Shown here: piece by piece, positions 1 to 64,000 of the stretch
How positions within the stretch are numbered: position 1 is the first letter of the stretch
Layout: each line of letters begins with the position of its first letter
Virus record (IMG/VR): IMGVR_UViG_2919015088_000005
Location: 12,365 to 76,364 of that record
DNA from: a virus
Reading direction: 5' to 3' (one strand)
DNA: 64,000 nt
Made by a program: the position numbers and the translations under genes
Notes under the pieces: model-generated
Seen by the model: only the letters and a program-made list of their open reading frames with translations
The model's database searches: none
Told to the model about the DNA's origin: nothing

Positions 1-309
1 GTGCCGTGTTGCTCGCTCCCTGAAAATGTTGATCAGGATTCGGCTGCGGTAGCTTGCATCCAACTGGCCAGAAAGCCTGATTAGGCCGCCGCCAAAGAAG
101 TCGAGCCCGATCATGTCGAGCCATCCATCCGTGGCCGTCTTGATGCGGGTCTGCGCCTGCGCGTATAGATAGAGGGTAAAGCCCCATGACAGCGCCTGCG
201 CGTAACCCCATAGCAAAGCATCGCGCACCGGGTTGTTGTCAGCGAACCATCCGAGAGGGAGTAGGCTTTTCAGCCGTTCGAACATGTCGCTTTGGTCGCC
301 AACACTCAT
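1..309 (-). CDS. Baseplate wedge protein, partial (runs off the window)
   Basis: My translation from ATG at 309 reads MSVGDQSDMFERLKSLLPLGWF...DGWLDMIGLDFFG...YRSRILINIFRERATR; it directly follows baseplate J. Confidence 0.7.
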   Translation of the reverse strand, partial: MSVGDQSDMFERLKSLLPLGWFADNNPVRDALLWGYAQALSWGFTLYLYAQAQTRIKTATDGWLDMIGLDFFGGGLIRLSGQLDASYRSRILINIFRERATRH

Positions 310-1437
310 TTAAGCCACCATCACTGTGCCTGGTCGGATGACCTGTTTATTGGTTGCGGCCAGGTCAGCCGTGCTTCCGTTCAAAAGCACCGCTGAAACG
401 TTGGTGATGGCCGGCGTGACGCCATATGCAACTGCGGCGAGCTGCGTATAGGGAAGGATTTGCCCTAGCGCCAGGCTGGATATGTAAGCCTGAATCGCGG
501 CGACCACCTGGGCAACGACAACGCTATGCACAACCGTGGAGTCGGTGGCAATCGTCATCCCAACGTTTGCTGTCACCAGCACCGGGGGAAACACCCCGTA
601 CCGCGTAGTGAATGCCCTGGCCGATTCGATAGCAGCACCTGCGTTTACCAAAAATGACCCGGGTGGCGCCCCGCTACCATCGTCCACCACCGCATAGAAG
701 TAACCGTAAAGAAGATTGCCGCTGTAGTCCTGATTCTCGGTCAGCGTGTAGCTGACGCCCTGCTGCATGGACGACAGCGCGTACTGGATGGCGGCTTTCG
801 TGCCTTTCGACAGAGACTGCACCCAGAGAACGAAGCGAGCACGGAATGGAGTGTCTTCCTCCTGATCAACGCCGCCAGCAAACACCGCGCCGTTGGCCAC
901 GGTGTCAATTCCGCTGATACTGCCGACAATAACCGTGACGGTGCCGATCAGGGCGTTCCCGGCAGCACCTGCGGTACTCGCCACCACCGGGACAGTGGCA
1001 GACGCCGTACCGGCTGGAATCAGATACCCACCAAGGCCGGCGTTGTACATCGCGTTGGTCGTGTCGATCGTGACCGTGTACTGCTGCGAGCCGTCGGTAG
1101 ATCCCACAATCGCGCCGATCGGAACTAGAGCGGAGATCGTAGGCGTGAACCTGGAGTAAGTGACACTGCCAGTCGCGAAGCTCGCGGACAGCCGGTAAAA
1201 GCCAAAGTCTGCCATCCAGCTATCCAGATCTGGGCCAGACGACGTGGAGGCGCGCGTGGTTGCCAGCAGCGTGACGATCAACTGCTGCAGCCACTGCAAG
1301 ATACTGGCGTTGCTTTCGGCGCAGGCGCGCAGCAGGGAGCCGATAGTGAAGTCAACCAGACCGGCGGCGCGGCCCTGGATCGCCGTCACCTGGTCCCGTA
1401 CCAGCGTGGTGAAGTCCTTGATATTGAGCGATGCCAT
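310..1437 (-). CDS. Baseplate J-like protein
   Basis: 375 aa; J-like signature GGVDQEEDTPFRARF; position in baseplate module. Confidence 0.85.
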   Translation of the reverse strand: MASLNIKDFTTLVRDQVTAIQGRAAGLVDFTIGSLLRACAESNASILQWLQQLIVTLLATTRASTSSGPDLDSWMADFGFYRLSASFATGSVTYSRFTPTISALVPIGAIVGSTDGSQQYTVTIDTTNAMYNAGLGGYLIPAGTASATVPVVASTAGAAGNALIGTVTVIVGSISGIDTVANGAVFAGGVDQEEDTPFRARFVLWVQSLSKGTKAAIQYALSSMQQGVSYTLTENQDYSGNLLYGYFYAVVDDGSGAPPGSFLVNAGAAIESARAFTTRYGVFPPVLVTANVGMTIATDSTVVHSVVVAQVVAAIQAYISSLALGQILPYTQLAAVAYGVTPAITNVSAVLLNGSTADLAATNKQVIRPGTVMVA

Positions 1438-1438
1438 A

Positions 1439-1804
1439 TCAGCGATTTACCTCAAACGAGAGCGTAACCGGCTCGCCAAGCGGCGCATCGGTGTAGCTGA
1501 TAGTCACGGAAAGGGTCTCGTTGTCAGTCGAGACAGAAATGATCGGCGCCGGCTTTTTCGCCACGCAGTCTTCAAGCAGGATCTGCCCGCGAATCAGGGC
1601 GATGATCTCGGGGATGTTGGTCAGTGCGCCGACGTATCGGCCCAGGCCGGCGCCGTACTCTGTGTGGAATAGGTAGTCGCCGGGGTTGGTGATCAGGCGT
1701 CGAAGGATTCGCTGCTTTCCACGCTCGATGCCCTCCACAGTCGAGAGGCTGCCCGTCGGCGACAGCGACAGGTCGCCACCGGCGTAATGATTCAGGTCTT
1801 TCAT
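1439..1804 (-). CDS. Baseplate wedge/sheath initiator (gp25/W-like)
   Basis: 121 aa; QRILRRLITNPGDYLFHTEYGAG motif; lies between spike and J. Confidence 0.8.
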   Translation of the reverse strand: MKDLNHYAGGDLSLSPTGSLSTVEGIERGKQRILRRLITNPGDYLFHTEYGAGLGRYVGALTNIPEIIALIRGQILLEDCVAKKPAPIISVSTDNETLSVTISYTDAPLGEPVTLSFEVNR

Positions 1805-2382
1805 GGTGTGGGCGCCCCGCCGGTTCCGGTGCCGGGCTGCACCAGACTCGTTCTGTGAAGTTTCAAGCTGATCGTGTCGGCTTTGACGTCGCCGCCGGTG
1901 ACCACTATGCCGGTCGAGTCGGTAACGGTGAGGGTGTGATCCATCGTTACCGGGCCGCCCGTAAACTGGTGGGCCGGGGCGTCATAGCTGATTGCTACAG
2001 CGGAATGCAGCGTTACGGTGCCGTCGGAGTTGAACTTGAGCAGGGAGCCGGACTGGTGAACCATCCAGATTTCCCCAGAAGGCACTGGCATCGGCAGGTT
2101 CAGCGAGTTGGTGTGGCGCGCAGTTACCTTGCCGAGGTTCGGGTCTGACGAATCGAACGAAACCGTCACCTCATCGCCTATCTGCGGGCCGATCTGCACG
2201 CCCCAGCCGTTGCCGACACCTGGACAGTCCAGCTTGATCCAGTTCGTCTCGCGGCCTTCGGGCTGGATGGCGACTTTCACGGCGCCATTGTCTTTGTCGT
2301 AGCTGGTGATGGTCCCGGTGCGTGGGCCAGTGCCGTCATCGCCGAGGCGCTGCCTGGCCGCATTCATGAGGTTGTCGATCAT
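1801..2382 (-). CDS. Baseplate spike (gpV-like)
   Basis: OB-fold N-terminus (GPQIGDEVTVSF), beta-repeat body, LKLHRT metal-binding tip. Confidence 0.85.
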   Translation of the reverse strand: MIDNLMNAARQRLGDDGTGPRTGTITSYDKDNGAVKVAIQPEGRETNWIKLDCPGVGNGWGVQIGPQIGDEVTVSFDSSDPNLGKVTARHTNSLNLPMPVPSGEIWMVHQSGSLLKFNSDGTVTLHSAVAISYDAPAHQFTGGPVTMDHTLTVTDSTGIVVTGGDVKADTISLKLHRTSLVQPGTGTGGAPTP

Positions 2383-3485
2383 GGCTGCACCAGTGAGTTT
2401 GGGTTATGGTTCTTGGCCGTCAGACTCATTGTGTAGCCGGCGTCAAAGCTCATCGAGCGGCGCACCGCATCGACGTAATAGAGCTGATCGAACCCGGAGC
2501 CCGTGCCTTCCTGGCGCACGATAGTGTTCGGCATGAGCAGGTTGTCGCCCGGCATTGAGCAGGACATGCGCATTTCATGGTCGGTGATTTGCTTGTGGAT
2601 CTTCTGGGCCAGTTGCACCGCCTGGGCCTTGTCCAGGCCATTGCGCTTGATCTCGTAGACCTGGCGCTTCGACGTGGATTGGCCTGGCGAAATACCCTTG
2701 GCTGAGTTGTTCGGGTACGTCGCGGTGACCGTATTCCCATCCTTGTAGGAGATGACCTGAACTGTCACGCCAAGGGCCAGCGTCAGATCACGCTCGAAGG
2801 TGATGTCGTCGGCCGTGTTCGACTGCGGGTAGTGGTAGGCATTCGGCTGAACCCAGCGGATCACGTACTGGTCGGTGGTCTGCGGGTCGAGCGCCGGCTC
2901 GTAGTGCAGCTCATTTCCTGAAACATAGACTTGGAACCCGTCAAGACCGGCGAAATAGGCCAGCGCATCCCACTCGGTGCGCTCGTCAGTGACGTGCGCA
3001 TGGTCCCACTTGGTGATACCGCCGACCTGCGTTGTGGTTGAGGTGACGACCGGCTTGAGGCCGCGCCGGGTAGCAAGCAACGTGGCCACCTGGCTGGTGG
3101 TCATGTTGGCGAATTTCTCGTTGGTCTTGTGATCGATGAAACGGCTGGTGTAGTCCCGTCCGCTGATAGAGACCTCAAACTTCGCCGGGTGGATAGATAG
3201 GTGATCCACGGCGCCGACGATCAGCTCCTTCCAGTCCTGCATCCCCTGATTGATCAGGCCGGCCCAGATCGAGACGTCAATCGAGGTCTGCGAGCCCCAC
3301 CAATTCATGGTGTTGTACGGCGCAGGAAGGTCGCTCATCACCAACACGACCGAGAAAGTATCGGCCGAGTAGAAGGCGTTACTGTCGACATCGAACGAGT
3401 AGAACGGCACATGGACACCGTTCAGCAGCAGGCGGCCGGCCACCTGCCGGACAAGCTGCTCCGTCTCCTTGGTATTCAGGTCCAC
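2379..3485 (-). CDS. Baseplate hub (gpD/gp44-like)
   Basis: 368 aa; ISGRDYTSRFIDHK; typical position. Confidence 0.75.
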   Translation of the reverse strand: MDLNTKETEQLVRQVAGRLLLNGVHVPFYSFDVDSNAFYSADTFSVVLVMSDLPAPYNTMNWWGSQTSIDVSIWAGLINQGMQDWKELIVGAVDHLSIHPAKFEVSISGRDYTSRFIDHKTNEKFANMTTSQVATLLATRRGLKPVVTSTTTQVGGITKWDHAHVTDERTEWDALAYFAGLDGFQVYVSGNELHYEPALDPQTTDQYVIRWVQPNAYHYPQSNTADDITFERDLTLALGVTVQVISYKDGNTVTATYPNNSAKGISPGQSTSKRQVYEIKRNGLDKAQAVQLAQKIHKQITDHEMRMSCSMPGDNLLMPNTIVRQEGTGSGFDQLYYVDAVRRSMSFDAGYTMSLTAKNHNPNSLVQP

Positions 3486-4469
3486 TTATTCACCTACTGG
3501 GATTTTGATGGTCTGGATGCCGTCGAGGCGCGGGTCGGTGATGCTGTTAGCCGCGGCGATCTCGGTCCATCTGGACTGGTCGCCATAGGCGTCGGCTGCG
3601 ACTTTCTGCAAGCTGCTGTTGCTGGTGGTGACGCTCGACGTGCCGTTGGCCAGCGGCCCGGACAGGACATTCTTCTGCATCCGGTCAAGCACGCTTTGCA
3701 TCTGATACAGCGGCGCGAGCTGGGTCAGTGCGGCGCTCTGGCGCAGGACGTTGTTGGCGGCGCGCGCCACCGGGTTGCCTGGAACCAGGCCGCCCAGGGT
3801 CGTGATGTCGTTCACCGACGCCCCTACCTGGGCAATTACCGACTGGACGACCGCCTGCGCGGCAACGAGCGGCCGGATAACCGTCTGGATCGTGTCGATA
3901 GTTGCGTTGGCGAAGCCCTGCACCTGCGAAACGGCACTTTTCACGGTGTCGATCGCCGTGCTGACCGCGCTGGAGTTGATGATGCTGGCCAGGCCAAGCG
4001 ATTCGCCAACGTCGCTGTTGATCAGCGCATCCAGGGTGCCAGCCAGTGCGTTTTCGGTGATCGGAGTGTCAAGGCTCTCTACAATGAGCAAGTCGATGCT
4101 GTAGTAGCGCCGATAGACGTGTTCAAACTCATGGTTGAAAGACTGGATGACCACGCTGTAGTAGTAGCCGTCAATGCTGAACGCCAGTGGCGCACCGACG
4201 TTACGCAGGGTTTCAAGTGCGGTGACCCGCTCCCCCGCCGTCGCACCGGTCATCCACCCAGACCACGACAGGTTGTCGTAGTCCACGCCGAGCACATCAA
4301 CAATCCGCTTGCCGCCTACCAGCTTATGTACCACCAACTGCTGCTTTGCACCAAGCTTTAAGGATGGAGGAACCTCAAGACCGGTGAATTCCACGTCGCC
4401 CACTATCAGGCGTGTGGCAAAGGGGTCCCCGCCCGGAGCAAAGTTGTCCAGGAATTCAGTGAAGCTCAT
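3486..4469 (-). CDS. Tail tube initiator-like protein with C-terminal LysM-like domain
   Basis: C-terminal SLQKVAADAYGDQSRWTEIAAANSITDP; follows the tape measure gene. Confidence 0.7.
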   Translation of the reverse strand: MSFTEFLDNFAPGGDPFATRLIVGDVEFTGLEVPPSLKLGAKQQLVVHKLVGGKRIVDVLGVDYDNLSWSGWMTGATAGERVTALETLRNVGAPLAFSIDGYYYSVVIQSFNHEFEHVYRRYYSIDLLIVESLDTPITENALAGTLDALINSDVGESLGLASIINSSAVSTAIDTVKSAVSQVQGFANATIDTIQTVIRPLVAAQAVVQSVIAQVGASVNDITTLGGLVPGNPVARAANNVLRQSAALTQLAPLYQMQSVLDRMQKNVLSGPLANGTSSVTTSNSSLQKVAADAYGDQSRWTEIAAANSITDPRLDGIQTIKIPVGE

Positions 4470-4472
4470 CGG

Positions 4473-6497
4473 TTATCCCCTTGGTAAGGCTGTGCTGGGG
4501 GTGCCAGGCATCAACATGCTGCGGCTTGGGTCAAAGCCCTGGGTGCCTGTGCGCGGGCGCATGGCTTCCTTGGCTGCCCGCTGAATGACTACGTCGGTCA
4601 GCTTCTTGCCATCCAAGTACAGGTTGATGTTCTGCTCGCCACCGCCTGATTGCTTGCTCGGCACCGGTGCGACCATTGGTGACCACGCTTCCTTGGGCTT
4701 GCCGCTGTTGCGGTAGTCGTCGGCGAACGTGGTCTTCGAGATCTGCATCGACGCCGGCAGGATGGCGTTGGCCCCGGCAATCAGCGTATTGAAGATCGTC
4801 TGCCAGCCTGTCATGAACACCAGCGCGAAGGACTTGAAGGCCCCGCCGATGTCGCCATGGAACAGCTGAACAAAGCCTGTCTTCATGTCTCCCCACATCA
4901 GCTTCAGCGCTCCGCTGATCTCTGCCCAGTTGTTCCAAAGCAGGAACGCCGCGGCGGCGATAGCAGTGATGACCAGGCCGATAGGGTTCATGAGCAGCGC
5001 GCGGCCAAGGAACATCACGGCCTTTCCTGCGTTCATGATGAACATCACCAGGTAGGTTCCCATCCTGGCAATGAACGGGATCAGCGGAGCCAAAGCCCGA
5101 CCGCCCAGGAACATCATCGCCTGGCCCAGCAGGAAGAACCCGCGGCCGGCAGCAATGACCATGTTGATCAGGCCGCCGGTGATCAGGAATGCCGACAATC
5201 CCATGAATGCGTATGTAAGCGCCTTGACCTTGCCGGGGTTGGCGTCGATCCAGACGGTCAGGTTCTTGATGGCGTTATTGAGACCGTCCACGGCCCTGAT
5301 AGCCAGCGGGAGGATCACGTCGCCGAGCTTGAGCTGCAGATCGAGCCACTTCTTACCCAGCTCGATTTCTTTACCCGTCAGGGTGTTCTTGGCGTTCTTC
5401 TCGAGCTCATCGATGCCGGCGGCCCCGCTGTTCAGCTTATAGTTCTTTGCCATTGCGATTTGTTGCGTGTACATCGTTGAATAGAGCTGAGAGGCAGTCC
5501 TGTTGGTAAAAATCGCGCCTATCTCGTTAAGCACGTCTTGGCGCCCTGTAATGCCTTTGCTCGCAAATGCGGGCAGCATTACTGTCTGCATCCACTTCAT
5601 AGGGTCGGCGATCATCAGATCACCGCCCTTAACGGCCCCAGGCTTAACCTGCTTGATGTTTCCGATTTTGTCGTAATCGACCATTTTCGGATCAAGCATG
5701 CCGATACGCATCAGCTCGTTGGCTGCGCGCTGGGTGGTGCGGCCTTGTACCAAGTTCTGATAGGCAGACATCAGGCCGGTGCCGACGCGCTGGCCGCCCA
5801 TCTCTTGGATCAGCGGCTCCATCCCATAGTAAAAGTTTTCATCCTTGATGCCCTTGGCTGCCACACCACCAGTCTTGATGAAGTTCAGGAATTCGTTAGC
5901 GCCGACTCGGCCGCCGGTCGCCGTCTGAACTTGCTGAACCATGTTTGCTTGCTTGTAGAATGCTTGCTCGCTGGCCAGGCCGCCTCGCAGCTCGATGACC
6001 TTCAGCATGTCCATGAAGGCCTTATCCTTCATGGCGCCGCCCTCGTCGCCGTAGAGCGCGGCGTTGGCGAACTTCATCTTCGCCAGGAGCGGAGTCACCA
6101 TCTGCGCTTCGTGGAAGTCGCCGAAAACAGTCTGAGCGTCACGCAGCAGCCCCAGGTTTTCACGGATGCTGGTGCCGTAAGTGTTCATGCCGCTGGCAAA
6201 CTTCACCGCGTCGGCGGTGACCTTGTCGCCCAGGCCGAGCGAGCGGAAGCGCTCCGTCTCGTTTTGGAATTTCTTCGCTTCATCGAGCGGCCCCTTGAGC
6301 ATCGAGGCCAGGCCCAGGCCGCCGGCGAACATCGCCGCGCCGATTGCGCCTTGCTTGCCGATCGATGCCAGCTTGGCATTCAGCTTGTCGACGTCGCCAC
6401 CGGTGGAGGCCAGGCTTTTGCTGATCATGGCCATGCCAGCACTTACGTGGTTGATCAACGACAGCTTGACAGCGACGGAGTACGCCTCAAATGCCAT
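4473..6497 (-). CDS. Tape measure protein
   Basis: 674 aa, Ala/Gly-rich helical protein with hydrophobic segments, downstream of the tail chaperones. Confidence 0.85.
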   Translation of the reverse strand: MAFEAYSVAVKLSLINHVSAGMAMISKSLASTGGDVDKLNAKLASIGKQGAIGAAMFAGGLGLASMLKGPLDEAKKFQNETERFRSLGLGDKVTADAVKFASGMNTYGTSIRENLGLLRDAQTVFGDFHEAQMVTPLLAKMKFANAALYGDEGGAMKDKAFMDMLKVIELRGGLASEQAFYKQANMVQQVQTATGGRVGANEFLNFIKTGGVAAKGIKDENFYYGMEPLIQEMGGQRVGTGLMSAYQNLVQGRTTQRAANELMRIGMLDPKMVDYDKIGNIKQVKPGAVKGGDLMIADPMKWMQTVMLPAFASKGITGRQDVLNEIGAIFTNRTASQLYSTMYTQQIAMAKNYKLNSGAAGIDELEKNAKNTLTGKEIELGKKWLDLQLKLGDVILPLAIRAVDGLNNAIKNLTVWIDANPGKVKALTYAFMGLSAFLITGGLINMVIAAGRGFFLLGQAMMFLGGRALAPLIPFIARMGTYLVMFIMNAGKAVMFLGRALLMNPIGLVITAIAAAAFLLWNNWAEISGALKLMWGDMKTGFVQLFHGDIGGAFKSFALVFMTGWQTIFNTLIAGANAILPASMQISKTTFADDYRNSGKPKEAWSPMVAPVPSKQSGGGEQNINLYLDGKKLTDVVIQRAAKEAMRPRTGTQGFDPSRSMLMPGTPSTALPRG

Positions 6498-6528
6498 AAT
6501 GAGCTTTCCTTTTGTGGTGTTGGATCAC

Positions 6529-6726
6529 ATGGCAAATAATCAGCGCACGTATCAGTGGGTGAATGGCCGGATTCATGACGTGGACGCGATGGAGGCGCCG
6601 AGGCGTCAGGGAATGGGTATCCAGACGGGCCTACTCGTGTTCACTCTCAGCAGCCTGGTGATGATCTTTGCCGGCGGCGCGCTGGCAGTCGTCGCAGTCG
6701 TCCTCTACTCAGTCCTTTTCGGGTGA
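6529..6726 (+). CDS. Small membrane protein (moron)
   Basis: MANNQRTYQWVNG... 65 aa with a hydrophobic C-terminal half; opposite strand to the tail operon. Confidence 0.55.
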   Translation: MANNQRTYQWVNGRIHDVDAMEAPRRQGMGIQTGLLVFTLSSLVMIFAGGALAVVAVVLYSVLFG

Positions 6727-6729
6727 ACT

Positions 6730-7197
6730 ATGAATAAATGGATTTTTCTGCTGTCTATAACTGCCGCTTCAATGGCTAGCGCTGCGGATATGAGCAAGAC
6801 TTGCCTGGTCGCAACATGCAACCCCGGCGATAAAGCAGTCACATACTCGACAAAAAGTGATTTTTTCTACGCTTGCCAGACTAGAGAGCTTTCTGAATAC
6901 ACAAACACAGCAATTGGTATTGCGGCCGTTATGTATCAACTAACCGGGAAGCTGCCAAACATCTCGCCAGAGACTGGGGATCCAGAGCTTGAGGGTGAGA
7001 ATGGCGAGCTAATCGCCACGTTGCGATCCAAGGCAAAAGTTTCAACTTTTGACGAGGCGCTTCAAAGGTGCGAGATAGGCAAAAATAAGCAGAACGTATT
7101 GATTATGAACAACCCAGAGGACTCCCATTCAATCTGGGTTTCGACTCAGGGAAAGAGCGCTTTTTGGATGCCTAAAGGCTTCCTAAATAAGCGCTAA
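6730..7197 (+). CDS. Exported protein of unknown function (moron)
   Basis: Signal peptide MNKWIFLLSITAASMASA; 4 Cys; AT-richer than its flanks; antisense to the late operon. Confidence 0.7.
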   Translation: MNKWIFLLSITAASMASAADMSKTCLVATCNPGDKAVTYSTKSDFFYACQTRELSEYTNTAIGIAAVMYQLTGKLPNISPETGDPELEGENGELIATLRSKAKVSTFDEALQRCEIGKNKQNVLIMNNPEDSHSIWVSTQGKSAFWMPKGFLNKR

Positions 7198-7679
7198 ATT
7201 TTGCCGTCGTACCCAAGCGATGCGTGGATCGCCTGGCCGCCGATCAACCCTGCTACCGTCGCGGCGCCCAGCGTGCGGCGGATGAACTCCTTATTCGTCA
7301 GCAGTGCTGGCCCCATAACTGGGCGCGCCGGCATTTTTGGCGTTCCAAACTCGTGAAAGACCATCTTGGGATCGGTTGATCCGATGACAGCCTCAAGGAT
7401 GCTGGTGGTATGCGTGAAGCTACCTTGCATCTCGCCACTAGCCAGTAGTGGCGCATCGGCTGGATAGCCCATCTTCGCCTTGTGCTCTTCAGTAGACTCG
7501 GCAAGATCAGCCCAGGCCGGGAAAGGGCCAATACCTGCCTGGTAATGGCCGATCTCAGCCTTGGCGGTCTGCTCCACCCTCTTTGCGCACTTCTCCAGCC
7601 CGGCGTGCAGGCTGGCAAGTAGCGCCGCCTCTTGCCCAGCCATATGCAGCGCCAGGCTGCCCAGGTCTTTGAAGTCCAT
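7194..7679 (-). CDS. HK97 gp10-like tail completion protein
   Basis: VFHEFGTPKMPARPVMGPAL motif. Confidence 0.75.
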   Translation of the reverse strand: MDFKDLGSLALHMAGQEAALLASLHAGLEKCAKRVEQTAKAEIGHYQAGIGPFPAWADLAESTEEHKAKMGYPADAPLLASGEMQGSFTHTTSILEAVIGSTDPKMVFHEFGTPKMPARPVMGPALLTNKEFIRRTLGAATVAGLIGGQAIHASLGYDGKI

Positions 7680-7682
7680 GGA

Positions 7683-7874
7683 TCAATCCTTCTTGTCGAA
7701 CTGCATGCTGTGCCAGTTCCAGACGCCAGATCCCTCAAATTCAGAGAACAGGATGGAGAAGGCGAAGCGCTCGTAGTCTTCCAGCGGCCCGCACTCAAAC
7801 AAGCGATCGAATGGAACCCCGTTTTTCACCAGCCAACAATCCCGGCGAAACTCGGGGTTCGTTGCTAGTTTTTT
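7683..7874 (-). CDS. Tail assembly chaperone C-terminal extension reached by -1 frameshift
   Basis: Slippery A AAA AAC (7868-7874) just before the chaperone stop; the -1 frame is open to TGA at 7683 (LATNPEFRRDCWLVKNGVPFD...KKD). Confidence 0.7.
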   Translation of the reverse strand, partial: KKLATNPEFRRDCWLVKNGVPFDRLFECGPLEDYERFAFSILFSEFEGSGVWNWHSMQFDKKD

Positions 7875-8272
7875 GCTGCGGCCTGCTCGGCGCTAAGCCC
7901 TTCCTTAAGTGCTTTGGCATCTGCTTCAGCCTTGGCAGCCTTGTACTTCTCTTCGAAGTGATCGTTGATGGCTGCCATACCCTCTTCGCCAAGCTCCTGA
8001 AGCACCGCTTCGATCTGCTTGTTGGTCTGCGGCAGGCCGAATGGGGTGTCGTCGATATAGACGACCATGGCGGCAGGCAGTGCGAAGCCGGACATGTAGG
8101 TCTGGTTGCCGGCGATATCACCGCCGACGGCCATAACGATTCGGCCTTGCTCCAGCGGGCCCAGCTTACGAAGCTGAATGGTACGGCCGCGGCTGTCCTG
8201 AATCGTGGTGAACTTGGGTTTCTGGTCAACGTGGACCGGTGCAGCGGATTCGGTAACGGTCAATTTAGCCAT
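7865..8272 (-). CDS. Tail assembly chaperone
   Basis: 135 aa between tube and tape measure genes; ends at a slippery site. Confidence 0.75.
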   Translation of the reverse strand: MAKLTVTESAAPVHVDQKPKFTTIQDSRGRTIQLRKLGPLEQGRIVMAVGGDIAGNQTYMSGFALPAAMVVYIDDTPFGLPQTNKQIEAVLQELGEEGMAAINDHFEEKYKAAKAEADAKALKEGLSAEQAAAKN

Positions 8273-8365
8273 GGGTAAAGCCTCTGGTCAGTGAGTCGTC
8301 AAGGAGCATGGCGTGCGGGGTGACGAGTCCCGCGCCCTGCGAGCCGGGCTGCCATGCAAACAGGG

Positions 8366-8803
8366 TCAAACCTTGAGGCGACGGCGGGCGGTGAAGGACA
8401 TCGACTGACGGATCGTCTTGTCGCCTTCTTTCTTGCCGGCATCCTCAAACTTCAGGATTACGTGGGTGTAGCGCCAGGTAGTGACACCGCCGCCGACTTC
8501 CTGGATGGTTTCGGTGATGGTTGCCGGGTTCTGGTTGACGCCGGCGTAATAGTCACTTTCGAACTGCGCCCACCAGTCATCGAGGGTCGAGTCGACGCGC
8601 TCGGCTTCGAAGGTGCCGGACCAGCCTTTCGGGATCATCAACTCGTCGGTCAAGCCGTTGAGCGGGGTGATCTCGTTGTTGGTCACCTTCGGCTTGGCGT
8701 CGAAGTTCATGATTTTCGGCAGCCGGATCGGGCCGTATGGGGTGTTGATGTCGATCGCGACGTCTTTCCCCGTGTTGTATCCACCTTGCATGGCGTTCTC
8801 CAA
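8366..8803 (-). CDS. Tail tube protein
   Basis: 145 aa directly after the sheath gene. Confidence 0.8.
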   Translation of the reverse strand: MENAMQGGYNTGKDVAIDINTPYGPIRLPKIMNFDAKPKVTNNEITPLNGLTDELMIPKGWSGTFEAERVDSTLDDWWAQFESDYYAGVNQNPATITETIQEVGGGVTTWRYTHVILKFEDAGKKEGDKTIRQSMSFTARRRLKV

Positions 8804-8848
8804 ACGAAAAACCCGGCTCTAGGCCGGGCTTGATAGTGGTTTCGTCGC

Positions 8849-10408
8849 TTATGCGGCGCGGGGGGTGGCGGACGCAACGATCGAGACCGATTGACCGGCT
8901 TCGAGGTTGACGAGGAAGTAGCGGATCACGGACAGGTACTTGACCTGCACATCAGCCTGCATGTAGCCCAGGGCCACGCGGGCATCCGGGTTGTTTGCGG
9001 CATCGATCTGCACCGAGAAGGCCGGGCCGCCGTTGACGTCGCCGATCATCCCCTGCTGCACCAGCGTCTGGAGGAAGCTTTCCATGGTCGACTTGGTGGT
9101 ACGGCGCACATCCGGAGTTTGCAGCTGGCCGATCACACCGCCGAACGAGGCGGCAATGGTCAGCGAGATGAAGTTGGTCATCCGGGTGTAGTTGTCGCCG
9201 TTAACCGCCGAGTTGCTGGAGCAGTTCAGTCCGGACCGGTGGCCGAAGTAGCTGCCGCCTGGGCATGGATTGGTGATGACGTCGAGGCGCGCGGTGTTGA
9301 TCGCGCCGATTTCAGCAATGCTGTACGGCTGCTGGGCCAGGTTGCGCTGAGTCGATACCGCGTTGGTGATCGGCTTGTTCAGGGCATTCTGGTGAGGCGA
9401 CAGGGCGGCGATCTTGGCGGCGGCGAACGTGGCCGGCGCGATCATGCGCTGTTGACCGTTCACCTGGTCCTGCCAGTAGACCCAGTCGCCACACATAACC
9501 TTCAGCGCGTAGCTGTCACAGCCGGCGGTCGTCAGCGCGGTAGCGACGGTGGTGTAGGAAGCACCGGCAACGCCCTGAGTTACCGGGTAGCAACCTTCGG
9601 ACAGGCCGTAGGTCAGCATGGTTGGCCACTGGGTGCTGTCGGTGACGTCTACCAAGTTGGCGACTTGAGCGCCGGTACCGCGCAGCGCATACATGCCTTT
9701 GCGGGCGGAGCCGATAACGCCGTCCACGCCGACCAGAACAGCGTCGGTCAGAGTGGTATTACCGGATGTGCCGGAAGTGAACGCAACGGTCTGGGTCAGT
9801 GCGACCGGGGCCAGCGTAGTAGCGCCGACGGTGGCTACGACGAGCTGCGAAGGACCGCGAACGCCGGATTGGCCGTTGTTCACTGCGCTGACGATGTTCT
9901 GCCACAGCGCCAGACCGGAACCGGTGATGTTGTCGAACACTTCCGGCGATACGCCTGGCAGCGAGATAGTCAGCTTCCAGCTCGATGCTGCCGAACCAGT
10001 GGCCAGGGTCGCGCTGAGCGAGTTGCCCAGGGTGCCGGTGTAGAACGCGGTCAGGGTTGCACCAGTAGCAGCGGCAGTGTCCTTGAGCGTGCTGGTAGCC
10101 GCGGTGTCGGTGCCGTCAGTCACGCGCACGGCGCGGATGTTCGATGCGCCGATCTGGATCGACACAGCGATAGCGGTGCAGAGGTCATACTTGCGCACGG
10201 TCTGGGTGCCGAACTTCTGCGATGCATCACCGGGCGAGCCGATCAGAGTGGCGCTGTTTACCGGGCCCCAGTCAGCAATGCCGACAATGCCCAGAATGTC
10301 AGTGGCCACACCGTTGATGTAGCGCGTCTTCGGTGGAACGATCTGGATGTAGAGATCCGGGGCCTGAAGTGCCGCCGTGTTCAAGCTGCCTGCCGGGTAA
10401 ATGGGCAT
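8849..10408 (-). CDS. Tail sheath protein
   Basis: 519 aa; APDLYIQI N-terminus and sheath-type C-terminus. Confidence 0.9.
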   Translation of the reverse strand: MPIYPAGSLNTAALQAPDLYIQIVPPKTRYINGVATDILGIVGIADWGPVNSATLIGSPGDASQKFGTQTVRKYDLCTAIAVSIQIGASNIRAVRVTDGTDTAATSTLKDTAAATGATLTAFYTGTLGNSLSATLATGSAASSWKLTISLPGVSPEVFDNITGSGLALWQNIVSAVNNGQSGVRGPSQLVVATVGATTLAPVALTQTVAFTSGTSGNTTLTDAVLVGVDGVIGSARKGMYALRGTGAQVANLVDVTDSTQWPTMLTYGLSEGCYPVTQGVAGASYTTVATALTTAGCDSYALKVMCGDWVYWQDQVNGQQRMIAPATFAAAKIAALSPHQNALNKPITNAVSTQRNLAQQPYSIAEIGAINTARLDVITNPCPGGSYFGHRSGLNCSSNSAVNGDNYTRMTNFISLTIAASFGGVIGQLQTPDVRRTTKSTMESFLQTLVQQGMIGDVNGGPAFSVQIDAANNPDARVALGYMQADVQVKYLSVIRYFLVNLEAGQSVSIVASATPRAA

Positions 10409-10423
10409 GGCGTCCTCCTAATG

Positions 10424-10449
10424 AAAAAGCCGCCTCAGTGGGCGGCTTC
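10424..10449 (-). terminator. Rho-independent terminator-like hairpin
   Basis: AGCCGCC-N7-GGCGGCT stem followed by a T-run on the minus strand. Confidence 0.55.
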
Positions 10450-10469
10450 TTGTGTGTGGGTTTCGCTTG

Positions 10470-10658
10470 TTAGGCGTTGGCGACTTTCAGGACCTTGCCG
10501 TCGCAATCGCCGGCCAGGACGGCGGCGACTTCAGCGGTATCGGAGATTTCTTGGCCGACCTGGTAGTCAGCGAACGCAAACTTTACGACCAGCTTGTACG
10601 GGGCCGACTTAGTCTTCACAGCCGGGACGTCTGGGGTATCGCTCATGGTGGGCCTCAA
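10470..10658 (-). CDS. Small tail-associated hypothetical protein
   Basis: 62 aa between tail terminator and sheath genes. Confidence 0.55.
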   Translation of the reverse strand: MRPTMSDTPDVPAVKTKSAPYKLVVKFAFADYQVGQEISDTAEVAAVLAGDCDGKVLKVANA

Positions 10659-11476
10659 GGGTTTCGAATGATTTCAGGAAGCCCGGTCTGGGCGTTGTCG
10701 ATTTCCAGCACCGGCGCAATGACTTCAGCGGCCTGTAGCGTCTGTGTTGTTGCGTAATCGATGATGTAGAACAGGTCTACCCGGTACAGGTCGGCCTTTT
10801 GGAGCTGGTCGGTCATCAGCTGGCCGTTGCCGGTAATCACACCGAACGAGCCGTCAATGAACGAGATGTTGTTGCTGTCGGACAGCGCAGAGTCGAGCGG
10901 GCTTGCCACTGCGTCACGCGCCTGCGGGCTGTTTGCCCACACCGTTATCTGCACCGGCTGTTCCTGGCGTTTCGTCTCCTTGTAGGCAGTACCGAAGCCT
11001 CCGACCCTGGCAAAGACACCATGGGCGCCCGTGAGCGTGATAACCGGGCCAGCGCTAGTCGCGCCAGGGATCAGGTACGCAAGCGCCGTGGCTGCACTCG
11101 TGAGCGTGTCCGACTGCTGCACGGCATAGACATAGCTGGTGCCGTTCAGGTTGATCATGATGTTCTGGGCGCTGATCGTGCCGGAGAGGGTTACAACCGA
11201 TCCCGAGACAGTCATGACAAGCGTGTGAGCCGGCGCCGTCAGCGGAATCCATGAGCGACCCAGATAGCGGGTGGTGCTTCGGTCCTTGCCGTGCGAGTAC
11301 ACGCTGATGTGCACAACCCCTGCGGCCAGGTCGGCCTCAAGCTGTTCGGGCACAGGCCATCCTGGGTAAACCCGGGTAGGGAACCCGGCAACGCTTGGCT
11401 GCCCGGTCCCGCCTGGGTAGACGATGGCCGCGATCTGGGCCGCGACCTGCTTCAGTACGTCGGTCAGACTCGCCAT
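10655..11476 (-). CDS. Tail terminator/completion protein
   Basis: 273 aa; position in the neck module. Confidence 0.6.
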   Translation of the reverse strand: MASLTDVLKQVAAQIAAIVYPGGTGQPSVAGFPTRVYPGWPVPEQLEADLAAGVVHISVYSHGKDRSTTRYLGRSWIPLTAPAHTLVMTVSGSVVTLSGTISAQNIMINLNGTSYVYAVQQSDTLTSAATALAYLIPGATSAGPVITLTGAHGVFARVGGFGTAYKETKRQEQPVQITVWANSPQARDAVASPLDSALSDSNNISFIDGSFGVITGNGQLMTDQLQKADLYRVDLFYIIDYATTQTLQAAEVIAPVLEIDNAQTGLPEIIRNP

Positions 11477-11477
11477 A

Positions 11478-12116
11478 TCACACCTGCGCCTGCATTGCGG
11501 TAATGCGCCAGCCCATATCGGTCAGTTCAGCGCTCGAAATCACGTATTTCCGGCCCAGCTCGCACCGGATCACGTCGCTGGTACGCAGGACGATGCCAGG
11601 CCAAGCGGGCATGAGGATAAGCCACCACGGCGTTTTCACGTCCAGCGGCAGCTTGGCGTCGTTTGTCTCGCCCTTCGTGCCCTGCAAGATGCTGGCTGGC
11701 CAGCCCTGCATGAGCGCGGTCTCAGTTGCCCGAGTACCACCTGAGTACGCGCCAAGGCCAACACTCTGATCTTGGACATCACGCAGCACGCTAACGACGC
11801 GGTTCGCCTGAACGCAGTAGATCGGCAACGTGTCCTGCATGGCGGCGACAAAGAATGTTCCCTGTCGACCGACGAGGAAGTCGCCAACCTCAAACTCGCG
11901 AGCGTCAAACAGGCCAAGCCATGTCGCCTCGCCGTACTTGTTCGGCGCGGAGTAGCTGAAATTCGTGGTGAACGACGCAGGCAGCGTCTGCAAAGCGGTT
12001 GACGACAGCGGGTTACTGGCGCTCGTGGCGCGAAATTGCTGGTAGTCGAAACCGATACGCTTGGCTGCCTTGCCGTAACCGATGTAAATCTTGGCCTGGA
12101 GCTTCGTGCCGTCCAT
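11478..12116 (-). CDS. Head closure protein
   Basis: Start MDGTKLQAK; neck position; DVIRCELGRKYVISSAE. Confidence 0.6.
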   Translation of the reverse strand: MDGTKLQAKIYIGYGKAAKRIGFDYQQFRATSASNPLSSTALQTLPASFTTNFSYSAPNKYGEATWLGLFDAREFEVGDFLVGRQGTFFVAAMQDTLPIYCVQANRVVSVLRDVQDQSVGLGAYSGGTRATETALMQGWPASILQGTKGETNDAKLPLDVKTPWWLILMPAWPGIVLRTSDVIRCELGRKYVISSAELTDMGWRITAMQAQV

Positions 12117-12117
12117 G

Positions 12118-12510
12118 TCACCCCCTGGCCATACTGATCCCGCCATTGCCCAGCGACGGGCCTGGCGGAACACCGAGGAAGCCGCACAACTCGCGGCGCC
12201 AGATCCGATACAGGCTCATCCTGTCCGAAACCTCGTTCTTGTTGTGCACCCAGACGGCAGCCTGGTCGGTGTCCAGGTTCTCGGTAGACGACAGCACATC
12301 AGCCTCAAGGCCTGCGATTTTGGTCAGGAAGGCCGTCATCGTGACGATCTCTTCCGGGCGCAGGCTGTCGAGCCGGTGATTCAGCGTCTGCCAAATCATC
12401 GGAGCCACCCAGCCCCATGCGGTGTCGCGGCGGTCATCGAGCGTCACGTCACCCTGCATCGGGTAGCCGGCATAGCGGCGGGCGTCCGACTTTTGCTGAT
12501 CGGTAAGCAT
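12118..12510 (-). CDS. Head-tail connector
   Basis: 130 aa; first neck gene. Confidence 0.6.
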   Translation of the reverse strand: MLTDQQKSDARRYAGYPMQGDVTLDDRRDTAWGWVAPMIWQTLNHRLDSLRPEEIVTMTAFLTKIAGLEADVLSSTENLDTDQAAVWVHNKNEVSDRMSLYRIWRRELCGFLGVPPGPSLGNGGISMARG

Positions 12511-12550
12511 GCGCGGCTCCGTATTCAGTATTGGCGCTGTGACTGCCTAA

Positions 12551-14197
12551 TTACAGGCTAGCCACAACTGGGGCGATGATGCCCGCGACGATTGCATACC
12601 CGGCATCGGTCAAATGGATTTGATCGGCAGCGAAATACGTCAGGTTTGTTGGGTCTTTCAAGCGGCTGTCAGAAGCTACGTCTGCGATCCCATCGGCAAA
12701 GCTCGCGTAGTTGTCTCGGATCAGGCCGTTAACAGCAAAATAGTCGACTCCAAACCCCGCGTAGCTGCCAAGGCGAGGCAAACAAGTAGCTACCACCACC
12801 TTGTAGCCGCGCGCCTGTCGCGCCTTGCAGTAGGCGACGATCTTGTCATAGGCCGCTGCGCTGCTGGAGCTTGTCGCAAGCGTGTTGGTTACTTCCCATG
12901 CCACGCAGATATTCTTTGGCGTGGCCGCCGGGAGCCAAAACAGGTCGCCAAAGGCTGGCGTCCCGGAAAGCATCTGGTCGGTGGTTCGCCCAGGGAATGC
13001 ATCCGTGCGGACGTCGTAGTTATTGGCGCCCAACAGGCTCCACAGCACACTTGGGTAGTTGGTTCCGGTCACAGACGTTGCCTGGGTCGGGCCGCCGGTG
13101 CTGTTCGTACCAGATGTCAGGCTGTTGCCAGCACACAGCACGAACTTCTTGGAGTGGAAACCCCACTTTGCCGCCAGATAGTCATAAACCATCCGGTATT
13201 GCTCGTTGGTGAGCGCGGTATTCCAGATCAGAATTTCACTGATGCTGCCGGGCCATGCAAAACCGCCGGCTGCGATGTCGCCAATGGTCAAAACGCCGGT
13301 CAAGCCAAGCGTGCCAGTCGCGGTGATGACGTTGTTATTGGCAGAAGCGCCGCCTGGCGCAGCACTGACCGAGTTGAAATATCGGTCATATTCGTAGGTG
13401 AACGATGTTGCGCGATAGACCAGAGCGTCGATCCCGCTCGTATTGACATAGGGGGTGATCGACGGCGCCGGAGAAACACCAGCAAGCGAAAAGCTGCTGC
13501 TTTTGGCTGAATCATTGCGCTGCAAGTACAGGCGGTTCGAGGCAGAGCCAAGGACGACCTTGTTGGCCGCACCACCACTCGCGGCGCTGACGATGAAGAT
13601 GGTCATCCCTGTGTCGTAAGTGCTATCCAGAAACGACGGGGTGACGAACTTGCTGTTGCCGTTAAAATTGATCGTCGGCCGGCCATTCATGCCTGTTGGG
13701 CTGTAGGTCGGGAATGTTCCGCTAGCCGTGCCGGAGTTGCTGTTGCCGCTCCGATCAGGCCATATTCCGATCTGATCGCCACTGTTGGCGACCTTTGCGG
13801 CATAGCTGGCGGTGTACATGGGCTGAGATGCGTCGAGCCACATCTTCAGGCCTGGAATCTGGTCAGGGGTTATCGATACTGCCGAGCTGGTAGCCAAAAG
13901 CTTGTTCAGCGAGCTATCGACGGCCAGGACCTTGTTGTTGTCAGTGCTGACTGTGACGCTGCCGGTAGCGCACGTAACCAGAAAGCGCTGCTGTCCAGTG
14001 AACGGGCCAATAGAAGAAAGCCCGTTTGCATCTACAGGCCAAGACTTGATTGCGTTATTACCACCCAGCGCTTGGTCAAGGCGATAAATGACGCCGACGG
14101 TGCCTGCCACTCCCTGTGCACTTAGGGTGTAGCCCTCATCTAGCGTTACTACCGCTTTGTCGCCGGCCGAAATGGTCTTCATCGCTTGTTCCTTCAC
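12551..14197 (-). CDS. Multi-domain protein: LamG/concanavalin-like domain plus SGNH/GDSL hydrolase; possible head fibre
   Basis: LKMWLDAS...GSISEILIWNTALT (LamG-like); GNSLT, WEVTN and DQIH match SGNH blocks I, III and V; sits inside the head module. Confidence 0.7.
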   Translation of the reverse strand: MKEQAMKTISAGDKAVVTLDEGYTLSAQGVAGTVGVIYRLDQALGGNNAIKSWPVDANGLSSIGPFTGQQRFLVTCATGSVTVSTDNNKVLAVDSSLNKLLATSSAVSITPDQIPGLKMWLDASQPMYTASYAAKVANSGDQIGIWPDRSGNSNSGTASGTFPTYSPTGMNGRPTINFNGNSKFVTPSFLDSTYDTGMTIFIVSAASGGAANKVVLGSASNRLYLQRNDSAKSSSFSLAGVSPAPSITPYVNTSGIDALVYRATSFTYEYDRYFNSVSAAPGGASANNNVITATGTLGLTGVLTIGDIAAGGFAWPGSISEILIWNTALTNEQYRMVYDYLAAKWGFHSKKFVLCAGNSLTSGTNSTGGPTQATSVTGTNYPSVLWSLLGANNYDVRTDAFPGRTTDQMLSGTPAFGDLFWLPAATPKNICVAWEVTNTLATSSSSAAAYDKIVAYCKARQARGYKVVVATCLPRLGSYAGFGVDYFAVNGLIRDNYASFADGIADVASDSRLKDPTNLTYFAADQIHLTDAGYAIVAGIIAPVVASL

Positions 14198-14219
14198 ATG
14201 TTGGCTTTCGATTTAACGC

Positions 14220-14465
14220 TTACACGGATGCGTCGAGCAGGGCCTGGAGAACGGCTTGGTCTGCGTCATTTTCGAAGGCAATGCCTTTCTCGGTCAGGGC
14301 GGCCTTGGTATCGGCAAGCAGCTTGGCCGCTTTCACTTCTCTGGAAGAAGGCTTTTTGCTGCCGTACAGCTCGTGAACGTTTTCGTCGAAGTCTGACTCG
14401 TTGATCAGCACAAAATCGCCCTGGCCTTCGCCCCACGGTTTCACTTGAATGGTGTTGTCGCTCAT
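14220..14465 (-). CDS. Small head-associated protein
   Basis: 81 aa immediately after the capsid gene. Confidence 0.55.
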   Translation of the reverse strand: MSDNTIQVKPWGEGQGDFVLINESDFDENVHELYGSKKPSSREVKAAKLLADTKAALTEKGIAFENDADQAVLQALLDASV

Positions 14466-14516
14466 GCTCTTCTCCAGGAAGGGATGAGCCCGAGGCCGAA
14501 GCCACGGGCGCAGTCA

Positions 14517-15671
14517 TTACGCCAACAGCAGCGCGGTGTGTTCCGGTTTGACCATCGCAACACCCCAGGCCAGTGCGATCTCGTACTGGATCTGGCGATA
14601 TTGCTTGTACAGCGAGATCTCGAACGACAGGCCACTCACCGGGTCGGTGATGATCATGCGGTCGGAGGCGCTGTCGCCGCCTTCTGGCAGTGCTGGTGCA
14701 CGGGTGGCAACAGCCAGGGCCGAGCGGGCAAATGCCATGTTGCGAGTAGTCGCGGCGATGACGGTGATCGCGGTTGCGGCAGCCGGAATCGCCTTGCGCA
14801 GGCCTGGAGCAGCCAGAACGATGGTGCCGCCGTTCGAGACGTCAGTGTCACCGGTCAATACGACGTACTTGTTGGTGTCGCCGGCGAAGGTGATCACGTC
14901 ACCAGCCAGAACAGTGCCGGTACCGGCCGAGGCCAGGCCGATCGAGGTAGCGCCAACGGCATAACCGGTAGTGTTGGTAGTTGCGGATGCGCCAGTACCA
15001 GCGATCACGGTCTTGACCTGGGCGGATTCGCGGATAGCGAAGCCGTGCACATCGAGCAGCACGCCACGACGCAGCAACGAGGTATCAGCGGCTTCGTTCG
15101 CCTTGGTCAGTTGACCCAAGGTGCGCATGCTGGCGCCGGCGGTGGTGTCCAGCACCATCTGCAGGTCGCTCATTGGCGCACCGTTGTCCGAAAGGATTTT
15201 GCGCATCTGCGCGGCTTCTGCCAGGTTGGTGGCGAACGGAACGGTACCTGGGGTGCCGTAGGCGCGGGACGACTTCAGGCACAGGTTGGCGATGTCGGAC
15301 TCTACTTCGTTGACCAGAGCACGCATGCCCTGGGCGAGCTGGTCGCGCAGGATCACGTTGTACGAGGCGCCGTTGTTGTCCAGGCCGCGTTTCTCTTCAC
15401 CGTTCCAACGCACCGGTACACGGCGAGCCTTGGTGATGGTCATCGACACGGAGCCGATGGTCTGGTCGCCGTCGTTTGGCGGTGTCACAGCCGGAGTGAT
15501 GTCGGTCGCGGTCGCGGCCGGCGCCACTGGCGAGGTAACGGTTTGACCCACGGCGGCGCGGTCGTAGGTCATGTCGGACGACACGGCGGGGATGAAGCCC
15601 ACCAGTTCGCGCGAGACGACGTCCAGCGCGTTGTAGATGGTGGTTGTCAGGCCGGTGAGAGTGTTGCTCAT
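14517..15671 (-). CDS. Major capsid protein (P22-coat-like)
   Basis: 384 aa after the scaffold gene; ends WGVAMVKPEHTALLLA. Confidence 0.85.
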   Translation of the reverse strand: MSNTLTGLTTTIYNALDVVSRELVGFIPAVSSDMTYDRAAVGQTVTSPVAPAATATDITPAVTPPNDGDQTIGSVSMTITKARRVPVRWNGEEKRGLDNNGASYNVILRDQLAQGMRALVNEVESDIANLCLKSSRAYGTPGTVPFATNLAEAAQMRKILSDNGAPMSDLQMVLDTTAGASMRTLGQLTKANEAADTSLLRRGVLLDVHGFAIRESAQVKTVIAGTGASATTNTTGYAVGATSIGLASAGTGTVLAGDVITFAGDTNKYVVLTGDTDVSNGGTIVLAAPGLRKAIPAAATAITVIAATTRNMAFARSALAVATRAPALPEGGDSASDRMIITDPVSGLSFEISLYKQYRQIQYEIALAWGVAMVKPEHTALLLA

Positions 15672-15686
15672 GGATTACTCCTGGGA

Positions 15687-16445
15687 TCAGTCGGTAACAT
15701 CACCGCCCGCAGACACGTGCGCATGCTTGCCCACTGGGTCAAGTGCGTCGAACTGAGAGCGAGAGAGGGATTTTTTGCCGTTGCCGCCATTCCCACCGTT
15801 GTTAGAAGCGCCGGAGCCAGAAGCCCCGGAGCCCTTCAAGATGTGATCGCGGTGCGGGTATTGCTCAACAAGGGTTTCGATTGCTTCATCGAAGTCAGCG
15901 ATTTCACCTGGACGCGCGCGGCTGAATATCTTGTTGCCGTGGTTGTCGTAGGCGACAGTTTTGCCGTCTTCGATCTTGAAGGCGGAGCCGAAACGGGACT
16001 GGACCAGGTCTGCGGGGATTGCCAGCTTCTCGCCGATGTACTTGGAACGGCTGAATGCACCGCCGATCTTTTCTTCGTAGAGCTGCTTTTCGAACGTCGA
16101 TGCTTTTGTGCCGAGATCATCGAGCTGGGCCTGATAGGCTTTGCTGATTTCACCCTTCACCTTTTCGATCTCACCGGCATCCACCAGCTTTTTTGAGTCG
16201 AGGTTTGCAACGATTTCAAGGGCCTTCTTGGCGGCAGCACCGTCCTCGATGCCATCGAACGCTTTCAGGGCCTTTTCAGCCGCTTCTTTGCCTTCGCGGT
16301 GGGTCTTGGCTTCGGTGTTCAGCCGGGTAATCGTGGCGACGGTGCTGACCGCATCAAATGCGACCTCTTTGCCATCGTCGTGCACATACACAGGCTTGCC
16401 GTCTTGCAGAACTGCGTGGCCTTGGTCATCCAATTTCAGTTTCAT
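15687..16445 (-). CDS. Capsid scaffolding protein
   Basis: MKLKLDDQGHAVLQDGKPVY..., coiled coil, GSGASG-rich C-terminus; upstream of capsid. Confidence 0.8.
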   Translation of the reverse strand: MKLKLDDQGHAVLQDGKPVYVHDDGKEVAFDAVSTVATITRLNTEAKTHREGKEAAEKALKAFDGIEDGAAAKKALEIVANLDSKKLVDAGEIEKVKGEISKAYQAQLDDLGTKASTFEKQLYEEKIGGAFSRSKYIGEKLAIPADLVQSRFGSAFKIEDGKTVAYDNHGNKIFSRARPGEIADFDEAIETLVEQYPHRDHILKGSGASGSGASNNGGNGGNGKKSLSRSQFDALDPVGKHAHVSAGGDVTD

Positions 16446-16572
16446 TGATGCTTCTCCGGGCATCCGCCCATTTGTTGAGCCATCCGGCCCGCTGCGGCGC
16501 TATCCATCCGGAATCGCGCCCAATAAAAAGCCCCGTCATTGACGAGGCTTGTGTGAATCGTTTTTGCTGCAC

Positions 16573-17205
16573 TCAGGCAGCGGTATCGGCGATGACGTCG
16601 TCATAACGCTTACTGAGGATGAATGCGTACTCAGTCATTGCCTTACGCTGGAGTTTCATATCCTCAAGCACTTCGACAGGCAATGTGCTGGACTTGTCTC
16701 CATCCAAGAATGCACCTAACTTTTCCAGGCGCTGCATGAGCTCGTCGCGCTCTAACTTCATCCGGTCAATAAAGCTTGTTTGGGCCGCAGCCCCACACCC
16801 TGCGCAGGTGCCCGAGCCGCAAAAAGAACATCCAGACAGCCTTTCCTTAAGCGCATAGCCCATCAGCGGCCATATTTTCTGCTCGGCATTCTTGCGGGCG
16901 ATCTTGCGACCAATCTCAGCGTTGAAGTTCTCCGGGCTGGCGCAGGCTGACTCACCGGTGACAGTGAAGCCGTTCTTCAGCACGAGTACGCAAAAGGTCA
17001 GCAGGCCGAGCGCGGAGCCTGTTTGCGTGCTGGGACTGCCGCCTACTGGATGGACGTCGCCACCGTTAAGGTATGCACCCATGACGCCTTCAAGCGCCGT
17101 GAAGTAGTGCTCGCTGGCGATGTTGGCTTGCAGATCTCCAGGGGTGACGCGCGGCGCATTCAGGCCATTCGCTTGGATTGCTTTTTCAATTGCTTCGTCG
17201 TTCAT
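16573..17205 (-). CDS. Gp49 (N4 gp49/Sf6 gp66)-family protein with an added C-terminal helical domain
   Basis: LTFCVLVLKNGFTVTGESACASPENFNAEIGRKIA motif; Cys-rich linker; RMKLERDELMQRLEKL domain. Confidence 0.7.
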   Translation of the reverse strand: MNDEAIEKAIQANGLNAPRVTPGDLQANIASEHYFTALEGVMGAYLNGGDVHPVGGSPSTQTGSALGLLTFCVLVLKNGFTVTGESACASPENFNAEIGRKIARKNAEQKIWPLMGYALKERLSGCSFCGSGTCAGCGAAAQTSFIDRMKLERDELMQRLEKLGAFLDGDKSSTLPVEVLEDMKLQRKAMTEYAFILSKRYDDVIADTAA

Positions 17206-17262
17206 GGATTCTCCGCCCATAAAAAAGCCCCGGCGGGTGCCAGGGCTGTATTCGATGTTCGT

Positions 17263-18657
17263 TTACTGCTGCGCGGTAGTCGGCTGCACTGCTTTCGCAG
17301 GCTGGGCAGCCACCTTGGCCTTTTCCGCCTCCCAGTCGAGCTCATCGCTGAGCATCCCGCGGCGCTGCACTTCTTCGAACAGGCTTTGGTCGGACAGGAT
17401 CTGCGCCTTGTTGAGGCTCAGCAGGAACGGCATGGTCAGCTCAGGGGCGAAATCGATGTCGAAGTTACCCTTGACCTTGACGTGTCCACCCTCGCCGGCC
17501 TTCATCCAGTCAGCGAAGAACTGAAGCACTTGGTCGAGCGCATCCTCAAGCTGCCCAGCCATGGTCTGGAGCGGGCTCATCTCCTGACAGGCCTCTTCCT
17601 CGGCCTGCGTGGCCGTCTTGACAGACTGCTTTTCCTTCTGGAGCAGCTTGGCCCCAGCCAGGCGCATGTCATCGACCAGGTCAAGCAGCGACTGCCGGCC
17701 CGCCTCGATAGCTTTGCCGGTGTGCTCGACCCACTTCATGTCGGCTTTGATTGGCAATTTGGTGGCCGATCCAGCGCCGACTGTGATGTCGACGCCTTCC
17801 TCGATACCGATAACCGCAAGCATAGGCACCCGGGCAACGTGCAGGATGTTGTCTTGGTCGCTTTGGGACTGCCAATGCTTGATGTTCATGTTCGCCAGCT
17901 CAAGAAGCGGCGGTGTAGCGGTCATGAAGCCGGTACGCTTGGTGTAGAAGGTTGTCAGCGGTATTTCAGTCAGGCTTGTGAGCCCTTCTGCGTTCTTCTG
18001 CCAGGTCTTCGCACCCTTGCCGTCATCCACTTCGATGTACGTGGCCCAGGCGCCAGGAACCAGCACGCGGATCTGCACGACACTCTTGGTGCCGAACTCG
18101 CCGTCATCGACCTCAACGCATTCCATGTAGCGGAACTGTGTCAGGACCTGCTGGCCGCCCTTGTTGGCAGACCGCCAGCCCAGGACTTGCCCGGGCTTGA
18201 TGATCACCGCGTAAGGGCGCACACCGGCAGACTTCTCGTCAGCCTTGGTCTTGAGGCCGTCAGCTTGCGGATAGTCAGCCAACACGTGGCACAGTCCATG
18301 AGACAGGCCGATGCTGAACAGCGACTGCGCCCAGACCTGCAGGTTGTTGCCCTGGAGGTCGAAGTCCTCGGCCATCTCTTCGATAGGCTCGGGCACGTCC
18401 TCTGTCAGCGTGATCGGATCGGCAAATACGCGCCCGGTCATGTTCTGTACGGTCTCGCTGTACGCGGGCAGCAGCGTTGAGGTCTTGAGACGGGACTGAT
18501 AAGCATCCGACTCTTCCTTCGGCCATTTCGGCAGATAGGTCACGCCAGCCTTGCGCATGGCCCTTGTGCCACCCATGAGAGCGTCAACAATGGCCCAGTC
18601 CTGTCGCATTTCGTCTACGACAGGGAGCGTTTTGCTCGGGTCATCACTCATATTCAC
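17263..18657 (-). CDS. Portal protein (DUF4055-like)
   Basis: 464 aa after TerL; YLPKWPKEESDAYQSRLKTSTL motif. Confidence 0.85.
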   Translation of the reverse strand: MNMSDDPSKTLPVVDEMRQDWAIVDALMGGTRAMRKAGVTYLPKWPKEESDAYQSRLKTSTLLPAYSETVQNMTGRVFADPITLTEDVPEPIEEMAEDFDLQGNNLQVWAQSLFSIGLSHGLCHVLADYPQADGLKTKADEKSAGVRPYAVIIKPGQVLGWRSANKGGQQVLTQFRYMECVEVDDGEFGTKSVVQIRVLVPGAWATYIEVDDGKGAKTWQKNAEGLTSLTEIPLTTFYTKRTGFMTATPPLLELANMNIKHWQSQSDQDNILHVARVPMLAVIGIEEGVDITVGAGSATKLPIKADMKWVEHTGKAIEAGRQSLLDLVDDMRLAGAKLLQKEKQSVKTATQAEEEACQEMSPLQTMAGQLEDALDQVLQFFADWMKAGEGGHVKVKGNFDIDFAPELTMPFLLSLNKAQILSDQSLFEEVQRRGMLSDELDWEAEKAKVAAQPAKAVQPTTAQQ

Positions 18658-19973
18658 ATTCTCAGAGGTTCGCTGGTGGCGTTGCGCGCTTTGATTGGGT
18701 AGCGCTTGGCGATGAAGTAGCCTGCGGCATCGTTCATGTGGTCGTGACCCTTCTTAGGGTCTTTGTCAGGCTCGCCCTTGTCGGTGTATGTCTGACGCTC
18801 CAAGCACATGGTGAGCTGGGGGCATTGGTCGATGTTGACCTTCAGCCGGCGCTCGCCGTAAGTGTTCAGGAACATGGCGTTGACCGAGTTGATACGGTCC
18901 TTAACTCCAGGGTTTGTCGAGTCAACGACTACTGTGAAGCCGGCCTTGCGAAGCAATGAGAGGTCAGATTCGCTAGCGTTCTTGCTGCTGGTGTTCTGCC
19001 CGCTGGCATCCGGGTAGACCGTGATCGAGTGCCCGACAAACCGCGCCTGGATCTTCTCGATCATTTCCGGGGTATCGCGCACCTTGTGGAACTCATCAAG
19101 AGCCAGCGGCAAGCCTTCTCGCACCACGTAAACGACTGCGGCCATCTTCATGACGTTGAAGTCCATGCCGATATGAATCGCTTCGCCTGGCTCAATGCGC
19201 GACGTTGTGCGGCATTCCTCACGATTGAACGTGTAGTAGATGACGCCGGAGTAGCTTTCGAACCCTGCGTCGTATTCCTGGCGGAACGTGCGCGGGTCCA
19301 TTTTGCGCTTGGCGGCTTCCAGCTCTTCAGCCGGGACATTCCCGCCCTGCAATGAGGTGTACTGCCAGCTTTTGTGGTCAGGCTCACCGCCTGGCTGGCC
19401 GTCTTTGAACGTGTCGTAGCAGTGATTGAAGCCCTTCGGCGTACCGATACGGAGCGCGTGCCCTCCTTTACGCAGACCAATGCCAGGCACCGTGTACTGG
19501 CAGGTCGAAAGCATCGGGCGCAGCACTTCTTCCCATGCAGCGTATTTGCAGTCGGCCCATTCGTCCACCAAGGCAAAGAACAGGCCTGAACCGCGAAGGT
19601 CATCGTAGTTGTCGAGACCAACGCAGCGCATGACGTGCCCAGACTTGAGCACGATCGAGCACTCCGTCTCGTTGGGTCTCGATTCGCGCCAGGACAACGG
19701 GATCGCCTGTTTCAGACGACGCCAGAATACGCGCTTGGCTTGCTTGAACGTCGGCGCGCAGTACCAGATCTCGTCCTCGACGCTTACGCCCCACTCAGCA
19801 GCCAGACGTGCAGCGCGGCGCATCTCGGCCTTGCCCAAGAACGTCTTGCCGAACCGTCGGCCACACACCGCATCACGAAAGCGCGCCTCGGGCTGGAAGC
19901 CCCAGCAGTAAATGTTGGCCTGCTTGGGCGTCAGCTTTACCGGTGCGTCAAAGGTGCGGGGTAGTCGGGACAT
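18654..19973 (-). CDS. terL: Terminase large subunit
   Basis: Walker A CGRRFGKT, Walker B LVDE, coupling motif IGTPKG, nuclease GMDFN...DHMNDA. Confidence 0.95.
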   Translation of the reverse strand: MSRLPRTFDAPVKLTPKQANIYCWGFQPEARFRDAVCGRRFGKTFLGKAEMRRAARLAAEWGVSVEDEIWYCAPTFKQAKRVFWRRLKQAIPLSWRESRPNETECSIVLKSGHVMRCVGLDNYDDLRGSGLFFALVDEWADCKYAAWEEVLRPMLSTCQYTVPGIGLRKGGHALRIGTPKGFNHCYDTFKDGQPGGEPDHKSWQYTSLQGGNVPAEELEAAKRKMDPRTFRQEYDAGFESYSGVIYYTFNREECRTTSRIEPGEAIHIGMDFNVMKMAAVVYVVREGLPLALDEFHKVRDTPEMIEKIQARFVGHSITVYPDASGQNTSSKNASESDLSLLRKAGFTVVVDSTNPGVKDRINSVNAMFLNTYGERRLKVNIDQCPQLTMCLERQTYTDKGEPDKDPKKGHDHMNDAAGYFIAKRYPIKARNATSEPLRM

Positions 19974-20424
19974 TCTCGTCTGGCTCCAGCGTGTACTCAG
20001 CAACGGCGTGCTGCTGGTCCGCCTGGGAGCCCAGGGGTTTTTCAGGTTCAAGCCGGCGATTCACGTAGACATCGCCAACCTCTTTGGCCGCCTGCTCCAG
20101 TAGCTGGGCAGTCAGCGCCATGTTCTTCATGTTCTCGGCCTTTTCGGCCATGCGCCCAAGCGTACGGAGTCGATATGCGCGGTTGGCGATCGGGATCTCG
20201 GCTGTCTCTTCGCGGAAGCGCTTGCGGGTGTCGTTGAAAAGGGTCTGCCACTTCAAGTTCAGGTTGCGTCCGACGTACTTGGTCGGGTCATACGCTTCAC
20301 ACTGCTGGCGAGTGACATCAAGGCCAAATCTCTCTTTGACAGACGCCACCACTTGCGATGGCGTGTCAAAGCAGGCGAGAGCCTGTACTACAAAGGCTTT
20401 CACCTCGTCTCTGAGTGCGGCCAT
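19948..20424 (-). CDS. terS: Terminase small subunit (DUF2280-like)
   Basis: VQALACFDTPSQV...IPIANRAYRL; directly upstream of terL. Confidence 0.8.
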   Translation of the reverse strand: MAALRDEVKAFVVQALACFDTPSQVVASVKERFGLDVTRQQCEAYDPTKYVGRNLNLKWQTLFNDTRKRFREETAEIPIANRAYRLRTLGRMAEKAENMKNMALTAQLLEQAAKEVGDVYVNRRLEPEKPLGSQADQQHAVAEYTLEPDENVPTTPHL

Positions 20425-20454
20425 AAGTGGGCATCCGTCAAAGTTCTGTCAAAG

Positions 20455-21078
20455 TCAGGCCGACTTGAGCAGACAGGTTCCGCAGGCCCTCGCGATGTTC
20501 AATTTCCCCACCTCGGCAGGTTTGTTTGCAGCGTCTACCAGCGTCTGGACATCAGCACTTGCGCCATAACGGCGAACCACACCAACGAACTCCTCGACGT
20601 CGTGACCATGCATCTCAAGCTTGGGCAGACCTTCCTGCGTGAACTTAGGGGCGCCGTATCCATCCTTCGCCTGAGCGATGTGGTAGCACTCGTGCTCAAC
20701 CAGTGCGCAAAAGTCGATATCCGAGCACTCGGCGCAGTAGTCGGCAGCTAGCGTGATGATGAAAGCCGGCACTCGACCGAACCAATCGAACATCTGCTGC
20801 TCCATCCGTGCCTTCTGCCAGCCACCAGCCCGGAACACCACCTGCTCGGCTTGACCAAGGACGAAGCGGCCTTGTTTGCCGAAGCCCGATGATGCCCACA
20901 GGAAGCAGATGTCAGCGTCGATCAGATGAGCGTGGTCTTCGTTGTGCAGCTCCCCGTCGATGGAGAACACCTGGGCCTGGAGCCACTCAAGTACTTCTGG
21001 CGCCGGGACGAGCCTCAGGCCAAGCTCCGCGAACTCCGACAGTTCGAGGATCGACGCTGGGGGCATTGGGCGAATCAC
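20455..21078 (-). CDS. Putative phage metallopeptidase
   Basis: HExxH motif (HECYH) followed by HDVEEF. Confidence 0.8.
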   Translation of the reverse strand: MIRPMPPASILELSEFAELGLRLVPAPEVLEWLQAQVFSIDGELHNEDHAHLIDADICFLWASSGFGKQGRFVLGQAEQVVFRAGGWQKARMEQQMFDWFGRVPAFIITLAADYCAECSDIDFCALVEHECYHIAQAKDGYGAPKFTQEGLPKLEMHGHDVEEFVGVVRRYGASADVQTLVDAANKPAEVGKLNIARACGTCLLKSA

Positions 21079-21506
21079 GATTCAACCTTCACAGTGAACG
21101 TGCGGATCTTCCCGCCAGTGCCCGTATCGCGCTTGGCTGCCATCTCTACGGCCTGATAGGCGGTCGCACCCATGTCGAGGGCTGTGTATGCGTGATCTCG
21201 ACCACTACCGATGGCATAGGCCTTGTCAGGAAGCACTGGGCTCTCCACGATCTTGCCGTCTTCATAGCTGATCAGGCTTAACTCGCCGCTCTTGCACACA
21301 ATGGCAAAGGCACCGCAATCACCGGCTATCTCTTCTCCGCTGTAGGCCTTTATCAGATCATTGATATCTGACGTGCCACCCGCGCCGAAGAAGAACACAC
21401 CGTCACGCTCGCGCATCTTCTCGTAATCGTCGTAGACGATGGTTCCGCCGGCGGTGCAGCGGCCGTCATACGCGATGATTCCGCCCTTGTAGGCGATGGT
21501 GGTCAT
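21075..21506 (-). CDS. HslV/proteasome-beta-like Ntn hydrolase
   Basis: N-terminal M-TTIAY (catalytic Thr position), AIGSG motif, RDTGTGG. Confidence 0.7.
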   Translation of the reverse strand: MTTIAYKGGIIAYDGRCTAGGTIVYDDYEKMRERDGVFFFGAGGTSDINDLIKAYSGEEIAGDCGAFAIVCKSGELSLISYEDGKIVESPVLPDKAYAIGSGRDHAYTALDMGATAYQAVEMAAKRDTGTGGKIRTFTVKVES

Positions 21507-21682
21507 AGCGTGCCCTCTTCGCCCGAATCGATCTCGCGGTACCTCGTGGCCTTGCGCGCCTGGGCCTCAAGCTTGTCGGTGTCGACATCGAGGCCTGCCA
21601 GGTAAGCAAAGGTGTTCACCGCTACCACGTAGAGGCGGAACCACCAGGGGTGATAGGCCAGCAATGTGATCTGTCTGGCCAT
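21503..21682 (-). CDS. Hypothetical protein, 59 aa
   Basis: MARQITLLAYHPWWFRLY...; ATGA-coupled to the next gene. Confidence 0.5.
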   Translation of the reverse strand: MARQITLLAYHPWWFRLYVVAVNTFAYLAGLDVDTDKLEAQARKATRYREIDSGEEGTL

Positions 21683-21690
21683 GATGCCAC

Positions 21691-21957
21691 CTACCCTTGA
21701 TCTGGAACCTTGCAGATATGCCCGCGCCTGGCGATCGCATACAGCACAACGGCCACATGCATCGTCATCATGAACGGGTTAACCGGGTGGCCCTTGATGT
21801 TGAAGATGAAACTGCCGAATGCTGCAATGGCCACGAGGTAGAACGACGCACTCAGCGCAGGCTCATCCATCGGGCGCACTCGGCGAAGGTATTCAGCAGC
21901 AGCAATCACCACCAGCACGCACAGAAACGCATCGACGACTTGTAGGATGGTATGCAT
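21691..21957 (-). CDS. Holin-associated membrane protein
   Basis: 88 aa, three hydrophobic segments. Confidence 0.6.
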   Translation of the reverse strand: MHTILQVVDAFLCVLVVIAAAEYLRRVRPMDEPALSASFYLVAIAAFGSFIFNIKGHPVNPFMMTMHVAVVLYAIARRGHICKVPDQG

Positions 21958-22274
21958 TACGCACCTCCCGAGACGCCAAACACTCCCGGCATTGCTTTCT
22001 TCAACAGGGGAATGATGTTCATGGCCAGGAGGCCAATCAGGAACGCGACGCCGTATTGAGTTTCACCGCCAGGCTCAAGCTTGAAGAAGCTGATCGCCAA
22101 TGGGGTGCAGAAGATCGCCGAAAGGAACCCAGTGAAGAAGGCCCAAAACGCCTGCTTACGGGTCAAGCCCTGCAAGAAGGTAAGCGAAAGGATTGCTCCA
22201 GCGAAGCCAGCAATGATAATGCCGTACTTCGCGAGCAGAACGCCGGCGGCAGTGGTGCTCGCTGGTTCGGCCAT
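21957..22274 (-). CDS. Holin
   Basis: Three transmembrane segments; first protein gene of the late operon. Confidence 0.7.
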   Translation of the reverse strand: MAEPASTTAAGVLLAKYGIIIAGFAGAILSLTFLQGLTRKQAFWAFFTGFLSAIFCTPLAISFFKLEPGGETQYGVAFLIGLLAMNIIPLLKKAMPGVFGVSGGA

Positions 22275-22429
22275 GGCGTGACTCCGGGAATAAAAAAGGG
22301 TGGTGTGAGCACCCAAACGCTGGGGAGCAGCGGCGAATAGAACAGCCCCAGCAGCACTCCCGGCTTAGCGCAACGGGTGTGGAGGGGCTGAAAACGAAAA
22401 ATCCCCGCACGATGGCGAGGATTTGGAAT

Positions 22430-22514
22430 TGGTGCCGCCCGATGGAATCGAACCACTTAGCGCTAGGCGCAGGATTTACAGTCCCGTGTGCGTCCCAGCG
22501 CACATTCAGTCGGC
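22430..22514 (-). tRNA. tRNA-Tyr(GTA)-like, imperfect acceptor and T stems
   Basis: CGGGA-CTGTAAA-TCCTG anticodon arm, long variable arm, GGTTCGATT, encoded CCA. Confidence 0.75.
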
Positions 22515-22518
22515 GTTG

Positions 22519-22604
22519 TGGCAGCAGGTGAAGGAATCGAACCCTTACCGTTTCCAGTAGCACGGTTTTCAAGACCGCTTGCCGTCCGTACGGCGCCACC
22601 TGCT
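22519..22604 (-). tRNA. tRNA-Ser(TGA)
   Basis: Perfect AGCAGGT/ACCTGCT acceptor stem, GCGGT-CTTGAAA-ACCGT anticodon arm, long variable arm, G73-CCA. Confidence 0.85.
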
Positions 22605-22611
22605 TTGAAGC

Positions 22612-22684
22612 TGGAGCGAATGCCAGGAGTCGAACCCAGATATTCCGGAGTGACCCGGCTGCCCTACCGTTAGGCTACAAACGC
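22612..22684 (-). tRNA. Degenerate tRNA-like gene (Gly-type U73 end, 6-nt anticodon loop; anticodon not assignable)
   Basis: D arm TAGCCTAACGGTAGGGCA, T arm GGTTCGACTCC, TCCA end; two T-T mismatches in the acceptor stem. Confidence 0.55.
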
Positions 22685-22690
22685 ATGACT

Positions 22691-22760
22691 TGGAGCGGAT
22701 ACAGGGAATCGAACCCTGATCGTAAGCTTGGAGGGCTGACTAGCGACCTGCGCTACCCGC
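22691..22760 (-). tRNA. tRNA-Gly(TCC)-like with shortened D arm
   Basis: GCGGGTA/TATCCGC acceptor stem, loop CCTCCAA, CAGGG-TTCGATT-CCCTG, TCCA end. Confidence 0.7.
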
Positions 22761-22765
22761 AAAGC

Positions 22766-22793
22766 AAAAAGCCCGACACAGTGGCCGGGCTTT
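22766..22793 (-). terminator. Terminator at the head of the late operon (tR'-like)
   Basis: AAGCCCG-loop-CGGGCTT stem followed by a T-run on the minus strand, just upstream of the tRNA cluster. Confidence 0.55.
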
Positions 22794-22878
22794 CTTCCTG
22801 CGCTACATACAAACGTACATAACCCAAGATGACGCAATATTCGGACACGCGGACATTTAATGCAAGCAGTTTTTGCGC

Positions 22879-23217
22879 TTATTCTGCAAAGAAATCCGGA
22901 TGCGTCTGCTTCCTGAGACTTTCGCATGCAGAAAAAACCTCTGCATCTGGCATGGAAGGGTCAGTAAATACCACGAACGAGCGACCGTCTGGATACCTTC
23001 CCTCGCGCAACTGGTAGAGACACACAAAGGGATTTGCCACTGGGTCTTCAGGTTGAGGCATGTAGGTAGGCGCTGGGTTTTGCATGACGTATATGGATTT
23101 GCGCCCATCGAAATAGGATTCGTTGACCTTCTGTCCAGCGCACGGTCCGCCCACCAGAGTCGTGATGATACTTGGCAGGATCTGGCGCCAACTCAACTCG
23201 CTGACTTTGACTTTCAT
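22879..23217 (-). CDS. Hypothetical protein
   Basis: 112 aa; ATGA-coupled chain downstream of the Q-like gene. Confidence 0.6.
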   Translation of the reverse strand: MKVKVSELSWRQILPSIITTLVGGPCAGQKVNESYFDGRKSIYVMQNPAPTYMPQPEDPVANPFVCLYQLREGRYPDGRSFVVFTDPSMPDAEVFSACESLRKQTHPDFFAE

Positions 23218-23519
23218 GATTTAGCCCCTGGGCATAGCGCGACCTGAATATCCCAAGGAATCACCACCTCACTTTCGCCAAATCGACGCCCTGCCACTTT
23301 TAACCGCTGCGTTTTTGACATTGAGAGAAGCGCCCTTCCAATCTCCGCCCCCTCTGCGTCACCTTTTTCCATGGCGTAGTCAATGCAGAACTGAACATCA
23401 CTATTCCTGATGTTTTGGTCCTCAAGGACGATATGTAGGCTTCCGCCAGCAGGATTTTTAGCAGTGTAGGACTGAACCCTTGGCAGCAGATCAGGAACGC
23501 TAAGGCGCGAAGTGCTCAT
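23214..23519 (-). CDS. Hypothetical phage protein
   Basis: 101 aa; GGSLHIVLEDQN; ATGA overlap. Confidence 0.65.
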   Translation of the reverse strand: MSTSRLSVPDLLPRVQSYTAKNPAGGSLHIVLEDQNIRNSDVQFCIDYAMEKGDAEGAEIGRALLSMSKTQRLKVAGRRFGESEVVIPWDIQVALCPGAKS

Positions 23520-23974
23520 GGCATCGCTCTCCCGATCTCAGCAGCGATGCGGACGATCAAGTCCTTCGCCGGCGCGATACCCATCATGTGCTCCAGTATC
23601 TCGACAGGTGTCGGCCTTCTCGCTGCTATCATCTCGTTCGCCTGATGCGCAAGGATTTCGTCAGCTCGATGTAGTGTCATCTGCGTAGCTTTCAGCATCG
23701 CAGGGGCATTCAGCATCGCAGAGAAAGGCTGCATATCGATCACAGAACAAGCCTCCCCCCACGCCGCTTCAATTCGGTCAAGCACCGCATCACGGTCTTC
23801 GACGGGCGCCATGTCAAAAATATGTTGAGCCCAATCCGAGTTGATGACCAAGGCGTTTTGGTCGCCAAACCCAAAGCGCAATGATTTGGGAAGGCAGCTG
23901 CTGACGATTGCCCTTGCGGTCAACCATTGCGGAAACATCTGCTCTATCGGCGTGAATTCTTCTAATGTGCTCAT
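23516..23974 (-). CDS. Hypothetical protein
   Basis: 152 aa; ATGA overlap with the Q-like gene. Confidence 0.6.
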   Translation of the reverse strand: MSTLEEFTPIEQMFPQWLTARAIVSSCLPKSLRFGFGDQNALVINSDWAQHIFDMAPVEDRDAVLDRIEAAWGEACSVIDMQPFSAMLNAPAMLKATQMTLHRADEILAHQANEMIAARRPTPVEILEHMMGIAPAKDLIVRIAAEIGRAMP

Positions 23975-24636
23975 GCTGCCTGCTCCCCAAGTACGCCTGC
24001 TTCCTCAAGAATCAATTGTGCTTCCACCAGAGCGGTATCCACAAGGCTTTCTAGGGCTTTATGGATGGAGTGACGCCAGCGGCGGTATGTGCGATCGTCG
24101 AGGCCTTGAGCGTCCCAAGTGGTCATGTCGTAGTTGGAATCGGCCAGAATGATCGGGCCATCCTGCTTCGACGTGTTCCGCTTGGCCGCCGATGCGTTTG
24201 CGCGCTCGACTGCGGCCTTTGCTGCCGCTACCCGCCACGCTGGTGCGTCCTTGTCGAACTCGACCGCCTTGGCCTTCACAGGCTCTTTGCGCACGCCCTT
24301 GATCTGAGGGATCGCCCAGGCCGTAACTGCCTTGCGGGTGAACAACTGCGGCGCCGGACTGGTCACGATCGCCACCAGTCGGCCGGTCGCCTCGATCTTG
24401 CGCCCGTTGTGCGTGCTGAACTTGGCAGTAAGGGCGAACCAGTGGCGCTGGCTCAGCACTTGGTGGAGCAGCTTGTGCACGATGCAGTCCTGGAGCAGCG
24501 ACCACTCCTTGCCGCTGATCTCCCCTTTCTGCTTGGCGCACTGGACCTTGGGGTCAAAATCACACCCGCCGGCCGAGTTGATCGTCTCGGCAGCCAGGGC
24601 GCGGACAACAGCGGATATCACGTTGCGATAGATCAT
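23971..24636 (-). CDS. Probable late antiterminator (Q-like)
   Basis: Position after ninG; C-terminal HTH-like DRTYRRWRHSIHKALE. Confidence 0.55.
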   Translation of the reverse strand: MIYRNVISAVVRALAAETINSAGGCDFDPKVQCAKQKGEISGKEWSLLQDCIVHKLLHQVLSQRHWFALTAKFSTHNGRKIEATGRLVAIVTSPAPQLFTRKAVTAWAIPQIKGVRKEPVKAKAVEFDKDAPAWRVAAAKAAVERANASAAKRNTSKQDGPIILADSNYDMTTWDAQGLDDRTYRRWRHSIHKALESLVDTALVEAQLILEEAGVLGEQAA

Positions 24637-24953
24637 GCTGTCACCTCCGGCTTGCGGAATGCGAGAGTCAGGATGAAGAAGGTGCCCATGAAGCTTGCAG
24701 CCGCCAAAATCGTGTGGCCCGTCGAGATCATTGCGTAAAGGCTGAATGCCGAGCTTGGCGCGCTGATCCAAAGCCGTGATCGGATCTCGGCAGCCGCCTC
24801 ATCCTTAACCGCGCCACAGAACAAACATAGCCACGCGATTCCGGTCATTCCGCACATCACATAAAACGCAAACTGTTGGAGAGACTCACTGCCAAGAAGC
24901 AGGCTGCAGCTCAATGAGACACTGATAACCGTTCCGATAACTTTCTTGATCAT
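24633..24953 (-). CDS. Membrane protein
   Basis: 106 aa, several hydrophobic segments; coupled to ninG. Confidence 0.6.
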   Translation of the reverse strand: MIKKVIGTVISVSLSCSLLLGSESLQQFAFYVMCGMTGIAWLCLFCGAVKDEAAAEIRSRLWISAPSSAFSLYAMISTGHTILAAASFMGTFFILTLAFRKPEVTA

Positions 24954-25552
24954 GCTGCAGCCCTCTTCAGTTCTCTGGTCATTGCCCGGTACTTGGCCTT
25001 GATGGCCTTGATGTCATCCACTGTGTACTTGCAAGGCGGGTGTAGGCCTTCCAGCCACGCCACCTTCTCGGCGCCAATGCGCTGGACCAGGCGAATGCGG
25101 TATTCCACGGCATTGCCGGATAGGTTGCGATTGCACTTCACACACTGCCGGTGGATGTTCAGCGGTTCGAAGCGGAGCTCTGGGCAAGCACCCACCGATC
25201 GGTAGTGCCCGGCGTCCCACCGGCTGCCGGTCATTAGGTCGTTGTCGTTCGGCGTCGAGTCGCAGCTGATGCACGGCAGGTGAGCGTCACGCAGGCGCAC
25301 GTACTCGTTCACTGCGGCTTGGGCTTCGCGCAGGTGGTCGGCCCTCGTCTTCAGCCTCTCCTTGCGGACCTTGATGTCCTTGCGCTCGATATCGGCCAGG
25401 GCCTTGCGCGCCTTCCGCTCATGCCTGGGCGCGTCGATCAGTGCGCAGGCCGGGCCGCACACCGCCTGGCCCATTCGCGAAGGGACGAATGAGGCCCTGC
25501 ACGTAGCAACGCGGCATTTCTTCGGCTTGGCCGGCTTCCGTTCGATGGTCAT
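24950..25552 (-). CDS. ninG: NinG/Rap-family endonuclease
   Basis: CISC...WDAGHYRSVG...NIHRQCVKCN. Confidence 0.85.
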   Translation of the reverse strand: MTIERKPAKPKKCRVATCRASFVPSRMGQAVCGPACALIDAPRHERKARKALADIERKDIKVRKERLKTRADHLREAQAAVNEYVRLRDAHLPCISCDSTPNDNDLMTGSRWDAGHYRSVGACPELRFEPLNIHRQCVKCNRNLSGNAVEYRIRLVQRIGAEKVAWLEGLHPPCKYTVDDIKAIKAKYRAMTRELKRAAA

Positions 25553-25851
25553 ACAACCTCCTTGGCTTTCTGCTGCTCGGGCGCAAAATCGCCACGCAGG
25601 GGTATCAATCGAAACTCGCCACAGAACCCGTCGCTCACCGGTCCGCGTGCAATAGAGTGGAACGTCTGGCCAGACGAAAGCTTGACCCACCAAATTCGGT
25701 GTTGCTCCGGGTTGAATAGCTCTCCCCCGGCATACTCCATATGAATTTCACTTCCGACATAGGAGACCAGCTCGACCACGCTACCGATAAGGTGTTCCGC
25801 TACTGAACTCTTGAGGATCGCCAGGTCTCCCGGCTTGAAGTTATGGCTCAT
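25549..25851 (-). CDS. Hypothetical nin-region protein
   Basis: 100 aa; overlap-coupled to neighbours. Confidence 0.6.
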   Translation of the reverse strand: MSHNFKPGDLAILKSSVAEHLIGSVVELVSYVGSEIHMEYAGGELFNPEQHRIWWVKLSSGQTFHSIARGPVSDGFCGEFRLIPLRGDFAPEQQKAKEVV

Positions 25852-26318
25852 GCGGCCTCCTGGCTAAGCAGGTCAGAGAAGTACACGCCCTGCGGTGCAA
25901 AGCGGGCGACGATGCGGTCGGTGTAGGCGATGCCCTGGGCGCGATTGAACAGGCTGGTCACCGGGAAGCCGTCAGGCCCGAACAGATGGCACTCGCCCAT
26001 CATGTCCAGCTTCGTTTCGTACGGGAGGTGACGCATCACCCGGTACCACTCAGCCTGGAACCCGGAATCCTCGTTCAGCAGGATCTGAACACCGATGTGC
26101 AGCTTGCAGTACTTGCGCGCCTCGGCTGGGTCGCCCAACTGCGTCATCTCGGCGATGCGCTTGTACATGGCGAACCAGAGGCGGTTCTGGTCCAGGGTGC
26201 GGTCCTTGCCCGGGCGAAGACTCACCACCACGAAGTGCTTGTCCTCGAACATCTTGGACATGCGGGTGATGGCCTCGGTGAGCATGGAGCGGCAGTTGAC
26301 GCTGATCTTGTCGGTCAT
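25848..26318 (-). CDS. ninB: NinB-like protein
   Basis: KDRTLDQNRLWFAM motif. Confidence 0.7.
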   Translation of the reverse strand: MTDKISVNCRSMLTEAITRMSKMFEDKHFVVVSLRPGKDRTLDQNRLWFAMYKRIAEMTQLGDPAEARKYCKLHIGVQILLNEDSGFQAEWYRVMRHLPYETKLDMMGECHLFGPDGFPVTSLFNRAQGIAYTDRIVARFAPQGVYFSDLLSQEAA

Positions 26319-26515
26319 GGCTTCACCCGAAAGAATTCAATTTCGAATGGGCCGACGTAAACCCGGACGGCCGGCTTGGAGTCCAGCTTCGTGAAATAGA
26401 AGTGCCAGTTGCGCGGGCGGAACCCGAAGAGCAGCCAGCCGCTCTTGAACCCGAAGCTGACCATGTAGCCGTTGCCACGGTAGTTGTCAGTGAATCTGCC
26501 GTAATTGGTCTTCAT
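26315..26515 (-). CDS. Hypothetical protein
   Basis: 66 aa; coupled. Confidence 0.5.
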   Translation of the reverse strand: MKTNYGRFTDNYRGNGYMVSFGFKSGWLLFGFRPRNWHFYFTKLDSKPAVRVYVGPFEIEFFRVKP

Positions 26516-26790
26516 GACTGCCCTCCCTTGCCCATGGCGGCGAGGATGTCGTGTAGATACCCTGTCGCCACACTTGGCTGATTGCCTGCGGAATCACACA
26601 GCTTCTGCACGAAATCGGTAGCGCTCTGCAGGCGCTCAGCATCCTTGCGCAGCGTCTCGTTCTCGGCCTTGAGCTGGTCGCGCTCGGCCAGCAGTGCCTG
26701 GGCTATGGAATGGAACTGACGGCGGGACAACTCGCTTTCCATTGCCATCTCGAAAGGCATTCCGATTGCACCTCTGGTGATTTCGCTCAT
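26512..26790 (-). CDS. Hypothetical coiled-coil protein
   Basis: 92 aa; coupled. Confidence 0.55.
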   Translation of the reverse strand: MSEITRGAIGMPFEMAMESELSRRQFHSIAQALLAERDQLKAENETLRKDAERLQSATDFVQKLCDSAGNQPSVATGYLHDILAAMGKGGQS

Positions 26791-27500
26791 GTCCGTTGCT
26801 CCGTGGTCTTCTTGCCGAACTTGGCCAGCAGCAGTGCACGGGCTGACTTGCCGTCGGCCGGGATGCCTTGCTGAAGGATTCGCGCCTGGTTCTGCTGGTC
26901 GGCCAGTTCGTTTGCCAAGTCGAATTCGGTCTTCTGGCTGTCGTGGCCGATGCCGGCGGCGATCCGACCGTCGAGTGACTGCCCGGCCTGGGCGCGGCGA
27001 AGGATGATTTCGTAGTTGCGGTCAAACCTGGCGCGCAGCCCCTTGTCCTCCTGGCGGGCACCGCGAAGGTCGAACAGACCGGTAGCCTCGGCGGCCAACT
27101 TCACTGCTTCGTGGCTGTACGTGGTCATCAGCGCTTCGATCCAGGCGTCACCAGCGGCAGGCATGCCGAAGTCCTCAGGCCCTGGTGCGCACATGGCTAT
27201 GAACTCACCGACGCTCGGCGCGAAAGGCTTCTTTAGCTTCCGGCACTTCTGGATACCGAACTCGATCTGCTCCAGGGTGCGGATACCCTCGTCGGCGAAC
27301 TCCTTGATCCATTCGGCCTTGGCGGCGTCGAGCGCTTCGGTGGATGGCCACGCCTGACGCCACGCTGGGAAGATCCCGCGAAGGCGACGGAACAGGTCGT
27401 TCACCACTTCGGCCGTCTGCGGCGTCACCTGGAGCGGCTGGCGAGGCTCCACGGCAGGCAGGTTGCCCATGGTCGCCATCAGTTGGTTGGCTGGCTTCAT
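26787..27500 (-). CDS. Replication protein P-like helicase loader
   Basis: FPAWRQAWP...EWIKEF...PFAPSVGEFIAMC; follows the initiator gene. Confidence 0.8.
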   Translation of the reverse strand: MKPANQLMATMGNLPAVEPRQPLQVTPQTAEVVNDLFRRLRGIFPAWRQAWPSTEALDAAKAEWIKEFADEGIRTLEQIEFGIQKCRKLKKPFAPSVGEFIAMCAPGPEDFGMPAAGDAWIEALMTTYSHEAVKLAAEATGLFDLRGARQEDKGLRARFDRNYEIILRRAQAGQSLDGRIAAGIGHDSQKTEFDLANELADQQNQARILQQGIPADGKSARALLLAKFGKKTTEQRT

Positions 27501-28258
27501 GGGCTCACCACAAGCCCTTCGGCCCAGGCGTTACTGTCGAAGTCAGGCTCTGTGCTTGGGCGCGGCGTGAACTGCCTGACGTTCGATGCCGCCGCCCGAT
27601 TGCGATCGTTGAGCACCCACTTGACCAGCATCTGCACCCACTCGGCCTGGGTGTTCACCTGGCCGCGCGGTTCATAGTGGGCAGTGAAAGCGCGGCGCGC
27701 CTCTTCGGTGAATAGGTCCAGCGCTACGCCAGAGTGAACCGAGTAGGTCTTCAGCAGCTTGTCATCAGGATTCCAGTCGAGGGTCATTTCGCTGGGCATG
27801 CGAGGGTCAACTGAACCCTGCGCAGAGAGAGGGTTTTGATCTTCTCTTCTCTTCTCTTCTCTGGTCCGCATTTCTTCCGCATCACGTGCGGACATTTTGC
27901 GGACACCATCAGACTTTCGGGCGGTTCGTTTCCTCTCGTTGTCGTTGGCTCGACGCTTTGCACTTGCCCCGTTATGTTCTTCGAAGCGCGGCATTACAAG
28001 GCTTCCGCCATCATTCACGGACGCCCACTCCACGTCGATCATGGCCTGAGTGAACCCGGGCCAGCCCACTACCGCATCCATCGCGTCAACGGTGTAGCCA
28101 ACCAGCACGCCATCACTCGAATGGGTGTCGAAGATGCTCCAGGCGATGTGCAGTCCGCCGATAATCCGCAACCTGTCCGCTTGCAATGCGGACACCATGC
28201 GGAAAACTTTCGGGTGTGTCTGAAGGTCGATTCGCATTTTGATCCAGTCTCCGGCCAT
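27497..28258 (-). CDS. Replication initiator (O-like, DnaT-like C-terminal domain)
   Basis: MAGDWIKMRIDLQTHPKV N-terminus; internal REEKRRE purine tract. Confidence 0.8.
   Translation of the reverse strand: MAGDWIKMRIDLQTHPKVFRMVSALQADRLRIIGGLHIAWSIFDTHSSDGVLVGYTVDAMDAVVGWPGFTQAMIDVEWASVNDGGSLVMPRFEEHNGASAKRRANDNERKRTARKSDGVRKMSARDAEEMRTREEKRREDQNPLSAQGSVDPRMPSEMTLDWNPDDKLLKTYSVHSGVALDLFTEEARRAFTAHYEPRGQVNTQAEWVQMLVKWVLNDRNRAAASNVRQFTPRPSTEPDFDSNAWAEGLVVSP
27840..27905. repeat. Probable replication origin inside the initiator gene
   Basis: (CTTCT)n tract followed by TGCGGACA direct repeats at 27887 and 27898 and inverted TCCGCA copies at about 27865 and 27876. Confidence 0.45.
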
Positions 28259-29064
28259 TACTTGCTGCCTTTGCCGACCAAGCCGGCAAGTTCGGGGAAG
28301 CGATCGACGTACCAGTGCGGGGCGGTCTCGCGGGGGTTGTTGGGGCTGGTCAAGTTCTTGCCATAACGAAGGCCCGTATCAGTCACCGACCAGAAGTCGA
28401 CGACGCCACGCTTGGTGCTATTGCGCTGGCACTTCTTGATAAAGCCGTTGGCAGCCAACAGGCGGTTGAAGGCCGTGGCTGTGCTGGCTATCCCGTGTTC
28501 TTTGATGAGGTCGGTGATGGGCTTGGTTTCCATCGAAGATCCGCCGGTAGCGTCTGGAGCGGCGTCGATGGCATAGCCAGGGAGGAATTTCGCATCCAGT
28601 CCGTTATTGGCGGCGATCTTGGTCAGCATCATCATTTGGCTTGATGGCGCTGGCTTCAGTAGTCTGGTGAAGCACTCCATGATCGCCAACTCCCCGATGA
28701 CCTTAACGCTGGCGGGCAGCTCGGGCTTTTGAGCCTGCTTTTCAAGGTACTGCCAGCGATCAACCAACTTGCCGGTGAACTCTGGCGAGAGCTGCGCGAC
28801 GATGACGTAGCTGTCACGCTCGCCCACGTTGTAGATCCTGGTGGCGCGAGGACGGCCAAGTTTGTCCGTGGACCATTCATCCTCAGATTGAGGGTGGACC
28901 AGCCCGCCCTGGGCCAAGTCCTCGATGAGGCGCTTCACGTTGTCGTGACGCTTCTTGGTCAGCTTGGATATTTCTACGGATGACATTGTCCGCGCCACGT
29001 TTTGCGATTGCAGAAAACGTGGCGCGGATTCGTTGGTGTTGACGACTGATTGGGGAATAGGCAT
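28258..29064 (-). CDS. Rha-family regulator with antirepressor C-terminal domain
   Basis: TMSSVEISKLTKKRHDNVKR; C-terminal FWSVTDTGLRYGKN. Confidence 0.8.
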   Translation of the reverse strand: MPIPQSVVNTNESAPRFLQSQNVARTMSSVEISKLTKKRHDNVKRLIEDLAQGGLVHPQSEDEWSTDKLGRPRATRIYNVGERDSYVIVAQLSPEFTGKLVDRWQYLEKQAQKPELPASVKVIGELAIMECFTRLLKPAPSSQMMMLTKIAANNGLDAKFLPGYAIDAAPDATGGSSMETKPITDLIKEHGIASTATAFNRLLAANGFIKKCQRNSTKRGVVDFWSVTDTGLRYGKNLTSPNNPRETAPHWYVDRFPELAGLVGKGSK

Positions 29065-29099
29065 TATTCGCTCCAGAACTTGTTTGTATGTGCTGCACG

Positions 29100-29128
29100 A
29101 AAAGCCACCATTGCCCGGTGGCTTTTTT
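29100..29128. terminator. Bidirectional terminator-like hairpin (tR1-like)
   Basis: AAAAGCCACC-loop-GGTGGCTTTTTT. Confidence 0.6.
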
Positions 29129-29191
29129 GTGCGTCCGATTTGCTGCTTGGTTGTTTCACTGGCAGATCCTCAATAGTCCCTGAGGGGCTAA

Positions 29192-29380
29192 TCAGCCCTT
29201 TCGTCCTATGGAAGCGACGTTGCTCCGGCTCTTTGGTGGTCGCGTCATGCGATCCAGCGCCCGGTTCATGATTGTTGCGGCCATCTCTTCTGGCGTTACC
29301 CCGTTGCGTCTGGCCAATAGCTCCAGATCAGCGAGTCCCTGCCAGTCGAGCTGGATTTCCAGCGGTTTTCTTTCAGGCAC
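29192..29380 (-). CDS. Small hypothetical regulator
   Basis: 62 aa, ribbon-helix-helix-like; after the cII-like gene. Confidence 0.55.
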   Translation of the reverse strand: MPERKPLEIQLDWQGLADLELLARRNGVTPEEMAATIMNRALDRMTRPPKSRSNVASIGRKG

Positions 29381-29398
29381 AGGGCCTCCTGGGCCACT

Positions 29399-29587
29399 TC
29401 AGGCCACGTCTGTTTTAGCGTTAAGCTCTTCCATCATCTGGTTCAGGCCGCGCTCGAGGATTTCCCGGGCGAGTACTGCTTTCTGTGTGCGCTGAAAACG
29501 AGCCATCGCTGTCAGCAGGTCGTCGGCCACCTCGTCGAGGCGGACCTTTGTGGGTTTGTCGTGCATGTGGCTTGGGTCGAAGTGCAT
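29399..29587 (-). CDS. CII-like regulator
   Basis: Position after cro; KVRLDE...VLAREIL. Confidence 0.55.
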   Translation of the reverse strand: MHFDPSHMHDKPTKVRLDEVADDLLTAMARFQRTQKAVLAREILERGLNQMMEELNAKTDVA

Positions 29588-29617
29588 CGTTTTTGCTCCT
29601 TTGAGCATGCAAGGTGG

Positions 29618-29812
29618 TTAAGCGGCTGTTTTTTGGGATGGGAACGGACGCTGCTCTTGGGCCGACAAGCTGCCGTCCTCTTCGAGGGTCACGAATACAT
29701 CGCGGCCTACACGGATCGCCTTGCTAAGCGCGCCCTGAGTGCAACCAAGCATCTGGGCAGCCTTGGTATGGCCGTGTTCTTTGGCAAATTCGGTGAGTGT
29801 GATTCGGCGCAT
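29618..29812 (-). CDS. cro: Cro repressor
   Basis: HTH GHTKAAQMLGCTQGALSKAIRVGR; divergent from cI. Confidence 0.85.
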   Translation of the reverse strand: MRRITLTEFAKEHGHTKAAQMLGCTQGALSKAIRVGRDVFVTLEEDGSLSAQEQRPFPSQKTAA

Positions 29813-29842
29813 TGCGGCGTCCTCTACGTAGATTTCACCATA

Positions 29843-29909
29843 AGTATGACCGCCGGTATTGTTCACAGTCAATACCGGCGATATTGGTTAAGTAAATACC
29901 GTGGGTAAT
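29843..29909. promoter_or_regulatory. oR with three 15-bp operators and pR
   Basis: Near-palindromes of consensus AATACC-N3-GGTATT at 29846-29860, 29871-29885 and 29895-29909; minus-strand TTGACT-18 bp-CATACT. Confidence 0.75.
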
Positions 29910-29920
29910 ACCATCAGCAG

Positions 29921-30706
29921 ATGAAAAAAGACTCCCGACGGCTTCCGTTATCCGAATGGCAGCTGCAAGACAGCGCCCGGCTGAAATCCCTATTCCAAGC
30001 TAAGCGCGGGGAACTGAAGCTCACCCAGGAAAAACTTGCTGCTGAATTGGGTGATGGCGTAACCCAGGGGGCAGTGAGCCACTTTATGAACGGACGTACT
30101 GCCCTTAGCGTGAATGCGGCAGTCGTATTTGCTAGAGCGCTCGGGGTGCCGGTTTCGGAGATAAGCCCAACCCTGTCAGCCCAGATCGAGAAAATGTCCC
30201 AGGCGCTCCCAGGAAAAATTTCTCAACAGCCAACTGATGGGCGCACTCAGCCGCGAAGTTTCAACCTGCAGGATGAGCCCGGCTACACAGGCGTTATGCA
30301 ACTGACAGCGCGCGGCTCAACCGGAGACGGCGACGATAACCCACACGTCGAGATCCGCGGCGTAATGGCGTTCAAGTCAACCTGGTTGCGCGCCAACAAC
30401 CTAAACCAGAAACACCTTGACGTGATCTATGCCAGCGGCAACAGCATGGAACCGACCATCAACGACGGCGACGTGCTGCTGGTAGATGAGTCAAAGCTCG
30501 AGCCGAAGGACGGCCAGATATTTGCCATGCAGAGCGAGTCCAAGGGAACGATCGTGAAGCGCCTTGTGAAGTCTGATTTCGAAGGCTGGATCATCCGCAG
30601 CGACAACCCAGATAAGGCCCGCTATGGCGATGAGACGCTACGTGATGGGGAGATAAACGAGGTTCGCATCATTGGGCGCGTTGTTTGGCGCGGCGGCATG
30701 CTATAG
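29921..30706 (+). CDS. cI: CI repressor (HTH plus S24 peptidase)
   Basis: LTQEKLAAEL...TQGAVSHFMNG; GNSMEPTINDGD; catalytic Lys in IVKRL. Confidence 0.95.
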   Translation: MKKDSRRLPLSEWQLQDSARLKSLFQAKRGELKLTQEKLAAELGDGVTQGAVSHFMNGRTALSVNAAVVFARALGVPVSEISPTLSAQIEKMSQALPGKISQQPTDGRTQPRSFNLQDEPGYTGVMQLTARGSTGDGDDNPHVEIRGVMAFKSTWLRANNLNQKHLDVIYASGNSMEPTINDGDVLLVDESKLEPKDGQIFAMQSESKGTIVKRLVKSDFEGWIIRSDNPDKARYGDETLRDGEINEVRIIGRVVWRGGML

Positions 30707-30748
30707 CTGTGTTACGCACGTTTCTACGCACAGCTAATTGCTTTCGCC

Positions 30749-31090
30749 CTACTCTGCCTTTCGAATGTCCACACCTGACACATAGTCTGCGGCGCGGACC
30801 TCAGCCATTTCTTCGCAGTTGATGGTACCGCCGAGCTTCCTGGCTGCCTCCCGGCCATTCATGTACAGGTTGTTGACGGCGATGCCCTTGATGCCTTTAA
30901 AGGTCTTCACGGCTTCGCCCACTCTCAACCAGCCACGAAAATCTCCCGCGTTCATGCCGGCCTTGAAATCCGTACAGCCTGACACCCATATGAACTTGGC
31001 ATCCTCGTTGGCAGCCTGCTGCGAATACCCGAGCACCAGGCTCGGCACGCTAAGCAGCGACAAAAACCCTACCAAGACAATCCTTCTCAT
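30749..31090 (-). CDS. Exported protein (moron in the rex position)
   Basis: Signal peptide MRRIVLVGFLSLLSVPSLVLG; 2 Cys; convergent with cI. Confidence 0.65.
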   Translation of the reverse strand: MRRIVLVGFLSLLSVPSLVLGYSQQAANEDAKFIWVSGCTDFKAGMNAGDFRGWLRVGEAVKTFKGIKGIAVNNLYMNGREAARKLGGTINCEEMAEVRAADYVSGVDIRKAE

Positions 31091-31145
31091 TATTCGCTCC
31101 GCACGCTGATTGAGCCGATTGTAGCAGGCCTTCGACTACAACTAT

Positions 31146-31169
31146 GCCCGCCACCGAGCGGGCTTTTTC
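31146..31169 (+). terminator. Terminator (t-imm-like)
   Basis: GCCCGC-loop-GCGGGC followed by TTTTT. Confidence 0.6.
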
Positions 31170-31187
31170 ACGCCTAATGAAAAATAC

Positions 31188-31229
31188 ATGACCGGCGGTA
31201 TTGACCACATACAATACCGGAGGTATTGT
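31188..31229 (+). promoter_or_regulatory. oL operators and pL
   Basis: Operators at 31188-31202 and 31213-31227 (perfect AATACCGGAGGTATT); TTGACC-17 bp-TATTGT. Confidence 0.8.
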
Positions 31230-31616
31230 TCACCCATCGCAGCGACTTACGAGGGACTGCGAAGGGCCTCACAGCCCGCTGCTCTTTAGCGACACCCCTT
31301 GCCGGATCACCACCGGCCCAGATTCAAAGGCAGCGATGAACCGGCCTAAACGGTTCAGAGGGTTGGCAACTGACCCGGGTGTGCAGCGTAAAGCACCAGA
31401 AGCAGTTATCCGGCGGACAGGGTTCGCGGTCGGAGCAACATCGCAACTACAGAGAATTCCTCGGTAGTTGGATTCAAGCCAGTGAGTGCAGCCAGTAGCT
31501 GATCACGGCTCGCAGATGGCTCCCTGCTGATTCAGGTAGCCATCTGGTTTCACAAATGCCTCTAGACCCCCTGGAGGTATTTGGAAGCCACGAACACCCT
31601 TGACGAGGAATCAACC

Positions 31617-32099
31617 ATGCAAGCAGCAGAGCCAGCACAAGTCACCATCCCTGAAATCGGCGCTGTATGGCCTGGACAGGGCGGCATCTACGCCGGCTTC
31701 ATCCCGGCCCGTAACGATGTCCAGGGCTACCACCTGGTTCTGGGTGATGAGCTTGGACGCTTCGAGTGGGGTCAGTATGGCGATGATTCTCCGGCCACCA
31801 GCCTGATCGATGGCCGAGCCAACACATTGGCGCTAATCGAGTCGGGCGGCGAATACCCTGCCACCATCGCAGCTCACAAGCACGAAGCCGACGGTCACAC
31901 CGACTTCTACCTGCCAGCCGCTGCCGAGCTGTACGAGATATGGCTGAACCTGAATGGCAAGTTGGCCGGCTGGGTGTGGTCCAGCTCGCAGCGCTCAGCC
32001 TACCACGCATTCTACATGTACTTCGCTGGTGGCTATCAGGGCTACGGCGGCAAGACCAGCGTGCTCCGTGTCCGCCCCGTCCGCAGATTCATTCAGTAA
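31617..32099 (+). CDS. DGR target 1, DUF1566/C-type-lectin-fold protein (alternative TTG start at 31581)
   Basis: DFYLPAAAEL...WSSSQRS...RVRPVRR; carries VR1. Confidence 0.9.
   Translation: MQAAEPAQVTIPEIGAVWPGQGGIYAGFIPARNDVQGYHLVLGDELGRFEWGQYGDDSPATSLIDGRANTLALIESGGEYPATIAAHKHEADGHTDFYLPAAAELYEIWLNLNGKLAGWVWSSSQRSAYHAFYMYFAGGYQGYGGKTSVLRVRPVRRFIQ
31986..32090 (+). repeat. DGR variable repeat VR1
   Basis: 105-nt ungapped match to TR; 16 mismatches, all at TR adenines. Confidence 0.95.
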
Positions 32100-32260
32100 T
32101 TCGTTTATTGCTTTTCATGCAGGTGATTCCTGGGCCTACGAGCATCCGTAGCCAGACCAGAAGCGTCCGAGGTAGCGCTCGGCGCCTGCACCCTTTCCCG
32201 CCTCTACCCGTCAGCACTCACCCCGCGCCCATCGGCAACCAGCGGGAGGCATGAGTGTTG

Positions 32261-32737
32261 ATGAATACAGGTGAACAACCCGCCACCTTGGAGGCGACCA
32301 TGAACGCAGCATTGAAGATATGCCAGGAGCGTTACGACGCTCAGTTGCCTCCAGAGGTCAGCGAGGCAAGCCCGGAACAGGAGTGGCTGGAGCACTCGGC
32401 CGAGCAGCTGGTGCGCGGGGTAGACATCAAGTGGAAACGGCGGTGGGGCCGGCCACAGGTCGTCACGTTCGACTGTTACTGCACCTACCTTCAAGGCATC
32501 CTGAATCAGCGCCAGATAGACGGTCTGGATGAGCGTGATTCGTTCGCCCGACTGTTTCTGTCGGCCATCGGCGGCAGTGCAAGCGAAGCGCGCGGTCATG
32601 CCATTGACCTGATCGCCTCTGACAAGCCTGTGGAGTTCGCCGAGTCTGTCGCGATGACCTTGCTTGCCCCATACGCTAAAGACGCAGCAGCGGCCGAACG
32701 AGAGGCTGCTGAAGACGATGTGGATGCCGACCTATGA
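32261..32737 (+). CDS. Hypothetical early protein
   Basis: 158 aa; first of an overlap-coupled series. Confidence 0.65.
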   Translation: MNTGEQPATLEATMNAALKICQERYDAQLPPEVSEASPEQEWLEHSAEQLVRGVDIKWKRRWGRPQVVTFDCYCTYLQGILNQRQIDGLDERDSFARLFLSAIGGSASEARGHAIDLIASDKPVEFAESVAMTLLAPYAKDAAAAEREAAEDDVDADL

Positions 32738-32925
32738 GTCCTCACATCCTGATCGATGAGGCTCTGGAAACCCTGACCCATCCAGACAGCCCCGACGGCT
32801 CCCAGCACATCGTCCTGAACATGATCACCAACATGCTCACCGGCAACGCCATCACCAATGAAGAGTTCGCCCACTACTGCCAGCGCCTCCTGAAGATCAC
32901 CAGGCAGCGCAAGGAGGCCGCATGA
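32734..32925 (+). CDS. Hypothetical protein
   Basis: 63 aa; ATGA overlaps. Confidence 0.55.
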   Translation: MSPHILIDEALETLTHPDSPDGSQHIVLNMITNMLTGNAITNEEFAHYCQRLLKITRQRKEAA

Positions 32926-33116
32926 CCACTCCAGTCGTGAAAACGCTGATCGACGACCAGCTCGACGACATCGAGCGCCGCATTGCCATCATGGGCTTCG
33001 GCCTTCCCTTCAACGAACTGATCGGGCGCAAGCGTGAAGACTTGGTGCGGGACCTGCCGCAGCGCCTGGCGCCGACAATGAAGGGCGGCCGAATCGAGGT
33101 GAGGATTCGGCCGTGA
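32922..33116 (+). CDS. Hypothetical protein
   Basis: 64 aa; ATGA overlaps. Confidence 0.55.
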   Translation: MTTPVVKTLIDDQLDDIERRIAIMGFGLPFNELIGRKREDLVRDLPQRLAPTMKGGRIEVRIRP

Positions 33117-33232
33117 CCACCCACCAGCGGCACCGGCGCCGCGCCATCCGCGCTCTGTCGGCCATAGTTGGCCTGACCTTCCTCACCATCGTTCTACTGG
33201 GCCCCGCAATCGGCGGCCTGATCACCCAATAA
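33113..33232 (+). CDS. Small single-pass membrane peptide
   Basis: GTG start; TTHQRHRRRAIR followed by a hydrophobic helix; 39 aa. Confidence 0.45.
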   Translation: MTTHQRHRRRAIRALSAIVGLTFLTIVLLGPAIGGLITQ

Positions 33233-33275
33233 ACAACATCTTCAATCGCTGCGAGCATCGCGGCAGGGAGTCACC

Positions 33276-34379
33276 GTGTCCGCACAACAGCAAGTAATCA
33301 CCATCGACGACATCAGCGCCGACAACGCGCCGGCCATTTACGTCGCCGGCGGCCTGAGCCAGTTCTTCGACGCGGTGAAGGCCGAAGTAACCGCCGAGGT
33401 GCCCGATCTGACTACCGTGAAAGGTCGCGCTCGCATTGCATCCCTGGCCGCAACGGTAAGCAAGTCCAAAAAGGCAGTCGAGACGCCTGGTCGCGACTAC
33501 CTGAAGCGCCTCAAGGAAATGCCGAAGGTGGTGGAGGCTGAGCTGCGCGATTTCGTCACCAAGATGGACAGCCTACGCGATACCACCCGACAGCCGCTGA
33601 CGGACTGGGAAAACGCTGAGCAGGCCCGCAAGGACCGGCACATAGACAACATCCAGGCGATCAAGGATATGGAGGTGTTTGGAGCAACGCCGACCGCTTC
33701 TGCACTGAAACAGGTAATTGCCCAGTTGGAAGAGGTTGAGCTGGGTGACTCCTGGGAAGAGTTCCTGCCAGAGGCCGCCCAGGCTAAAGACCGAACCCTT
33801 TCCCTGCTGCGCGCACTGCTAGCCGATCGCACTCAGTACGAAGCCGAACAGGCCGAGTTGACCCGCCTTCGCCTGGAGAAGGAAGCCCGCGATAAGAAGG
33901 ACAACGAGGACCGCATTGCCCGCGAGGCCGCCGAAGAAGCAACACGGGCAGCCGAAGAAAAGGCACGCCTTGATCGTGAGGCCGAAGAAAAGCGCGTTCG
34001 CAACGAGCAGGCCGCCGCCGAGAAGCGGGAAAACGATCTGAAATTGCAGGCCGCCGAAGCCGAGCGCCAGGCCGAACAGGCAAAGCGCGAAAAGGTCGAG
34101 GCAGAACAGAAGGCCGAGCGCGACCGCCTACAAGGCATCGAGGACAAGAAAAAAGCCGTCGAACAGGCCCGGCTGGATGAGAAGGCCCGTGCCGACGCGG
34201 CAGCAGACGAAATCCTGCGCCAGCAGCAGGCGCGCGAGGCGGACAAGGCCCACAAGGGCGCGATCTACAAAGCAGCCAAGGAAGCATTCATCCAGCACGG
34301 CATGACGGAAGAATGCGCGCGACTCGCTGTGAAGCTGGTTGCGAGCGGTCTCATCCCGTCCATGTCCATCCAATACTGA
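33276..34379 (+). CDS. Long coiled-coil protein preceding the recombination genes
   Basis: 367 aa, E/K/A/R-rich. Confidence 0.7.
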   Translation: MSAQQQVITIDDISADNAPAIYVAGGLSQFFDAVKAEVTAEVPDLTTVKGRARIASLAATVSKSKKAVETPGRDYLKRLKEMPKVVEAELRDFVTKMDSLRDTTRQPLTDWENAEQARKDRHIDNIQAIKDMEVFGATPTASALKQVIAQLEEVELGDSWEEFLPEAAQAKDRTLSLLRALLADRTQYEAEQAELTRLRLEKEARDKKDNEDRIAREAAEEATRAAEEKARLDREAEEKRVRNEQAAAEKRENDLKLQAAEAERQAEQAKREKVEAEQKAERDRLQGIEDKKKAVEQARLDEKARADAAADEILRQQQAREADKAHKGAIYKAAKEAFIQHGMTEECARLAVKLVASGLIPSMSIQY

Positions 34380-34386
34380 GGTCACC

Positions 34387-35169
34387 ATGAGTAATTTAGC
34401 GTTGGCCGAACAGGCCGAAACCCAGCAGGTAGCCAACCCCGTGGCCACTAATGAATCTACTGCGATGCTGACAATGATTCAGCGAGCGGCGACTGACCCA
34501 GCATTTGATGCCGACAAGATGCAGAAGATGATGGAGATGTACGAGCGCCATACGGATCGCACAGCAGCAGCAGCTTTCAATGCCGCAATGGTCCGCGCCC
34601 AGGCTCAGATTGGTCCGGTATTCCGCGACAAAATCAATACGCAAACCAGCAGTTCCTACGCGGCACTTGAATCGATCGATAAGAAGATATCCCCGGTTTA
34701 CACCGCCTACGGCTTTTCATTGTCGTTCGGCACCGCCGATAGCTCGTTGGTCGGCCACATCCGCACCGTTTGCGACTGCATGCACGAAGGCGGCCACACC
34801 AAGCAGTATCACATCGACCTTCCCATTGACTCCGTCGGCATCAAGGGCAGCGTGAATAAAACAGGTGTCCACGCAAGCGGATCGACCTTCAGCTACGCCC
34901 GCCGCTACCTGACGATGATGATCTTCAACGTGGTAATGACCAATGAAGACGACGACGGACAAGGTGCGAACAGCCCTCAAGATCCTCCGCCAGAGCCAGT
35001 CATAACCGCAGGCCAGGCAGCCCAACTCGACGCACTTCTGAAAAAATGTACTCCGGTGCTACAAGAGAACTTCACCGCCAAATACGGCTGCGCAGCCAAC
35101 GTTTACAAGTCTGAGTTTGACGCGGTGTCGGCCCGCATCACCAAGTCTGCCAATCGCCCTCAGGAGTAA
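34387..35169 (+). CDS. erf: ERF-family single-strand annealing protein
   Basis: SSYAALESID...GSTFSYARRY. Confidence 0.8.
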   Translation: MSNLALAEQAETQQVANPVATNESTAMLTMIQRAATDPAFDADKMQKMMEMYERHTDRTAAAAFNAAMVRAQAQIGPVFRDKINTQTSSSYAALESIDKKISPVYTAYGFSLSFGTADSSLVGHIRTVCDCMHEGGHTKQYHIDLPIDSVGIKGSVNKTGVHASGSTFSYARRYLTMMIFNVVMTNEDDDGQGANSPQDPPPEPVITAGQAAQLDALLKKCTPVLQENFTAKYGCAANVYKSEFDAVSARITKSANRPQE

Positions 35170-35172
35170 GTT

Positions 35173-35790
35173 ATGCAAATCATCACTGAAGTTGAGCAGG
35201 GTTCGCCAGAGTGGCTGGCCCTGCGCCTGGGCATCGTCACTTGCTCCGAGCTGGAGTGCCTGCTTACCAACGGAAAGGGCGAGGCTGGTTTCGGCGTGGG
35301 AGCCTTCACCTACATGAACACGCTGATCGGCGAGCGCATCACCGGTGAGGCTGCCGACCCATTCCAGGGCAACCGCCACACAGAGCGTGGCCATGAGCTG
35401 GAAGGCGTTGCCCGCAAGCTGTACGAGCAGCGAGAAGAGGTCGAAACCAAGCAGGTGGCGATCATCCTAAACCACGGCGCCGGTTACTCGCCTGACTCGC
35501 TAGTGGACGCCAATGGCCTGACGGAGATTAAGACCAAGCTCCCGAAATTCCAGGTTGAGGTGATCCTTTCCGGCGAGATCCCGAAAGAACACGTTGCCCA
35601 ATGCCAGGGCGGTCTGTGGATATCGGAGCGTGAGTGGATCGACTTCGTTTGCTACTGGCCAGGCATGCCGCTGTTCATCAAGCGCGCATACCGGGATGAG
35701 GCGCTGATCCGCAAGCTGTCGGAGCGGGTCAAAACCTTCTACGAAATCTTGGAAGACCGGATGAATCGGGTCTTGGGGATAGCAGCATGA
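35173..35790 (+). CDS. YqaJ/lambda-type exonuclease
   Basis: QGSPEWLALRLGIVTCS, RGHELE, SPDSL, EIK. Confidence 0.9.
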   Translation: MQIITEVEQGSPEWLALRLGIVTCSELECLLTNGKGEAGFGVGAFTYMNTLIGERITGEAADPFQGNRHTERGHELEGVARKLYEQREEVETKQVAIILNHGAGYSPDSLVDANGLTEIKTKLPKFQVEVILSGEIPKEHVAQCQGGLWISEREWIDFVCYWPGMPLFIKRAYRDEALIRKLSERVKTFYEILEDRMNRVLGIAA

Positions 35791-36380
35791 TCAGCAACCA
35801 CCTAGGCATGGTCGAGGCTCTTCGGCCAGCATCGAACGAACTGGCCGCAGCGGTCGAGCAGTTCCTGGCGGCAGGCGGACATATCGAAGAAGGCCCGGCC
35901 TGCGGTTACATCCCCAAGCCCATCACCTACAGCAACCAGATGCCGCCGACACCGAAGCCGTTTGTGCGGCGCCGGGTCGAGCCGGCTCCCCTGCCCTTTG
36001 CTCCGCTCGACGTCAGGAGCGACAAGCGCGCCAAGCAGGCAGAGCTGGCAAAGGCCCTGGCCCCAACCCACACGCAAAGCCAAGCCTCTATGGAGCTTGG
36101 AATGACCAGCAAAACGCTCAAAGGCATGGCAAAGGACTACGGGTTCACGTTCAAGCGGTCAACGCATGGCGGGAACAATGGGCCGGAGCGCCAAAAGCAA
36201 ATCGCCGAGCGAAACGCCAAGTTTGCCGAGCGCATCAAGGAGTTCAAAGAACAGGGCATTACCCAGCGCCAGGCATATGGAAGGCTGGGTATCTCAAGGA
36301 AAACGTTCGAGAGAATCCTTGAAGAGCATGGGATTGATTATCCGAAAGCATGCCTTGGGCGTCCTTCATGCGCCGCGTAG
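35787..36380 (+). CDS. Hypothetical DNA-binding protein
   Basis: Two HTH-like segments in the C-terminal half. Confidence 0.6.
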   Translation: MISNHLGMVEALRPASNELAAAVEQFLAAGGHIEEGPACGYIPKPITYSNQMPPTPKPFVRRRVEPAPLPFAPLDVRSDKRAKQAELAKALAPTHTQSQASMELGMTSKTLKGMAKDYGFTFKRSTHGGNNGPERQKQIAERNAKFAERIKEFKEQGITQRQAYGRLGISRKTFERILEEHGIDYPKACLGRPSCAA

Positions 36381-36449
36381 CCCGCATCCAGCAACGCAAA
36401 CGTCAAACCTGGCTCGCACTGCCGGCCAGCGGAATAGAAGAGGTAGGCC

Positions 36450-36761
36450 ATGGCAGCCGCGCAGAAAGAACGATCGGCAAAGACTGAGGCGAGGCGAAAG
36501 ACTCGCGGCGAGGAAGAATTGCGATTCCACACCATGGCCGGCACCCGCCAAGCCCTGGCTGACTTGATGGCCTGGCACGGCATCGAGGAACAGGGCGAGG
36601 CTATGACCCTGATGATTCACCACCTGCACGGCCTGGGCCCAGCAGGATCAGCGCAGTTCCTCGCACCGCCGCGACACGAATACGTGATACCCGAAAACGT
36701 GTCGGCAAAATTGCAGCTCGCCTACAACCGCGAATCGCTACGCATCTGTCACGACGAATAA
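36450..36761 (+). CDS. Hypothetical phage protein
   Basis: 103 aa; GAGG RBS upstream. Confidence 0.6.
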   Translation: MAAAQKERSAKTEARRKTRGEEELRFHTMAGTRQALADLMAWHGIEEQGEAMTLMIHHLHGLGPAGSAQFLAPPRHEYVIPENVSAKLQLAYNRESLRICHDE

Positions 36762-36818
36762 CCCACCCTACTCGCTGCATCCGGTAACCGGAGGGCGGCG
36801 CTTACCTGAGGTAACCGC

Positions 36819-37430
36819 ATGAAAACTGAAATGATCACCCTGAAGCACGGTGACGCATCTATCAAGATGCCCGCTTCGTCCCTGGCAAAACTTGCAATGG
36901 CCAGTGTGTTCGCCCAGGTGCTGCCGCCGGCAGCGAATGTTCAGCCAGTACCCCAACCCCCGACCCCGGAGATTGGCCAGCCGTGGCCCGGCCAGGGCGG
37001 AATCAACGGCGGCCTCGTCCATGCCCGTGGCGACGTTCCGGCGCATTACCTGATCATCGCGACCAAGGACGTTGGCAGCCTTGAATGGGGTGGCCGTGGC
37101 GTGGAGGTGAAAGGCCTCAGCAAAACTGACGGTTACATCAACACCCAAGTGCTGATCGGAAACGACGACGAGCGAAAATATCCCGCTGCCGACGCGTGCG
37201 CCGAGTACCAGGCCGATGGTCACCACGACTTCTACCTGCCGGCCGCTGCCGAGCTGTACCAGGGCTGGCTGAACTGTCCCGAGGTGTTCGACCAGGACTG
37301 CTACTACTGGTCATCTTCGCAGCGCTCAGCCAACACCGCATTCCTCATGCACTTCGGTGCTGGCATTCAGGACAACGACGACAAGTACGACGAGCTCCGT
37401 GTCCGCCCCGTCCGCAGATTCTTTATTTAA
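36819..37430 (+). CDS. DGR target 2, DUF1566/C-type-lectin-fold protein
   Basis: GQPWPGQGG...DFYLPAAAEL...YWSSSQRS...RVRPVRR; carries VR2. Confidence 0.9.
   Translation: MKTEMITLKHGDASIKMPASSLAKLAMASVFAQVLPPAANVQPVPQPPTPEIGQPWPGQGGINGGLVHARGDVPAHYLIIATKDVGSLEWGGRGVEVKGLSKTDGYINTQVLIGNDDERKYPAADACAEYQADGHHDFYLPAAAELYQGWLNCPEVFDQDCYYWSSSQRSANTAFLMHFGAGIQDNDDKYDELRVRPVRRFFI
37317..37421 (+). repeat. DGR variable repeat VR2
   Basis: 105-nt match to TR; 11 mismatches, all at TR adenines. Confidence 0.95.
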
Positions 37431-37509
37431 TTCTTCATCCATTCGTTCTTGATCCGGCACACCAGGGCGCACAGCGCCTTTTTTGTTGCCTTCGAAAAGA
37501 GGAAGCATC

Positions 37510-38130
37510 ATGTCTGTAGTTGAAAAAGCAGCACCGGCAGAAACCACCCCGGCTATCGGCCAGGCCTACGGCGGCGGTTTCGTCACCGGCATCACCCGCG
37601 ACCCGGTGACCGGCAAGCGCTCCCTGCATATCACCGCCGGTGCCGAGCATGAACTGGTCGGTGATTGGGGTAAGTACGGCGAGAAGATCGAAGGAGCCGA
37701 CAGCTTCACCGACAGCCTGGCCAATACCCAGGCTATGGCTGCGGCTGGCAGTGATCTGGCAGCGAAAGTGCTGGACCTGAACATTGACGGCTTCACCGAC
37801 TGGGCGATCCCGGCGCGGGATGTGCAGGAGCTGCAATACCGCCACTTCAAGCCGACCACTGAAGAGAACTGGGAGAACTCACACAACGATGACAACCCGC
37901 ACAGCGAGCCAGTAGGTCAGCTGTACAGCGCCGAAGACCCGCTGCAAACAGTTCATACCGCCTTCCAGGAGGGGGGCGCCGAAGCCTTCCGCGACACCTG
38001 GTACTGGTCATCTTCGCAGCGCTCAGCCCTCACCGCTTTCTTCATGGTCTTCGCTGATGGCTTTCAGCACTACTTCGCCAAGGGCAACGAGCTCCGTCTC
38101 CGCCCCGTCCGCAGCGAACTTATTGATTAA
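37510..38130 (+). CDS. DGR target 3, DUF1566/C-type-lectin-fold protein
   Basis: TDWAIPARDVQEL...WYWSSSQRS...RLRPVRS; carries VR3. Confidence 0.9.
   Translation: MSVVEKAAPAETTPAIGQAYGGGFVTGITRDPVTGKRSLHITAGAEHELVGDWGKYGEKIEGADSFTDSLANTQAMAAAGSDLAAKVLDLNIDGFTDWAIPARDVQELQYRHFKPTTEENWENSHNDDNPHSEPVGQLYSAEDPLQTVHTAFQEGGAEAFRDTWYWSSSQRSALTAFFMVFADGFQHYFAKGNELRLRPVRSELID
38014..38114 (+). repeat. DGR variable repeat VR3
   Basis: 101-nt match to TR; 18 mismatches at adenines plus one G>C in the 3' constant part. Confidence 0.9.
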
Positions 38131-38184
38131 TTCGCTTATTTAATCCGGCCGCTTGCGGCCGGTTGCTCTTGGAGAGCGTGCCCA

Positions 38185-38541
38185 ATGGCAATGCATACGG
38201 AACTTGCGATCTACAAGGCCGCCAGCGGCTTGCTTCACATAGCCACAAATATGACCCGGAACGTACCTCGCGACCTGAAACAGTCGCTTGGAAAGCGGGT
38301 GATCGACGAATGCATTGATGTCCTGATGCTGATTGCCCGTGCCAATGCAACTCAGGACAAGCGGCCACACCTGACCCTGCTGGTCGAGAAGGTGCAGGTG
38401 GTAGAGTTCCTGATGCGACTCTTCAAAGACAACCGCTTCATCAGCACCCCACAACACGCCCAGGCAATTGAGGTAACGACCTCGATTGGCAAGCAAGCAA
38501 ACGCCTGGAAACGCTCCACCCTAACCGCGCCCGCTACCTGA
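38185..38541 (+). CDS. avd: Accessory variability determinant (four-helix bundle)
   Basis: 118 aa, ELAIYKAA...PRDLKQSLGKR...IGKQANAW; located between targets and TR-RT. Confidence 0.85.
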   Translation: MAMHTELAIYKAASGLLHIATNMTRNVPRDLKQSLGKRVIDECIDVLMLIARANATQDKRPHLTLLVEKVQVVEFLMRLFKDNRFISTPQHAQAIEVTTSIGKQANAWKRSTLTAPAT

Positions 38542-38713
38542 AGGTTACGGCTTTCTGGTCTGTGCGAATTGAATCTGGTCGTGCCGCTGACCTGATAGGT
38601 CACCGCCATGCGCACAAGGGATACCGCCGGTCTAAAGCGTCCGTGTAGGTCTCGCGCAGTTTCCAAGCTGATCGGCTCTGCCTTCGGCTTGGCGACGTAG
38701 ATAGCACGATAGG
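38542..38713 (+). ncRNA. Structured 5' leader of the DGR template RNA
   Basis: Nested complementarities 38578-84/38704-10, 38561-66/38611-16, 38588-93/38597-602 and 38663-68/38687-92. Confidence 0.5.
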
Positions 38714-38818
38714 TCGCAGCGCTCAGCCAACAACGCATTCAACATGAACTTCGATGATGGCAATCAGAACAACAACGACAAGAACAACGAGCTCCGTGTC
38801 CGCCCCGTCCGCAGATTC
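38714..38818 (+). repeat. DGR template repeat TR
   Basis: AAC-rich (9 AAC plus 1 AAT codon; 29 adenines in the 63-nt core 38729-38791); lies between avd and RT. Confidence 0.95.
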
Positions 38819-38822
38819 GACT

Positions 38823-39914
38823 TTGGGTCCCTACCCGTTTCAGGATCTGGTCCAGGCTTATTACGACTGCCGGCGTACCAAGCGCAACAGCGACAGCGCG
38901 CTGGCCTTCGAGATAGACCTCGAGCGGAACCTGATCCAGTTACACGACGACCTGATGGCCGGCGCTTACCGGCCGGGCCGATCCATCTGTTTTGTGGTCA
39001 CCCGACCGAAAGCCCGCGAGGTATGGGCAGCGGCCTTTCGGGACCGCGTCGTCCACCACCTGCTGTACAACCATGTGGCACCGCGCTTCTACGCCAGCTT
39101 CATAGCGGACAGTTGCGCATGCATTCCAGGGCGCGGCACGCTGTACGCCGCCACACGGCTTGAGTCGAAGATACGCAGCGCCTCGCAGAACTGGTCAAAA
39201 CCGTGCTGGTATCTCAAGCTCGACTTGGCCAACTTCTTCGTCGCCATCGACAAGGCGGTACTGCGCAAGCAACTGGCTGCCAGGATCACCGAACCCTGGT
39301 GGTTTGCCCTGGCCACGCAGGTCCTCATGCACGACCCGCGCGAGGATTACGAGACGCGCAGCCCGGCCCACCTGTTCAACCGGGTACCGCAGCACAAACG
39401 CCTGGTGGCACAGCCCGCGCACCTCGGTCTGCCGATCGGCAACCTGTCGTCGCAGTTCTTCGCCAACGTCTACCTCGACGCTCTGGACCAGTTCGCCAAG
39501 CACACGCTGCGCGCCAAGCACTACATCCGCTACGTCGACGACTTCGTGTTCCTGCATGAGTCGCCGCAGCAGCTCAACCAGTGGCTCGCAGAGGTTGAAG
39601 CGTTCCTACCCAGGCTCGGCGCCAAGCTGAACCCGACCAAGACGATCCTGCAACCAGTGGATCGAGGCGTCGACTTCGTTGGGCACGTGATCAAGCCTTG
39701 GCGGCGAATCACCCGTAAACGATCCCTGGCGCAGGCATTGAAGCGCACCGCGGCGGCGCCGGCCGAGGATCTGCGCGAGACAGCCAACAGTTACTTCGGC
39801 CTGCTCAGCCAGGCCAGTCACAGCCAGAAAGACCGCGCCGCCTTGGCGAATGTCGTGCTGAAGCGCGGCAACACGGTCAACGCTGCGCTGACCAAGACCT
39901 ACCAGAAGAAATAA
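38823..39914 (+). CDS. DGR reverse transcriptase (start uncertain: in-frame TTG at 38823; the ORF track begins at 38754, inside TR)
   Basis: FRDRVVHH, YLKLDLANFF, GLPIGNLSSQFFANVYL, YIRYVDD, GVDFVG. Confidence 0.95.
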   Translation: MGPYPFQDLVQAYYDCRRTKRNSDSALAFEIDLERNLIQLHDDLMAGAYRPGRSICFVVTRPKAREVWAAAFRDRVVHHLLYNHVAPRFYASFIADSCACIPGRGTLYAATRLESKIRSASQNWSKPCWYLKLDLANFFVAIDKAVLRKQLAARITEPWWFALATQVLMHDPREDYETRSPAHLFNRVPQHKRLVAQPAHLGLPIGNLSSQFFANVYLDALDQFAKHTLRAKHYIRYVDDFVFLHESPQQLNQWLAEVEAFLPRLGAKLNPTKTILQPVDRGVDFVGHVIKPWRRITRKRSLAQALKRTAAAPAEDLRETANSYFGLLSQASHSQKDRAALANVVLKRGNTVNAALTKTYQKK

Positions 39915-39957
39915 TCCAACCCCATCAACGAATCACGCCAGCCGGCGAGGATCCCCT

Positions 39958-40426
39958 ATGCCCGATATCACCTACGGCTCTGTGTGCAGCGGCATCGAAG
40001 CCGCGACACAGGCCTGGCACCCGCTGGGCATGCGCGCCGCCTGGTTCGCCGAGATTGAGCCGTTTCCCTCGGCGGTCCTGGCCCACCACTACCCGGACGT
40101 GCCGAACCACGGCGACATGACCAAGCTGGCCGCCCTGGTGCTGGCCGGCAAGATCCCGGCACCGGACGTGCTGGTCGGCGGCACCCCGTGCCAAGCTTTC
40201 TCGGTCGCCGGTATGCGCGAAGGCCTCACCGACCCGCGCGGCGCCCTCACCATCAAATACGTGGAGCTTGCAGATGCAGTTGACTATGTTCGCGCCTGCC
40301 AGCGAATGCCCGGACGGCCCCCGCTACAAGGCGATCGGCAACAGCAAGGCCGTGCCTTGCGTACGCTGGATCGGCCGACGCATCCTCAAGCAGATCAGTC
40401 CTTCAAATTGGTGTCAGATTCAATAA
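39958..40426 (+). pseudogene. C5 cytosine DNA methyltransferase with a large internal out-of-frame deletion
   Basis: Motif I SVCSGIE and motif IV GGTPCQAFS, then a switch at about 40304-40307 to a +1 frame carrying motif X CPDGPRYKAIGNSKAVPCVRWIG; motifs VI-VIII and the TRD are absent. Confidence 0.85.
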
Positions 40427-40628
40427 TCGGCTGAGCGTCCCCGCCCTCACGCTTAAATCGTAACCACTCTCTGGCCCGGACTACGTTGAAAACCCAAAGG
40501 TCTTGGTGAAATAAGTGAAGAGCTGTCCCGGAAATGCGATACCAACCACACTCGACGCAGTTGACCAACTTACCGCCATTTGCGATAGGCCCATCCGTGG
40601 CCGGGCCGCTGCACACAAAACAATTCAT
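40395..40628 (-). CDS. Small zinc-ribbon protein
   Basis: CFVC...CVEC; 77 aa; antisense to the early-left operon. Confidence 0.55.
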   Translation of the reverse strand: MNCFVCSGPATDGPIANGGKLVNCVECGWYRISGTALHLFHQDLWVFNVVRAREWLRFKREGGDAQPIIESDTNLKD

Positions 40629-40714
40629 AACCCACCCCCTTTGGCTGATCGCTGAACTGTAGCTCATCCCTCACCACTCTCCACCGCCCGGGCATGGCCC
40701 GGCAAGGACTCCCC

Positions 40715-41224
40715 ATGCCTACAGAAAACCGCAAGCCAGACATCCGCAGCATCGTTACCGATTCGCTCGTCGGCATGATCGCCGCTGTTACTCGAACCAC
40801 GCCGCCGGCGAACGAGCCGCTTCCGTCATTCATCCAGGCGCCTGTTGATCGGGCAGTTGATCGCATCAAGTCATTCCTGCTGCCCGGAGTAACCCTCCAG
40901 GCGGCTCGCGCCAACCGCGTGTACGTGGCCGGCCCCATGACTGGTATCGCCGACTTCAACTACCCGGCCTTCAACGCCGTGGCCGACCAGCTGCGTGCCC
41001 AGGGCTACGAAGTCGAGAACCCAGCAGACCATGGGACCGTCGAGGGTGCCCAGTGGGCCGACTACATGGCCTACGACCTTACCCGCCTGGGCCTGTGCGG
41101 CGTCATCGCCCTGCTGCCGGACTGGGAGAAATCGCAAGGGGCCAAGCTGGAAGTCCTGATCGCCGAACGCCTCGGCATGACGGTTGTGAATGCCCATGAT
41201 CTGGTAACGAGGGAGGCTGTATGA
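40715..41224 (+). CDS. DUF4406 / nucleoside-deoxyribosyltransferase-like protein
   Basis: RVYVAGPMTG..FNYPAF...NPA...LLPDWEKSQGAKLE. Confidence 0.8.
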   Translation: MPTENRKPDIRSIVTDSLVGMIAAVTRTTPPANEPLPSFIQAPVDRAVDRIKSFLLPGVTLQAARANRVYVAGPMTGIADFNYPAFNAVADQLRAQGYEVENPADHGTVEGAQWADYMAYDLTRLGLCGVIALLPDWEKSQGAKLEVLIAERLGMTVVNAHDLVTREAV

Positions 41225-41643
41225 GCGAGTTCAAACGCGAAGAGCGCTACATCGTCTTAAAGCTGAAATGCCTCCCTAAAGATGAGGCGGAGTACCTGCG
41301 CGACTGCCATCCCAAAGCGATGGTTGAGTGCGTGGTGGTCGAGCACGACTGGCCGGAATATCACCTTGTCTGGGCCATGATTGCTCACCGCATGGCCGGC
41401 AAGCCGGTGCCAGATTTCGACCTTTGGCGCCGTGCAGACGCCCTGCAAGCTCTGTTGACCGCAGCGGACGAGCGGGCGGATGTGCTGGGGGGCTTGTTGC
41501 TCCAGACAAACGAACTGCTCTATGCGATCCAGGGTAATCCGGGGGCGGTGCCGTCTTCGTCGATTGATTCGATGCGCGGAAGAGTATTTGAAGCACTCAA
41601 GCGAGATAGGAGCACATCCGTACTCCTCCCGCAAAACCTGTAA
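41221..41643 (+). CDS. Hypothetical phage protein
   Basis: MSEFKREERYIVLKLK...CVVVEHDWPEY. Confidence 0.6.
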   Translation: MSEFKREERYIVLKLKCLPKDEAEYLRDCHPKAMVECVVVEHDWPEYHLVWAMIAHRMAGKPVPDFDLWRRADALQALLTAADERADVLGGLLLQTNELLYAIQGNPGAVPSSSIDSMRGRVFEALKRDRSTSVLLPQNL

Positions 41644-41689
41644 CCCCTCCCCCTTCAAAGTCAGCCGCTATAGCGGCAAGGACGAAGTC

Positions 41690-42136
41690 ATGCCTGAAGA
41701 AACTCAAAAATCCTGGCCGGACCACTACCGCTATATCGACACAATCGGCCCGGAAGGTCTTGAGGTCCACTGCATCACCTACCGGGTGATCGGCGAAACC
41801 GCACAGTGCTACTACATAGGCGACACCCACACCTGCGACTTGGTTAAAGGCCCGCAATACAGCTGGACGGCTGAGGCGATTAAGAAGCGCCGCAAACGCG
41901 TGCTGAAAGACGGAGGTGAGTGGGCCCGCCGCTTCGCCTACACCAACAAAGCGCTGGCCCTGCGCTCGTACAAGGCCCGCAAAGCCTGGCAGATGAAGCA
42001 TGCCCAGTTATCCATGGAGCGCGCGAAGGCCGCAATCGGATACTTCGGCAACCATGAAGTCGAAAGCACCATTCCGGCCGAGTCAGTGACCATCCCCAGC
42101 GAGTACATCCAAGGCCTGGGCTGGGGGGATTATTGA
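41690..42136 (+). CDS. Hypothetical phage protein
   Basis: 148 aa from MPEETQKSW. Confidence 0.6.
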   Translation: MPEETQKSWPDHYRYIDTIGPEGLEVHCITYRVIGETAQCYYIGDTHTCDLVKGPQYSWTAEAIKKRRKRVLKDGGEWARRFAYTNKALALRSYKARKAWQMKHAQLSMERAKAAIGYFGNHEVESTIPAESVTIPSEYIQGLGWGDY

Positions 42137-42188
42137 TGATCGCCACCCTCTGGTTCGCCTACGTGTTCATCTACAAGGGGCCAAGGCC

Positions 42189-42380
42189 ATGATCACTCTG
42201 GCGCAAATTCGCGCCGAGCTGGCAGACCGCAAGGCCTCAGACCATCACACCAGTTGCCGCGATTGCGGCCGCTTCGTCCCGAAAGAGCGCTGGGTGCCAA
42301 AGCAATCGCCTCATGCCGTACGCGGACAGCGCCCGCTGTGTGCCCCTTGCTTCGACGAATACGAAGGCCCGCTCTACTAA
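42189..42380 (+). CDS. Small zinc-finger protein
   Basis: CRDC...CAPC. Confidence 0.55.
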   Translation: MITLAQIRAELADRKASDHHTSCRDCGRFVPKERWVPKQSPHAVRGQRPLCAPCFDEYEGPLY

Positions 42381-42429
42381 CCCCAATCCCCCTACATGCC
42401 TGCCGGTGAGCGGCGGGCGAGGTATCCGC

Positions 42430-42657
42430 ATGCCCTTCATCATGATAACGAGCGCGATCACAACAGTCTTCGAGGTTCCGGACGGGGTCGACATTTTGCG
42501 TGTTCGCCAGCTGGGCCTTTCAGAGCTTGGCGATGACGAGGACGCCACCGACTCCGTATCCATTCAGCACGACAAAGTCATGAACGAGATCTATCTCGGA
42601 GAGGCTGCGCGGAAGACGGTTTCAATCTCGCACAGCATCGTCGACCCCAACGAATAA
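42430..42657 (+). CDS. Hypothetical protein
   Basis: 75 aa, acidic; GAGG RBS. Confidence 0.5.
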   Translation: MPFIMITSAITTVFEVPDGVDILRVRQLGLSELGDDEDATDSVSIQHDKVMNEIYLGEAARKTVSISHSIVDPNE

Positions 42658-42693
42658 CCCATCTTCTGCCGCCCAGCGCGGCAAGGACACCCC

Positions 42694-42921
42694 ATGAAAT
42701 CCTTCATACGTCCCCTGTTCCTGCTGGGCGCCGCGCTGTACCTGGGAGTCACGGATTACTGGTTTGGCCATGTTGCTCCGTCACTGATTGCTATTGGCGG
42801 CGGCACGGCACAGACCGGCGCATTCCTTGGCACCGTTGCCTGGCTGATGCTGACCATCGCGCTCGCCATATGGGCCGTCATCCAGTACGTCAAGTCAGCA
42901 CGACCTACCAGCACCCGATAA
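42694..42921 (+). CDS. Two-TM membrane protein
   Basis: 75 aa, two hydrophobic helices. Confidence 0.6.
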   Translation: MKSFIRPLFLLGAALYLGVTDYWFGHVAPSLIAIGGGTAQTGAFLGTVAWLMLTIALAIWAVIQYVKSARPTSTR

Positions 42922-42956
42922 CCCAAGTCTGCCGCACCCCGGCAAGGAGCTTTGTC

Positions 42957-43163
42957 ATGTCTCACATTGAATTGCGTGAAACCCAGGCGCTAGCGGCGCA
43001 GATGCTTGAGTCTGCATCGCACTTGCCGAGGTGCATGTTTGACGAGCGCGGGCCGGTGGAGACCGTCGCCTGCAACCTTGAGGAAACTGCGCTGAATCGC
43101 CCTGCGGATTACGCCAAGGGCCTGCGCCAGGTAATCGAGGTAGCCCGCCATGGCCTCTGCTGA
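42957..43163 (+). CDS. Hypothetical protein
   Basis: 68 aa; AGGAG RBS. Confidence 0.5.
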   Translation: MSHIELRETQALAAQMLESASHLPRCMFDERGPVETVACNLEETALNRPADYAKGLRQVIEVARHGLC

Positions 43164-43335
43164 GCTGCACGGTAACAAGCTGCGTCCATTTGAGCTTGGC
43201 TACCAGGCTTTCAAAAATGGAACACCTCTCACTCAAAACCCATATCAGCTTGAAAAGGATACATCGCCTGTTTCGATGCAGCGGTGGATTGAAGGCTGGA
43301 ACAAAGCACAGCGTGAAGCTGGGAGGAAGGTATGA
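43150..43335 (+). CDS. Rmf/CrpP-fold-like small protein
   Basis: FELGYQAFKNG...NPY...WIEGW pattern. Confidence 0.55.
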   Translation: MASAELHGNKLRPFELGYQAFKNGTPLTQNPYQLEKDTSPVSMQRWIEGWNKAQREAGRKV

Positions 43336-43547
43336 CGCAGCTCGTTGAAGCACCAAAAGTCGGGATGATCGTTCGGAAAATCCGAAGTGGCACGATGTAC
43401 CAAATCGACATTGTTGAGGCGGACAGCGTGTATCTGCGCCCTTACTGGCCTGGAAACGGATCAAGGTCCACTTGGAAGACTCGCTGGCGGCTTTGGCGCG
43501 ACTATGCGCGCGCCGAATATACAGCTGTCACGGCGGTGCAGCCATGA
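43332..43547 (+). CDS. Hypothetical protein
   Basis: 71 aa; coupled. Confidence 0.5.
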   Translation: MTQLVEAPKVGMIVRKIRSGTMYQIDIVEADSVYLRPYWPGNGSRSTWKTRWRLWRDYARAEYTAVTAVQP

Positions 43548-43693
43548 CCACCTACCGAATCAAAGACAACACCGGCCGCTGGCACCGTGTAAGCAAGTCG
43601 ACATCAACCCGAGGGAGCTACGTCAGCTTCTACCGTGGCGAGCCAAGCAGGCTTTGGCGGCCGGGTCAATTCAAGGCTGTGGAGGTGGTATGA
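43544..43693 (+). CDS. Hypothetical protein
   Basis: 49 aa; coupled. Confidence 0.45.
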   Translation: MTTYRIKDNTGRWHRVSKSTSTRGSYVSFYRGEPSRLWRPGQFKAVEVV

Positions 43694-43941
43694 ATATCGA
43701 ACAGGAAATTATTCACGTCCCTGAACTAGCGAAGTTGCTGGGCCGGTCCGAGTCATCGATTCGTAGCGCGCACCAGGCGGGAGCGTACTGGCTGCCGCCT
43801 TTCTTCAAGCAGGGAAGCCGGATCTGCTGGAGGGTAAGCACGGTCCTGCGATTCCTGAAGGAGTGCGAGGAAGGGATGCATGCGCCGAAGCGCCCTGGCC
43901 GGAAGCGCCAGACGCCGCCGACGCTCTCCCGTGTCGGCTAA
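43690..43941 (+). CDS. Excisionase/AlpA-like protein
   Basis: wHTH VPELAKLLGRSESSIR...WRVSTV; convergent with int. Confidence 0.75.
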   Translation: MNIEQEIIHVPELAKLLGRSESSIRSAHQAGAYWLPPFFKQGSRICWRVSTVLRFLKECEEGMHAPKRPGRKRQTPPTLSRVG

Positions 43942-44915
43942 CCGAGCTTGTCGGCCAGGGCGTCAGGGCAAAGGTGCGTGTACCTGCGTAAAACACTGAG
44001 GGTGCGGTGGCCTGTGATGGAGGCCACTTCCATGAGCGACAACCCCCTTTCAAAGAAGCGCGACGTGCCTTCATGTCGCATATCGTGGAAGTGGAGATCC
44101 TTTACTCCGGCCGCCCGGCAGGCGCGCAGGAAATACTGGCTGACGGAGTGCGGGGCCAGGGAGAATACCTGGCCATCAATGCGTGCGGGTAACGACTCAA
44201 GCAGCGCGCGCGCACGAATCGATAGCGGCACAAGCCGGCGGCTGCCGTTCTTGGTGTCCTCAAGCAGCGCGTGCTTGCCCTTGATGTCGGCGCGCCGGAG
44301 TGTCAGCAGTTCGCTACGGCGCATTGCGGTCTCCACGGCAATCTCGATGATCACCGGCATTTCCGCATGGATTGCACCTGCAGCCTTGATCACTGCTTTC
44401 AACTCAGCAGCACTCGGCCGGCGGTCACGCTCCCGGCTCCCCTTGGGCATCCGAAGCTTTGCTACCGGGTTGCTTAGCCCCTCAATCCCCCAGTCCTTGA
44501 TAGCCACGGTGTACAAATGGCTGATCAGCGCCAGCGATAATCGAATGGTGTTGGTTGATGCCCCGGCAGCCAGGCGCGCATCACGGTACTCGGCCAGGTC
44601 AGACGACCGCAGTTCGGCCAGCGACTTGCCGCCATACTTCCCTTCGGACCACGTCTTTATCCGGGTCAGCTCCTGGCGAGCCCCCTTCTTCTGCGTAGAC
44701 ACTTCTCGCGCATAGCGCTCAAAGGCCTTCGCAACCGTTGTGGCTTCGGCCTCGCGGGTATCGACGAAGCGCTTGCGCGACATATCCCCCTCGATTTCAG
44801 AAGCCCACCGCTGAGCCTCCGCCTTCGTGTCGAACGAAGCCGAAAGTGCCGGGTATCCTTTTTTGCGGATCTTGGTCCGCCATGTCCCATTGGGACGTTG
44901 TTCGATAGTCGCCAT
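43938..44915 (-). CDS. int: Tyrosine integrase
   Basis: TAMRRSEL (catalytic R), HDMRHE, GH and RYTHL catalytic residues; adjacent to att. Confidence 0.95.
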   Translation of the reverse strand: MATIEQRPNGTWRTKIRKKGYPALSASFDTKAEAQRWASEIEGDMSRKRFVDTREAEATTVAKAFERYAREVSTQKKGARQELTRIKTWSEGKYGGKSLAELRSSDLAEYRDARLAAGASTNTIRLSLALISHLYTVAIKDWGIEGLSNPVAKLRMPKGSRERDRRPSAAELKAVIKAAGAIHAEMPVIIEIAVETAMRRSELLTLRRADIKGKHALLEDTKNGSRRLVPLSIRARALLESLPARIDGQVFSLAPHSVSQYFLRACRAAGVKDLHFHDMRHEGTSRFFERGLSLMEVASITGHRTLSVLRRYTHLCPDALADKLG

Positions 44916-45009
44916 GCAGCGGATTTTGCCGATCAGTCCTGGGACATGCAAACAGTGTCGCTGTCCCAGAATTGTCCCAATCGCCGCGCCGAACAAAATC
45001 CGCAGGCAT

Positions 45010-45046
45010 AAAAAAAGCCCCGCAAGCTCAATGGCTGCGGGGCTTT
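45010..45046 (-). terminator. Terminator downstream of the tRNA-Cys 3' end
   Basis: AAAGCCCCGCA-loop-TGCGGGGCTTT followed by a T-run on the minus strand. Confidence 0.75.
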
Positions 45047-45052
45047 AAAGAG

Positions 45053-45099
45053 TGGAGGCCGAGGTCGGAATCGAACCGGCGTAGGCGGATTTGCAATCC
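45053..45099 (-). other. att core: 3' half of tRNA-Cys(GCA)
   Basis: GGATTGCAAATCCGCCTACGCCGGTTCGATTCCGACCTCGGCCTCCA; the 5' half is missing and replaced by AT-rich sequence. Confidence 0.9.
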
Positions 45100-45248
45100 A
45101 TACAAATATTCATATTTATCAGATAGTTAAACTAATATCAATTCCGCACATCTGGTATTTTTACGGCGCCGAAGCCCGCTAAAATCGGGGGGATCAATTT
45201 TAATTGCGGAATGGATTTTACTATGCTTCGGGCTTGGGCTTGGCCTGC

Positions 45249-45752
45249 CTAGGGGGATATTGCCCTGACATACGCCTGGCACGCCCGCAGCGCGATCAAT
45301 CCTTGGTCGCCGGCATCGGTGATGGCGATAATTCGTTGAGCATGCGCCGGGTCAAGTTGGGCTCGACGGGCTGCATGAACCACGCCGACGGCGCTGGTGG
45401 TGGCAGGCACGTCGCAACCACTGGCTGGATCCTCGGCAAGGAGGACTGACAGGCGCACATCAGCAGTGGCAAGGCGATCGCGCAGTAGAGCCTGGTTGCG
45501 CTGGGCATCGGATAACTCCTTGGTGTGTTGTTGGTCCTGGGTGGCGAGCTTCTGCTCTGTGACCAGGCGTTTGTCCTGCTCAGTGCGGGCCTGAGCTGCG
45601 GCGGCATTGCCAATCGCTGCCAGATCCGCCTGGAACTGGGCGCCCTGCTCCGCTAACGTCTTGCCCATGCGCCAGTCCTGTACCTGCCAGGTGCCGGCGG
45701 CGCTGATCATCATCGCCAGCAGGATCGCTGCCAGGATCTGCCAAGGCGTCAC
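45249..45752 (-). CDS. Inner-membrane spanin (Rz-like)
   Basis: N-terminal TM helix, coiled coil; GTGA overlap with the endolysin gene. Confidence 0.8.
   Translation of the reverse strand: MTPWQILAAILLAMMISAAGTWQVQDWRMGKTLAEQGAQFQADLAAIGNAAAAQARTEQDKRLVTEQKLATQDQQHTKELSDAQRNQALLRDRLATADVRLSVLLAEDPASGCDVPATTSAVGVVHAARRAQLDPAHAQRIIAITDAGDQGLIALRACQAYVRAISP
45296..45508 (-). CDS. Outer-membrane spanin lipoprotein (Rz1-like), embedded in Rz
   Basis: Lipobox-like LLMCAC, Pro-rich; alternative frame within Rz. Confidence 0.7.
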   Translation of the reverse strand: MPSATRLYCAIALPLLMCACQSSLPRIQPVVATCLPPPAPSAWFMQPVEPNLTRRMLNELSPSPMPATKD

Positions 45753-46258
45753 GACATCACCCCGCCCGCCAGCCAGTACTGCTTCAGCAGATCCTCCAGC
45801 CGATGTTCCCGCTGGCCATACCCTGCCCCCGGTAGGCTGGCCCAGATGTTCCGACACTTCGCGATAGCCGTCTCGATCCGTCCGGCAAGCACGTCAGGCA
45901 ATGCCCTGCACTCGCGAATGTGCTGCAGCGCCAACAGGTCCTGGCTGATCGGACTGAAGTCCGGCAGCTTGAGCAGGGCCTTGTAATGCGGCCAGTCCTT
46001 CAGCATCTGCTGGTACCGGCCCGAGGCATTGGACGTGAGCCCTTTGCTGTTGATGACCTTCGACGCGCGCCCCTTGGCGAAAGGGTGATCCGTGAAGTCC
46101 TTGAACACCTCGGGCTTGCGGTCTATGCCTGTCACGATCACGTCGTAACCGTCCATAGCCGTGGCCGGTGAGGTGCTGGTGCCCTCGCTCCATGCAAGCA
46201 TATCGAGGAAGGCCAGTGCATTACGGCCGCCCGCGCGAGACTCGGAAATTCGTGCCAT
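45749..46258 (-). CDS. Endolysin (lambda R-like lytic transglycosylase)
   Basis: AFLDMLAWSEGT, SNASGRYQ, DFSPISQD, CRNIWASLPG. Confidence 0.9.
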   Translation of the reverse strand: MARISESRAGGRNALAFLDMLAWSEGTSTSPATAMDGYDVIVTGIDRKPEVFKDFTDHPFAKGRASKVINSKGLTSNASGRYQQMLKDWPHYKALLKLPDFSPISQDLLALQHIRECRALPDVLAGRIETAIAKCRNIWASLPGAGYGQREHRLEDLLKQYWLAGGVMS

Positions 46259-46317
46259 TGCTTTTCTCCAGGCAAAAAAACACCCGCTCAAGGCGGGCTA
46301 TTGATCAGTTACTCGTG

Positions 46318-46572
46318 TCAGCAATCGGTGGCGCCTTCAAACTCAGGCAGAGTTTTCAGGTACTCGTATGCCTGCTTGAATGGGTTCTCACCGTCCATGT
46401 CGTAGCTTGTCGTGTGGTACACATACGTCAAGGGGTCGCCGTTAGGCTCGGCGCATGTCTGAACGCTGAAGTTCATTTCCGCTTTATCTGCGCCCAAAGT
46501 AACCACCGCCACAGTTACGTAGGCGCCCTTGACCTCGACGTTTTTGTAAGTCAAATCCAATGTAAGTGCCAT
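46318..46572 (-). CDS. Small tail-spike-associated protein
   Basis: 84 aa; ENPFKQAYEYLKTLPEFEGA. Confidence 0.6.
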   Translation of the reverse strand: MALTLDLTYKNVEVKGAYVTVAVVTLGADKAEMNFSVQTCAEPNGDPLTYVYHTTSYDMDGENPFKQAYEYLKTLPEFEGATDC

Positions 46573-46591
46573 GCTGGTCGCCTCCTGAAGT

Positions 46592-48430
46592 TTAGATCGC
46601 GGTATTGCCGGCCACTGTCACCCAATCCTGGGCGTTGACGCCTCTCGCATAGACCCATTGAGCGCCACCTGTGCAGTCCGAGCAAAAAGCCAGTGCTCCG
46701 GTATTGCTCGCCGCGCTGAGGGCTAATAGCTGCGCGCGCGTGAAGCTATTGAAATACAGGCCCGCGCGCAGATGCTGCATGCCGCCTGGGTTGTCGGTTT
46801 TTACGAGCTGGGTGACCTCGATCCCTGTCGACGTCACCACGTTGCGTTTGCGGGCGTTTGCGGGGGTGTCGAAGTCGGTGGCCATGGGCTCGACGTTGGA
46901 GACCACGCCGGGTTGCGACGATGTCCTACGAAGAACAACCCCTGTGGAGCTGGCGAATGCAAAAGAGCGAGTCATGGTCAGCGTAAAATCCGACCCCGAG
47001 GAGGCGTCCCCAGTGATCGAAATCTCCCTGCCTGGGCGGTCACCAATGGTCGTACCGCGCGCAAGCCTGGATGGCGTGCCACGGTCATTGACCGCACGAG
47101 AAACGAACCCTAAGTTGAATCCGTTGAGCCCCAAAAACTCCCAGAGCATCTCAGCGGCATAGGCCTGAACTGCGGCCACAGGGTGGACACCATCGTCCGT
47201 CCCGAAGATGGTGTTCATCTCGGCATGTGTGCCCAGGAGGTGGTAGCTGTCGAAGTACAGATACGACGCCCCTTTGTTGCCGCAGAAGCCCTTTAGGTAA
47301 TGCCCGGACCTCATCTTGAGCGAGTCGTTTAGGGTTCTCGGTGTCGACCCAATGAACAGCTTGTCGGCGTATGGACTAGACGCATCAAGAATACCTATCA
47401 GGTAGTTGAACGATGCATCAGCAGCCGCCCCATCCCCGAAGTCATCATCCATCTCAAAGGTGATGAGGTCCGCGTTAATGTCAGTCAGAGCCGCCTGCCA
47501 AATCGCACGCCCTTGCGCGGAGGCCGTTGCATCGGCCAGCAACAGGCCGCCACGGTTCATGGTCTGATGCAGGTCGAGGCCGGACACGGTGGTGTTGCGG
47601 GTATGCACAAGGACAACACGTACCGGGCCGCCAGATACAGTGGTCAGCACAGGAGCAGTAGCGGCTGCTTGTGTGTAGGACAAAACGCCAAGACCAGTAA
47701 CATCCGCGGCGGCGGAGACGGTTGCCACAACGGTACCGCCAACGGAAAGGTTCAGCGTGCCGGCGGAGGGCTCTTTGATGTAATACACCTTCACATCAGT
47801 AAAGGTTGGAGAAGATCCCGAACGCACCCAAAGTGCTGACGCGCCATCATTAAGACGACTGACGAGCCCAGTAGGCCAATACTGATACTGAAAAGTTTCC
47901 GCCGTCACGAGCGAGGCGGTGCTAAGCGAGAGGTCATAGCCGCCGGTGGGCGGCCCGTCCCCAGAACCTGTGCCAGCGCTGTTGACTCCACTCATGTTGA
48001 CCCCGCCCATCCTGCGATCCAGCGAGGCGTTGAGCTGAAGCATTTTTGCCCCGGCCAAACTGTCACCAAGAATGATCACCCGCAGATGACTAATAGACGA
48101 TGCTGCCGCAAAAAGCTTGCTGAACACTTTCCTCGGTTTTCGCAGGTTCAGCGCTAGGGCCCCGCTGACAGTAGTCCCCTTATCGCCGATTAAATTCGCG
48201 CCTTTGGTGGCATCGTCTGCACTGGCCAGTTCCAGCTCTAGGCCCGCCGATTGCTCCAGAGACAAGACGGCTTGCTTTGCAATTGTCGGCACCAATCCCG
48301 ACTCAGTAACAACATCGGTCTCGGCATCGCCATGAATATATTGATGCAGTTTTTCCGAAGCCCCGAGCGAGCGCTGTGCCGCTTCCGACAACGCCCCCGC
48401 GTAGCTCTCCAGCGCTGCTATATCGGTCAT
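46592..48430 (-). CDS. Tailspike with SGNH esterase domain
   Basis: N-terminal anchor VVTESGLVPTIAKQ; GDSL and DGVH motifs. Confidence 0.75.
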   Translation of the reverse strand: MTDIAALESYAGALSEAAQRSLGASEKLHQYIHGDAETDVVTESGLVPTIAKQAVLSLEQSAGLELELASADDATKGANLIGDKGTTVSGALALNLRKPRKVFSKLFAAASSISHLRVIILGDSLAGAKMLQLNASLDRRMGGVNMSGVNSAGTGSGDGPPTGGYDLSLSTASLVTAETFQYQYWPTGLVSRLNDGASALWVRSGSSPTFTDVKVYYIKEPSAGTLNLSVGGTVVATVSAAADVTGLGVLSYTQAAATAPVLTTVSGGPVRVVLVHTRNTTVSGLDLHQTMNRGGLLLADATASAQGRAIWQAALTDINADLITFEMDDDFGDGAAADASFNYLIGILDASSPYADKLFIGSTPRTLNDSLKMRSGHYLKGFCGNKGASYLYFDSYHLLGTHAEMNTIFGTDDGVHPVAAVQAYAAEMLWEFLGLNGFNLGFVSRAVNDRGTPSRLARGTTIGDRPGREISITGDASSGSDFTLTMTRSFAFASSTGVVLRRTSSQPGVVSNVEPMATDFDTPANARKRNVVTSTGIEVTQLVKTDNPGGMQHLRAGLYFNSFTRAQLLALSAASNTGALAFCSDCTGGAQWVYARGVNAQDWVTVAGNTAI

Positions 48431-48512
48431 TCAGTTTGCTCCAGATAATAAAAAACCCGCATCGCGGGTCGGTTGTTCATTTAACTTAAGTAGTGCCGCG
48501 TAGAGGGCCTGG

Positions 48513-49253
48513 TTAATACCCTGGCGCTTTGCCAATAGCGCGCCAGTGAACCGTCACCCCATAGTTCACCGTATCGTTGAACAGCCTGTATTGCGTATTG
48601 CTTACCGCATAAGCACCCGCCGAGTTGCCATCACCGTCTGTGGCATTAGGCGATATTTTGTTGCCGAAGCAGTTGTAGACCTCCGCAAATGGCGTTGGAA
48701 AGTTTATCGGGGCACTCACGCCGTCGGCGCCTACGCTACCCTGCCCCCACTGCTCTAACAGCCCCGTAGCGCTGTCCAACTTCCACCCGTTAACGCCCAA
48801 TAACGCCGTGTTCTTGTTTTGCTTCGCGAGGTCAAGTGCGTCCAGCGCAGCTTGGATAGTCTGATGCAATGAGTTGAGGAGGGAATCCGTGGCCGTCTTT
48901 GTGTAGGCATCGCCGATGCCATAACCGGCCAGAGTGATCGCATTGTTCGCTTTACTTGAAAGTAGAAAGTCAGTCTGATTTTTCGTGTAGGCATCAAGAA
49001 TGCCGTAACCGTTTAACGACGTCGCCTTCACCGCATAGTTAGCCACCGCTGCCCGAATTGCCTTTAACACCTGAGCATTGTCCTCAACATCCAGGGCAGG
49101 TAGATACCCGAGGATCAAGTTGCACAATTCCTCCTGAACGGCGTTCAACCATTCAGCTTTAATCGGCGTGGGGCTCACGCCGCCCACGATGGTACCGTAG
49201 CGAAACCGGCCAAGCGCAGTGACCAGATCGGTCCAACTGGAAATTCGCTGCAT
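48513..49253 (-). CDS. Short tail fibre (gp53-like C-terminal domain)
   Basis: TPIKAEWLNAVQEEL; LAGYGI repeats; GLLEQWG...INFPTPF. Confidence 0.8.
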   Translation of the reverse strand: MQRISSWTDLVTALGRFRYGTIVGGVSPTPIKAEWLNAVQEELCNLILGYLPALDVEDNAQVLKAIRAAVANYAVKATSLNGYGILDAYTKNQTDFLLSSKANNAITLAGYGIGDAYTKTATDSLLNSLHQTIQAALDALDLAKQNKNTALLGVNGWKLDSATGLLEQWGQGSVGADGVSAPINFPTPFAEVYNCFGNKISPNATDGDGNSAGAYAVSNTQYRLFNDTVNYGVTVHWRAIGKAPGY

Positions 49254-49254
49254 G

Positions 49255-49899
49255 CTAAAAGTCCTCAATGCCGGCGATCGCTGCAGGCGTCACGTAATGG
49301 ATAACGTTAAATAAGGTGTCGACCTGGCTGACAATGCTGTGGATGACTTCCTGCCCGAAGCCCAGCACCACGTCTGTATACTCCGGCGCCTCAAGCTGCA
49401 GACGACAATCCAGCGTGGCGGCTTCTGCAGTACCGTATGCATCGATCGGTGCCGAAGCCAGCCAGCTCCAGGGCCATGCATCGCCATATAGAAAATCACC
49501 TACATTGGTCGAGCCAACACGGGCGGGGCGGAACTCATCAATGGCGATGCCGATGCCGGTCTGCGTGGCCATCCGCAGGTAGTACGCACGCTGGGGTGCT
49601 CCGGTCGCGCTCATCTTGTTCAGCACAGCCTGACGGCGCTCTGCCACTGTTTGCGATCCAGGCACAACACACACATCAGGAATGCCCAGGTACTCTTCCC
49701 AGTCAGTTAAAAGCTGGGTGACACTGGCCGGATTTAGCTCTGCTTGCAGCTCATCCAAGGCAGCATCAATACGCACGAACTCGGGAGCAAAGGCAGCCAC
49801 CAGTGCCGCAATGTCGGTCTGTAGTTCAACGTCAAAAGCTGGGCCGGGCGGCAGCAGTTGTTGCAATTGCTGCTTGTAGTCGTCTTCACTCAAAGCCAT
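49255..49899 (-). CDS. Baseplate wedge (YmfQ/Mu gp48-like)
   Basis: LQQLLPPGPA...ELNPAS..LLTDWE..LGIPD. Confidence 0.85.
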   Translation of the reverse strand: MALSEDDYKQQLQQLLPPGPAFDVELQTDIAALVAAFAPEFVRIDAALDELQAELNPASVTQLLTDWEEYLGIPDVCVVPGSQTVAERRQAVLNKMSATGAPQRAYYLRMATQTGIGIAIDEFRPARVGSTNVGDFLYGDAWPWSWLASAPIDAYGTAEAATLDCRLQLEAPEYTDVVLGFGQEVIHSIVSQVDTLFNVIHYVTPAAIAGIEDF

Positions 49900-50933
49900 G
49901 TGATCACCCCAAGTGAGCCCACTTCGTTATTGGCGATGACCACATCGGCTGTGGGAGACGACAGCACATGATCTGTCTCGCCAGCGGTGTTGCCGATCGC
50001 GCCACGAATATGGGAAATCAACAGGGTCGAGTCAGACCCCGCTTCATCATTGATGAGCGCTGCCAATGATTGCGTTACCGACGTACGCAGCGCCGTGCTA
50101 TCAGGCGTCAACTTGATCGAGAAGTTGAGCACCCGATCAATCGGTGCAAAGGCGTAGACTTCAGCGGTAACCGGACGCCTGGCATCTAAATGAGCCTGAA
50201 CCTCTGCCACCTGGGCAGGCGTGGGGAAAATGCTCACATCCGCGTCACGTACAAAGGTCAGACCAAATGTACCCGGCCCCATCCAGCGCGGCAGCGGCCA
50301 GGCACGAGTGACCCCAGGCACCTCCAAGGCCCATTCAACAAAGTCCGCACCGTTTCCTACCTTGCTCGGATTCTTGAACGCCTGCCGTACCCTGGCCCGT
50401 AAGGCCTCTACCGTCTCCTGTTCGGTTCCACCGACGATGCCATCGACACCGATGGTGGCAGTGGAATTGACGCCGATCACCGGAGAAACCGCCGTCAAGG
50501 TGCCGGCGACAAGGTTGCCAATCGTCCCGACATCATTCGCCGTAACGGGCACAACGGCAGCACCGGCTACCAGGGTGGTGGTCTGGGTAACGGTATAGAG
50601 GCGCCCATCCTCGGATTGGTAGACGACACCAGCGTCGACCAGGGCGCCAGACGCCCCTGTCAAGGCGATCAGACCCGTGGCCGCAACTGCATCTGTTCTT
50701 CCCTTCTCAAGCCGCCAGTCGGCCCAACGTAGAAGGTTTTCTTCATCACAGGTAGCCGGATGCGACTGTTTGGCGATCCATTGCTGATAACCGTACAGCT
50801 CGAAGGCGGTGCCGCTGTGTGCACGGGCAGCGGCCTTGGCGTCAGATCGGCGCAACGCATCGGGGGCGTTTCGCTCAAAGTCTGCCTCCGTGCGCGTAAT
50901 CAGCGCAGGGAGCGTTGGGATGTCATAAGGCAT
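49890..50933 (-). CDS. Baseplate J (Mu gp47-like)
   Basis: GGTEQETVEALRAR, WALEVPGVTRAW. Confidence 0.9.
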   Translation of the reverse strand: MPYDIPTLPALITRTEADFERNAPDALRRSDAKAAARAHSGTAFELYGYQQWIAKQSHPATCDEENLLRWADWRLEKGRTDAVAATGLIALTGASGALVDAGVVYQSEDGRLYTVTQTTTLVAGAAVVPVTANDVGTIGNLVAGTLTAVSPVIGVNSTATIGVDGIVGGTEQETVEALRARVRQAFKNPSKVGNGADFVEWALEVPGVTRAWPLPRWMGPGTFGLTFVRDADVSIFPTPAQVAEVQAHLDARRPVTAEVYAFAPIDRVLNFSIKLTPDSTALRTSVTQSLAALINDEAGSDSTLLISHIRGAIGNTAGETDHVLSSPTADVVIANNEVGSLGVITWL

Positions 50934-51315
50934 TGATTAAACTCCAGGTATCCTCAAAGGCCAGTTCTAGCGTTTCGCCGTTTGCCTCGGTCATCAGCAC
51001 CCGCATGCGCATCCCGTTGATGCCGTAGCGTTCTACGGTGACGGCGACCTCCGTGACGATGCCATCCGCGACCATCCAGGCCAGCGCCTCATCGGCGTAA
51101 TCCTTGGCATCCTTGAAGGTGTCCGGCACCAGCGATCGCCGGCGCAACAACCAGAGGCGCGAACCTATCTGGTCACCCGCCACGGTGGGCACGCTGTCTC
51201 CCCACCAACCCTGGCGGTCACTGTCGTCCAAGTCATCGTCATCATTGGCACGGCGCCAGGAAAACAAACTGATGGTGACGGCGCGGCGTAGAAGCTGCTC
51301 ACGATCAATCATCAA
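50923..51315 (-). CDS. Mu gp46-like baseplate protein
   Basis: AVTISLFS, GWWGD, GSRLWLL. Confidence 0.9.
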   Translation of the reverse strand: MMIDREQLLRRAVTISLFSWRRANDDDDLDDSDRQGWWGDSVPTVAGDQIGSRLWLLRRRSLVPDTFKDAKDYADEALAWMVADGIVTEVAVTVERYGINGMRMRVLMTEANGETLELAFEDTWSLINAL

Positions 51316-51821
51316 GTGCCTCCAACGGGCGGCCCGCTTTGGCCGTTCCCACTCTGCACACCCTCATGTGGGTGATTGATCTGGCTGATCCCGCCGGCGA
51401 GCTGGTCGCCGTCACTGACAATACTTCCCGTCTGAGTGATTTTCGGCGTATTGAAGTTCACACCTGTCGTGGCTTTGATGTTGAGAGTTTCAGTTTCGAT
51501 ATCGATGATTCGGCCACGCTTAAAGTGCACCTTGTCGCCCTCATCGGTATAGATGGCCACCTCGCCGGGTTTCATTCCGACCACGCGGTATCGCCTGTCC
51601 GACACAACAATCACCACCCCGTGACTGCGATCGCCACCAATAAAGCCAGCCAGGGCCTCAGCACCGTCATGCGGACAGGCCGTAAACCCATAGGGCTCCA
51701 GGTGTTCAACCTGGTCCTTTACTTCACCCGCCAGCAAACGAAGCTGCAGGCTCTGCAACTTGCTGGCTGAGTTGGCCAAGGCAACCACGCCACGCGCGAG
51801 AAAGTTCGTCAGTGCGCTCAT
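51312..51821 (-). CDS. Baseplate spike (Mu gp45/gpV-like)
   Basis: EHLEPYGFTA, GDRSHG, HPH tip. Confidence 0.9.
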   Translation of the reverse strand: MSALTNFLARGVVALANSASKLQSLQLRLLAGEVKDQVEHLEPYGFTACPHDGAEALAGFIGGDRSHGVVIVVSDRRYRVVGMKPGEVAIYTDEGDKVHFKRGRIIDIETETLNIKATTGVNFNTPKITQTGSIVSDGDQLAGGISQINHPHEGVQSGNGQSGPPVGGT

Positions 51822-52930
51822 GAGGGTTTGTAGTCCGCAGGTATGAGGTATTCAAAGTTGTCAGTTTTCTTGCCCTTGCGAAGCTTGCGCTTCTCATAGG
51901 CATCGTTCGGTTCGGGCAGAAAACCATCCGGTGGAGCGACGCTGAGCGTGGCAAAAGTGCCTTGCTCGCCGAGCTCGTAACTGATTTCGGTGATCAGCAT
52001 GTCCCGGTCAAAACCGATGATGGGATCCACCACACGCACAATCATGTTGTGCCGCCACAGTTCGCCGTTGCTCTGCCGCCAGCCCTGGTACTTGTAGGTG
52101 GCCGCCAGGGCCTTGCTGATGGCGTTAGCGCGCTCCCACACGACACGCGCACGTGCGATCGCTGGAGTCAGTTGCCCTGACTGCTGGATGACCTTGACGC
52201 GCTTGCGACCGATTCGATCATCCGAAACCGAGGCTTCGACCTCTGTTGTCGCGACACCGAAGCTGGTGTCTGTGCCGCTACGCTGCCCCTTACTGACGTA
52301 TTGGGAGAACACATTGGAAAAATCCATCTGTGCATCGCCGGTCAGGATGTTCTCACCCAGCACCAGTCGATCAGCAGCACGACCGACGCTACCGGGTGAG
52401 GCGATGATCAAACGCCCACGACCATCGTCGGTGCTGAACAGGCGAGACAGCGTCAACAATCGGTCGATGCTCTCGAATGCCGTTTCACCGGGCTCGATCG
52501 TATGGTCATCGATCGCCTGCGCCAGGCCGGAGTCATCAACAACAGTGATCCCGTACTCGCCCGCCAACGCTGCAACGATGCTCTGCACGCTCTGGGCACG
52601 CCATTGACCAGGGGTATTGATCGCGGCGCAGTCAACCAAATCGCCTGTCCGTGACTTTCCCGAAATCGACAGAGTGACGGCCCGGCCATCGTATTGAACG
52701 GGGGCTGATGACACATACCCCGTCAAGATCAACTCTCTGCCAATCCGGACTTCGACCGCTTCACCCGGCTTGATGCGTACCGGCACATCACCACCGCCTG
52801 GCCAGCTCCAGGTGATGCCCAACTCAAAGTCGCGGGCCTGGCGCTCCAGGCCGGCACTGATCCGCACCGATTTCCACCCGGCGTAGTCGTACCCGCCAGC
52901 GCTTAGGGTGACGATATTGGATTGATCCAT
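51818..52930 (-). CDS. Baseplate hub (Mu gp44-like)
   Basis: GWKSVRI...GKSRTGDLVDC. Confidence 0.9.
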   Translation of the reverse strand: MDQSNIVTLSAGGYDYAGWKSVRISAGLERQARDFELGITWSWPGGGDVPVRIKPGEAVEVRIGRELILTGYVSSAPVQYDGRAVTLSISGKSRTGDLVDCAAINTPGQWRAQSVQSIVAALAGEYGITVVDDSGLAQAIDDHTIEPGETAFESIDRLLTLSRLFSTDDGRGRLIIASPGSVGRAADRLVLGENILTGDAQMDFSNVFSQYVSKGQRSGTDTSFGVATTEVEASVSDDRIGRKRVKVIQQSGQLTPAIARARVVWERANAISKALAATYKYQGWRQSNGELWRHNMIVRVVDPIIGFDRDMLITEISYELGEQGTFATLSVAPPDGFLPEPNDAYEKRKLRKGKKTDNFEYLIPADYKPS

Positions 52931-52932
52931 AA

Positions 52933-54192
52933 TCAGCTCTTGGCGACTTGTAGCTCAGTGGCCGGCACGAAACCGGGATGACGGATGCGGTTGCGCGAAA
53001 CAATCTCAGCGCCGCGCAACGCATCGCCGTAAAGGCTGTATGCGAGGACAAGAGACGGAACCGTTTGCCGTGGGGTATAGGCGCGCAACCACACACCGCT
53101 GCGGGCTACCTCGGTCAAATGGCGATCAAGGCGTAGCCGCGCGTCACTGAGGACGCTGAAGTGATCCGGTGCGCTATCGGCGGCGACCGCCCATACGGCC
53201 TCGCTGATTGCATCGCGCAATTCAAGAATGTCGTCAGCGACAGGGACACTGGTCAACTCGGCCTCACCCGCTGCCGTCGTCAGCCCCTGCTCTCCCAGTT
53301 GCGCAGCCAGGCTCGCGGCCTGGCCAGAACTGGACACATCAGCAATGGGTACCTCTGCCATGTCCAGCACCAGGTCCAGAATGGCAGCGTCCTGGATCAA
53401 CCCTATTACCGCCGCCTGAATCGCAGCTTCATCGGCGGTCGACGTCACAGGCGCCGCAATCCCAAGCGCCGGTATAGCCTCCGCCATGGCCTGGCTGCTT
53501 TTGAGCTGACTGCCCGCGCCATAACCGTCAAACGTCCTTTCCAAACGAGTCAGGTCACTCAACAAGCTCGCCGCAAACGCATCCGGTGCGTTCACCAGGT
53601 CATTCACGAAAGCGTCTAGATCCGACGCCAACGACGTCATGGGTTTCAGGAAGTTGATACCGAACGCGTAGACGCTCGACAGCGCGGTACGCAACGCCCG
53701 CGCTCGCTGCCCTGCCAAGTTGACGGCCGCCATCGCAGTACTGAACCGACTCTGTATGGACACCAGCAACGAATCCTGCTGTTTGACCAGTTGCTGTTTG
53801 GTATTGGGAGCCTGGACTGGGAACTCCAACGTGCCGTCGATGAACTCCAGCGCGAAGCCAACCTTCCCACCCTCATCGCGTGCATGAGAGACCTCGCACT
53901 CCCCCGCTGTGACCGTCAGCCGGCCAAACCACGGATGAACCAACTCACCTGGACCAGGCTTATCCAACGCGGTCAGCAGGCGATCACGCTGCGACAGACA
54001 ATCGTCCCCCACAACGAAGGCGGCAAACCGGTATTTGCGTGTCTGACGCCCCATGTCCTCCGTGTAGGGCTGATCACGCTGAGGATATTCGTGGACCTGC
54101 GTGCGCCGGCCCACTGGCACATTATCGGTATCAACCCAAAACGGGATCCCACGAAAGGATGCGGCCTGTTTTCGGTCACGCCATTCACTCAT
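52933..54192 (-). CDS. DNA circularisation protein (Mu gp43/N-like)
   Basis: ASFRGIPF, GRRTQVHEYP, LVHPWFG, IRHPGFVP. Confidence 0.9.
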   Translation of the reverse strand: MSEWRDRKQAASFRGIPFWVDTDNVPVGRRTQVHEYPQRDQPYTEDMGRQTRKYRFAAFVVGDDCLSQRDRLLTALDKPGPGELVHPWFGRLTVTAGECEVSHARDEGGKVGFALEFIDGTLEFPVQAPNTKQQLVKQQDSLLVSIQSRFSTAMAAVNLAGQRARALRTALSSVYAFGINFLKPMTSLASDLDAFVNDLVNAPDAFAASLLSDLTRLERTFDGYGAGSQLKSSQAMAEAIPALGIAAPVTSTADEAAIQAAVIGLIQDAAILDLVLDMAEVPIADVSSSGQAASLAAQLGEQGLTTAAGEAELTSVPVADDILELRDAISEAVWAVAADSAPDHFSVLSDARLRLDRHLTEVARSGVWLRAYTPRQTVPSLVLAYSLYGDALRGAEIVSRNRIRHPGFVPATELQVAKS

Positions 54193-56111
54193 GGTGCCTC
54201 TCCCGACAAGGACCGATAACCAACCTTCGGTGTAATGGAAAGCCCTGGTTGACTGGTTTTAGCCGGGTCAACCCGCAACCCCGGCGGAGCGTTCTGAAAA
54301 CGCATCACCAACTCACCGTTGAGCTGCGTTTTGTTCGCCGCTGCCGTCTGCTGGAGCAGCGAGCCTGGGGCCGGTAAGCCGGGCACGCGCAACAACTGAT
54401 TAGGATCCAGTCCCGTTTGGCTCGCATTACGCTGGGCCTGCTGACTGCGCATTGTCTGCGGTGCATTTGCCATCACGAACGCACCTGTACCGCCACCCAC
54501 CCCGGCATTTCGAATGCGTTGCGCCTCAGCCTGCTGCTGGACCTTCGCCGTCAAACCGACACCACCGTCTTCCATGCCAAACAGCTTCAAAATCGGCTGA
54601 ATGTAGGGCTGGATGTCCTCCCACAGCTTCTTGAAAAACTCCGTGATCGGCGTCCAGTTTTTAATGATCAGCGCCATGGGCGTCCAACCAAAAACCGATT
54701 TCATGAAGTCAATGAAGGGCGTGGTGTAGGCCTTGATCAGATCCCACAGTGCAGTGAAAAAAGGCCCAACGGTCTCCCAGTTGGCGACGATCAAGCCCGC
54801 CGCCGCCGCGATTGCTACCGCAATGATGCCGATCGGGGTGGCTGCGAAGGCAACGCCCAATACCCGCACGGCCACGGTGGCAGCAAAAACACCAGCACGC
54901 AGCGCCGTGAACGCGATCCCCGCCACCGCCAGGCCTTTGACTATTTGGGGATTGGCCTGCACCAGTTCTGCGGCTTGGGCAATCATCGGCCGCATGGCAT
55001 CCACTACCGAGTTGATCCCAGGAAGCAATGCGTTACCGAAAGCTCGCGCCACACCATCGACGGTGTTGCGTAGCAACTGCAGGTTGTTTGCCGTTGTCTC
55101 CGCGCGTGATTGGTATTCCTTTTCCATTGAACCGGCGTACTTGGTGGCATCCCCCACCTTCTGCAGGTTGGTGCGCAACAGCTCGACGTTCGTCAGCAAC
55201 GGCGTGATGGCCGCTACCGACTCGCTACCGAAAAGCTCGGTTAACAGAGCTGGACGCTTGGCGGCATCGACCATGGAGATGCGTTTGAGCACATCCAGCA
55301 GCGTTTTTTGAGCATCCTTCTGCATGCCCTCAGCGACGCTTTTCGAGTCCAGGCGCAAAGACTTAAAAGCCTGCGCCTGGCTCTTGGTCGCTGCAGTGCC
55401 TTTGGTCAATGACAGCATGAAATTTTTGATGCCTGTCGCCGCCACATCCTGTTTCACGCCGACGCCGGCCATCGTCGCACCGAGCGCTGCAATCTGAGCG
55501 ACTGACAGACCTGCGACCTCCCCTAACGCACCCACCTCCGTGACGATCGACGACACTTTCTGCGCGCTGGCCGGTCCTGTATTGCCCAGGTAGTTGATTT
55601 GATCAGCCAGGCTGATCGCGCCTTCCTGGGTCATCCTGAATGCGGTTCGCCAAGTGGACATCATCTCGCCGCTTTGCTCAGCGGTTTGGTCGAATGCCAC
55701 CCCCATCTTTACCGCAGCCTCAGCGAACCCCAGCAGCTCTTCACGGGCAAAGCCTGCCTGCCCACCCGCCGCGACAATCTTGGCAATGTCGCCGGCGGCC
55801 ATCGGCAAGCGGTCGGACATTCGACCAATGTCATCCCCCATCTGCTTGAACTGCTGCGGCGTGTCAAAGTTAACCACCTTCCTCACGTCGGCCATCTGCG
55901 ATTCAAAATCAATGGCCGCTCTGGCACCCGCCACAAAGGGCGCAGCCAGCACGCCGCCGGTCACGATGTCGCTGAACCCAATCTTGCCAAGGCCGGTTTT
56001 ATCCAGCCCCTTGCGGAACGCGGCGACGTTTTTACGGGCGCCGGCCAGCATAGGCGAAAGCTTATCCACGCCGGTGATCAGCGCCTTGAGCTGAAACTTA
56101 TCGGCCATCAC
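54189..56111 (-). CDS. Tape measure protein
   Basis: 640 aa; AIDFESQMADVRKV. Confidence 0.9.
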   Translation of the reverse strand: MMADKFQLKALITGVDKLSPMLAGARKNVAAFRKGLDKTGLGKIGFSDIVTGGVLAAPFVAGARAAIDFESQMADVRKVVNFDTPQQFKQMGDDIGRMSDRLPMAAGDIAKIVAAGGQAGFAREELLGFAEAAVKMGVAFDQTAEQSGEMMSTWRTAFRMTQEGAISLADQINYLGNTGPASAQKVSSIVTEVGALGEVAGLSVAQIAALGATMAGVGVKQDVAATGIKNFMLSLTKGTAATKSQAQAFKSLRLDSKSVAEGMQKDAQKTLLDVLKRISMVDAAKRPALLTELFGSESVAAITPLLTNVELLRTNLQKVGDATKYAGSMEKEYQSRAETTANNLQLLRNTVDGVARAFGNALLPGINSVVDAMRPMIAQAAELVQANPQIVKGLAVAGIAFTALRAGVFAATVAVRVLGVAFAATPIGIIAVAIAAAAGLIVANWETVGPFFTALWDLIKAYTTPFIDFMKSVFGWTPMALIIKNWTPITEFFKKLWEDIQPYIQPILKLFGMEDGGVGLTAKVQQQAEAQRIRNAGVGGGTGAFVMANAPQTMRSQQAQRNASQTGLDPNQLLRVPGLPAPGSLLQQTAAANKTQLNGELVMRFQNAPPGLRVDPAKTSQPGLSITPKVGYRSLSGEAP

Positions 56112-56281
56112 TCCCCCTCCAGCACACGGTTGATGCGCTGGGCGTGCGCAATAGACTCAAGAACAACATCGAGCGGCCTGGCCATTACCAGCTCTGGGTC
56201 CGTTTTCCAGAAATAGGCCAGGTCGTAGGCGATGGCGATCAGGCCTTCAAGGTCGCAGATGCCGGCGTCATGAAAAAACCC
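56108..56281 (-). CDS. Tail chaperone -1 frameshift extension
   Basis: G GGT TTT TTC (56272-56281) near the 3' end of the chaperone; the -1 frame is open to 56108. Confidence 0.65.
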   Translation of the reverse strand, partial: GFFHDAGICDLEGLIAIAYDLAYFWKTDPELVMARPLDVVLESIAHAQRINRVLEGE

Positions 56282-56562
56282 GCAATCTGCCAACTGAGGC
56301 TGTTGAGGTCAGCCAGGTCCAACTGGTTGACCGACGACGATGGAATACCCGCGCACACGACGATGTACTTGGCGGCGATATCCAGATCGATAGAGACGGC
56401 TTCGTCCTTGTCAATCTTGTAGGGCAATGCCTTGATGGCCCTGGCTTCCTGCGGCGTCGGCCGGCGAATGGTCAGCTCGCTCAACTGCTCGCCGTGTGCC
56501 TCAATGGGCGCTGACAGCTTCACGACTTCGCTCATCGCCACACTCCCTTGGTGCCGTCCCAT
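56239..56562 (-). CDS. Tail assembly chaperone (Mu gp41-like)
   Basis: VKLSAPIEAHGE..ELTIRRPT...LDLAD. Confidence 0.85.
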   Translation of the reverse strand: MGRHQGSVAMSEVVKLSAPIEAHGEQLSELTIRRPTPQEARAIKALPYKIDKDEAVSIDLDIAAKYIVVCAGIPSSSVNQLDLADLNSLSWQIAGFFMTPASATLKA

Positions 56563-56879
56563 TGAATGTCGATGGTGCCGTCATCGCCCTTCGATACCGG
56601 TTCCCCGATGACGTAGGCGCCTGACAACACGTAGATGCCACCGTTCTTGAACTCCACCGTAATGGTCTGGTCCGTGGCGGTCGTGATTTGCTTAATGGGC
56701 AAGTCAGGGGAATGAACAATGGTGGCTTTCGCATAAGGCACCAGATCCTCTTCCTTGAAATAACCCGGCGCTACGGATTCGCGCTTGACGTCACTCAGCG
56801 GACATTCCACACCACCCGTCGTTGTGAACTGAATACCGTCCGCCTTGATGTAGACGGTGCCGGCGACTTTCTGGCCCAT
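56532..56879 (-). CDS. Tail tube protein (Mu-like)
   Basis: 115 aa directly after the sheath gene. Confidence 0.85.
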   Translation of the reverse strand: MGQKVAGTVYIKADGIQFTTTGGVECPLSDVKRESVAPGYFKEEDLVPYAKATIVHSPDLPIKQITTATDQTITVEFKNGGIYVLSGAYVIGEPVSKGDDGTIDIQWDGTKGVWR

Positions 56880-56933
56880 GGCCTTACTCCTACAAAAAAG
56901 CCCGCACATGGCGGGCCAGGGTTAAACGATCCG

Positions 56934-58430
56934 TCACGCAGCGGCAGCGGCGTACTGCAGGCGGAACTGATACTGCAGCGCGAAGATACGCAGTTGATTG
57001 ATCAGGTCCGGCGGATACAGGACGTTGACCCGGTTGGGGTTGGTCGAGGATCGCGTGACAATCAGGTTTTCGGCAAAAGCATCCGCGTTTTCAACGATGC
57101 CCAACTGCTCAAGCGCGTAGTAACCCGCGATCATCTCGGCGCGGATGACGCTCGGGGTAACGATCGCCTGGCCAGCGCCAAAGCGGGTCCCGTCGTCGGC
57201 CAGCTTGTGACGGCCATACTTGCTGGTCACCCGCGTTTTCAGGAAGTTGATGACGTAGGCCGAGGTGTGCAGCGTCTCGCTGTCCAGGTAAGAATCATCG
57301 TTCTGATCAAACGCATTACGCTGGTAAGTGGTGATTGCCCGTTCGATACGCACCGCACCGCCACCGTAATAAGCCGTGGCAACACCGTGAGTCAGCAGCG
57401 ATTGCCGCTCAAGTAGCAAAAAGCGGGCGCCGGCCGGTGCTGGGTTTACGCCAGTCAGCTCCCCGGTTTGCGTGGGTCGGGCCGGATCAGCGGAAATAAA
57501 CACGGCCTGGCGCGCCGCATAGCCCGCTGCCAGTTTCCAAAATGGATCAGGCACAGAAGCCTCGAACCCGTGAACTGTGACGTGCTGATCGTTACGCGCC
57601 GATCCGAATGCCACCAGGGAACCCAGCGTGCCGCGTTTCGCGGCATACACATGGCCATAGATTTGCTTGGCCCAGCTCCAGCGGCCACTGGAATCGCCCA
57701 TGAAATCCTTCCAGGCATCAAGCGAGGTTGTATCCGACCAGGGCGCACAGATGAACTCGAAGGGCTCATCACCAAGACTCGCTTGAGCAACGGCCACATC
57801 AGGCGACCCAACGCCGCCAGCCATGGCCGCAAGCACCACCGTCAAGCCTGCGGGGGTAGTCTCGCCATTGTTGCGGCCAAGCCGATTGAGCTGCAGCGCA
57901 ATGTCGTTGCCACTGTCACCCGACCACTTACAGGTCAGGGTAACCACACCAGCGACCGCTGCAGCAGTGACCGCCAGGCCAGCAGCATTGATGGCCGCCA
58001 CCAAAGCAGCGGCCGCCACCGTGGGACTGGCACCGGTCGCCACCGTGGCGCGTACACGGGTTCCGCCGATGTACAGGTTGATCACCCCGCCGGCGGTAAC
58101 AGCCCCCGTGATGGTGACCGTGCCAGCGGCCTTGGTGCCCACGCCTTTAACCGGCAAGCACCAAACCTCGCCAGCGGGATCGCTGGAGCGCCAGGTTTCG
58201 TACATCTGTGCCAGCATCGAACCAACGCCACCGATGCTCTTGGCCAGCCCAAGGCTGGAGACCAAGGTCAAGTGTCCGATCTCCTCGGCAACTGAGTCGT
58301 CGTTGACCTGGGCGACGATGAGTCGCGCCATGCTGGACGTCGCGTTATTCGCCTGGCTGTTATCCACTTCGGCGTAGAAAAGCGGCACCCGAATGTCACT
58401 GGGAATATTGTTAAAGCTGACTTCACTCAT
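56934..58430 (-). CDS. Tail sheath protein (Mu gpL-like)
   Basis: FNNIPSDIRVPLFYAE; ERAITTYQRN; PDLINQLRIFA. Confidence 0.95.
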   Translation of the reverse strand: MSEVSFNNIPSDIRVPLFYAEVDNSQANNATSSMARLIVAQVNDDSVAEEIGHLTLVSSLGLAKSIGGVGSMLAQMYETWRSSDPAGEVWCLPVKGVGTKAAGTVTITGAVTAGGVINLYIGGTRVRATVATGASPTVAAAALVAAINAAGLAVTAAAVAGVVTLTCKWSGDSGNDIALQLNRLGRNNGETTPAGLTVVLAAMAGGVGSPDVAVAQASLGDEPFEFICAPWSDTTSLDAWKDFMGDSSGRWSWAKQIYGHVYAAKRGTLGSLVAFGSARNDQHVTVHGFEASVPDPFWKLAAGYAARQAVFISADPARPTQTGELTGVNPAPAGARFLLLERQSLLTHGVATAYYGGGAVRIERAITTYQRNAFDQNDDSYLDSETLHTSAYVINFLKTRVTSKYGRHKLADDGTRFGAGQAIVTPSVIRAEMIAGYYALEQLGIVENADAFAENLIVTRSSTNPNRVNVLYPPDLINQLRIFALQYQFRLQYAAAAA

Positions 58431-58648
58431 TACTCCGCGCTCCCAGGTTCAGCCGCGGCGACATCGGCGGCAAGTTTGGTGGTGGCCTTGGTTTTCGTCG
58501 GTGCCTGTTCAGTGACGTCCTGGTCACTCAAGCGCCGCAACCAATAGGTGTTGCGAGGAACTGCACGGCCTTCGGGCGGCAAATAATCACCGGCCTCCGG
58601 GTCCGGGGTCTTCCGGCCCTCAGCCGGGTACACAGTGATGCGGGACAT
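58430..58648 (-). CDS. DUF2635-like small tail protein
   Basis: VYPAEGRKTPDP...YWLRRLSDQDV. Confidence 0.8.
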   Translation of the reverse strand: MSRITVYPAEGRKTPDPEAGDYLPPEGRAVPRNTYWLRRLSDQDVTEQAPTKTKATTKLAADVAAAEPGSAE

Positions 58649-58659
58649 GAGAAATCCTC

Positions 58660-59253
58660 TTACGGTTGGGGAAGGTCTACGGAAAACTGAGCGTCGATCC
58701 GGCCATCTGGGCCAGGTGTTTGTAGGTTGGGGTCCGAGGGATCGATAAAATCGACATTCACGTCCATGCCCTCAAACGCCGGTAGGCCGTCTAGTTTCCA
58801 TTCCTCCCAGGTTTCAGCAGGCTCGGACGCCCGATTGCGTCCCAGTTGAAACGCGGCCTCAAAGCTGAAGCGGTACACAACACGGGCGCGATTGATGAAG
58901 ATCAAACTTCCGCCGCCGTACGTGATGGGGTCGTACTCGACGCTGGGCTTCCAGCCCACCACCGCTTTCCATAGGCTCGCGCGCAAATCGTGCAGCAGAT
59001 CGGCGGCCTCTTGGCCGCGCTCGTCGGTGCTATCGAGCACCAGGATCACGTCAAACAGGTCGGTAATATCCTGGCGGATGGCGTTGTCCACATCGTTGGC
59101 GGACGCTTCGTCACCTGCCGCTATCACGTAGGCCGAGGGGTGACTCAGCTTGGCGCTACTGGCCACTGCGTCCCAATCGATACCCGCCGATACCCTGTTG
59201 GAAAAGGCAGGACAGTACGCACGCAACTGCGCGACGATCAGACTGATTTTCAT
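58660..59253 (-). CDS. Tail terminator protein
   Basis: Neck position; DLRASLWKAVVGWKP. Confidence 0.7.
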   Translation of the reverse strand: MKISLIVAQLRAYCPAFSNRVSAGIDWDAVASSAKLSHPSAYVIAAGDEASANDVDNAIRQDITDLFDVILVLDSTDERGQEAADLLHDLRASLWKAVVGWKPSVEYDPITYGGGSLIFINRARVVYRFSFEAAFQLGRNRASEPAETWEEWKLDGLPAFEGMDVNVDFIDPSDPNLQTPGPDGRIDAQFSVDLPQP

Positions 59254-59296
59254 CGTGTGTTCCAGGTTTAGAAGTGCCAACAAATACTGGCTTGAG

Positions 59297-59818
59297 TCAG
59301 CTCAGTGCCGCAGCGAAAGCCGCAGAAAGAATGGCTTGCACTTCGGACTTGGAGTCCTGCAGTGCGTCGGCCATGTAGTTGTCGCGGGGCTTAATCCGCC
59401 ATTCACCAGCAGCCCGCGCAGCAAGAGCAGCTGCACGTGCGCCGGCGGCGCGTCGGTTGGATTTCCCCTTGCCTTTACCAGGCGCCAATTTGCCAAGCCG
59501 TGGGCCTTTCTTTACCCCATAGTGCAGGTAGGCCGGATAGAACTCTTCCATCCTGCTTGTCTTATGAGGTGCAACCTTCACCATGAAACCCGCGCGGGAG
59601 ACCTTGAAGGTGATCGACTCCAAGGTCGCCCCGGTACGGTTGACGGGGTACCCCTCCTCTCCGCGAGCGAGAGCAAGATTCATCTGTGCCCTTTGCATCA
59701 CTAAACGCCCGGCCTTACGCATCCCAGCACGAATCTTCCGCTTATCGAAAATATCGCGCGGTAGGTTGTTATAACCCTCAATATGCAAGTAGCCGTCAAT
59801 GGATGCTGAGTTAGCCAT
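59297..59818 (-). CDS. HK97 gp10-like tail completion protein
   Basis: YPAYLHYG...IKPRDNYM. Confidence 0.7.
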   Translation of the reverse strand: MANSASIDGYLHIEGYNNLPRDIFDKRKIRAGMRKAGRLVMQRAQMNLALARGEEGYPVNRTGATLESITFKVSRAGFMVKVAPHKTSRMEEFYPAYLHYGVKKGPRLGKLAPGKGKGKSNRRAAGARAAALAARAAGEWRIKPRDNYMADALQDSKSEVQAILSAAFAAALS

Positions 59819-60173
59819 AGATCCCTCCCCCGGCTTGCTCCGGCCCTAATTCCTCGACCTCAAGCAAGGTAAACCGACGATTGCCATTCATGTCCGCGAC
59901 CCGACGCACTCGATAAATCGTTGCGCCATGCACAACTTCGTGCGACTCGCTCATGCCCTTCAGGAAGTAAAAAGTCACCCGATGTGTGATCTTCGCATCA
60001 GTCTGGACGCCGTTTGCATAAACTGCGGTTCCAACCGGCTCGATCTTTGCCCACCGCATTTTCTGATCGGTAAACACCGAATCTAGCCCCAACCCCCCGG
60101 CGGGTATGTCAGACCGCAATCGCACCAGGATGCGCCGGTCTAACTCGCCGGCACTCGGTTCGCGCATGGCCAT
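59811..60173 (-). CDS. Head closure/head-tail adaptor
   Basis: AGELDRRI...WAKIEP. Confidence 0.8.
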   Translation of the reverse strand: MAMREPSAGELDRRILVRLRSDIPAGGLGLDSVFTDQKMRWAKIEPVGTAVYANGVQTDAKITHRVTFYFLKGMSESHEVVHGATIYRVRRVADMNGNRRFTLLEVEELGPEQAGGGIYG

Positions 60174-60175
60174 AT

Positions 60176-60727
60176 TCAGAACCTCGGAGGAACGGTGATA
60201 TCCGCAACCAGGTGATCAAGGAATGTCGAGGGCAGTTCGGCCAGCGTCTGCGCGACAAGAAATAACTCGGGGTGTCGGTAGATCGTCGCCGCCGCCATCA
60301 ACAACCAGTTGCGCACGCCCGGATGCAGGTCAATATCAAGCGCTGCCTTGTACCTGATACGGAGTCGTCCGGAAGGCCGACCTGCGGGGAAGTGCAGAAA
60401 GCTTTCCCGCTGATCCCGCCGCAGGTCGAAAAGACCGACTTGCTCGACCCAACTGCCACTGGCCTGCTGGGCGAACACCGAAACAATCTCGCTCGCCTGG
60501 CCAACATCCAGCGCATGGCCACTCTGCCGATCCGCTGGCCACTCTTCTTCGTAAACCGCACCACGGATCGCAGCACCCGTTTTCGACTCGCACTGAGCCG
60601 TGACGCCAGGGATGATGATTTGCTCGATCAACTCCGGCGCCATGTCCTCTGGCTCAACCCGACATTGGAACGCTACCTGGGCCAGTGTCAGGACCGGATC
60701 ACCGATGTACCCAATTCGACGGGCCAT
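60176..60727 (-). CDS. Head-tail connector
   Basis: LTLAQVAFQCRVE...WLLMAAATIYRHPE. Confidence 0.8.
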   Translation of the reverse strand: MARRIGYIGDPVLTLAQVAFQCRVEPEDMAPELIEQIIIPGVTAQCESKTGAAIRGAVYEEEWPADRQSGHALDVGQASEIVSVFAQQASGSWVEQVGLFDLRRDQRESFLHFPAGRPSGRLRIRYKAALDIDLHPGVRNWLLMAAATIYRHPELFLVAQTLAELPSTFLDHLVADITVPPRF

Positions 60728-60730
60728 GAC

Positions 60731-61066
60731 CTAAGGCTTCTCATCGGTTTCTTCGGTTTCCTCTTCTTCCTGCTGTTCCGGCGGATTTTCCGGCTGTTCC
60801 TGCTCGGGTGGTTCTTCTTCCTGCTGTTCTTCCGGCTGATCAGTTGCCTGCTGAGCTGCGGGCTTTTGGGCGGCATTCTTCTTGCCGCCGGTTTTCTTAC
60901 CAGTAGGCGGGGTAACGACCTTTTCAGCAGTGGTCTTTTCGACATACAGCTTTGCCCGCCCCGCCTCAACCAATGCATCAGCTGCTGCAGAATCAAACCC
61001 AGCGGTTTCCCCCACGGCGTAGCCACGCCAAGCCTTCTTGAAGGTGACGATTTTCATATCGGTCAT
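60731..61066 (-). CDS. Hypothetical head-associated protein with acidic C-terminus
   Basis: 111 aa after the capsid gene. Confidence 0.6.
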   Translation of the reverse strand: MTDMKIVTFKKAWRGYAVGETAGFDSAAADALVEAGRAKLYVEKTTAEKVVTPPTGKKTGGKKNAAQKPAAQQATDQPEEQQEEEPPEQEQPENPPEQQEEEETEETDEKP

Positions 61067-61117
61067 AGTGTTGCCTGCTCAAGTAGTTGGCCCTGCCTGT
61101 TGGTAGGGCCAGGGGAA

Positions 61118-62428
61118 TTACATACCGGCGCCCCAGGTGATGCCGGTACCCACGGAAATCGACTCGACGTGACGCGGACCGAAGTCGTGTTTACTGATCA
61201 CGCGGATCAGTGTCTGGTCACGCTGGAAGGCGCTGACCGTGTTGCCGGCGGCGTCCTTGTAGGACGCCTCGGTACTGATCGCAATCGCCAGCGTGGTGTC
61301 TTCACCGATGTAGCAATCAGCGAAGTTCACGAAGTAGATCTCGGACTCATTACCGTTGGTGCCTAGGTTGACCGGTACCTGAGTGGTCAAGGCCACTGGA
61401 TAACCCTTCAACATACCGCCGTCGATTTCCGGATAGGCTTTGTTGCCGTTGCCGTCGCGCAACGATTGCAGCCAGCGGATGGTGCGCGGCGCCATGATCC
61501 AGCCGCAACCGGCCAGGTCCACGTTGGCGGATTCAAGGCGCAGCATCATGCCACCCAGGTACAGGTCAACGATCGCCAGCGTTGCACCGGCAGGCGCACC
61601 CATCACGTTTCCAGGTAGGGCCCAGTAGCGCAGGCCTTTCGGAAGCGAGCCGCCACCAGCACTGCGGATGAAGTGAAGGTCTTCCGACAAGCCCATGCTG
61701 ACCGACAGATCGTCGCTGACCTGACCGTCGACACGCGGATTTACACCGGAGTAAGCCAACAAGTCATTGGAAATCGGCACGATCGCAGCGGCCTTCTTGG
61801 CGGAGAGTTTGAGGTCACCGAACTGCATATCAGTGATCGCAATATCTTCCTCGGTGCCCAGGTAGGTCACCTGCGTGTTGCCCAGCACGCGGGGCATGGT
61901 CAGGTTACCGTTGTTCAACGGCAGGCTGACTGCGCCCATCTTGCGCACTACGGACTTGGGCCGCAGCGACTCGATAACACTGGTGCTGAAATTCTCCGGC
62001 ACCAGCACACCGCCGGAGCCAGGGGTTACAGTGGACAGCGCCATGTGTACATCAGCGCCATAACCGCCCGTCTTTGCCATTTCAGCAGCGACTTGCTGAT
62101 TGCCGCCGGCTTGGACCATCAGGCGCACCATTTGCGCCATCGCAATACCGGGCTTAGTTGGTTCAGTTCGTACCTCCACACGACTGGGAGACCCCTTATT
62201 ACCCTGAGCGCTCTCGTCAACAGGCACCGCAGTTTCTGCCGCGATACGTTCGGCGGTTACAGCGCGAGTAATCTTCGCGGTCATTTCGTTGATCTGAGTT
62301 TCCAGTTGCGCAAACTGCGCGAGCTGCTCAGCGGTGAGACTAACGCCGCCGGCCTCGATCTGAGCAAGTGCCTGGACCTGGGCCACCAACTGGGCGCGTT
62401 CGCTACGCATTTGAAGTACAAGGGACAT
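61118..62428 (-). CDS. Major capsid protein (HK97 family)
   Basis: Delta-domain coiled coil; GGVLVPE; FQRDQTLIRVISKHDFG. Confidence 0.95.
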   Translation of the reverse strand: MSLVLQMRSERAQLVAQVQALAQIEAGGVSLTAEQLAQFAQLETQINEMTAKITRAVTAERIAAETAVPVDESAQGNKGSPSRVEVRTEPTKPGIAMAQMVRLMVQAGGNQQVAAEMAKTGGYGADVHMALSTVTPGSGGVLVPENFSTSVIESLRPKSVVRKMGAVSLPLNNGNLTMPRVLGNTQVTYLGTEEDIAITDMQFGDLKLSAKKAAAIVPISNDLLAYSGVNPRVDGQVSDDLSVSMGLSEDLHFIRSAGGGSLPKGLRYWALPGNVMGAPAGATLAIVDLYLGGMMLRLESANVDLAGCGWIMAPRTIRWLQSLRDGNGNKAYPEIDGGMLKGYPVALTTQVPVNLGTNGNESEIYFVNFADCYIGEDTTLAIAISTEASYKDAAGNTVSAFQRDQTLIRVISKHDFGPRHVESISVGTGITWGAGM

Positions 62429-62445
62429 GGTGCCTCCTGGGCATT

Positions 62446-62469
62446 AAAAAACCCGCACAAGGCGGGCTT
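62446..62469 (-). terminator. Terminator-like hairpin between protease and capsid genes
   Basis: CCCGC-loop-GCGGG with a T-run on the minus strand. Confidence 0.45.
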
Positions 62470-62490
62470 CGACGACTGCCGCGAACGCGG

Positions 62491-63435
62491 TCAGATCAGT
62501 GTTTGAAGATTCAGTGCAGCGGCGCGTACCGCAATTCGGCCGCCCTGGCGGTTCGCCCGGCTTACCGCGACAGAATGGGAAAGGTCATCAACGGCCTGCT
62601 GCGGGTTCTGCAGGCGATCGGCCAGGCCAGCGCTGATGCCAGCCTGGCCTCGATACAACCCGGCCTCCGTGGCAATCACCTGTTGAACAGACAGCCCCCG
62701 GTAATCCGACACGGCATTGACGAACAGCTGGTAACTCTCTTGCACAACATCGTTGAGATACGTGAGTGACTGATCACTCAGCGGCTCGTGAGGCGTGAGG
62801 TCGTTTTTATGGGCCCCAGCAAACACGGTGGTCACTTTGACGCCCATGCCCTCCTCCATCTTGGAGCGATCCATGTGACTGGCGATAACCCCGATCGAGC
62901 CGACACCGCTGGTCTGGCTCACCACCAGTTCGCTACAGGCCGAACCGAGCAGGTAGCCGCCGCTGTAGGCCATGAAGTTCACGATGCCGGTGATGGGCTT
63001 CTGCTGGGACATTGCGCGAATATCTGCGGCCAGTTCAAAGGCCCCTACGGCAGAGCCGCCGGGGCTGTCGATGTCCAGCACGATGCGCTCGACCATGGGG
63101 TCAGCCACAGCGTTGCGGATCTGCCCCCGCAGCTGTTCATAGCTGGTCATCGTTTCGCACATGCCGATATGACTGCCGCGACTGACCAACACACCGCTGA
63201 CCGGGATCACCTCAATGCCGGTGCGCGCGATCGCGGTCCGGCGTTCCTCTTCGCGCTGAGCGATGCGGTCCATGCCATCATCCGACCACAAGCCGGGAGC
63301 GCCCTGGGCGCCGATGTTGACGATGTTCAAGCTCATCACCTGGTTGGCCCAGCGCACGCCGAGGTCCAACATGTCAGGCATCACCAACAGCGGCTGATTG
63401 AACAGCAGGCTGGAGGCTCGAAGGTAATTTTTCAT
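62491..63435 (-). CDS. Prohead protease (S49/SppA family)
   Basis: LDIDSPGG, SGGYLLGS, GSIGV. Confidence 0.9.
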   Translation of the reverse strand: MKNYLRASSLLFNQPLLVMPDMLDLGVRWANQVMSLNIVNIGAQGAPGLWSDDGMDRIAQREEERRTAIARTGIEVIPVSGVLVSRGSHIGMCETMTSYEQLRGQIRNAVADPMVERIVLDIDSPGGSAVGAFELAADIRAMSQQKPITGIVNFMAYSGGYLLGSACSELVVSQTSGVGSIGVIASHMDRSKMEEGMGVKVTTVFAGAHKNDLTPHEPLSDQSLTYLNDVVQESYQLFVNAVSDYRGLSVQQVIATEAGLYRGQAGISAGLADRLQNPQQAVDDLSHSVAVSRANRQGGRIAVRAAALNLQTLI

Positions 63436-64000
63436 TGCGCCAGAATCCTCTCAATTTCAGCGTGCTGCATTTCGAGTTGCGCGCGCGCAGCAGGGTTGGT
63501 CAAGTCGCCGCCGCTTTTACCCGCGTCAACCATATTCAGCGGCTGCATGTAGATGTCACCACCAGGTACCGGCGGCATGTTTTCCAAGCGCCGGATGTCA
63601 TTGGCACTCAGCCAACCCCACTGCCGTCCGATGGCATAGGCTTCGTATCGGCTTTTCTGGTCGCCCCGCAGCAACCCGGATAGGTTGAATTCGATGAAGT
63701 AGTTGCGCCGATCGGCAGGCAACAGGAAGTCGCGCATCATCGACTGTTCATGGCGCTTGACCCACGGCAACAACGCGAACACCACGAACTGAATCATCAG
63801 TTGCTCAAGGGTGTTGTAGTTGGATTTCTCCAGGTCGTTGACCATAGGCAACGGGATCTTGTAGATCCTGGCGATATCGGTACCGGTGGTTTTGAGGATC
63901 CCCAGCACCTCGGCGTCGACGTTGTTCATGGAGACGGGTTTGAAGGTCATGCCCTCTTGCAGCAGGGCCACCTTCTTGGCGTTGTCCATGCCGCCGAACT
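63432..64000 (-). CDS. Portal protein (HK97 family), C-terminal part
   Basis: IARIYKIP..MVND...SNYNTLEQ...LLRGD...NDIRRLENMPP. Confidence 0.9.
   Translation of the reverse strand, partial: FGGMDNAKKVALLQEGMTFKPVSMNNVDAEVLGILKTTGTDIARIYKIPLPMVNDLEKSNYNTLEQLMIQFVVFALLPWVKRHEQSMMRDFLLPADRRNYFIEFNLSGLLRGDQKSRYEAYAIGRQWGWLSANDIRRLENMPPVPGGDIYMQPLNMVDAGKSGGDLTNPAARAQLEMQHAEIERILAQ

What the first reader, a model, noticed from the sequence alone, without database searches (positions are those of the whole stretch)
31617..39914. Three-target DGR in a prophage early operon, diversifying apparently intracellular proteins instead of a tail fibre
Seen in sequence: avd (38185-38541), a 105-nt AAC-rich TR (38714-38818) and an RT with YVDD (to 39914). 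Three copies of the TR sequence end three ORFs, at 31986, 37317 and 38014. They differ from TR at 16, 11 and 18 positions that are adenines in TR, with only one non-A mismatch in total. Established: this is the adenine-specific mutagenic retrohoming signature of DGRs (Bordetella BPP-1 mtd/avd/TR/brt), where the target is a virion receptor-binding protein. Unusual here: all three targets are 160-206 aa stand-alone lectin-fold proteins with no signal peptide, TM helix or fibre-anchoring N-terminus. They sit on the pL transcript with ERF/exonuclease genes, on the strand opposite all structural genes. Inference: the phage hypervaries a small family of cytoplasmic binders expressed right after induction or infection, for example inhibitors of host defence proteins or binders of competing-phage proteins. 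Non-structural DGR targets have been reported in metagenome surveys, but I know of no function assigned to this type.
Basis: partly seen in the sequence, partly recalled or inferred. Interest (0 to 1): 0.93.

Follow-up and report, generated by a model that had tools for sequence, protein, structure and literature searches.

The report
Phage mutator targeting three early proteins
A dormant Pseudomonas virus carries a working targeted-mutation system (a DGR) that rewrites the binding tips of three small, signal-less lectin-fold proteins made from its earliest operon rather than a tail fibre. The layout is common in related phages and has published precedents, but what these proteins bind is unknown.

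Summary
A 105-nt template repeat (TR, 38714-38818) has three copies ending three ORFs. 45 of 46 mismatches fall on TR adenines (P about 2e-21). Avd, an RT with IGNLSSQ and YVDD, and an Rfam RT-15 RNA between avd and TR complete the cassette.

The element was active recently. Contigs from three other sequencing runs are identical to the window outside the variable repeats (VRs). They differ at 12-15 VR positions, and every listed one is a TR adenine. In 80 IMG/VR relatives the TR is nearly invariant, while 121 VRs carry 1765 adenine against 234 other mismatches.

The targets are DUF1566/Lcl_C C-type-lectin-fold proteins with no signal peptide or membrane helix. T1 is the first gene behind a repressor-operator-controlled early promoter. 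T2 and T3 sit beside ERF and exonuclease genes. The same module rides with a contractile tail here and a lambda-like tail in cultured phage Cruim01, which argues against tail-tip proteins.

An intracellular role is plausible but untested. Benler 2021 and the phage Magia announcement are published precedents. This scan found the same layout on other genomes before. Verdict: real, active, a new variant of a known kind, function open.

The parts
29855..29876 (.). Palindromic operator-like site GGTATTG-N8-CAATACC (oR), between a cro-like minus-strand ORF (29399-29608) and the repressor gene
   Evidence: One of only two exact matches in the 64 kb window (0.11 expected). It overlaps a minus-strand promoter-like site.
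29921..30706 (+). CI-like repressor (HTH_3 plus Peptidase_S24)
   Evidence: Pfam HTH_3 5e-10 and Peptidase_S24 1e-15; phrog_4 transcriptional repressor 1e-40.
31146..31163 (+). Terminator-like hairpin downstream of the repressor gene
   Evidence: GC stem followed by a T run.
31197..31229 (+). oL/pL: the second exact operator palindrome (31197-31218), overlapping a promoter-like TTGACC-17-TATTGT
31617..32099 (+). Target T1 (160 aa), the first clear ORF behind pL, a DUF1566/Lcl_C-type lectin-fold protein
   Evidence: Lcl_C 1.9e-5, below the cut-off; phrog_4245 2.6e-29; 45-49% identical to T2 and to Cruim01 gene 61; maximum 19-residue hydropathy 0.75; no Cys.
31986..32090 (+). VR1
   Evidence: 16 adenine and 0 other mismatches to TR.
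32255..36380 (+). Early-left genes between T1 and the cassette: phrog_4801 gene, 367-aa coiled-coil protein (phrog_1376), ERF annealase (34339-35169), YqaJ exonuclease (35173-35790) and a 197-aa HTH protein (35787-36380)
36450..36761 (+). Conserved 103-aa gene (phrog_5439) that precedes T2 in many relatives, with or without a DGR
   Evidence: An orthologue lies just upstream of T2 in about half of the IMG/VR loci, and a gene of the same size does so in Cruim01, Medea1 and L013.
36819..37430 (+). Target T2 (203 aa): N-terminal beta-hairpin plus helix (residues 1-34), Pro-rich linker, C-type-lectin domain
   Evidence: AlphaFold2 pLDDT 95; best PDB match is the Legionella Lcl C-terminal domain 8q4e_A, E 2.4e-6, TM 0.73; 895 homologues, nearly all 203 aa and from Pseudomonas.
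37317..37421 (+). VR2
   Evidence: 11 adenine and 0 other mismatches. It differs between otherwise identical contigs of other runs, only at TR-adenine sites.
37510..38130 (+). Target T3 (206 aa), a lectin-fold paralogue with an insertion
   Evidence: Lcl_C 3e-5; phrog_4245 5e-28; 67-75% identical to Cruim01 gene 47 and Medea1 gene 72.
38014..38118 (+). VR3 (homology to TR ends about 38113)
   Evidence: 18 A and 1 non-A mismatch over 100 nt.
38145..38162 (+). GC-rich hairpin downstream of VR3 (CCGGCCG-CTTG-CGGCCGG)
   Evidence: DNA fold z = -4.9. VR2 has a weaker hairpin at 37464-37480. VR1 has none.
38185..38541 (+). avd (accessory variability determinant)
   Evidence: PF22296 45 bits (cut-off 40), phrog_3206 1.7e-30, NF033474 1.3e-13.
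38525..38716 (+). RT-15 RNA (Rfam RF03018), filling the avd-TR gap
   Evidence: 182 bits against a gathering score of 82, full length. It is present directly 5' of TR in 6 of 6 DGR-bearing relatives and absent from 2 DGR-less ones.
38714..38818 (+). Template repeat (TR), AAC-rich, ending in the GC-rich GTCCGCCCCGTCCGCAG element shared with all VRs
   Evidence: It is identical or within 2 nt in 46 of 59 IMG/VR relatives.
38754..39914 (+). DGR reverse transcriptase. The ORF starts inside TR; the true start may be later, for example at 38823.
   Evidence: RVT_1 1.5e-18; IGNLSSQ and YVDD; 75-95% identical in relatives.

Best explanation
This is an intact, recently active diversity-generating retroelement (avd, RT-15 RNA, TR, RT). 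It sits in the repressor-controlled early-left operon of a temperate, contractile-tailed Pseudomonas prophage related to phiAH14a.

Inferred mechanism. When the repressor is lost, at infection or induction, pL drives T1 first, then the recombination genes, T2, T3, Avd, the TR RNA and the RT. The RT copies the TR RNA with random nucleotides opposite adenines. The cDNA then replaces the last ~100 nt of T1, T2 and T3, guided by the shared GC-rich 3' element. This randomises about 13 codons on the ligand-binding face of three small DUF1566/Lcl_C C-type-lectin-fold proteins.

Shown here: the cassette, the adenine-specific signature, recent activity, the fold, the lack of export signals, and the early-operon position.

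Inferred: the three proteins are soluble early proteins that act inside the infected cell as variable binders of host or rival-phage factors. They would be an intracellular analogue of tropism switching, rather than tail-tip receptor-binding proteins.

Confidence that it is an active DGR is about 0.97. Confidence that the targets are non-virion intracellular binders is about 0.5. The figure in the confidence field is for the whole statement.
For: DGR identity: 45 of 46 mismatches on A, P 1.7e-21; IGNLSSQ and YVDD; Avd, RT; RT-15.

Activity:
- Contigs of runs X3, X4 and X5 have 0 differences to the window in the flanking pieces but 12-15 in VR2 or VR3, and every listed position is a TR adenine.
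- SC_8_H2H8_2017 has an identical TR and different VRs.
- In IMG/VR, 57 of 68 loci with room carry the RT. 121 VRs carry 1765 A against 234 non-A mismatches. 53 of 57 VR2 alleles are unique.
- T2 homologues vary almost only at TR-adenine codons.

Selection for function: internal adenines of CAG, AAG and GAG are almost never changed, while the flanking AAC codons change in 40-90% of alleles.

Fold: AlphaFold2 pLDDT 95 and Foldseek to the Lcl C-terminal domain and C-type lectins.

No export signal: maximum 19-residue hydropathy is 0.75-1.26, against 2.15 for a neighbouring secreted protein. T1 and T3 have no Cys.

Early, repressor-controlled expression: the only two exact operator palindromes in 64 kb lie at cI and just upstream of T1, with a promoter-like site and a terminator.

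Not tail-linked: this prophage has a sheath, a baseplate J protein and its own 720-aa fibre, whereas Cruim01, with orthologous T1-T3 and the same DGR, is a lambda-like siphovirus (PMC11256456). Homologous small genes sit a few genes after cI in DGR-less D3 and FBPa42 and beside ERF/YqaJ in Medea1 and L013.
Against: No experiment or tool result shows where the proteins are or what they bind. The DUF1566/Lcl_C relatives with a known location are surface or secreted proteins: the Legionella Lcl adhesin, the LdtA lipoprotein (PMC5758913), and giant multi-repeat proteins among the hits. The fold therefore has an extracellular pedigree.

T2-type proteins carry a conserved 34-residue N-terminal mini-domain and linker. 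This could dock on a virion or another partner.

All experimentally understood phage DGRs diversify receptor-binding proteins. Small adhesins can be encoded away from tail genes. Absence of a signal peptide was judged by hydropathy only. PADLOC and NCBIfam give no functional hint.
Confidence: 0.5

Rival explanations
1. The three proteins are detachable receptor-binding adaptors. They would be made in the cell, bound to the tail (for T2 through its N-terminal mini-domain), and would redirect adsorption. That makes this an ordinary tropism-switching DGR whose targets merely lie outside the tail module.
For: BPP-1 and most viral DGR targets are tail proteins (PMC8144416, PMC5758913). T2-type proteins have a conserved N-terminal domain plus linker. 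Three paralogues could serve three receptors. The lectin fold family is otherwise extracellular.
Against: The same targets travel with a contractile-tail virion here and a lambda-like siphovirus in Cruim01, and homologues occur in a cI/cro-bearing phage named as a podovirus (FBPa42). T1 and T3 have almost no N-terminal extension. T1 is the first gene behind the early promoter. The position is conserved in early operons even without a DGR.
Confidence: 0.2
2. The proteins serve the lysogen. They would be hypervariable intracellular sensors or blockers of incoming rival phages (superinfection exclusion), with the DGR giving a population of lysogens a pre-made repertoire.
For: The genes lie close to the immunity region, and T1 is about 0.9 kb after cI. 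A low-GC two-gene island of an S24 repressor plus a T2-like gene persists inside a flagellar cluster without other phage genes. DGR-diversified intracellular sensors are proposed in bacteria (PMC10907252, PMC10053308). Contigs of relatives covering T3-avd-TR-RT occur in RNA libraries, which is weak evidence because DNA carry-over is not excluded.
Against: T1 lies behind an operator-bearing promoter and a terminator, so it should be silent in a lysogen. No other promoter-like site was found upstream of T2 and T3. The proteins have no effector domain and no PADLOC match. The RT and TR are in the same repressed operon, so diversification should happen during lytic growth.
Confidence: 0.15
3. The proteins act outside the cell after lysis. 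Released soluble lectins would bind variable surface glycans, debris or matrix, for example to keep progeny from being trapped or to mark neighbouring cells.
For: The fold family is extracellular. There is no export signal, but lysis would release the proteins.
Against: Expression from the earliest promoter is an odd choice for a protein needed at lysis. There is no precedent known to me. Nothing in the data points to it specifically.
Confidence: 0.07
4. The cassette is an inactive relic, and the VR differences are old.
For: Some relatives have lost the RT and TR (Medea1; L013, which has an HNH gene in their place) yet keep adenine-only VR differences.
Against: Here all parts are intact. Near-identical genomes in other runs differ only at VR adenine sites. 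The TR is conserved while almost every VR allele is unique.
Confidence: 0.03

Closest known systems
Bordetella phage BPP-1 DGR (mtd-avd-TR-brt)
   Same: Avd plus RT with IGxxxSQ and YxDD motifs. One TR. Adenine-specific rewriting of the 3' end of a C-type-lectin-fold gene. A GC-rich 3' element shared by TR and VR. A GC hairpin after at least one VR.
   Different: There are three targets instead of one. The targets are 160-206 aa early-operon proteins, not a 381-aa tail-fibre tip protein. The cassette lies in the pL operon, not at the end of the tail module. A structured RT-15 RNA lies 5' of TR, and TR abuts or overlaps the RT start, whereas BPP-1 is described (from my own knowledge) as having a spacer 3' of TR.
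DGRs with DUF1566-type (CLec2, category 'd') targets, exemplified by Legionella pneumophila LdtA (Wu et al. 2018, PMC5758913)
   Same: Same target domain family (Lcl_C/DUF1566) and the same kind of C-terminal VR.
   Different: LdtA is an exported surface lipoprotein on a conjugative element. These targets have no lipobox or signal sequence and are phage early genes.
Second, distal DGR target of Quimbyvirus (Benler et al. 2021, PMC8008677)
   Same: A phage DGR target away from the structural module, on the opposite strand, among methyltransferase and nuclease genes, proposed to be non-structural and involved in phage-host conflict. Function unknown.
   Different: Quimbyvirus also diversifies a tail-module protein, whereas here no structural target exists. 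The host is Bacteroides. The protein family and RT organisation differ.
Burkholderia cenocepacia phage Magia DGR (PMC7883833)
   Same: A temperate myophage with Avd and RT, and VR/IMH sequences in two 'relatively short reading frames'.
   Different: It was only noted in a genome announcement. I did not compare the sequences, so family membership and operon position are untested here.
Cellular DGRs diversifying putative intracellular antigen sensors (PMC10907252)
   Same: Lectin-type variable domains proposed to work inside the cell in conflict systems.
   Different: Those targets are large multidomain proteins with effector or NTPase modules in bacterial chromosomes. These are binder-only proteins encoded by a phage.

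Membership tests
Diversity-generating retroelement | TR/VR pair whose differences fall almost only on TR adenines | tested here: met
   45 of 46 mismatches are on A, P 1.7e-21. In 121 related VRs there are 1765 A against 234 non-A mismatches.
Diversity-generating retroelement | DGR-clade reverse transcriptase (RVT_1 with an [LIV]GxxxSQ motif and YxDD) | tested here: met
   RVT_1 1.5e-18. IGNLSSQ at residue 228 and YVDD at 260. No RT phylogeny was built.
Diversity-generating retroelement | Accessory protein Avd next to TR | tested here: met
   PF22296 at 45.2 bits against a cut-off of 40. phrog_3206 at 1.7e-30. NF033474 at 51 bits, below its cut-off of 80.
Diversity-generating retroelement | IMH at the VR 3' end, with a slightly different IMH* at the TR end, and a downstream GC hairpin | tested here: inconclusive
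   The GC-rich element GTCCGCCCCGTCCGCAG is shared by TR and all VRs. TR is identical to VR1 and VR2 up to the point where homology ends, so no IMH/IMH* distinction is visible. There is a strong hairpin only after VR3, a weak one after VR2 and none after VR1.
Diversity-generating retroelement | VR lies in the ligand-binding part of a C-type-lectin-fold protein | tested here: met
   T2 model with pLDDT 95. Foldseek top hit is the Lcl C-terminal domain 8q4e_A at E 2.4e-6, followed by C-type lectins. T1 and T3 are assigned by homology only.
Diversity-generating retroelement | Ongoing mutagenic retrohoming | tested here: met
   The evidence is indirect but strong. Otherwise identical contigs from other runs differ only at VR adenine sites. 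The TR is conserved and the VR alleles are almost all unique. No time-course or mutant control is possible with these tools.
BPP-1-type tropism-switching DGR (target is a virion receptor-binding protein) | The target protein is part of the tail and determines host range | not testable with these tools
   Context argues against it: the early operon, and unrelated tails in relatives. No virion or adsorption data exist.
Lcl_C / DUF1566 (PF07603) | Pfam match at or above the gathering score | tested here: not met
   24.7-26.6 bits against a cut-off of 34.9 for all three targets. Precomputed PF07603 hits are on record for many close homologues, and the fold matches 8q4e. They are best called DUF1566-like.

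The most novel reading that the evidence does not exclude
The phage uses its DGR to evolve intracellular host-range determinants. On this reading T1-T3 form a three-member library of antibody-like early proteins. Random variants would neutralise whichever variable immune or exclusion protein the next host or a resident rival phage carries. DGR tropism switching would then operate on barriers inside the cell instead of on surface receptors.
Probability: 0.25. Interest if true: 0.9.

Novelty: new variant of a known kind. Interest (0 to 1): 0.58.

Why it matters
DGRs are the only known natural system of targeted protein hypermutation outside vertebrate immunity. For phages, the only understood use is changing receptor specificity. 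Here a widespread family has at least 57 intact relatives in IMG/VR, and hundreds of Pseudomonas genomes carry the target gene. This family aims the mutator solely at small soluble proteins made from the first operon expressed after infection.

If these proteins work inside the cell, phages have an anticipatory way to overcome or impose intracellular barriers, which would be a new function for DGRs. If they turn out to be detachable adhesins, that would show that receptor-binding parts can be encoded and timed quite unlike tail genes.

Either answer is within reach. The system occurs in cultured phages of tractable hosts (Cruim01, and apparently Aurca01). Natural DGR-less controls also exist (Medea1).

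Tried and rejected
Nothing was learned.
- The search for related loci in genome contigs with a single protein gave only 2 loci.
- The diverse alignment A1 was too variable for pattern search. A narrower alignment worked.
- PADLOC and NCBIfam gave no family for T1-T3 or for the conserved 103-aa neighbour.
- Rfam at E <= 0.1 over 29-45 kb found only RT-15, so there is no recognisable RNA in the 390-nt leader before T1.
- RNA-library contigs (runs X12, X15, X16, X18) cover relatives of T3-avd-TR-RT. They are Logan contigs about 90% identical to the window, DNA carry-over cannot be excluded, and parts without cover mean nothing. This is not used as evidence of expression.
- The weak tblastn hits in jumbo phages such as Paride fall on the strand opposite the annotated gene and were dropped.
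- The ORFs 29208-29495, 29561-29908 and 31201-31467 from my first greedy gene call are probably not genes. They have low GC3, and one is overlapped by the operator and the cro-like gene.
- Literature searches for RT-15 together with DGR found nothing. The papers on Cruim01, Medea1 and P. syringae prophages do not mention a DGR.
- No inverted repeat was found after VR1.

Full report
**Observation**

The 105-nt TR (38714-38818, 33 adenines) was scanned against both strands, allowing any change at adenines. Exactly three further copies appear, at 31986, 37317 and 38014. Aligned with flanks, homology starts at the same base in all four copies. It ends just after a shared GC-rich element, GTCCGCCCCGTCCGCAG.

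Over the 100 nt common to all copies, the mismatches are 16/0, 11/0 and 18/1 (adenine/other). With 45 of 46 on adenines, P = 1.7e-21. Each VR forms the 3' end of an ORF:
- T1, 31617-32099
- T2, 36819-37430
- T3, 37510-38130

Downstream lie avd (PF22296 above its cut-off; phrog_3206 'Avd protein of DGR') and an RT (RVT_1) with IGNLSSQ and YVDD.

**An extra part**

The avd-TR gap is filled end to end by Rfam family RT-15 (RF03018): 182 bits against a gathering score of 82, at 38525-38716. The same RNA lies directly 5' of TR in six of six DGR-bearing relatives tested. It is missing from two relatives that lack the RT. The TR runs into the RT ORF, so there is no room for a spacer between TR and RT.

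**Is it active?**

Four lines of evidence say yes.

1. Logan contigs of three other runs (two groundwater metagenomes and one organism run) match the window with 0 differences across the pieces flanking the repeats. They carry 12-15 differences inside VR2 or VR3. Every listed position is an adenine in TR.
2. Phage SC_8_H2H8_2017 has a TR identical to this one but different VRs. Cruim01 has its own TR and three VRs with 10/0, 12/1 and 13/3 mismatches.
3. Among 80 IMG/VR loci found with a T2 alignment, 57 of 68 with enough downstream sequence carry the RT, and 63 carry Avd. 46 of 59 TRs are within 2 nt of this one. 121 VRs carry 1765 adenine against 234 other mismatches. 53 of 57 VR2 alleles and 53 of 56 VR3 alleles are unique.
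4. In 120 T2 homologues, column entropy peaks exactly at the codons that contain TR adenines.

Adenines inside CAG, AAG and GAG in the middle of the VR are changed in 0-4% of T2 and T3 alleles (one of seven T1 alleles at the GAG). Neighbouring AAC codons change in 40-90%. Selection therefore keeps scaffold residues, and the proteins are in use. A synonymous adenine at TR position 12 is never changed. This places the usual 5' limit of rewriting between positions 12 and 16.

**The targets**

All three match Lcl_C/DUF1566 weakly (below the Pfam cut-off) and match the C-terminal third of phrog_4245. An AlphaFold2 model of T2 built on 109 sequences has mean pLDDT 95. It shows a beta-hairpin plus helix (residues 1-34), a Pro-rich linker and a C-type-lectin-like domain. 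Foldseek ranks the Legionella Lcl C-terminal domain first (8q4e_A, E 2.4e-6), followed by C-type lectins.

The highest 19-residue hydropathy is 0.75, 1.26 and 0.93 for T1, T2 and T3. A neighbouring secreted protein scores 2.15. T1 and T3 have no cysteine. No signal peptide or membrane helix is therefore apparent.

A search of 1.8 billion representatives finds 3690 relatives. Most of the top ones are stand-alone proteins of 160-260 aa, and a few are giant multi-repeat proteins.

**Genomic setting**

The window is part of a 76.6-kb IMG/VR provirus record that holds two stacked prophages.

The DGR belongs to the left one. Its structural genes all lie on the minus strand, in the region from about 4.5 kb upstream of the window's first base to window position 20 kb (terminase, portal, capsid, sheath, tape measure, baseplate J, a 720-aa fibre, endolysin, Rz). 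Its integrase is at 43938-44996. It shares its terminase region and its early genes with phage phiAH14a.

The right-hand element (45-64 kb) has its own contractile-tail genes, also on the minus strand.

The CI-like repressor (29921-30706) is flanked by the only two exact copies in 64 kb of the palindrome GGTATTG-N8-CAATACC (0.11 expected). One lies at 29855, beside a minus-strand promoter-like site and a cro-like ORF. The other lies at 31197, overlapping a plus-strand promoter-like site. A terminator-like hairpin (31146-31163) separates cI from this pL.

T1 is the first convincing ORF behind pL. After T1 come:
- a phrog_4801 gene
- a 367-aa coiled-coil protein
- ERF
- the YqaJ exonuclease
- an HTH protein
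- a conserved 103-aa gene
- T2, T3, avd, TR and RT
- a truncated C5-methyltransferase and a DUF4406 protein

**Is the position an accident?**

No. Cruim01, a plaque-isolated temperate siphovirus of P. syringae (PMC11256456), has the same three targets, avd, RT-15, TR and RT in its early-left arm. Its RT is annotated 'retron-type', and the paper does not mention a DGR. Its tail is lambda-like: major tail protein, a 1341-aa tape measure and a 1093-aa J-like fibre. It is unrelated to the contractile tail here.

Medea1 and a P. brassicacearum prophage (L013) keep T2 and T3 orthologues, and L013 also keeps a T1-type gene, beside ERF/YqaJ. They lack avd and the RT, and L013 has an HNH gene in that place. 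Their VRs still differ from the TR almost only at adenines.

P. aeruginosa phages D3 and FBPa42 have a DUF1566-like gene a few genes after cI. It ends in a nearly identical GC-rich element, but the VR has diverged at all bases. The family is thus a regular tenant of Pseudomonas phage early operons, with or without the mutator.

**Interpretation**

The data show an active DGR and three small, soluble-looking lectin-fold targets under early, repressor-controlled transcription.

The step from there to 'cytoplasmic binders of defence or rival-phage proteins' is inference. Four observations favour it:
- the timing of expression
- the lack of export signals
- the company of recombination and anti-restriction genes
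- the independence from tail type

Three points weigh against it:
- the extracellular pedigree of the fold (Lcl, LdtA, giant adhesin-like repeats; PMC5758913)
- the conserved N-terminal mini-domain of T2-type proteins
- the fact that every phage DGR understood so far serves adsorption

I put the intracellular reading at about 0.5, a detachable virion adaptor at 0.2, a lysogen-protecting role at 0.15, and other readings lower. RT, TR and Avd sit in the same repressed operon, so diversification should occur during lytic growth. That fits a role in the next infection better than a role in the resting lysogen.

**Novelty**

DGRs with DUF1566 targets are a recognised class (category 'd' of Wu et al., PMC5758913). 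Pseudomonas is listed among DGR-rich genera (PMC6642488). Benler et al. 2021 (PMC8008677) described a Quimbyvirus DGR with a second, apparently non-structural target in a defence-related island. They stated that phage targets known until then were structural. The Magia announcement (PMC7883833) notes VRs in two short ORFs. None of these assigns a function.

Several features are not described in the papers I could read:
- a DGR whose only targets are early-operon proteins
- T1 as the first pL gene
- an RT-15 RNA in place of a downstream spacer
- cultured carriers together with natural DGR-less controls

This scan has already reported the same layout on other genomes. I score this as a new variant of a known kind. 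Interest is moderate to good because the open question of what non-structural DGR targets do is directly testable here.

Noticed in passing
window 38525-38818: The Rfam RT-15 RNA fills the avd-TR gap exactly, and TR runs into the RT ORF. This DGR family therefore has a structured RNA 5' of TR and no spacer 3' of it, unlike the avd-TR-spacer-brt order I recall for BPP-1. RT-15 may be the functional DGR RNA scaffold of this family.
   Followed up: partly
L008 7001-8309 (Medea1); L013 1188-1790 and 8001-9314; L007 4665-5342 (D3); L009 3854-4342 (FBPa42): These are orphan targets. DGR-less phages keep the target genes with the GC-rich 3' element. In Medea1 and L013 the VRs still differ from the TR almost only at adenines. 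In L013 an HNH_3 gene sits where avd and the RT would be. D3 and FBPa42 keep the element, but their VRs have diverged at all bases. They might be rewritten in trans by a co-resident DGR phage.
   Followed up: partly
L014 6107-8669 and L015 750-3312: A low-GC (48% against 57%) two-gene island lies inside a flagellar gene cluster, with no other phage genes. It consists of an S24-type repressor and a 222-aa T2-like protein with the same N-terminal mini-domain. It has no VR or IMH.
   Followed up: partly
window 30749-31090 (-): A 113-aa gene lies on the opposite strand between cI and pL. It has a clear N-terminal signal peptide (hydropathy 2.15) and no family match. It looks like a secreted moron protein in the immunity region.
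   Followed up: no
window 39958-40434: The C5 cytosine methyltransferase gene is only 158 aa long and matches the first third of the Pfam model. The relative L013 has a 647-aa methylase downstream of its targets. It is probably a truncated gene.
   Followed up: no
window 35787-36380: This 197-aa early protein has a weak match to the SutA RNA-polymerase-binding domain (residues 16-35) and a C-terminal HTH. An 80-aa gene with the same weak match occurs in L013. It may be a phage modulator of host RNA polymerase.
   Followed up: no
window 43938-45250: Two prophages are stacked. The integrase of the DGR phage (minus strand) abuts the lysis end of a second, contractile-tailed element that runs to the end of the record and is cut there.
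   Followed up: partly
window 38714-38730 (TR positions 5-17): The synonymous adenine at TR position 12 (TCA) is unchanged in all of about 120 VR alleles, while the synonymous adenine at position 24 (GCA) changes in 13-43%. The 5' limit of cDNA replacement therefore seems fixed between TR positions 12 and 16.
   Followed up: partly
window 22519-22684: ARAGORN finds a tRNA-Ser(TGA) and an odd tRNA-like gene with a two-base 'anticodon' between the early-right genes and the terminase.
   Followed up: no
window 36400-39950 in runs X16, X18 and X15: RNA-seq assemblies from three studies contain contigs about 90% identical to T3-avd-RT-15-TR-RT. The contigs break at the VR/TR shared element. Transcription is not proven.
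   Followed up: partly

Follow-up and report, generated by a model that had tools for sequence, protein, structure and literature searches.

Gene layout and repeat-bearing genes

The DNA analyzed here (the window, 64,000 nt at its full length) comes from an IMG/VR provirus record 76.6 kb long and is identical to L019, a contig of assembly GCA_031455125.1. It is a Pseudomonas prophage with its genes arranged much as in lambda. On the minus-strand arm are cro, a pRha-domain gene, two kinds of replication gene (DnaT-like and lambda-P-like) and NinG; the plus-strand arm extends from 31617 to ~43.7 kb, with Erf and a YqaJ exonuclease inside and a tyrosine integrase at its end. The genes and repeats concerned are the following:

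29618–29866, minus strand: Cro-like gene as called (Pfam Cro match on the called gene of L019)
29921–30706, plus strand: CI-type repressor, 261 aa (Pfam domains HTH_3 and Peptidase_S24)
30749–31090, minus strand: 113-aa ORF with a Sec-type signal peptide, between cI and the pL-like promoter
31617–32099, plus strand: VR1 target gene, 160 aa
31986–32090, plus strand: VR1, the remote variable repeat, codons 124–158
32300–36761, plus strand: nine early-left genes unrelated to the DGR, between the VR1 and VR2 genes
34387–35169, plus strand: Erf, within the nine intervening genes
35173–35790, plus strand: YqaJ exonuclease, within the nine intervening genes
36819–37430, plus strand: VR2 target gene (VR2, 37317–37421)
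37483–38130, plus strand: VR3 target gene (VR3, 38014–38114)
38185–38541, plus strand: avd accessory gene (Pfam bAvd)
38525–38716, plus strand: RT-15 RNA (Rfam RF03018), directly 5' of TR (182 bits, gathering score 82)
38714–38818, plus strand: TR, 105 nt with 33 adenines, overlapping the start of the RT gene
38754–39914, plus strand: DGR reverse transcriptase (RT), 386 aa, with IGNLSSQ and YVDD read from the sequence
43938–44996, oriented opposite to the plus-strand arm: tyrosine integrase

The Cro-like gene probably starts at the ATG at 29813. Pfam, PHROGs, NCBIfam and PADLOC give no family match for the 113-aa ORF, and a homologue was found in none of the relatives compared; it looks like a secreted, moron-like gene. 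After the RT gene lies a cytosine-5 DNA methylase gene (39958–40434) of only 158 aa, which appears truncated relative to the methyltransferase found at the same place in the isolated phage Cruim01.

VR1 as a non-adjacent target of the DGR

VR1 is a genuine non-adjacent target of the single DGR of this prophage. Repeat finding and alignment place four copies of the 105-nt unit in the window. Aligned without gaps over 105 positions, VR1 and TR show 16 differences, every one of them at a TR adenine (P = 3.7e-10, hypergeometric, 33 adenines among 105 positions), and the 72 non-A bases of TR are all identical in VR1. The repeat begins exactly at codon 124 of the 160-codon gene. Across the window a 27-nt GC-rich tract, for which chance predicts 0 copies, is present exactly three times (32064, 37395 and 38792). 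From the letters alone, the sequence-only reading had described VR1 as lying about 6.6 kb upstream of TR, separated from the cassette by about ten unrelated genes and matching TR perfectly at every non-A base over 105 nt, 3' GC-rich tract included. The measurements agree: 6,624 nt separate the end of VR1 from the start of TR, the 72 non-A positions and the 27-mer are shared, and “about ten” is a fair count since nine called ORFs, unrelated to the DGR, stand between the VR1 and VR2 genes.

The two targets next to the cassette show the same bias. VR2 has 11 differences at TR adenines and no other; VR3 has 18 and, in addition, a single G>C at TR position 85; its homology to TR stops ~4 nt earlier, i.e. 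its 3' homology is shorter. The G>C change (38098) falls inside the GC-rich 3' homology and is absent from the VR3 copies of relatives. This means either that the position is not part of the stretch copied into VR3, or that no homing into VR3 has occurred since it changed.

By Pfam, the RT contains RVT_1 (1.5e-18), and its IGNLSSQ and YVDD fit the motifs IGxxxSQ and YxDD of DGR-type RTs. Avd is recognized by Pfam bAvd (45.2 bits, cut-off 40) and, below threshold, by NCBIfam DivGenRetAVD (51 bits, cut-off 80). Searches with PADLOC and NCBIfam of VR1, VR2, VR3 and the neighbouring genes returned no match beyond generic RT ones.

The 3' side of the targets differs from that of Bordetella phage BPP-1 (mtd-avd-TR-brt), which has in common with the window Avd, TR, RT, adenine mutagenesis, GC-rich 3' homology and a CLec target. 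Target recognition in BPP-1 needs a GC-rich hairpin/cruciform 3' of the IMH. No stable stem was found directly 3' of VR1 or VR2; hairpins are present 3' of VR3. Each of the three VRs is instead followed by an AT-rich tract:

32091–32118, plus strand: AT-rich tract directly 3' of VR1, stop codon included
37422–37450: AT-rich tract after VR2 (TTCAGTAATTC..TTATT-like)
38115–38145: AT-rich tract after VR3 (TTCAGTAATTC..TTATT-like)

A related tract (~18–28 nt, including the stop codon) follows every VR in all relatives and is lacking at TR, and the sequence beyond it is unconserved. We propose the tract as a candidate cis element that may mark the targets of this DGR in place of the BPP-1 hairpin.

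Relatives were drawn from IMG/VR (12 loci), from GTDB genomes (9 loci, three of which duplicate IMG/VR ones) and from GenBank phages, including Cruim01. Common to 16 distinct RT-bearing Pseudomonas (pro)phages are a VR1-type gene and a cassette with at least one target, avd, TR and RT; in the 15 that allow the measurement, 2.6–9.0 kb separate the remote VR from TR. The TRs of these relatives form 8 sequence types distinguished at non-A positions, and in 14 of the 16 (pro)phages, Cruim01 included, the remote VR bears the non-A variants of its own TR. When all remote VRs were compared with all TRs, 14 of 15 loci had a remote VR free of non-A mismatches to its own TR, with 1–19 mismatches to the other TR types; of 69 informative TR substitutions, 63 recur in the remote VR. 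Such concerted evolution of TR and VR1 across several kb is a prediction of repeated retrohoming, not of simple shared descent. Among 95 orthologues of the protein (155–164 aa), entropy peaks exactly at the residues whose TR codons contain adenine, the rest of the scaffold being conserved.

Cruim01 (PP179333; Cruxvirus imai) is an isolated relative, its host being P. syringae CC1557. Its cassette is the same, the RT being 89% identical; its remote VR, at a distance of 9.0 kb, differs from TR at 10 A and 0 non-A positions. The protein targeted there is longer than the VR1 protein and shares only 45% identity with it. The Cruim01 record (L001, PP179333.1) holds a full three-target DGR, at 5237–5836 and 12967–16054, which is annotated as a “retron-type RNA-directed DNA polymerase” with hypothetical proteins. 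The paper describing Cruim01 makes no mention of a DGR.

Some loci depart from this pattern. In L009 and L012 the GC-rich 3' end of VR1 mismatches the resident TR: the remote VR of L009 has 8 non-A mismatches to it over positions 1–101, and the VR1 gene of L012 has a premature stop. These two VR1s look like recombinant, uncoupled and possibly decaying targets. At L009:10349–10453 and L012:10001–10453, taken with L021, the 3' homology of VR1 belongs to another TR type than the resident one. Non-A divergence in the VR1 of relatives, which the sequence-only reading had named as evidence against its own proposal, is thus seen in L009 and L012 and is zero in 14 of the 15 loci. That reading had also asked whether related prophages keep the gene when the DGR is absent. 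Some do: it is uninterrupted in two complete proviruses without RT (L008 and L010) and in one with only a 54-aa RT remnant (L007). psageK9 lacks both the gene and the DGR.

VR1 alleles are also shared between phages. The VR1 gene of L008 is identical to that of L009, and P0001, a protein encoded in another metagenome, departs from the window protein at a single VR residue, the repressor (cI) next to it being different from that of the window and of another length. Near-identical alleles in phages that differ elsewhere indicate that turnover is not fast. A Logan contig (L020), the one further copy found with DNA for comparison, is 100% identical to the window over 6 kb; it is probably the same strain, and hence uninformative on VR variation within a strain.

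One could ask if VR1 is a fossil, diversified once and no longer a substrate in this phage, its A-only pattern being inherited. The uncoupled VR1s of L009 and L012, the gene kept in RT-less proviruses, the shared alleles and the missing hairpin 3' of VR1 all fit such a history. It would have to accommodate 0 non-A differences over 72 positions, including those where this TR type departs from the TRs of relatives, the tracking of their own TR by 14 of 15 relatives, and a 3' AT-rich tract conserved as at VR2 and VR3; we consider it unlikely. The same exceptions, set beside the concerted pattern, point to a diversification that is real for the lineage but episodic. The earlier view that VR1 is “still” retrohomed in trans accordingly stands on an evolutionary time scale, with the 14 of 15 loci, the 63 of 69 substitutions and the entropy profile, and fails if taken to mean fast turnover. 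For this particular lysogen we infer that retrohoming may be ongoing.

Control region and leader upstream of the VR1 gene

Between the Cro-like gene and the VR1 gene we found a set of putative control sites:

29853–29878: oR-like operator palindrome, CCGGTATTG-N8-CAATACCGG; a promoter-like site (29872>29843), directed leftward to the cro-like gene, overlaps it
31146–31163, plus strand: intrinsic-terminator-like hairpin with a T run, upstream of the pL-like promoter
31195–31229, plus strand: oL-like operator palindrome (31195–31220) overlapping the pL-like promoter
31201–31229, plus strand: pL-like promoter of sigma-70-like type, TTGACC, 17-nt spacer, TATTGT
31280–31440, plus strand: leader module with a boxA-like sequence, TGCTCTTTAGCG (31280–31291), and a structured element (31328–31440)
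31514–31582, plus strand: two leader hairpins, the first (31514–31545) followed by GGTTTCAC, the second just before GAGGAA

The 26-bp palindrome has only two sites in the 64 kb (0.02 expected), at 29853 and 31195, which flank cI. A consensus scan of 29300–32400 finds promoter-like sites at these two operators only, and the rightward hexamers TTGACC/TATTGT score 9/12 against the consensus. The terminator-like hairpin upstream of the pL-like site would insulate it from cI transcription; it is also present in L006 and in Cruim01. An exact 13-mer search for shared operators in the relatives proved too strict, as it misses even the pair of the window, and a targeted look at L006 was more fruitful. 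The repressor of L006 is only 57% identical to that of the window. In L006 terminator, -35 hexamer and leader are all retained, and the operator is a different palindrome, ATATGAAC-N5-GTACATAT, which recurs at the phage's own cro-cI region (oR). Such joint change of operator and repressor is good evidence, by comparison, for a promoter under repressor control.

The leader between this promoter and the VR1 gene is 390 nt long and folds unusually well (z = -4.85). The core of its boxA-like sequence, GCTCTTTA, is unique in the window, and the ~115-nt structured element is nearly invariant across divergent phages. The leader element is probably a cis-acting antitermination module of the nut/put type. 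An Rfam search of the leader gave no family at the gathering score nor at E up to 5, and a literature search found no paper on the element. Three helices are predicted in it, with covariation confined to the third. An exact 36-mer of the element (31352–31387) recurs in at least 120 IMG/VR contigs (L031–L150). Among the matches listed, GCTCTTTA stands 43–71 nt upstream of the 36-mer in 100 of 116 contigs, and the commonest first ORF after it is holin-like (~112 aa), as in tailocin/prophage lysis operons.

A small Arg-rich ORF within the leader (31336–31467) was considered as an N-like gene and rejected. It is nearly invariant at all codon positions, the third included, and in relatives its frame is broken by an indel of 1 nt with respect to the window; we therefore regard it as non-coding. 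The hairpin followed by GGTTTCAC (31514–31553), lying between promoter and gene, might attenuate transcription unless it is antiterminated.

Past the leader, the ATG of the VR1 gene at 31617, with the ribosome-binding site GAGGAA at short spacing, opens the first credible ORF. The gene had been placed from sequence as the first clear ORF after pL/oL, in the slot held by N in lambda. This placement gains support from the start site, and both sequence and comparison corroborate it with the duplicated operator, the promoter-like site, the upstream terminator and the nut-like leader. The VR1 gene is thus predicted, with support from these features, to be the first ORF behind a repressor-controlled pL/oL equivalent. 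We infer that it is transcribed from pL, with early timing. Behind a repressor-controlled early promoter the gene would be silent in the lysogen and its product among the first proteins made upon induction or infection.

The likeness to lambda N/nutL, i.e. a first ORF downstream of pL/oL preceded by a boxA-like sequence and a structured RNA leader, is positional only. The VR1 protein does not have the character of an N-type antiterminator, a small arginine-rich RNA-binding protein.

Alternatively, the VR1 gene could be a moron expressed in the lysogen from its own promoter, e.g. for a hypervariable sensor or exclusion protein, in a slot adjacent to the immunity region and not under pL. The slot upstream of VR1 is indeed highly mosaic among relatives, other phages with the same leader have different first genes, DGR-less proviruses keep the gene, and a hairpin with a short T run precedes it. 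Against such an arrangement, the scan reported no promoter-like site in the region besides those at the two operators, the gene directly follows the conserved leader with its short ribosome-binding-site spacing, it is co-oriented and contiguous with the Erf/exonuclease early genes, and its protein has no effector domain. We judge this alternative improbable, to the same degree as the fossil target. Finally, it is very improbable that the site at 31188–31229 mainly controls the leftward 113-aa ORF, VR1 being read from elsewhere: the operator is palindromic and this ORF starts ~100 nt to its left, but the better-scoring hexamers are the rightward ones, the scan reported no promoter-like site facing left there, and L006 keeps the rightward -35 and the leader without a homologue of the ORF. 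The operator at 31195 could nevertheless control the leftward ORF as well as the VR1 gene.

The VR1 protein and the place of the DGR in the phage

The VR1 protein consists of a single CLec/DUF1566 domain of 160 aa. Its match to Pfam Lcl_C (DUF1566, PF07603) is below threshold (25.6 bits, cut-off 34.9), as are the Lcl_C matches of all three targets; its orthologues are named DUF1566 by their sources, and PHROGs assigns it to phrog_4245, a family without assigned function. The AF2 model has a pLDDT of 82.5, lower over the VR loop. With VIA-align the model matches 4eps, the DUF1566 domain of BACOVA_04982 (Z 10.4, rmsd 3.3, 158 aligned), 8q4e, the C-terminal domain of Legionella Lcl (Z 9.8, rmsd 3.8, 117 aligned), and Bd2740 (Z 8.5), followed by many C-type lectin domains and T. 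denticola TvpA. The top Foldseek match against the PDB is marginal (E 2.3e-3).

No signal-peptide features were found at the N-terminus of the VR1 protein, whereas the product of the adjoining 113-aa ORF has a classic one; the VR2 and VR3 proteins are also without signal peptide. The VR1 protein is therefore presumably cytoplasmic. No effector domain was found in it, and it is presumably a stand-alone intracellular CLec binder. The sequence-only reading went further, and saw in it a protein that immediately neutralizes or engages a host factor; this is a conjecture. A literature search found no paper on what DUF1566 proteins do when encoded in the early region of a phage.

Part of what we describe is already published, namely non-adjacent DGR targets in prophages and short DUF1566 targets. 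Of the 372 DGRs surveyed by Wu et al. 2018 (NAR, PMC5758913), 45 were given targets that are not adjacent, in many cases phage-associated and within 50 kb. Their DUF1566 category “d” consists for about half of short proteins made of DUF1566 alone; the text of that paper does not mention Pseudomonas. As in their prophage cases, one TR serves adjacent targets and a target kb away, with A-only differences. In contrast to these cases, the distant target is here the first ORF of what would be a repressor-controlled early-left operon, a position conserved across a phage lineage. The DUF1566/CLec2 variable proteins, such as Legionella LdtA, likewise have a DUF1566-type CLec domain with the VR at its C-terminus; LdtA is a surface lipoprotein, whereas the VR1–VR3 proteins lack a signal peptide, and their genes sit among those for early recombination functions. 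In BPP-1 one adjacent tail-fibre gene of the late region is diversified, and here three non-structural targets of the early region. The targets of viral DGRs are mostly tail proteins (Roux et al. 2021, PMC8144416). The uncommon aspects are thus the first-gene position in the early operon and the non-structural nature of all three targets.

The mechanism we propose would run as follows. The DGR RNA, i.e. the RT-15 element with TR, would be copied by an RT-Avd complex into cDNA in which the adenines of TR are randomized, and this cDNA would take the place of the final 105 coding nt of three CLec/DUF1566 paralogues, each of which presents the same GC-rich 3' homology and then an AT-rich tract. 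One of these genes would have been placed, or retained, 6.6 kb upstream of TR, behind a rightward repressor-controlled promoter and a nut-like leader. Its product would be a small, presumably cytoplasmic protein with a hypervariable, presumably ligand-binding face. We give about two chances in three to this reading as a whole, i.e. that VR1 is a real non-adjacent DGR target, the first ORF behind the pL equivalent, and encodes a variable cytoplasmic binder made early.

A broader proposal is that VR1, VR2 and VR3 encode DGR-diversified cytoplasmic early binders, an adaptable tool for counter-defence or host takeover, with the VR1 protein, first from pL, being the first to meet a variable host or competitor protein. 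We regard it as doubtful. If true, it would give a viral counterpart to the DGR-diversified intracellular sensors proposed for bacteria.

In the characterized phage DGRs, diversification of a tail fibre serves host switching. The conserved Pseudomonas phage lineage described here would instead diversify three small, presumably intracellular lectin-fold proteins of the early operon, one of them encoded by the first ORF behind the early promoter. With the present evidence this is one more example of a published category and not a new mechanism. One member of the lineage, Cruim01, has been isolated and its laboratory host is known; should the VR1–VR3 proteins bind factors of the host or of rival phages, DGRs would also serve the intracellular conflict between phage and host.
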